From an uncultured virus (IMG/VR IMGVR_UViG_3300047546_001470) (taxonomy: Duplodnaviria > Heunggongvirae > Uroviricota > Caudoviricetes), in IMG/VR virus record IMGVR_UViG_3300047546_001470: DNA of 20,000 nt; one strand, 5' to 3'. Positions 1 through 20,000 of this stretch are shown piece after piece (the first letter of the stretch is position 1; each line of letters begins with the position of its first letter). The position numbers and the translations under genes are program-made. The notes below the pieces were generated by a model that saw only the letters and a list, made by a program, of their open reading frames with translations, was not told the origin of the DNA and made no database searches.

Positions 1-378
1 TCCGTAGGAATGAAAACCGATACAGTGTCTGTGTCTAAAAAACAATACGAAGATATGGCAATGTTAGTATATGAAGAACGTCTTGTCATGCCGTCTATAG
101 AACTTTTGTTTGAAGAACTTACAGAATTAAAAATAACAAAAAATGGTAAAAATGTTGATCACCCAAGAAAATTATCTAAAGACTTAGCAGATGCAGTTTG
201 CGGGTCTATTTTTGGGGCGATATCATATACCCCAAAAGATCAAAACCTTGAAGTTGAAGTTCATACATTTAGAGACAAACCACGTAGAGTTGACACGCTC
301 CCTGAGAACGTGATACAATATAAACCTAGTCAAATAGAAGATATTCAAGACTATTTGGATAGATTAAAAACAATATAA
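1..378 (+). CDS. terL: Terminase large subunit, C-terminal nuclease part (5' truncated by window)
   Basis: Frame is open from base 1. LFEELTELK...VDHPRKLSKDLADAVCG matches the TerL RNase H-like C-terminal 'DH....KD.ADA' motif. Confidence 0.8.
   Translation, partial: SVGMKTDTVSVSKKQYEDMAMLVYEERLVMPSIELLFEELTELKITKNGKNVDHPRKLSKDLADAVCGSIFGAISYTPKDQNLEVEVHTFRDKPRRVDTLPENVIQYKPSQIEDIQDYLDRLKTI
290..319 (+). promoter_or_regulatory. Sigma70/SigA-type promoter inside terL 3' end
   Basis: TTGACA (290-295), 18 nt spacer, TACAAT (314-319), preceded by TGn (extended -10). Upstream of the gene at 406. Confidence 0.7.
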
Positions 379-405
379 ACCAAAATGAATAATAAAAGGA
401 GAAAA

Positions 406-1554
406 ATGAATTCATTTAAGAAGATTGCTCTTGCCGTGGTTGCAGCCATGACTATGAGCACACTCGTAGTGACACCTGCAAGTGCCAATACCGTTTCTGT
501 TGACGTAACAACTGAAATTGCTGGCGCAGGTACTGCAGCCTCACCATTCACAGTTAAGGTTCCATCTGACAACGTAGTAAGCGTTGCAGATACCACAACT
601 GTCACAAATAACGAAGCACTTCTTATCACCGCTACAGTTGTTTCTGGAACACCAGTAACATTTACCGCAGTTGGTGCTAACACACGCCTCGTTTCTGCAA
701 TTGGTTCAACAGTTAATGCATCTGCTGGATCCTCATCAATCACAGTCACACCTGCTTCAACAACAGCGACTGTCTATGCATATACAACAAGTACTGCTGC
801 ATCTGCGGTTACAGTTTCTGTAGTCGGTGCAAGCACTACAATTTATCTTAAGGGTGTTGCAGGTCCTGCATATGAACTTAAGATGTCAATCCCTGCTTCA
901 GGAAATATTTCTGGCAAGGTAACTGCAACTCTTGATGTAGCAGATATTTTCGGCAACGCTGTTGCTGATACAGTAACTGTTACTACTCTTGGTGGCGCAA
1001 CTGCTGGAACAGTAACTGCTGATGCTCTTGTAACAGGTCGTTACACATCAGACATCACACTTCCTGCAACTGCTGGAACTGTTGCTGTTGGAGCATCTAT
1101 TACTGCACCAACATCTGTTCCAACAATCAAGTTGGCAACAACTTCTCAGACTGCAATCGTAACAGTATCTGATCTTGCTGGAGCACTTGCTACTGCCAAT
1201 GCTGCACTCGCTGCAGAAAAGGCTGCTCGTGCTGCTGATAAGGTAACTGCAGATGCTGCTCTCGCTGCTGCTGTAGCAAAGGCTGCAACTGATGCTGCTG
1301 CTGCTAAGGCTGCTGCTGATGCTGCTGCTATTACTGCTGCTGCTGAAATTGCAACACTAAAGGCTAATGCTGTAACCGCTAAGGTTGCTGCTGATAAGGC
1401 TCTTGCTGATGCAAAGGTTGCTGCAGATGCTGAACTTGCAAAGGTAAAGGCAGATAATGCTGCTGCTATCGCTGCAATGAAGAAGGCATTTAATGATCTT
1501 GCCAAGAAGTGGAACGCAAAGAATCCAAAGGCAAAGGTTACACTTGTTAAGTAA
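406..1554 (+). CDS. Secreted Ala/Thr/Val-rich surface protein (beta-rich N-part, Ala/Lys coiled-coil C-part), 382 aa
   Basis: AAAGGAG SD precedes ATG 406. Signal peptide MNSFKKIALAVVAAMTMSTLVVTPASA. Very strong codon bias. Followed by a terminator. Confidence 0.85.
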   Translation: MNSFKKIALAVVAAMTMSTLVVTPASANTVSVDVTTEIAGAGTAASPFTVKVPSDNVVSVADTTTVTNNEALLITATVVSGTPVTFTAVGANTRLVSAIGSTVNASAGSSSITVTPASTTATVYAYTTSTAASAVTVSVVGASTTIYLKGVAGPAYELKMSIPASGNISGKVTATLDVADIFGNAVADTVTVTTLGGATAGTVTADALVTGRYTSDITLPATAGTVAVGASITAPTSVPTIKLATTSQTAIVTVSDLAGALATANAALAAEKAARAADKVTADAALAAAVAKAATDAAAAKAAADAAAITAAAEIATLKANAVTAKVAADKALADAKVAADAELAKVKADNAAAIAAMKKAFNDLAKKWNAKNPKAKVTLVK

Positions 1555-1572
1555 TTAACAAATTAAAAGATG

Positions 1573-1605
1573 GGGAGTCAGGAAACTGGCTCCCTTTTCT
1601 TTTTT
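1573..1605 (+). terminator. Rho-independent terminator
   Basis: Stem GGGAGTCAG, GAAA loop, CTGGCTCCC (one G-U pair), then TTTTCTTTTTT. Confidence 0.9.
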
Positions 1606-1613
1606 AAATAAAA

Positions 1614-1622
1614 TGTTATAAT
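1614..1622 (+). promoter_or_regulatory. Extended -10 promoter
   Basis: TGtTATAAT directly after the terminator and upstream of the next gene. Confidence 0.6.
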
Positions 1623-1653
1623 AGTCTTATTAAATCTGGAGGCAGAAAGGACT

Positions 1654-3255
1654 ATTAAGAAATTAACCAGAATATTAACAGCAACTTTATTAGCATTTGG
1701 TTTTAACCTATGGCTTCCAGAAAACGCTAATGCCACTTGTGTAAACTTTATACAATCACAAACCATAGCAGCAGCATACAATGGTGATACAGAACCAACA
1801 GTACACACAATGGATACTTGTTCTGGAGACGATGTTTCTTATCAAATTCCTATTGCAAGCACAGTTACTTTTGACGGGGTACAGTATGAAAACATTTATG
1901 CAACAACTAACTCAGTAATTACATTTGGTCAACCTGATCCCACATATTGGGCATATCCTAATACACCATCTATCTCCTTATATTCAATGGACTGGTTTCC
2001 AGGAGCAAGCGGTACATCTGGTTTGGATATATATTATTCAGAGGGCGGATTTCAATTAAATCTAAATATGGTCCCATACGGTAACTATGGGGCACAACCA
2101 AGTACAGTAAATATATTAGTGGCTATTACTAATACTGGCGGTTTAGCGGTGTCCTATAGTTATCAAGGTCCAGAATATCAAAATCTTAGAACAGGAGTTA
2201 GACTTCATAATGGAGACATTGTTTCTTTAGAGGCTTGGGGAGCCACCCAAGTACAGGCTGGTAGTCCAACACCTACTCTTGCTCCAGAACCTATCCCAGA
2301 ACCTTCTCCAACGCCCACAGAAGCCCCTATAACACCAGCAGAGCAACAAGAGCAGGTGGCAGAGGCAGCACAGTTGGCTTCAGAAATATCAGATTTAAAT
2401 AATCTTATTGCATCTATTAATGGTGAAGAGGTAAATAACCCAGAGCCAGAACCTACCACAGACCCTTCTCCAGAGCCAAGTCCTGAGTCTACAAATGAAC
2501 CAGATTTGCCTGACCCTGATGTTGAGGTTGATCCAGAGATAATTACTCCAGATGATCCAAGATTCCCTGATGATGAAGAGCAAACTGAACCAGACGCTCC
2601 CAATCCAACTCCAAGCCCTGATACAACAGGTGGGGTAGACGAAGAGACTGATGCAACTCCAGAGCCTTCACAAGAGCCTTCACCTCAGCCAACGGATACA
2701 GATCCAACTCAAGAGCCTGAACCTGAGCAACCTGCTGACGAAGATCCTGTAGTAGCACCAGATAATGATAACACAAATAGCAGTCCTATTTCTGACGAGG
2801 AACTTAAGAAGTTAAATAAACTAATTAGTGTTAATGATTCTAAATTAATGTCAGCCGTATCAAACTTTTTAACTGAATTAAATCCAGAGGCTAAGAAAGA
2901 GTTGGCAAAAGATCTTGGTATTAAGGCAGAAGAAGTTGCCCTTATTGCAGAGGTAGCAAAAGAAAATCCTGTAGTAGCAGCAGCCGTAGTTCAATTTGCT
3001 GAAAAGGCAGCACAAAATGAAAATGCTCCCATGCCATATACCTTAGCAGATGCTGTAACAGAAATACAAACAGAGGCATTCTTAGCAGATCCGCTTGGCG
3101 TATTGACAGACATAGATTTTGAAAAGTTGTTAAGCCCAACAGAATGGGGTAAAGATATGACAGATGATCAGAGAGAAAAAGTTCAAGAGGTTGTGATCCC
3201 TGTTATTTTGGTAGGAAATATAGTTAGTTCAGTTATGTCACTAAGGAGGTTATAA
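1654..3255 (+). CDS. Secreted/membrane-anchored protein: N-terminal beta domain (NIDO-like motif), long Pro/Glu/Thr linker, helical domain, C-terminal hydrophobic anchor
   Basis: Frame is open from 1612. ATT at 1654 begins a signal-peptide-like IKKLTRILTATLLAFGFNLWLPENANA; first ATG is at 1810. VTFDGVQYENIYATTNSVITFG resembles the NIDO-type 'F.G..Y..iyv.tNg.isF' motif. Ends VVIPVILVGNIVSSVMSLRRL. Confidence 0.75.
   Translation: MKKLTRILTATLLAFGFNLWLPENANATCVNFIQSQTIAAAYNGDTEPTVHTMDTCSGDDVSYQIPIASTVTFDGVQYENIYATTNSVITFGQPDPTYWAYPNTPSISLYSMDWFPGASGTSGLDIYYSEGGFQLNLNMVPYGNYGAQPSTVNILVAITNTGGLAVSYSYQGPEYQNLRTGVRLHNGDIVSLEAWGATQVQAGSPTPTLAPEPIPEPSPTPTEAPITPAEQQEQVAEAAQLASEISDLNNLIASINGEEVNNPEPEPTTDPSPEPSPESTNEPDLPDPDVEVDPEIITPDDPRFPDDEEQTEPDAPNPTPSPDTTGGVDEETDATPEPSQEPSPQPTDTDPTQEPEPEQPADEDPVVAPDNDNTNSSPISDEELKKLNKLISVNDSKLMSAVSNFLTELNPEAKKELAKDLGIKAEEVALIAEVAKENPVVAAAVVQFAEKAAQNENAPMPYTLADAVTEIQTEAFLADPLGVLTDIDFEKLLSPTEWGKDMTDDQREKVQEVVIPVILVGNIVSSVMSLRRL
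2265..2760 (+). repeat. Low-complexity Pro/Glu/Thr/Asp coding repeats (PEP, PSPEP, PTPT)
   Basis: Translation: PTPTLAPEPIPEPSPTPT...PEPEPTTDPSPEPSPE...PEPSQEPSPQPT...QEPEPEQP. Confidence 0.7.
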
Positions 3256-3256
3256 T

Positions 3257-3466
3257 ATGAACATGATTAAGAAGGTAGTTAAGGGATTCTTAAAGTGGCT
3301 TAAGGCTGCTGTAGTTGAGAGCATAGCCCAAGTATTTACCATCCTTGGCTTCTTTATTGCTTGGCTTACCCTTACAGGTACCGCCCAGCAGGTAGTGGGA
3401 GTAGCCACATTAATATCAATAGCCCTATGGCTTATTACCATCCCGCTTCGTGAAGAAAAAGAATAG
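3257..3466 (+). CDS. Small 2-TM membrane protein (holin-like candidate)
   Basis: AAGGAGGT SD. Basic amphipathic N-terminus, two hydrophobic stretches, charged C-terminus. Upstream of the endolysin. Confidence 0.65.
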   Translation: MNMIKKVVKGFLKWLKAAVVESIAQVFTILGFFIAWLTLTGTAQQVVGVATLISIALWLITIPLREEKE

Positions 3467-3481
3467 TATAATGTCGATATG
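3467..3481 (+). promoter_or_regulatory. -10 box placed for leaderless start at ATG 3479
   Basis: TATAAT 3467-3472, 6 nt gap, ATG 3479. No SD. Confidence 0.55.
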
Positions 3482-3694
3482 AAGATTCGTCATATTTTAT
3501 TATCGTGTATACTTGTATTAGGCCTTAGTGGCTGCGGGTATGACGGTCACTATCGCTATCCTTGTCAGGATCCAGCAAACTGGGATAATAAGGAATGTAA
3601 TGTTCCTGTCTGTGAGACAACTGGCACATGTACAAGAGATATAATTGGAAAAGATGCTTGGGATGAGTATCAAAAAACGAAAGGCAATAAATGA
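3479..3694 (+). CDS. Small Cys-rich lipoprotein
   Basis: Lipobox LSGC after a hydrophobic leader, then four more Cys (YPC...ECNVPVC...TC). Confidence 0.75.
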   Translation: MKIRHILLSCILVLGLSGCGYDGHYRYPCQDPANWDNKECNVPVCETTGTCTRDIIGKDAWDEYQKTKGNK

Positions 3695-4134
3695 GCAAGC
3701 AAAGATTGACACCACAAGATCTTGATGCACGACTTAAGTTTATTCTTGGTTGTACATTAGGAGCAATTTTATTATTTACAGCATTGGGTATTTTATATGC
3801 TCTGATATTTGTAACTCAGCCAATAGGAGCACAATCAGAAAATGATAAAATGTTTTTCAATGTGCTTGGCTCAGTTGCAACATTTATTACAGGAACATTA
3901 GCAGGTTTATTAATTGGACAGTCTGGTGCAAAAGATATAATGGCTGCACAACTATCTAATAAGGAAATGGATGCTAAGAATACTCAAGCAGATAAAAAGT
4001 TAGAGTCTGAAATTAAAATGGCTGAAGATAAACTTGATGCAGAACTTGACGAGATAAGAGCAAGACTTGCAAAGAAGCCAGACGGCGCAATGCCAGAAGA
4101 ACAACCAGTTGATACAGAGTGGGACAAGGATTAA
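3691..4134 (+). CDS. 2-TM membrane protein with coiled-coil tail (holin-like candidate)
   Basis: Two hydrophobic helices (FILGCTLGAILLFTALGILYALIFV; FFNVLGSVATFITGTLAGLLIG) and a charged C-terminus. Immediately precedes the CHAP gene. Confidence 0.7.
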   Translation: MSKQRLTPQDLDARLKFILGCTLGAILLFTALGILYALIFVTQPIGAQSENDKMFFNVLGSVATFITGTLAGLLIGQSGAKDIMAAQLSNKEMDAKNTQADKKLESEIKMAEDKLDAELDEIRARLAKKPDGAMPEEQPVDTEWDKD

Positions 4135-4136
4135 TC

Positions 4137-4730
4137 ATGGCAGAAATGGGAACGGCAGAAAAATTAATTGAAGTAGCCAAAGGCGAAGTTGGAACTATTG
4201 AAGGTCCAAAAGACAATGAAACCAAGTACGGTAAGTTTACCAAGGCTAACTTTCAACCATGGTGCGGTTCATTTGTTATGTGGTGTGCCGATCAGGCAGG
4301 AGTAAAGGTTCCTAATACAGTTTATACTCCAGGTGGAGCAGCAGCATTTAAAAAAGCAGGAGCGTGGATTGATGGAGATGTAGCAGATCCAGAACCAGGG
4401 GACATTGCTTATTTTGATTTTCCATCTGACGGGGTAGATAGAATATCTCATGTTGGAATTGTTATTGAAGACAACGGAGACGGAACAGTTTGGTGCATTG
4501 AAGGTAATACATCTGGAGATAATAAAGGTAGCCAAAGAAATGGTGGAGAGGTTTGTAAAAAACTTCGTGCTTATAAGAAAAATAAGAAAAATGTTTTGAT
4601 TTCAATTGTAGGGTTTGGTCGCCCTAAGTTTGGCGGGGCAGTTGCAAAGAAATCTGATGAGCCTGCAAAGCCTAATAAGACTGCTAAAAAATCTAAAACA
4701 TGTCCAGAATGTGGACAAACTATTAAATAG
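4137..4730 (+). CDS. CHAP-domain (NlpC/P60 superfamily) cell-wall hydrolase, probable endolysin
   Basis: PWCGSFVMWC (catalytic Cys), PGDIAYFDF, SHVGIV (His), IEGNTS. AAGGA SD before ATG 4137. Confidence 0.9.
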   Translation: MAEMGTAEKLIEVAKGEVGTIEGPKDNETKYGKFTKANFQPWCGSFVMWCADQAGVKVPNTVYTPGGAAAFKKAGAWIDGDVADPEPGDIAYFDFPSDGVDRISHVGIVIEDNGDGTVWCIEGNTSGDNKGSQRNGGEVCKKLRAYKKNKKNVLISIVGFGRPKFGGAVAKKSDEPAKPNKTAKKSKTCPECGQTIK

Positions 4731-4759
4731 TTGACACATTTTTAGTTCAATGCTATACT
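4731..4759 (+). promoter_or_regulatory. Consensus sigma70/SigA promoter
   Basis: TTGACA (4731-4736), 17 nt, TATACT (4754-4759) with TGn. Intergenic. Confidence 0.85.
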
Positions 4760-4785
4760 AAATACTAAACACAGAAGGGTATGCA

Positions 4786-5319
4786 ATGACTTGTATCGCA
4801 GTCGTTCGTGACAAAGTAAATAATAAAATATGGATGGCTGGTGATCGTGCTATCTCAGATGATAATACAGTAAATATATCTTCAAGTCCTAAGATATGGA
4901 AAAAAGAAGGCTATCTATTTGGATATGCTGGATCAATGGATGGGGATAGAATCAGACATTTATTTGTACCCCCACAATTTGAAGGTCGTGGAAGTATTGA
5001 TAAGTTTATGTATAGTAAATTTTTAAAAGCCTTGCGTAATTTTTATGAAGGTTGGTGGGTAGACACATCTACATCATCAGATTTTGGAATGATAATTTGT
5101 GTACGTGGAAAAATATATGAACACAATGCAGCAGATATGTCATTAACACAATATGAACAGGATTATCTAGCAATGGGTTCTGGCGGAGACTTAGCATTAG
5201 GCTCATTGTATTCAACACAAAAACAAAAGGACGCAAGAAAAAGGGCTGTGCTTGCAGTAAACGCTGCTATTACTCATTCTACATCTTGTAAAGGTCCTAT
5301 TGACATCCTAAGCATTTAG
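4786..5319 (+). CDS. HslV / proteasome beta-subunit-like Ntn peptidase
   Basis: N-terminal M-T-C-I (Thr nucleophile), MAGDRAIS, PKIW, GYAGS, AMGSGGDLALGSL. Confidence 0.8.
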   Translation: MTCIAVVRDKVNNKIWMAGDRAISDDNTVNISSSPKIWKKEGYLFGYAGSMDGDRIRHLFVPPQFEGRGSIDKFMYSKFLKALRNFYEGWWVDTSTSSDFGMIICVRGKIYEHNAADMSLTQYEQDYLAMGSGGDLALGSLYSTQKQKDARKRAVLAVNAAITHSTSCKGPIDILSI

Positions 5320-5328
5320 GAGTATACT
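5300..5328 (+). promoter_or_regulatory. Consensus promoter for probable leaderless gene at 5335
   Basis: TTGACA (5300-5305), 17 nt, TATACT (5323-5328), then 6 nt to ATG 5335. Confidence 0.8.
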
Positions 5329-5334
5329 AAATAT

Positions 5335-5538
5335 ATGAATCATATGGGTATGGAAGACTTGTCTCCAGAGGAACAAGAATTTGGTATTTGGCTGCAAAAC
5401 GGTATTGAAAGAGGCTGGATTAGCGACCCTTATTGTCACACACACGATGGTGGCTATGAGTATATGAGTGAAGAAGAAATAGAGGAATGGGAAGCAGGAG
5501 GCGACCCATGCGAACATGTCGTTAGGATCTTTATTTAA
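5335..5538 (+). CDS. Small acidic hypothetical protein, possible metal-binding (CxxHD...CxH)
   Basis: Own promoter. Motifs YCHTHDGG and GDPCEHVVR. Confidence 0.75.
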   Translation: MNHMGMEDLSPEEQEFGIWLQNGIERGWISDPYCHTHDGGYEYMSEEEIEEWEAGGDPCEHVVRIFI

Positions 5539-5539
5539 A

Positions 5540-7084
5540 ATGTGTATTGTTTGTATTTCTACGGTTACTGTAGCATCTTTATTAGCACCCACACCAACAC
5601 CAGTTGCACAAAATAGTGTAAGCGACTATACAGTTACTACAACAGCGTGTCCTAAATCAAAGGTAAATAAAATTGAAAATAATCGTATTTGCTTAAAAAG
5701 TGGAACAGTTTATAGATGGGCTGTCAAAAAGCCTGTTGTTGTTCAGCCTACACCAACACCTACGCCTACAGCAACACAAACTAAAACAGAGTTACCAACA
5801 TCAAATAAAAAATACTTTTTAAGTCCGTGTGAATTAGATCCCGATACCCCTAGCGAATGGAAGCAGTTTGAAAAGAAACATATAAATGGTGGAGGATGTC
5901 TAAGTCCGTTTAGGGTTCCAAAAACATCAGAACTTACATCTCTTCCTAAAATACAAAATAATTTTGTTACAAAAAATATTTTAGAGTGTAAATTAAATCA
6001 AAATCCACAAAAACAAAATACATTAGGGTTCAAAAATAACGATAAGTTTTGGATAGATTACCTAAAGCATCCATCACCAAATACTGTATACCAAGTAGTT
6101 CCCTTATATTCTAATGATATTCCAAACTCAAATACAAAGCCATCTGAAGATTTTAAGAAGTATTTTGATTTTCTTATTGATTGGACAAAGCAAGCATCCG
6201 ACAATGGATCAAACATACAAATAAAAGTACCAGATAAATATTTATATTTTCCAGGTAACATATCTTCTTATAATTTAATTCATGAAAGAAAACAATTTGA
6301 TGCAGAAAGATTTTCATCTGATTTAATAAAGTCAATAGATAGTCAAATTAATTTTACTAATGCAAATATAGTATTAGTTTTATTTCCACCTAGTACAAAT
6401 AAAATAGTTGGAGACCAAGTAGGTATTGGCACAATAAGAACAGATGAGGGTTTTGTAACTATATCTGTCATGCCAAGTGGTGGAGATCTGGCACAAGAAA
6501 GAAATTTTTCATTCCCAACCTGGTGGATACATGAATTAATGCATGTAGGAATTGGTTTTGATGACAACAATCATTCCCAAAAAGATTCTCCTCAATGGTG
6601 GGGATTAATTAATTGGGCGTCCTCATATGATCTATTAACATGGCATAAATGGATTGCTGGATATATTTCTGATTCACAAGTTATATGTTTAGATAAAGAT
6701 CGTGAGTCTGTTGCATATATAGCACCATCTACAGTAAAGAGCACAAGAAATAAGGCAGTCGTAATCCCAATAGATAAACAAAAGGCTATTGTTGTTGAGT
6801 CTCAAAGAGCAGAGGGTATAAACTATAAACTGCCACAGATTTCTGAAGGCGCACTTGTATATTTGATTGATATGTCAGTAACATCTCACGCCGATGGAAT
6901 TCGATTAATTTTGCCAGAAAATAAAAAAATGATACAGGCATCTAATATGGATAATAAGTCTCCTGGCCATAATTCTAATGCATCTTTAAAGTTAGGAGAA
7001 AGCGCAGTGTATAATGGAATTAAGATTACTGTTATTGAATCTGGAGAGTTTGGGGATGTGATAAAGGTTGAGCCAACAAGATGA
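5540..7084 (+). CDS. Secreted zinc metalloprotease-like protein (HExxH, M6/InhA-like)
   Basis: Hydrophobic N-terminus, PTPTPTPT linker, WIHELMHVGIGFDD, WGLINW, LLTWHKWIAGYI, IVVESQR, GALVYLID. Start is 5540 or 5516. Confidence 0.7.
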   Translation: MCIVCISTVTVASLLAPTPTPVAQNSVSDYTVTTTACPKSKVNKIENNRICLKSGTVYRWAVKKPVVVQPTPTPTPTATQTKTELPTSNKKYFLSPCELDPDTPSEWKQFEKKHINGGGCLSPFRVPKTSELTSLPKIQNNFVTKNILECKLNQNPQKQNTLGFKNNDKFWIDYLKHPSPNTVYQVVPLYSNDIPNSNTKPSEDFKKYFDFLIDWTKQASDNGSNIQIKVPDKYLYFPGNISSYNLIHERKQFDAERFSSDLIKSIDSQINFTNANIVLVLFPPSTNKIVGDQVGIGTIRTDEGFVTISVMPSGGDLAQERNFSFPTWWIHELMHVGIGFDDNNHSQKDSPQWWGLINWASSYDLLTWHKWIAGYISDSQVICLDKDRESVAYIAPSTVKSTRNKAVVIPIDKQKAIVVESQRAEGINYKLPQISEGALVYLIDMSVTSHADGIRLILPENKKMIQASNMDNKSPGHNSNASLKLGESAVYNGIKITVIESGEFGDVIKVEPTR

Positions 7085-7775
7085 GATGCTTACTGGATTT
7101 CAAAAAGACTGGGATCTTTGGGAAAATTCTAAAAATGAAAGTTTTTTATATATAAATAAAATAGCAGTTCCATATAAAAGATGGCTATCGTATATACCAG
7201 TAAAAGAAAATAAAATTTTTAATGATTCAATATTAAAGCCAATTAATCACTATGCTGCTACGCTATATCCACCGCCTCAATTAATTAATATAAACAATAA
7301 TGGCTTTACCTTAAGACAGGGTAATCATGCTGAAATGTTTTTATTAATAGATCATTACCGAAGAGAGGGTAAGTTCTATAATATAGATAGACCCTGGATA
7401 AGACAATATTATAGTTCTGGAAAAGAATATAGTTTGCCAGAAAACTGTTTTGACGGAATATACAGATTTTATGTTCCCTGGGTAATTGATTATGAAATAA
7501 ACATTACCTTTAAGCAACCACCAGAAAGTCCGTTTTTTATATATGAGGATTCTATTAAATTTAATAGGATACCCCCAAATACAACTGAGATAGAGCCTCC
7601 TTTTGTTCATTTTCATTTTAAGAACTCTGGATCTCATATGTTAGATAATGAATTTGGCAAAATAAAAAAACAGTCTCCAATGTTTGATATTGAGGTTCAA
7701 ACAACTGATATAATGTTAATAGACAAAATTAAGGAGTTTTATGAGTTCACGAAAGATAAAATTTTACCCATTTAG
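7068..7775 (+). CDS. Hypothetical protein, probable divergent paralog of the next two genes
   Basis: YRFYVPW...QPPESPF...GKIKKQSPMFDI aligns by eye with FRIMPFW...HP....LPF...GVIKQGTPLVQI. Start is TTG 7068 or ATG 7086. Confidence 0.7.
   Translation: MSQQDEMLTGFQKDWDLWENSKNESFLYINKIAVPYKRWLSYIPVKENKIFNDSILKPINHYAATLYPPPQLININNNGFTLRQGNHAEMFLLIDHYRREGKFYNIDRPWIRQYYSSGKEYSLPENCFDGIYRFYVPWVIDYEINITFKQPPESPFFIYEDSIKFNRIPPNTTEIEPPFVHFHFKNSGSHMLDNEFGKIKKQSPMFDIEVQTTDIMLIDKIKEFYEFTKDKILPI
7706..7714 (+). promoter_or_regulatory. Extended -10 promoter inside gene end
   Basis: TGaTATAAT, followed by AAGGAG SD and ATG 7741. Confidence 0.55.
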
Positions 7776-8469
7776 CGAAGAAGCAGCAATCTTTACACCT
7801 CCTCCAGTACCAGCGTCAAAGTTTGTTCCAGAGTGGTATAAAAGACAACCAGCAACCGTAGACGAAGAGCGAGGACTAGCATCTGGCTCATTTAATGGAA
7901 CTGTTAAAAAATGTATGCCAATTTTTGATCTAATGACTGCTGGCTATATTTTATCTTTGCCGATGGATATTTATATAGATGCTAGTGACCCAAACAAATT
8001 AAACATACAGTGTCCAAACCCCATGAAAAGATTTGGTACAGATATGTTTGCAACACATTCTGCAGAGCAATACAACCATTATCCTGTAGATCCAGATATG
8101 TATCATAAACAATTATTTAGAATAATGCCGTTCTGGGCATTTAAAACAGAAAAAGGATATAGCACATTAGTCCTACATCCAAACCATCAAGATGATTTAC
8201 CGTTCAGGGCTTTAGGTGGATTTGTAGATACGGATAAGTTTATAACAGACGGACATTTTTCTTTTTTTATTAAAAAAGGTTTTGTAGGCGTAATTAAACA
8301 AGGCACACCTCTTGTCCAGATTATACCAATGAAAAGAGATGATTGGGAATCAGAAATAGTTTCTCATGAACAAGTTAAAAAAGAAATAGGGCATCAACGA
8401 ATTTTTTTAAGATCAACATTTAGTAATGGATATAAAAATAAATATAGAAGCATGAAGAGATTTAAATGA
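7741..8469 (+). CDS. DUF6065-like / dUTPase-like fold phage protein, paralog 1
   Basis: PEWYK, KKCMPIFDLMTAGY, GYSTLVLHP, LPF, IKQGTPLVQIIPMKRDDW. Confidence 0.7.
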   Translation: MSSRKIKFYPFSEEAAIFTPPPVPASKFVPEWYKRQPATVDEERGLASGSFNGTVKKCMPIFDLMTAGYILSLPMDIYIDASDPNKLNIQCPNPMKRFGTDMFATHSAEQYNHYPVDPDMYHKQLFRIMPFWAFKTEKGYSTLVLHPNHQDDLPFRALGGFVDTDKFITDGHFSFFIKKGFVGVIKQGTPLVQIIPMKRDDWESEIVSHEQVKKEIGHQRIFLRSTFSNGYKNKYRSMKRFK

Positions 8470-9248
8470 GCGAAAAGCCATTAGACATAATTTTTACTCC
8501 AGCATTAAATGCACAGCCACATTGGTCAGTATGTCAAGTTGCACCAGAACCAGCAGTGCGTCATGTTCCAGAATGGTACAAAAGTCTTGCAAAACATGAT
8601 AATTGGAATGATGATAGATATTTAAATCCTGTAAATCATTTAGGTTCTGACGGCGCACAGGTTGCAACAAAAATGTGTTTACCATTTTTTGATGCCTTAA
8701 CGGCAGGGTATATGTATCTTTTAGAAGATGATTTACATGTTGATTTAGATCCAGACGGTAGACCAAAACTATCTTGGAATGGCAGCATAATGTTATTAGA
8801 TAAAAGGCCTACAAATGATATAGTAGTTCCAGATAACTGTCACCCCATGCACTACGGATTTAGAATGAATTGGTTTTATGATACTCCACCAGGATATTCT
8901 GTTTTAATTACTCATCCAATGAATAGACATGATTTGCCATTTTACACTATGTCTGGAATAGTCGAATCAGATATATGGGGCCTTCCTGTATTTATTGCAT
9001 TCTTTTTGAAGCGTGGATTTCAAGGTGTAATTCCAAAGGGTACTCCAATTATGCAAATAATTCCTTTTAAAAGAGATGATTGGGAAATGAGTATAGATGA
9101 GTCATATGATTCTGTAGATAAAAAATTATTAAAGGCCGAAGACAGAAGATCTTTACTATATGGATATTATAAAAAAACAACTTGGAGAAAAAAAATTTAT
9201 GGCATAAAGAATATATTTTCAAAGGATGCAAGTCACGACGATGAGTAG
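8466..9248 (+). CDS. DUF6065-like / dUTPase-like fold phage protein, paralog 2
   Basis: PEWYK, KMCLPFFDALTAGY, TPPGYSVLITHP, LPF, IPKGTPIMQIIPFKRDDW. ATGA overlap with paralog 1. Confidence 0.7.
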   Translation: MSEKPLDIIFTPALNAQPHWSVCQVAPEPAVRHVPEWYKSLAKHDNWNDDRYLNPVNHLGSDGAQVATKMCLPFFDALTAGYMYLLEDDLHVDLDPDGRPKLSWNGSIMLLDKRPTNDIVVPDNCHPMHYGFRMNWFYDTPPGYSVLITHPMNRHDLPFYTMSGIVESDIWGLPVFIAFFLKRGFQGVIPKGTPIMQIIPFKRDDWEMSIDESYDSVDKKLLKAEDRRSLLYGYYKKTTWRKKIYGIKNIFSKDASHDDE

Positions 9249-10095
9249 CATAGGCGTTGTAATTTATTCATATAAAGGTAAATTGCTTAAAGAAACTGTA
9301 AGGCAAATAAATGAAAATTTATCTGGTAGCCATACAGTTAATGTATACATTATAGATCAAAGTCCAATAATTAAAAATACTTATTATGATAACATTAAAA
9401 ATGTGGAGTATAAGCATAAGTTTTGGGACCATCCATACGGGCAATGTCACTACAGATTTGAAATTGCAAGAAATATTAAAGAAGATTTTACATTAATAAT
9501 TTCAGATAATATTTTTCTTTCAAAAAAATGGGACAGTATATTAATAGAAAATTATAAAGATAACTCAGTAATATCTGGAAAGGGAATACCAAATATAACA
9601 AACGATAACTTTTTTATATATAATAATAGCGTTGAATCAAACAATTTTTCTTTATCTCAGATAGTAAATAAAGATTTTATCTTTCTTAAAACTGAATTAT
9701 TTAAGAATACAAACTATCCAACATTTTTAAAATATAAAGGAGAGGCTGAGTATTTATCATTTTATTGGTTTACTAGAGGAGTAGATATATATTCATGTCC
9801 AACTGATTTTTATTCTGTTGAAGGTTTTAATTCTATTGACACAGTATATGTCCCATACTCTTTAACCCATAACTATAATGAGATTATAAAAATTATAAAT
9901 AATGAACCATCTAAGTATTTTGATCCTGGCAGCAAAAGATCTGTTTTAAATTTTATAGATCATCATAATATAAATAAAGATTCTATTTATCCATTACCAT
10001 TTTTAACAAATGACGTTGAATATGATTGTTATAATAACCCATTTGATAAACTAGATGGAAGAAAATTTATAGGCAGATTACATTATATATACTGA
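9241..10095 (+). CDS. Glycosyltransferase family 2-like (GT-A fold), divergent
   Basis: IGVVIYSYKG, VYIIDQS, FTLIISDNIFLSKKWD, GEAEYLS...GVDIY. The DxD motif appears degenerate. Confidence 0.55.
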   Translation: MSSIGVVIYSYKGKLLKETVRQINENLSGSHTVNVYIIDQSPIIKNTYYDNIKNVEYKHKFWDHPYGQCHYRFEIARNIKEDFTLIISDNIFLSKKWDSILIENYKDNSVISGKGIPNITNDNFFIYNNSVESNNFSLSQIVNKDFIFLKTELFKNTNYPTFLKYKGEAEYLSFYWFTRGVDIYSCPTDFYSVEGFNSIDTVYVPYSLTHNYNEIIKIINNEPSKYFDPGSKRSVLNFIDHHNINKDSIYPLPFLTNDVEYDCYNNPFDKLDGRKFIGRLHYIY

Positions 10096-10100
10096 TAGTG

Positions 10101-10118
10101 TATAATGTTAATAGGAGG
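10101..10118 (+). promoter_or_regulatory. -10 box plus SD
   Basis: TATAAT 10101-10106, GGAGG 10114-10118, ATG 10123. Confidence 0.6.
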
Positions 10119-10122
10119 AAAA

Positions 10123-10725
10123 ATGCATAGAATACATATTATTGATAATTTCATAGAGCCTATAGATGCTCTAACTTTAATTCAACAACAGAATGACCCA
10201 ATGGCTGTTAGGTTGCCTTACCCAGATTATTATAAAGAAAGATTTGGTGGAACTTCTTTGCCATACAATCCAACAATAATGTCTATATTAAAAAAATATG
10301 GAGACAAATCAAATGAAATACACAAAGAATTAAATGGATTTAAGAGTCCTATTTATGTATTTAAGGCGTTTGGGTCTCATTGGACAACTGGTACAAAGGG
10401 CGCACTACATTTAGATGCACAAGACCCAGAGCCATGGATAGAGTGGAGTACAATTATTTATTTAAATGAATCACCAGAGTATGAAGGTGGTAAAATATTT
10501 TTCCCAAATCAAGACTTTATCTATCAACCTAAAAGATATTCTGCAGTTTTTTTCCCAAGCGCTGGTAGTGAATATATACATGGAATTACTGAGGTAACTT
10601 CTGGTCATAGATATACTGCCTTATATATGCATACTTCTTTACCGCAACACGCAGATCCTGATTTCTTAGGAGAAGACAAAAATCCAAAATGGAGGGCACC
10701 AGAGCATGAGTTCAATTATTTATGA
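10123..10725 (+). CDS. 2OG-Fe(II) oxygenase (prolyl 4-hydroxylase-like)
   Basis: HLD...STIIYLN...YEGGKIFFP...FFPS...IHGITEVTSGHRY: HxD...H...R facial triad and 2OG-binding Arg. Confidence 0.9.
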   Translation: MHRIHIIDNFIEPIDALTLIQQQNDPMAVRLPYPDYYKERFGGTSLPYNPTIMSILKKYGDKSNEIHKELNGFKSPIYVFKAFGSHWTTGTKGALHLDAQDPEPWIEWSTIIYLNESPEYEGGKIFFPNQDFIYQPKRYSAVFFPSAGSEYIHGITEVTSGHRYTALYMHTSLPQHADPDFLGEDKNPKWRAPEHEFNYL

Positions 10726-11377
10726 TTATGATATTTTAGATTTAGGTTTAGTATATTATAAAAATGCACTACAGAATCCTCAAGAAATAATTGATATTGT
10801 TTCTTCTATAGACAACAAGTATAAAAATAATGAACACGCAGAATCATTTACAGAGGTAAAGCCTTGGCATGCTTGGCAAAATGAAAGTGCTGGAACTATG
10901 GAAACCTTTTGTTGGCAAAAATTTTTTCCTAAGCCAGAAGACGTTAAGTCAAATGATTATTACTATGAAGAACAATATTATGTATCCAAAAGACTTTATG
11001 ATGCTTTAGATGCTGCAACAAATCATTATAGTAATGTAATTTATCCATTTGCTGGAAGAAACATAAAGTCAAGAGAATACAGCATACATTTACTAAGATA
11101 TGAAAAGGGCGGATATTTACCAGCACACCAAGATCATGGGGTTAGCAGTAGAGTTTTGTCAACTGTTATGTACTTAAATAATGATTATGATGGAGGAGAA
11201 ATTTGTTTTCCAAATTCTAATATTAGAATGAAGCCAGAGCCTGGAAGCATAATTTACTTTCCATCAAATTATTTATATATACATGAGGTTGCCCCTATTA
11301 TAAATGGAACTAGGTATTCAATGCCACACTGGTACCATAATATGAAAACTCCAATTATGTCGACTGGTCAGGAATAA
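10706..11377 (+). CDS. 2OG-Fe(II) oxygenase (prolyl 4-hydroxylase-like)
   Basis: LLRYEKGGYLPAHQD...STVMYLNNDYDGGEICF...IHEVAPIINGTRYS. Confidence 0.9.
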   Translation: MSSIIYDYDILDLGLVYYKNALQNPQEIIDIVSSIDNKYKNNEHAESFTEVKPWHAWQNESAGTMETFCWQKFFPKPEDVKSNDYYYEEQYYVSKRLYDALDAATNHYSNVIYPFAGRNIKSREYSIHLLRYEKGGYLPAHQDHGVSSRVLSTVMYLNNDYDGGEICFPNSNIRMKPEPGSIIYFPSNYLYIHEVAPIINGTRYSMPHWYHNMKTPIMSTGQE

Positions 11378-12066
11378 TGCAATTTTATGAAAAATATTTA
11401 TTAGATAGCCCAGAAATTGCTTCTATATTTTGGCAAGAAGAGGGGATGCCAGATTATAAAAAACACATAGGTAAGAATAATGTTACATACAAATTAAATT
11501 CTAATGGTCTTAGATGCGATGAATTAATAAAAAATCATCAAGAAAAAACCCATATATTGTTTAATGGTTGCTCAATAACTGCTGGCATTGGCATTAATAT
11601 GGAAGACACCTGGGCATATAAAGTATATTCAGATTTTAATAACACATCTGGATTTTTTAATATATCACTTCCAGGGGGATCAATAATAGAAATTATAACA
11701 AATACAATTAAATATATTGAGTTATATGGTATACCAAATTATATTTTTCTTTTACTTCCTCCAATACACAGGGAATCAAGGTATATTAAAAAACATTTTA
11801 TAAATAACTTTGTTTATAACTATTATTATATTTTAGAAAATTATTGTAAAAAAAATAATATAAGTCTTTTTTCTACATCATGGGCAGATAAAAAAAATTA
11901 TCAGATGTTTGAACAATTTAAAACATTTCGTGCTCCAGATTTTAAGCAAATAGACTATTACGGAGAAGAATTGCATGGTGACGATAACCATCACCCTGGC
12001 AAAAGTATCCATGCTTTCTGGTATAATCAATTTAAGGACAGATATGAAAATTCTTGGAATAAATGA
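11377..12066 (+). CDS. SGNH/GDSL hydrolase-like protein
   Basis: LFNGCSITAG (block I variant), NISLPGGS (block II), DDNHHPGKSIH (DxxH block V). Confidence 0.65.
   Translation: MQFYEKYLLDSPEIASIFWQEEGMPDYKKHIGKNNVTYKLNSNGLRCDELIKNHQEKTHILFNGCSITAGIGINMEDTWAYKVYSDFNNTSGFFNISLPGGSIIEIITNTIKYIELYGIPNYIFLLLPPIHRESRYIKKHFINNFVYNYYYILENYCKKNNISLFSTSWADKKNYQMFEQFKTFRAPDFKQIDYYGEELHGDDNHHPGKSIHAFWYNQFKDRYENSWNK
12019..12027 (+). promoter_or_regulatory. Extended -10 promoter inside gene end
   Basis: TGgTATAAT, followed by AAGGA SD and ATG 12044. Confidence 0.55.
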
Positions 12067-13480
12067 AACCACACATGATGCTTCTATTTCTTTAATAGAA
12101 GATGGAGAAATATTATTTGCTGCACATGCTGAAAGATTTAGTAAACAAAAAAATGATTGGTTTACTAATGACAAATTAATAGAGTATGCACTTTCATATG
12201 GAAAGCCAAACAAGATTGCATACTATGAAAATAGGTTGCTAAAGAAAATTAGAATTGCTACCCGTGGCGGATTTGGTGGAGATAAGCCATATTATTTGCA
12301 GAAAAAAGAACTCAAATGGATTCCACGTGAATCATTTAGCCATCATTATTCTCATGCAGCAGCAGGATACTATACAAGTAAGTTTAACGATGCAGTTATA
12401 GTAGTATTAGATGCAATTGGAGAATATAACACTTCAACCATATGGGTTGGCCAAGGATCAAATATTAAGCAAGTTTATAAAAAAAATTATCCATTTAGTT
12501 TTGGATTGTTTTATTCAGCATTCACGCAACTGGTAGGGCTAAAGCCAAACGAGGAAGAGTATATTTTTATGGGTATGGCAGCCTACGGTGATTGGACTAA
12601 ATACTATTTAAAGGTAAAAGAATATTTCCCAAACATAGAAGAACAAAAATATGCATTTCATAACGGAATATTAGATTGGAATAGTCCAATATTGGAGCAA
12701 GATAAGTTTGATATTGCAGCAGCAGTTCAAAAAGTATATGAAGACAGATTAGTTAACTTTATGGCAATGGCACAAAAACTTACGGGCAAGCGCAATCTTG
12801 TTTTTATGGGTGGATGTGCATTAAACTGTGCAGCAAATACCATGCTTTGGAAAATGTTTGATGATGTTTGGATTATGCCTAATCCTGGAGATGCTGGATC
12901 TTCTTTAGGCGCAGCAGCAGCATCTTATGGAAGTCATATTAATTGGGAGCACCCATATTTGGGATATGATTTAGGCGGAGAATATCCTGTAACAGAAATT
13001 ATTACCGAATTAATTAGAAATAAAATCGTAGCGGTTGCAACGGGGAAAGCGGAGTATGGCCCAAGAGCACTCGGAAACAGATCTATTTTGGCAGACCCAA
13101 GGGATCCAAATATTAAAGATAAGGTTAACCTTATAAAAAAGAGAGAATTGTTTAGGCCCTTTGCTCCAGTAGTTATGGAAGAACATGCAAGCAAATGGTT
13201 TGATATGAACTTTGCAAGTCCATATATGCAATATGCAGTTAAATGCTTACAACCAGATAAGATACCGTCAGTTGTTCACAAAGACGGAACTTCAAGAGTT
13301 CAGACTGTAAATAAAGATCAGCATCCAGGACTATACACTGTATTATCTAACTGGTATTCTATTACAGGAATTCCAATATTATTAAATACAAGTTTAAATA
13401 TAAAAGGTCAGCCACTATTAAATGATAAGGCAGACATATTTGAATGGGAAAAAACCTACAACACAAAGATAGTCCGATAA
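12044..13480 (+). CDS. Carbamoyltransferase (NodU/CmcH/TobZ family), 478 aa
   Basis: MKILGIN..HDAS, ERFSKQK, HHYSHAAA, DAIGE, GGCALN, PGDAGSSLGAA, EYGPRALGNRSIL, RELFRPFAP, HKDGTSRVQTV, LNTSLN. Confidence 0.95.
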   Translation: MKILGINETTHDASISLIEDGEILFAAHAERFSKQKNDWFTNDKLIEYALSYGKPNKIAYYENRLLKKIRIATRGGFGGDKPYYLQKKELKWIPRESFSHHYSHAAAGYYTSKFNDAVIVVLDAIGEYNTSTIWVGQGSNIKQVYKKNYPFSFGLFYSAFTQLVGLKPNEEEYIFMGMAAYGDWTKYYLKVKEYFPNIEEQKYAFHNGILDWNSPILEQDKFDIAAAVQKVYEDRLVNFMAMAQKLTGKRNLVFMGGCALNCAANTMLWKMFDDVWIMPNPGDAGSSLGAAAASYGSHINWEHPYLGYDLGGEYPVTEIITELIRNKIVAVATGKAEYGPRALGNRSILADPRDPNIKDKVNLIKKRELFRPFAPVVMEEHASKWFDMNFASPYMQYAVKCLQPDKIPSVVHKDGTSRVQTVNKDQHPGLYTVLSNWYSITGIPILLNTSLNIKGQPLLNDKADIFEWEKTYNTKIVR

Positions 13481-14202
13481 TGAAAAAGGTAGTATTTGCT
13501 GCTACTCCAATAGGAGATAGTTCTCATATTGCTATTGCATTAAGAAATTATTTAAAAATAACAGATATAGCAATTGTTGAATCAAAAAATGTTTTTGAGC
13601 AATTATGTAAAGATAATGAAGCAAATATTTTAAATATATATGAAACAAAAGACAATACAAAAAAAATATTGGATATTATTATTAATGGTGTTAATAATAA
13701 CAAAAATATATTAATTGTTTCAAATGACGGATACCCAACAGTGCAGGATCCTGGAACAGAAATACTACATGCTTTAATCAAAATGAACATAGATATTGAC
13801 ATAATACCTGGGCCAAGTTCTGTATTACAATCTTTATTTTTTTCTGGATTTGAAGGAAAATTTGGAGAATTTTATTTTGCAGGAAGACTTAGGGATAAGA
13901 ATACAAAAGAATTTTTAAATAATATTAAAAGTCTTTCTTGCCCTATTATTTTAATATGTATACCATTTTTAGATAAATATATTGATGATATAGCAGAAGT
14001 TTTCCCAGACAGAGAAATAGCAGTTTGTTGTGATATTAGCAAACCTACTCAAAAAATATTAAGGGGTAAGACAACAAAAATGAAAGACATTATGAGTAAT
14101 TACAGAAAGTTTCCATTTAACTTTGATCTAGTATACGGATGGAAAACTAATATTCATATGTTTTATTCACACTATACGCTTGTAATATCACAAGCAAAGT
14201 GA
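13480..14202 (+). CDS. rsmI: RsmI-like SAM-dependent methyltransferase (tetrapyrrole methylase fold), divergent
   Basis: ATPIGD, LIVSNDGYPTVQDPG, IIPGPSSVLQSLFFSGF, IAVCCDISK match RsmI TPIGN / VSDAGTP.I.DPG / PGPSA...AL..SG / RELTK. TAATG overlap. Confidence 0.75.
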   Translation: MKKVVFAATPIGDSSHIAIALRNYLKITDIAIVESKNVFEQLCKDNEANILNIYETKDNTKKILDIIINGVNNNKNILIVSNDGYPTVQDPGTEILHALIKMNIDIDIIPGPSSVLQSLFFSGFEGKFGEFYFAGRLRDKNTKEFLNNIKSLSCPIILICIPFLDKYIDDIAEVFPDREIAVCCDISKPTQKILRGKTTKMKDIMSNYRKFPFNFDLVYGWKTNIHMFYSHYTLVISQAK

Positions 14203-14208
14203 TACAAT
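14180..14208 (+). promoter_or_regulatory. Promoter overlapping rsmI-like stop
   Basis: TTGTAA (14180-14185), 17 nt, TACAAT (14203-14208) with TGn. AGGAGG SD before ATG 14225. Confidence 0.65.
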
Positions 14209-14224
14209 ATATATAGGAGGAACT

Positions 14225-14425
14225 ATGGAATCAACAAAAAGATCATCAATTAAAACATTTAGTTGGGAGGCTTTCCATCTAATAGTGCTTGCTGGCATCA
14301 TTTATTTATTTACTGGTGAATGGGAGTACGCAAGCCTTGGTGCAATTATTTATATTGTAATTGAATCATTAGGATATTTTATTCATGAAAGGCTTTGGGC
14401 TAAATTTGGCAAGGGGGTAAAGTAA
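14225..14425 (+). CDS. DUF2061-like small membrane protein
   Basis: MESTKRSSIKTFSW...YLFTG...YFIHERLW. Confidence 0.8.
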   Translation: MESTKRSSIKTFSWEAFHLIVLAGIIYLFTGEWEYASLGAIIYIVIESLGYFIHERLWAKFGKGVK

Positions 14426-14535
14426 TGCGTATTAAAATTATTAAATTTGTTGTTAAGATACTTGGCTATGAATGGTCTGGAGATGAACTAAAACTTCCAG
14501 TATGGCAAGTAAAGGCTAAGAAAAAGATAAAGTAA
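14425..14535 (+). CDS. Small basic hypothetical protein, 36 aa (absent from ORF track)
   Basis: MRIKIIKFVVKILGYEWSGDELKLPVWQVKAKKKIK. TAATG overlaps at both ends fill the gap exactly. AAGGGGG SD. Confidence 0.75.
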   Translation: MRIKIIKFVVKILGYEWSGDELKLPVWQVKAKKKIK

Positions 14536-14720
14536 TGCCTTCATATGAATACGATTGCATGGCTTGTGCTGTGCGATATACAAAAGTTAGAGCAATGTCT
14601 GATAAAGATCCAGGGTATGAGTGTGAAACTTGCAATAAGCCCCTAGTTCGTGTATACTCTAATGTAGGTGTTTCCTTTAACGGTTCTGGTTTTTATACAA
14701 CTGATAATAGAAAGGTATAA
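14535..14720 (+). CDS. FmdB-family zinc-ribbon protein
   Basis: MPSYEYDCMAC...CETC...RVYSNVGVSFNGSGFYTTD. Confidence 0.9.
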   Translation: MPSYEYDCMACAVRYTKVRAMSDKDPGYECETCNKPLVRVYSNVGVSFNGSGFYTTDNRKV

Positions 14721-14721
14721 T

Positions 14722-14982
14722 ATGTTTAGTATGTTAAAAAATAAAGAAGAAGAGCAGGTTTGGCTTCTTGATGCCACAGATCGCTGTGATCGTTGTGGTG
14801 CTCAAGCGTATGTTAAAGTAATCGGGAAAAATGCATCAGATCTTTTATTTTGTGGACATCACTATAACAAGGCAATGGATAATGCAATTGGTTATGATAA
14901 TATGATGAAGTTTGCATTAGAAATAATTGATGAAAGATTAAGGCTTGATGAAAATAGAACTAAGGGAGAATCATATTCATGA
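14722..14982 (+). CDS. Conserved actinobacterial-type small Zn-binding hypothetical protein
   Basis: LDATDRCDRCGAQAYVKV...LLFCGHH...IIDER. GAAAGG SD before ATG 14722. Confidence 0.75.
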   Translation: MFSMLKNKEEEQVWLLDATDRCDRCGAQAYVKVIGKNASDLLFCGHHYNKAMDNAIGYDNMMKFALEIIDERLRLDENRTKGESYS

Positions 14983-15674
14983 TCGTACAATTTTTTGGAA
15001 TGGATGAAAAAACAAGAACTGATGTTTCTATAGCATATGCAGAAAGAACAAACTCTTGGCATGTTCTTGATACCGATCTCCCAATGGCTGAGTTGCAAGC
15101 CCAATATGCTAGGTGGCTAAGAACTATATCAATTTTTTTTACAAAAGATTATAATTCGTCAATTGTTGTTAGTGGGTATTTCCCTACCAAGGAATCGAGA
15201 GATCAGTTTAGAGATATTAGTGGGTATATGCATTTGTCTAACACTGTAAAGTTTCCAGACATATCAGTTTGGGTTGATACTACCGATAAGAAAGAGTTTG
15301 TAGATAAATTTGGTAAGACTATTTTGTGGGAAGAGCCAAACGAAAATGAATATGACTTTAAAATAACAAATACTGGTAATGAATATCTTGATGCTTTGCC
15401 AACTAGAGCGTTTAGCGTTATTAAAAAATATGAAACATTTGACTGGAAGCCAGAACAAACATTGATGGTTGGAAAATTCCAGCCCTGGACTGAAGACGAT
15501 TTAAAAAAATATAATATGCTTTCTGAAACTAGAAATGTAGTAATAGGCATAAGGCATTGTATGGGTATGAGTGATGAAGATAAATTTTCTATTAATCAGA
15601 TTAAGGAAATTATTTTTAAAGATTTGCCTAATGCTGATATAATTGTCCTTCCTAATATCATAGAGGTGGTATAA
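14979..15674 (+). CDS. Degenerate APS-kinase-like / HxGH nucleotidyltransferase-like fusion
   Basis: Recognisable scaffold (MIVQFFG..., IVVSGYFPTKESRDQF, PDISVWVDT, FDWKPEQTLMVGKFQPW, VVIGIR, IIVLPNI), but the P-loop and HxGH motifs are missing. Confidence 0.6.
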   Translation: MIVQFFGMDEKTRTDVSIAYAERTNSWHVLDTDLPMAELQAQYARWLRTISIFFTKDYNSSIVVSGYFPTKESRDQFRDISGYMHLSNTVKFPDISVWVDTTDKKEFVDKFGKTILWEEPNENEYDFKITNTGNEYLDALPTRAFSVIKKYETFDWKPEQTLMVGKFQPWTEDDLKKYNMLSETRNVVIGIRHCMGMSDEDKFSINQIKEIIFKDLPNADIIVLPNIIEVV

Positions 15675-15676
15675 GT

Positions 15677-16093
15677 ATGTATATATATAGAGTAAATAAA
15701 TTAACGGGGGTTGTAGATGGAGACACTATCGATGTGGATATTGACCTTGGCTTCAATGTGTCCTACTCCCAACGAGTACGCCTTGCTGGTATTGATACTC
15801 CAGAATCACGCACCAAAGATAAGTTTGAAAAAGCCCTTGGTCTTGAATCAAAAGAATATCTCAAGTCAAAATTAAAAAATGCAACAGATATTATCATTAA
15901 AACAGAAAAGCCAGATTCTTCAGAAAAATATGGACGAATTTTAGGATGGCTTTATGTAGATGGGGATACAATATCTGTAAATGACTATATGATAGAAGAG
16001 GGATATGCCTGGCCATATATGGGAGAAACAAAAATAAAAGATTTTGCTGCATTAGCACAACAAAGAGAAAAGGCACAAAATGCAAAGAAGTAA
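15677..16093 (+). CDS. Thermonuclease (staphylococcal nuclease-like)
   Basis: VVDGDTIDV, RVRLAGIDTPE, EKYGRILG, VNDYMIEEGYA. Confidence 0.92.
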   Translation: MYIYRVNKLTGVVDGDTIDVDIDLGFNVSYSQRVRLAGIDTPESRTKDKFEKALGLESKEYLKSKLKNATDIIIKTEKPDSSEKYGRILGWLYVDGDTISVNDYMIEEGYAWPYMGETKIKDFAALAQQREKAQNAKK

Positions 16094-16400
16094 TGAGTTT
16101 GACCAACTAATATTATCTGGAGCAATTGAACCAGCAGGTATAGATCCAGACACGGGAGAAATGCTTTATAACTTTACTAAAAAGTTAGAAAAAGTTAGTC
16201 CAATACTTCATAGGGAAGTACAAAATATGTTTTCTATACATATAATGGAATTGTGGGGAAAGAGTATGGTTGAAATGGATGTTACAGAAGATAATCCTAT
16301 TGTTAAACTTACACAAAAGGCTTTTGATGAAAATGCAATCAGTGAACTTAATGAAGAAGTTGCCTATACCTTAAAAGAAATTAAAAGAACTTTGTCCTAA
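16080..16400 (+). CDS. Hypothetical phage protein
   Basis: Tightly packed ORF with typical codon usage (LILSGAIEPAGIDPDTGEMLYNFT). Confidence 0.75.
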   Translation: MQRSNEFDQLILSGAIEPAGIDPDTGEMLYNFTKKLEKVSPILHREVQNMFSIHIMELWGKSMVEMDVTEDNPIVKLTQKAFDENAISELNEEVAYTLKEIKRTLS

Positions 16401-16422
16401 CAAGTAGTATAATAGTCTTGTT

Positions 16423-16860
16423 ATGGAATACCTTATTGGTTTTTTTTCAGCATTTTTATTGATGTATTGTATTTTTAAAATACAAAGTAAAAATAATATT
16501 TTTCAAGAGCCTAAAATTAAACCATTAAAATATAGTCAAAGCCATATTCATTCTATAGTTTTTCCACTATTGCCTAAAAATAAATTTGGCAAAAGAAAGA
16601 AAAAAAGCCAGGCTGTTTTACACGAATCAAAAACTTCTATAAAAGTTATTATTATGGAAAATAGTGCATACTGGATTAAAGATAATGTTTTTTACATGGC
16701 AGATATGAGTATTGATGGCATGGTTGATAAAGATACCACTAGAAGAGTTGACACAATGGCCATGAGTAGGGTACAATTAGATAAAATGATGTTCATCATC
16801 GATAGGTTACGAGAGGAGAATTATAATGATAGTAGTGGTCCAGGGGACCAACAACTTTAA
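16423..16860 (+). CDS. Hypothetical protein with N-terminal membrane anchor
   Basis: MEYLIGFFSAFLLMYCIF. TATAAT at 16408-16413 just upstream, no SD. Confidence 0.75.
   Translation: MEYLIGFFSAFLLMYCIFKIQSKNNIFQEPKIKPLKYSQSHIHSIVFPLLPKNKFGKRKKKSQAVLHESKTSIKVIIMENSAYWIKDNVFYMADMSIDGMVDKDTTRRVDTMAMSRVQLDKMMFIIDRLREENYNDSSGPGDQQL
16748..16777 (+). promoter_or_regulatory. Sigma70/SigA-type promoter inside coding sequence
   Basis: TTGACA (16748-16753), 18 nt, TACAAT (16772-16777). Upstream of GAGGAG SD and ATG 16826. Confidence 0.65.
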
Positions 16861-17176
16861 TGACTATCAGGTTTTTTTACGTGCCATTGGTGTTGCCCTA
16901 TCAAGTCTTCCTAAAGAAGACAAACAATTAGAAATCTTTAGTGTTGGTCCAGCCAGAACAAACACTATGGCCATGGAGTTTGTAAATGTTTCAGAAAGAA
17001 GCATGAAATCACGTGGCATTAAATTAAAACTAAGATACGTACCACCTTCATGGGTTATTGAAAATATGAACTCAATTAATTATTTTGCCTATTTATCGAC
17101 TCCAAATGAGCCTAAAGGCAACATAGTTAAAGAGGCAGAAAACAATAATATTGAAGTGGGAATTTTTAAATACTGA
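16826..17176 (+). CDS. Hypothetical protein, possibly SLOG/YspA-like
   Basis: MIVVVQGTNNFNDYQVFLRAI resembles the 'vivaGsR.f.Dy' start of SLOG proteins. Ends AENNNIEVGIFKY. Confidence 0.6.
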   Translation: MIVVVQGTNNFNDYQVFLRAIGVALSSLPKEDKQLEIFSVGPARTNTMAMEFVNVSERSMKSRGIKLKLRYVPPSWVIENMNSINYFAYLSTPNEPKGNIVKEAENNNIEVGIFKY

Positions 17177-17183
17177 GGAAAAA

Positions 17184-17408
17184 ATGTATATTCAATCATT
17201 AGAAAAAATGGAACAAGTAGTTAATTCAAATAAGAGTCTTTTTTGGTCAGGATGGGATGTTGTTAATGCATATCCATCTGATAAGGCCAGAACATCTAAG
17301 TATGGTAAGTTTATTAATGGTAGATGGCATATGACAAAAATCTTTAAACCAGGTCCTAATGGCTGGGATATACCAGACAGGATCTTGGCGGATGGTAATA
17401 AGTCTTAA
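17184..17408 (+). CDS. Hypothetical phage protein
   Basis: GAGG SD before ATG 17184. LFWSGWDVV...GKFINGRW...GPNGWDIP. Confidence 0.75.
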   Translation: MYIQSLEKMEQVVNSNKSLFWSGWDVVNAYPSDKARTSKYGKFINGRWHMTKIFKPGPNGWDIPDRILADGNKS

Positions 17409-17451
17409 TATTAAAACAACAACATCTAATTCTGTATCGTGGGTGAATTAG

Positions 17452-17736
17452 ATGCATAAACTTAAATGGAAAGACGAAGGCTCTTGTTTAGATTATGATA
17501 CTAATTTATTTTTTGATAAATATGAAGAGTCTGAAAATTTTAGATCAGCGATAGATAAGTTATGTTCAGAATGCCCTGTAATGAAAACATGCTTTTCTGT
17601 AGGCGTTTCTCAAAAAGAATGGGGTGTTTGGGGTGGAGTATATTTAGAAAGTGGAGAAGTTTCTAAAGAATTTAATTCACACAGATCTCAAGAAGACTGG
17701 AACGAAGTTTGGATTGGACTAACAAATGAAAGGTAG
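17452..17736 (+). CDS. whiB: WhiB-family Fe-S transcription factor
   Basis: WKDEGSC...NLFF...LCSECPVMKTC...EWGVWGG: four Cys plus the G(V/I)WGG turn. Confidence 0.92.
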   Translation: MHKLKWKDEGSCLDYDTNLFFDKYEESENFRSAIDKLCSECPVMKTCFSVGVSQKEWGVWGGVYLESGEVSKEFNSHRSQEDWNEVWIGLTNER

Positions 17737-17741
17737 CAAAA

Positions 17742-18668
17742 ATGTTTGTTTATGGTGACTACGGCAATCCTAATGTTTTACGTGGCAGATATAATGTTAC
17801 TATCCCAAAAGAAGGAACTGTTTGGCCTGTTTTAACAAAGGTAGAAGAGAAAGATGCTCTTGGAAGATTTATAGACAAGCAAGAAGTTCATTTGGTTATG
17901 TGGCAAAAAAACTTTTTGCATGCTTTTTGTAATATGGTTCAATACATACTTTATTACTTTAATTTAAATAAAGATGCACATTTTATTTTGATGTTTGGAT
18001 TAGATTTTCATGAAGGCGATTTAGAGATAACTCATGGTAAATTTATTTTAGAAATGTTAAATAACAAAGGAGTAAAATATGAAATAGTAAAATTAAAAGA
18101 AGAAGAGATTAATGTAAACGATGCATATTATATGAAGGTAATTCCATTTTCTTCATATGTATTTTCAGAAGTATATGACTATTGCAGTTCTTTTATAGAC
18201 AGAAACAATACTCCAGAAAAAATAGTATATTTAGCAAGATCAAAAGTTACACCTAAGTCTGTTGTCAGTATTTCAAATGGTAGAGATGAGGACACACTTA
18301 GAATAAAAAGTGATTTAAGAATTGATGACGAAGATGTTTTAATAAACTATTTTAAAGGTCGTGGGTTTGAAATTGTATATCCAGAAAATTTTAAAACTTT
18401 TGAAGAACAGGCTATATTTTTTAATAATGTAAAGACTATGATCTGCCCTTCTGGATCTGGGATGGCAAATCTAATGTTTATGCAACCAGGCCAGACGGTT
18501 GTAGAGTTGCAGACACCAGTTCTAATTGGTGGCAATCAGCAGGTACACCCATTCTATGTAGCATTCTCTTGGGCAAAAAAACATACATATATTGCAATAC
18601 CCCATGAAAGAAAATCTGATATAATAATAGAGTATTTTAATAATAAAGGATTTTTAAATTATTTATGA
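17742..18668 (+). CDS. Glycosyltransferase family 61 (DUF563)-like, paralog 1
   Basis: NFLH, IVYLAR, LRIDDE, GFEIVYPE, FEEQAIFFNNVKTMICPSGSGMANLMFMQPGQTVVEL. Confidence 0.85.
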   Translation: MFVYGDYGNPNVLRGRYNVTIPKEGTVWPVLTKVEEKDALGRFIDKQEVHLVMWQKNFLHAFCNMVQYILYYFNLNKDAHFILMFGLDFHEGDLEITHGKFILEMLNNKGVKYEIVKLKEEEINVNDAYYMKVIPFSSYVFSEVYDYCSSFIDRNNTPEKIVYLARSKVTPKSVVSISNGRDEDTLRIKSDLRIDDEDVLINYFKGRGFEIVYPENFKTFEEQAIFFNNVKTMICPSGSGMANLMFMQPGQTVVELQTPVLIGGNQQVHPFYVAFSWAKKHTYIAIPHERKSDIIIEYFNNKGFLNYL

Positions 18669-19630
18669 TAAGGCAAAGTCCAGTAGATACTGTACATTAT
18701 CCAGGAATATATACTATAGAGGATGACTTTAATGCAGGTAAGCCTATAATAACAGAGATTTCAAAAGAAGATTGGAATAATAAAGATTTTCGTTTAGAAA
18801 AAATACAATATGCTGATAATTTTTTTGAAGAAACAAAATTTAAAAAAATAGTAGTTAGATTTGAAACAAATTTTTTTCATAGTCTATTAAACACTCTAGC
18901 ACCAATATTATGGGAGTATAAAAAAGATCCTGACATAGAGGTTATACTATTACATCCAAGCAAAGAACTTTCTGCCTTCCACTCAACTGGAAGTTTTGTT
19001 GTTCAAGTATTAAGAAATTATAATATTAAGTTTTCTGTAACACAAATACATTCAAAATATCCACCTATTTTTTCAAATTTTTATTATTATGAAAATATAG
19101 AAATGTGTGGAGAATACATAAATATTTTAGAAGATCTTATAAGTAAATATAGAAATAAATCTTTGCCCAATAATAAAAAAGTATATATATCTAGAGGATC
19201 AAAACAAAATTTATCTGTAACACAACTACATCAAATGACAAAAGAAGAAATAGAAAAATTACCTTATCAGGATGATTTAAGAATAGATGACGAAATTAGT
19301 GTAGAAAATTTATTTAAAAAGCATGGATTTGAGATAGTTGATACTGACATATTTAAAACTGTTGAAGATCAAATAAGATTTTTTGATCAGGTACAGGTCG
19401 TTGCTGGACTGTCTGGATCTGGCTTAACTAATTTATTATTTATGAGAGATAAAACCACAGTTATAGAGTTGAGCACCATTCAAATAGTTAGACAAAGAGC
19501 AGAATTTCATTATCATTTTTTCTTAATAGCAACTCTTTGGGCTAATAAAAAATATATATCCATTCCTAATATTTCTAGAGAATATGGTAAAATAGAATAC
19601 GATCTAGAAAAAATGTTAGGCCTATTATGA
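18665..19630 (+). CDS. Glycosyltransferase family 61 (DUF563)-like, paralog 2
   Basis: NFFH, KVYISR, LRIDDE, GFEIV, EDQIRFFDQVQVVAGLSGSGLTNLLFMRDKTTVIEL. Confidence 0.85.
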   Translation: MIRQSPVDTVHYPGIYTIEDDFNAGKPIITEISKEDWNNKDFRLEKIQYADNFFEETKFKKIVVRFETNFFHSLLNTLAPILWEYKKDPDIEVILLHPSKELSAFHSTGSFVVQVLRNYNIKFSVTQIHSKYPPIFSNFYYYENIEMCGEYINILEDLISKYRNKSLPNNKKVYISRGSKQNLSVTQLHQMTKEEIEKLPYQDDLRIDDEISVENLFKKHGFEIVDTDIFKTVEDQIRFFDQVQVVAGLSGSGLTNLLFMRDKTTVIELSTIQIVRQRAEFHYHFFLIATLWANKKYISIPNISREYGKIEYDLEKMLGLL

Positions 19631-20000
19631 CAAATATATTAATTCCTATAGCAGGTCTCGGCAGTAGATTTCCTATAGAAACTTATAAAACAACAAAGCC
19701 ACTTATTAAAATAAATGGTAAAACAATGATAGAACATGCAATTGAATCTCTGTCAATAAATGGCAATTATCATTTTGTTATAAGAGATAGTATATTTTTT
19801 GACGAACTATATTCTGTATTAAAAAACATAGACAGTTCATGCAATATTATAAAAATAGATAAATTAACTAATGGACCAGCAGAGACATGCCTTATTGCTA
19901 AAGATTATATAAATAACGATGACGAACTAGTTATTGCTAACTCAGATCAAATAATGTGGTGGGACTCTGATTTATTTTTACAGGTAGCACGTAATTCTAA
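19627..20000 (+). CDS. Sugar-phosphate nucleotidyltransferase (NTP_transferase family), 3' truncated; absent from ORF track
   Basis: MTNILIPIAGLGSRFPIETYKTTKPLIKINGKTMIEHAIESL...TNGPAETCLIAKDYINNDDELVIANSDQ. ATGA overlap with the upstream gene. Confidence 0.9.
   Translation, partial: MTNILIPIAGLGSRFPIETYKTTKPLIKINGKTMIEHAIESLSINGNYHFVIRDSIFFDELYSVLKNIDSSCNIIKIDKLTNGPAETCLIAKDYINNDDELVIANSDQIMWWDSDLFLQVARNS

Follow-up and report, generated by a model that had tools for sequence, protein, structure and literature searches.

The coding sequence P0001 is a core, syntenic gene of a clade of phages and not a sporadic moron, and it quite probably encodes an exported, envelope-directed, non-virion protein which is homologous to a host surface protein. 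It is located at positions 406..1554 (plus strand; 382 amino acids and a stop codon, by translation and codon count) of the DNA analyzed here, a stretch of 20,000 nucleotides from an uncultured virus (IMG/VR record IMGVR_UViG_3300047546_001470), which is termed the window in the following. The explanation preferred here, with a probability of roughly 0.45, is that the product, a phage version of a surface fibril of the host, attaches to the envelope and thereby gives the infected cell a new surface. An earlier note, made from the letters of the window, had proposed a very highly expressed gene whose product re-coats the infected cell; high expression, export, a non-virion position and host homologs were upheld by the present analysis, and the re-coating function is one that we still infer.

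Upstream of P0001, the window begins with the 3' end of a probable large terminase gene, terL (1..378, plus strand; 595 amino acids, start upstream of the window). The sole support for this designation is one PHROG match (phrog_17415, "terminase large subunit", E 4.4e-12, 69 residues); no Pfam or PDB sequence match was obtained for the protein. Inside terL, at 290..319 on the plus strand, is a promoter-like site, TTGACA-18-(TG)TACAAT with an upstream TG, which matches at 11 of 12 positions and is the joint best in the window, where promoter-like sites showed no overall enrichment (103 found, 98 expected). Its motif TGnTAnAAT shows 90% conservation or more across 46 distinct upstream sequences, and the terL codons overlapping the conserved motif vary by subgroup. 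The Shine-Dalgarno sequence AAGGAG (396..401, plus strand), identified from the sequence and the upstream alignment, is placed 4 nt 5' of the ATG; the string AAGGAGAAAAATG in this region is nearly invariant among 46 distinct upstream sequences. An intrinsic terminator was detected by a terminator scan at 1572..1605 (plus strand; hairpin 1572-1595), with a 10-bp stem containing 6 G-C pairs, a 4-nt loop and a T-run. It is the only strong terminator of the window, the other four terminator-like sites having 6 pairs with 3 G-C. The range 290-1605, singled out by the earlier note, thus comprises the P0001 gene plus promoter and terminator, and the motif scans together with the conservation bear out what had been said of an own promoter in terL, a strong ribosome-binding site and the only clear terminator. 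As for the 5' leader of P0001, no Rfam family was recovered, all matches being far below the gathering scores; its single-sequence fold was unremarkable (z -1.9; 11 of 200 shuffles folded equally well), and RNAalifold gave zero consensus pairs for 20 leaders.

The codon bias of the 382-residue gene is as extreme as had been claimed. Lys is encoded 25 times, always by AAG and never by AAA, compared with 340 AAA and 144 AAG in the other 31 open reading frames of the window; TTA accounts for 0 of 21 Leu codons (225 of 434 in the other frames), ATA for 0 of 16 Ile codons (246 of 515), and AGA for 0 of 3 Arg codons. With the frequencies of the remaining frames, the binomial chance is 6.9e-14 for Lys, 2.2e-7 for Leu and 3.1e-5 for Ile. 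Since GC3 is the same in P0001 (0.217) as in the remaining frames (about 0.22), the bias reflects codon choice and not GC content; the GC content of P0001 (0.458) is due to its composition, which is rich in Ala, Thr, Val and Gly. The capsid, major-tail and SSB genes of the phage share the bias, which is also retained in 53 homologs and can therefore be taken as a signature of high expression. With weights from these three phage genes, the codon adaptation index of P0001 ranks second of 79. In an RNA run which contains the phage, the contig over P0001 had a word-depth of 197, compared with 6.9-64 for the other pieces listed, and in RNA-library contigs the word-depth over P0001 exceeded that over its neighbours in four of four runs from four studies; these depths come from contigs only and are a poor measure of expression. 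Neither runs with a small share nor parts of the window lacking contig cover were taken as evidence for absence or habitat. Very high expression, as proposed in the earlier note, is thus supported by the rank of the index and by the bias in the homologs, and the metatranscriptome contigs agree weakly.

The protein begins with a Sec signal peptide (residues 1-27; 406..486, plus strand), which was read from the sequence as KK, a hydrophobic core and TPASA followed by N. Across 29 sequences M1, S3, K5, K6, P24, A25 and A27 do not vary, nor does the cleavage region P-A-x-A; in the model of P0001, residues 1-25 have a pLDDT below 50. The conserved signal and cleavage region agree with the export that had been postulated. 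Two tandem Ig-like beta domains follow (residues about 28-140 and 141-255; 487..1170, plus strand; AlphaFold2 pLDDT 85.5), which form the variable part, with dN/dS values of 0.40 and 0.52. Foldseek matched them to invasin/intimin Big_1 domains and to Ig-like domains of SbsC/SbsB, with query TM scores of only 0.15-0.36, and the structural matches of P0001 in BFVD include tail and Big-domain phage proteins. An Ala/Lys/Asp-rich helix (residues 257-372, about 115 residues; 1174..1521, plus strand) was modelled as a parallel, in-register dimer. The homodimer model scored 0.63 (best control 0.00), above a mark attained by 20 of the 30 proteins whose solved structures are pairs and by one of the 23 with single-chain structures, and this pass may partly reflect likeness to the many solved coiled coils. 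The pLDDT of the partner was at least 94, and at least 99% of the contacts agreed between runs. The length of the helix differs among relatives, in which 11-residue repeats were seen. Sec signal, beta-rich domains and Ala/Lys helix had all been named in the earlier note, and the sequence alignment and the AlphaFold2 model are in accordance with them.

The C-terminus is formed by a basic module, KKAFNxLAKKWNxKNPKAKVxLVK, with a terminal Lys (1471..1551, plus strand), which was recognized by its conservation among relatives. K359, F362, N363, L365, A366, W369, N370, N373, P374, V378 and K382 are invariant, and the terminal Lys occurs in 118 of 121 phage-type relatives. Signal peptide and C-terminal module are the best-conserved parts, and the Ig-like domains vary. 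Searches of P0001 against PHROGs, Pfam and NCBIfam gave no match, including none to a structural or wall-binding family, and the profile of the phage family (A1) gave chance-level matches only with PDB sequences (E at least 0.079). By library searches and inspection of the sequence, no SLH, LysM, LPXTG or other known wall-binding module was present in P0001, nor did the sequence contain a lipobox, a membrane helix, a sortase signal or any Cys codon; the end reads ...NPKAKVTLVK and is not of the sortase type. An internal LPATAG (residues 219-224) was considered as a sortase signal and rejected, being inside the second Ig-like domain with no membrane stretch after it. In proteins of 670-2000 amino acids which were searched for fused forms, the module was absent, which is weak evidence.

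The presence of the gene at this locus in related phages, which the earlier note had suggested to check, was found to be the rule: 68 of 69 loci ascertained through terL carry a gene of the P0001 family, and the gene adjoins terL in 77 of 82 loci. More than 400 relatives are contained in IMG/VR. A second group of actinophages, which bears WhiB, has the gene at a different position, away from terL. Non-synonymous change is twofold that of terL (pN 0.22 for P0001, 0.11 for terL); dN/dS of P0001 is 0.46, below 1, and codon selection on the gene, which lowers dS, pushes this value upwards. No match to P0001 was found by tblastn in the deposited phages of INPHARED. A scan of GTDB species genomes for close relatives yielded two loci, on short MAG contigs labelled Beijerinckiaceae and Bacteroidia, which were discarded; both show phage gene order and are thus probably mis-binned phage DNA. 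The contig of the phage is 61% complete, no integrase was seen on it, and the clade is apparently lytic and siphovirus-like. Cultured Planktophila phages, given in the accessible text of PMC10202952 as having 39 kb and 44.8% GC, belong, on these figures, to another group than the P0001 phage. Our literature search found no description of the P0001 protein and no paper combining Nanopelagicales with S-layers.

P0001 is flanked by terL on one side and by the region of the lysis genes on the other, at a great distance from the capsid-tail block. Another conserved exported protein is encoded at 1654..3255 (plus strand), with a start codon other than ATG (ATT in this phage, ATA in relatives); between its signal peptide and its C-terminal membrane helix are a conserved N-domain and a linker rich in Pro and Glu, and its place after P0001 is conserved. 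The AlphaFold2 pLDDT of its N-domain (55) was too poor for a fold search. The lysis genes at 3691..4730 (plus strand) encode a membrane protein of 147 amino acids and a CHAP endolysin (phrog_21825, E 5.4e-26; PF05257, E 1.3e-11). This position outside the structural module, together with the different placement in the second phage group, speaks for the non-virion assignment of the earlier note.

That note had also named, in advance, a lack of host-encoded homologs as a possible refutation. Such homologs exist, since a sister subfamily with the same C-terminal motif is present in chromosomes of freshwater Actinobacteria. Its members (about 310-340 amino acids) begin with "MSKKLIAV..."; one of them, P0282, is named "MAG: hypothetical protein [Actinobacteria bacterium]" by NCBI. 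Comparison of the phage profile A1 with the chromosomal profile A4 by hhalign gave a probability of 100 and an E value of 4.7e-50 over 263 columns, with homology spanning the signal peptide and both Ig-like domains, and A1 retrieved chromosomal proteins at E values of 1e-19 to 1e-31. By BLASTP, P0001 and P0282 are 33% identical over 218 amino acids (E 5e-13) and 42% identical over the last 52 residues, which contain the same C-terminal motif. The chromosomal family shares with P0001 the Sec signal, the pair of Ig-like domains, the helix and the C-terminal module, the latter of the form [YW]NxLAx[KR]WNxxNPxxKVxLxK; in a host homolog it reads YNKLAKRWNKKNPNNKVALLK, and the terminal Lys is found in all 20 host-type rows. 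The chromosomal gene, too, has its own terminator and prefers AAG to AAA (61:10, compared with 485:306 in the flanks). The phage proteins differ by their signal peptide (MNSFKKIAL...) and a much longer helix, and their Ig-like domains are about 33% identical to those of the chromosomal family. A quick tree contained one branch (SH-aLRT 98) which parts all 31 viral rows from all 20 rows that are chromosomal or from short contigs. The contexts of P0001 and of every viral row are those of phages, and none is chromosomal. P0001 is a member of the superfamily shared with the chromosomal proteins, and within it of the phage subfamily.

Pfam searches on three of the chromosomal loci (L185, L191 and L212) showed that the homolog is accompanied in each by a sigma-70-like gene and a response regulator, in L191 and L212 by an EamA transporter, and in L185 by NrdI; L191 contains in addition a threonine-aldolase-like lyase, upp and a deaminase, and the upstream protein of a further locus, L198, matches the sigma-like protein of L191. 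The chromosomal homologs are on contigs of about 50% GC, the phage has 33.7% GC, and codon choice differs between the two for Asn, Tyr, Asp and Leu. When all open reading frames of the phage were compared with the host loci by tblastn, no match was obtained, in an insensitive test which missed P0001 itself.

According to the preferred explanation, P0001 would be transcribed from its own promoter inside terL to its own terminator, as a predicted mRNA of about 1.28 kb, and its translation would draw on the strong, invariant ribosome-binding site together with the codons used by the most expressed genes of the phage. The product would be exported, the signal peptide being cut after ASA, and could pair through its helix. 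From the conserved C-terminal module alone we infer its retention on the cell; the module would dock at those envelope sites which are used by the host's own family member, and on infected cells P0001 would thereby lie over the host variant or take its place. Its likeliest benefit would be that the infected cell and its debris become poor targets for phage adsorption, i.e., receptor masking or superinfection exclusion. That adsorption blocking is the selected function is put forward tentatively, with slightly less confidence than the re-surfacing as such. Late expression is suggested by the capsid-like codons and by the neighbourhood of the lysis genes; if so, it would come rather late for classical superinfection exclusion, and masking of debris would fit better.

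The same homology and high-expression signature could also be expected if the phage supplied a coat protein while host expression fails, and thereby maintained or thickened the protective coat, so that flagellates would ingest or digest fewer infected cells while a long latent period lasts. Work by Tarao et al. in 2009 reportedly dealt with surface structures of freshwater actinobacterial cells and with their resistance to grazing. Protection of infected cells from protist predators by freshwater actinophages has been proposed, in the accessible text of Kavagutti (2019, PMC6802176). Such a role is nevertheless considered unlikely, because exposed domains of only about 33% identity to the host version, and evolving fast, are unexpected for a like-for-like part, and the host's own coat would already be present.

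Perhaps P0001 competes, via the C-terminal motif common to it and the host family, for anchoring sites of the coat, which would be loosened for the passage of endolysin and virions at lysis; the gene is situated directly 5' of a conserved block which encodes the second exported protein, two small ones, a membrane protein and the CHAP endolysin. This help in release appears distinctly unlikely, since the second phage group has the gene away from the lysis genes, the own promoter and terminator leave no operon shared with them, and a plain competitor has no need of variable Ig-like domains. A soluble factor, which is released and acts off the cell, e.g., as adhesin, aggregation factor or decoy, would be in keeping with a Sec signal in a protein without recognized wall-binding domain, lipobox, membrane helix or sortase signal; we regard it as markedly improbable, because the C-terminal module and terminal Lys, the most conserved mature parts and common to the chromosomal family, argue for docking. 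A virion protein, i.e., an Ig-like decoration or fibre whose N-terminus merely resembles a signal peptide, would match the capsid- and major-tail-like codon use, the frequency of Ig-like domains on virions and the BFVD matches, but is very improbable indeed, given that a canonical signal peptide is the best-conserved segment, that the gene is outside the head-tail module and shifts its position between phage groups, that homologs occur in bacterial chromosomes beside housekeeping genes, and that PHROG, Pfam and NCBIfam gave no structural match.

Freshwater Actinobacteria are among the most abundant bacteria of lakes, and some of these hosts are now culturable. The P0001 gene links a large clade of phages, a fast-evolving, unannotated host gene family and a conserved, putative docking module at the C-terminus. 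If the re-surfacing by a phage-borne variant is correct, the family would be a concrete candidate for a surface coat or receptor of the host, and a lytic phage would invest capsid-level expression in re-surfacing its host.

Several known systems can be compared. Surface fibrils of Gram-positive bacteria follow an M-protein-like design. Like them and like S-layer proteins, P0001 starts with a signal peptide and combines a variable distal part with a coiled-coil stalk and a conserved, putatively attaching C-terminus, and its gene, like theirs, is monocistronic, predicted to be highly expressed, and codon-biased. The Foldseek match to the S-layer proteins SbsC/SbsB is a generic Ig match of low TM, and unlike S-layer proteins, P0001 has no known anchoring module (SLH or similar) in Pfam, NCBIfam or PHROG. 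With virion decoration proteins (Hoc-like proteins, Big_2 tail domains) it has tandem Ig-like domains in common, but it differs in its cleavable signal peptide, its position outside the structural module and its chromosomal homologs.

The Braun lipoprotein Lpp is a trimeric coiled coil with a C-terminal Lys which is linked to peptidoglycan by L,D-transpeptidases. In P0001, too, a coiled coil is followed by a C-terminal Lys, which is nearly invariant in the family; one family member, P0281, had a sub-threshold match to the LPP family PF04728 (E 0.002; 18.9 bits, cut-off 29.1), and P0001 itself had none in Pfam. By analogy, the family could be the main fibrillar coat and a phage receptor of abundant freshwater Actinobacteria, with its Lys tethered by L,D-transpeptidases of the host to peptidoglycan, and at a late stage of infection the lytic phage would flood this anchoring route with a divergent variant of its own, a serotype conversion which would hide infected cells and debris from phage adsorption. 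So specific a scheme is distinctly improbable. Unlike Lpp, P0001 has no Cys or lipobox, a cleavage site of the SPase I type, a far larger size, Ig-like domains and a monoderm host.

Phage proteins for surface conversion or exclusion include the Lc porin of PA-2, Llp of T5, Ltp of TP-J34 and Lom and Bor of lambda; they are mostly lipoproteins or outer-membrane proteins, occur in diderm hosts and are often expressed from prophages at modest levels. Exclusion proteins of the Ltp, Sie and Llp types have a lipoprotein or membrane anchor and block adsorption or DNA entry; the sequence of P0001 shows neither lipobox nor membrane helix, and the protein may or may not share the blocking activity. Envelope proteins are encoded also by huge phages, according to the accessible text of a preprint (bioRxiv 10.64898/2026.10.24.761521). 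Like the conversion and exclusion proteins, P0001 is a phage gene for a host-surface protein, here a homolog of one; unlike them, it belongs to the core genes of a clade that is apparently lytic and siphovirus-like, with codon adaptation at the level of the capsid and a host group of monoderm Actinobacteria.

The gene for P0001 (406-1554, + strand; 382 aa) forms a self-contained cassette. A promoter-like site is located at 290-319, inside terL, the probable large terminase gene; the Shine-Dalgarno sequence AAGGAG lies 4 bases 5' of the ATG; and the terminator at 1572-1605, a G+C-rich stem-loop of 10 bp with a T-run, is the strongest by far among the five terminator-like sites of the window. 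The earlier note had named all these elements, and its claim of an extreme codon bias was borne out by counting: 25 of 25 Lys codons are AAG (340 AAA and 144 AAG in the other ORFs of the window), and TTA, ATA and AGA do not occur in the gene. The binomial chance of this pattern is 7e-14 for Lys, 2e-7 for Leu and 3e-5 for Ile. Since GC3 (0.217) is the same as in the rest of the window, the bias is one of codon choice, not of foreign base composition. On the whole contig a similar pattern was found elsewhere only in the genes for the capsid-like protein (1 AAA, 15 AAG, no TTA or ATA), an Ig-domain major-tail candidate (1 AAA, 6 AAG) and, in weaker form, SSB (7 AAA, 13 AAG). With weights derived from these three genes, the CAI of the P0001 gene was 0.757, rank 2 of 79 ORFs (median 0.54). 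The bias is shared by 53 distinct homologs (1286 AAG versus 130 AAA; TTA 52 of 1321 Leu, ATA 11 of 790 Ile, AGA 5 of 127 Arg codons) and is taken to mean that efficient translation of a presumably very abundant product has been selected.

Part of the first 8 kb of the window was present in 16 RNA runs from 14 studies. Depth along the window was compared in four runs from four studies, all of which consist of contigs; RNA depth is therefore a single figure per contig and a poor measure. Run X1 contains this phage (7 of 8 listed pieces, spread along the window, with 0-2 mismatches), and its word-depth, subject to the same limit, was 197 for the piece with the P0001 gene, 63.9 for that with the next gene and 6.9-19.6 for the other six. 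In runs X6, X8 and X11 the contig bins of the P0001 gene were 10 to >100x deeper than those past 2 kb. Many public contigs bearing family members measure just 1.0-1.9 kb, which matches the predicted transcript of 1.28 kb; this is no more than a hint, as some of these contigs may not be RNA assemblies.

Residues 1-27 of P0001 make up a Sec signal of canonical form (KK, hydrophobic core, TPASA), the most conserved part of the family, and the AlphaFold2 model (pLDDT 85.5) contains a pair of Ig-like domains plus one helix (257-372). These agree with the Sec signal, the beta-rich domains and the helical segment given in the earlier note. Foldseek returned only generic Ig-like matches (invasin, intimin, SbsC/SbsB domains) with low TM-scores; searches of Pfam, PHROGs and NCBIfam gave no match, and the sequence has no Cys, LPXTG signal or membrane helix. 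Modelling of residues 250-382 in two copies gave a parallel, in-register dimer with a score of 0.63 (best control 0.00; among proteins solved as pairs, 20 of 30 attain the mark for this score, and among those solved as single chains, 1 of 23), with at least 99% contact agreement between runs and partner pLDDT of at least 94. The model is support for a putative pairing rather than proof of it, and a higher oligomer may also be possible. The best conserved mature part is formed by the last 27 residues (KKAFNxLAKKWNxKNPKAKVxLVK), with a dN/dS of 0.25 (0.40-0.52 elsewhere) and a terminal Lys in 118 of 121 relatives; of the three that end otherwise, two carry a chimeric tail. The automatic source names of five family members (P0030, P0074, P0095, P0323, P0342), e.g., "subtilase-type serine protease", "cell division protein FtsB" and "lipoprotein-anchoring transpeptidase ErfK/SrfK", are mutually inconsistent, and none is backed by a domain match here.

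When 1.84 billion representative proteins were searched with a profile, 321 clusters were obtained, including a large subfamily of 310-340 aa starting with MSKKLIAV, of which two IMG/VR scans contained no member. Its genes are situated on contigs of about 50% GC with cellular genes alongside. By Pfam, contigs L185, L191 and L212 share a sigma-70-like gene, the homolog and a response regulator, followed in the latter two contigs by an EamA transporter; L191 has in addition a threonine-aldolase-like lyase, upp and a deaminase, L185 has NrdI, and the upstream protein in L198 matches the sigma-like protein of L191. The sigma-70-like gene upstream in the first three contigs codes for 477 aa. Two tandem paralogs (L185:5494-6435 and L185:7497-8471) flank a LuxR-type regulator. 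One member is named by NCBI as from an "Actinobacteria bacterium" MAG; the Atlas clusters neighbouring it comprise Actinomycetota and viruses, and the three nearest to P0001 are 99-100% viral. In a quick maximum-likelihood tree one branch (SH-aLRT 98) parts 31 of 31 viral rows from the other 20, which are chromosomal or from single-gene contigs. The chromosomal gene also favours AAG (61 versus 10; flanks 485 versus 306) and has its own strong terminator. Homology of P0001 to this family, C-terminal motif included, is firm, and the host-encoded homologs on which the earlier note had made its proposal depend are thus found on actinobacterial chromosomes. Among metagenome loci of host-type genes (L186-L216), 23 of 32 are contigs of 1.0-1.4 kb with a single gene, 17 of these 23 with a leader of 83-98 nt; such contigs would be expected from assembled abundant mRNAs or from assembly breaks around a hypervariable gene.

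The source record (66,136 bases, 61% complete) contains the window, has all genes in a single transcription direction and encodes no tRNA genes. A capsid-like gene, head-tail genes, the tape measure protein (2,649 aa) and tail genes are followed by a replication block (DnaB, primase, DNA polymerase of 1,092 aa, UvsX-like recombinase, Cas4-like nuclease, RuvC), terL and the P0001 gene; then come a second exported protein, two small proteins, a membrane protein, a CHAP endolysin and, last, an HslV-like peptidase with many modification genes, among them a WhiB gene, which indicates an actinobacterial host. The modification set, dense at 9226-14202 and 17742-19998, includes two 2OG-Fe(II) oxygenases, a NodU/CmcH-type carbamoyltransferase, a TP_methylase-like protein, two GT61 glycosyltransferases and a nucleotidyltransferase, whose targets might be DNA or cell-surface glycans. 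Two tryptophan-halogenase-like genes (L005:12063-13514 and L004:1145-2683, same virus record; phrog_2928, E 1e-87 and 3e-135) are carried by a single phage genome.

The second exported protein (1654-3255) is conserved, with a signal peptide located upstream of the first ATG, a non-ATG start retained in relatives (ATT here, ATA elsewhere) behind a GGAGG site, a highly conserved N-domain of 175 aa, a linker rich in Pro, Glu and Thr, and a membrane helix at the C-terminus. A 522-aa protein (5516-7084) has a signal-like N-terminus and a HELMH zinc-protease motif; its sole match, to an M6 metalloprotease domain, is weak (E 0.0022, far below cut-off). A sub-threshold Pfam match at 14979-15674 is to a Scabin-like ADP-ribosyltransferase (E 0.0073; 16.6 bits, cut-off 27); ADP-ribosyltransferase toxins are described in freshwater phages (Kavagutti 2019, PMC6802176).

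P0001 has at least 422 relatives in IMG/VR. The gene is directly 3' of terL in 77 of 82 fetched loci; two others start within the gene and three place it after the HslV-like gene. Circular ascertainment was avoided by using terL as query: 80 loci were returned, the 69 that extend 150 nt or more past the end of terL were counted, and 68 of these had the gene immediately behind terL, the sole exception being the locus of greatest distance (terL 64% identical). The gene thus belongs to the core set of the clade and is no sporadic insert. At non-synonymous sites it changes about twice as fast as terL (pN 0.22 versus 0.11), and its identity is partly uncoupled from that of terL (e.g., terL 99%, gene 85%; terL 74%, gene 92%). 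In a second WhiB-bearing phage group, the member P0281 lies between protease/thioredoxin and 2OG-oxygenase genes, away from terL. Three loci (L151, L153, L154; e.g., L153:5291-6979) have in the same slot a 562-aa protein with a P0001-type signal peptide, a different body and the tail ...CPTGYKKK, which is weakly like the tails ...CPKGFRQK and ...CPAGYKR of other exported proteins that neighbour the host homolog (30% identity over 106 aa, pairwise E 4e-4). Two GTDB MAG contigs binned as Beijerinckiaceae and Bacteroidia (L002, L003) have the gene order of this clade and are thus probably mis-binned phage DNA.

We propose that P0001 would be exported, dimerise into a stalk bearing variable Ig tips, dock via its C-terminal module at sites of the host's own protein and so overlay the surface of the infected cell. 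As a candidate benefit, keeping phages from adsorbing to infected cells and debris would agree with the variable tips, the fast evolution and the high dose. Maintenance of the coat or protection from grazers appears rather improbable, help in release is doubtful to a greater degree, and a soluble role would be slightly more doubtful again. That P0001 is a virion protein, a reading which the earlier note had set aside, is unlikely. An overlay of the infected cell is the preferred interpretation. Literature searches found no description of the P0001 family or of its host counterpart. Phage genes which change the host surface are a well-known class. Envelope proteins of huge phages are reported in a 2026 preprint (bioRxiv 10.64898/2026.10.24.761521).
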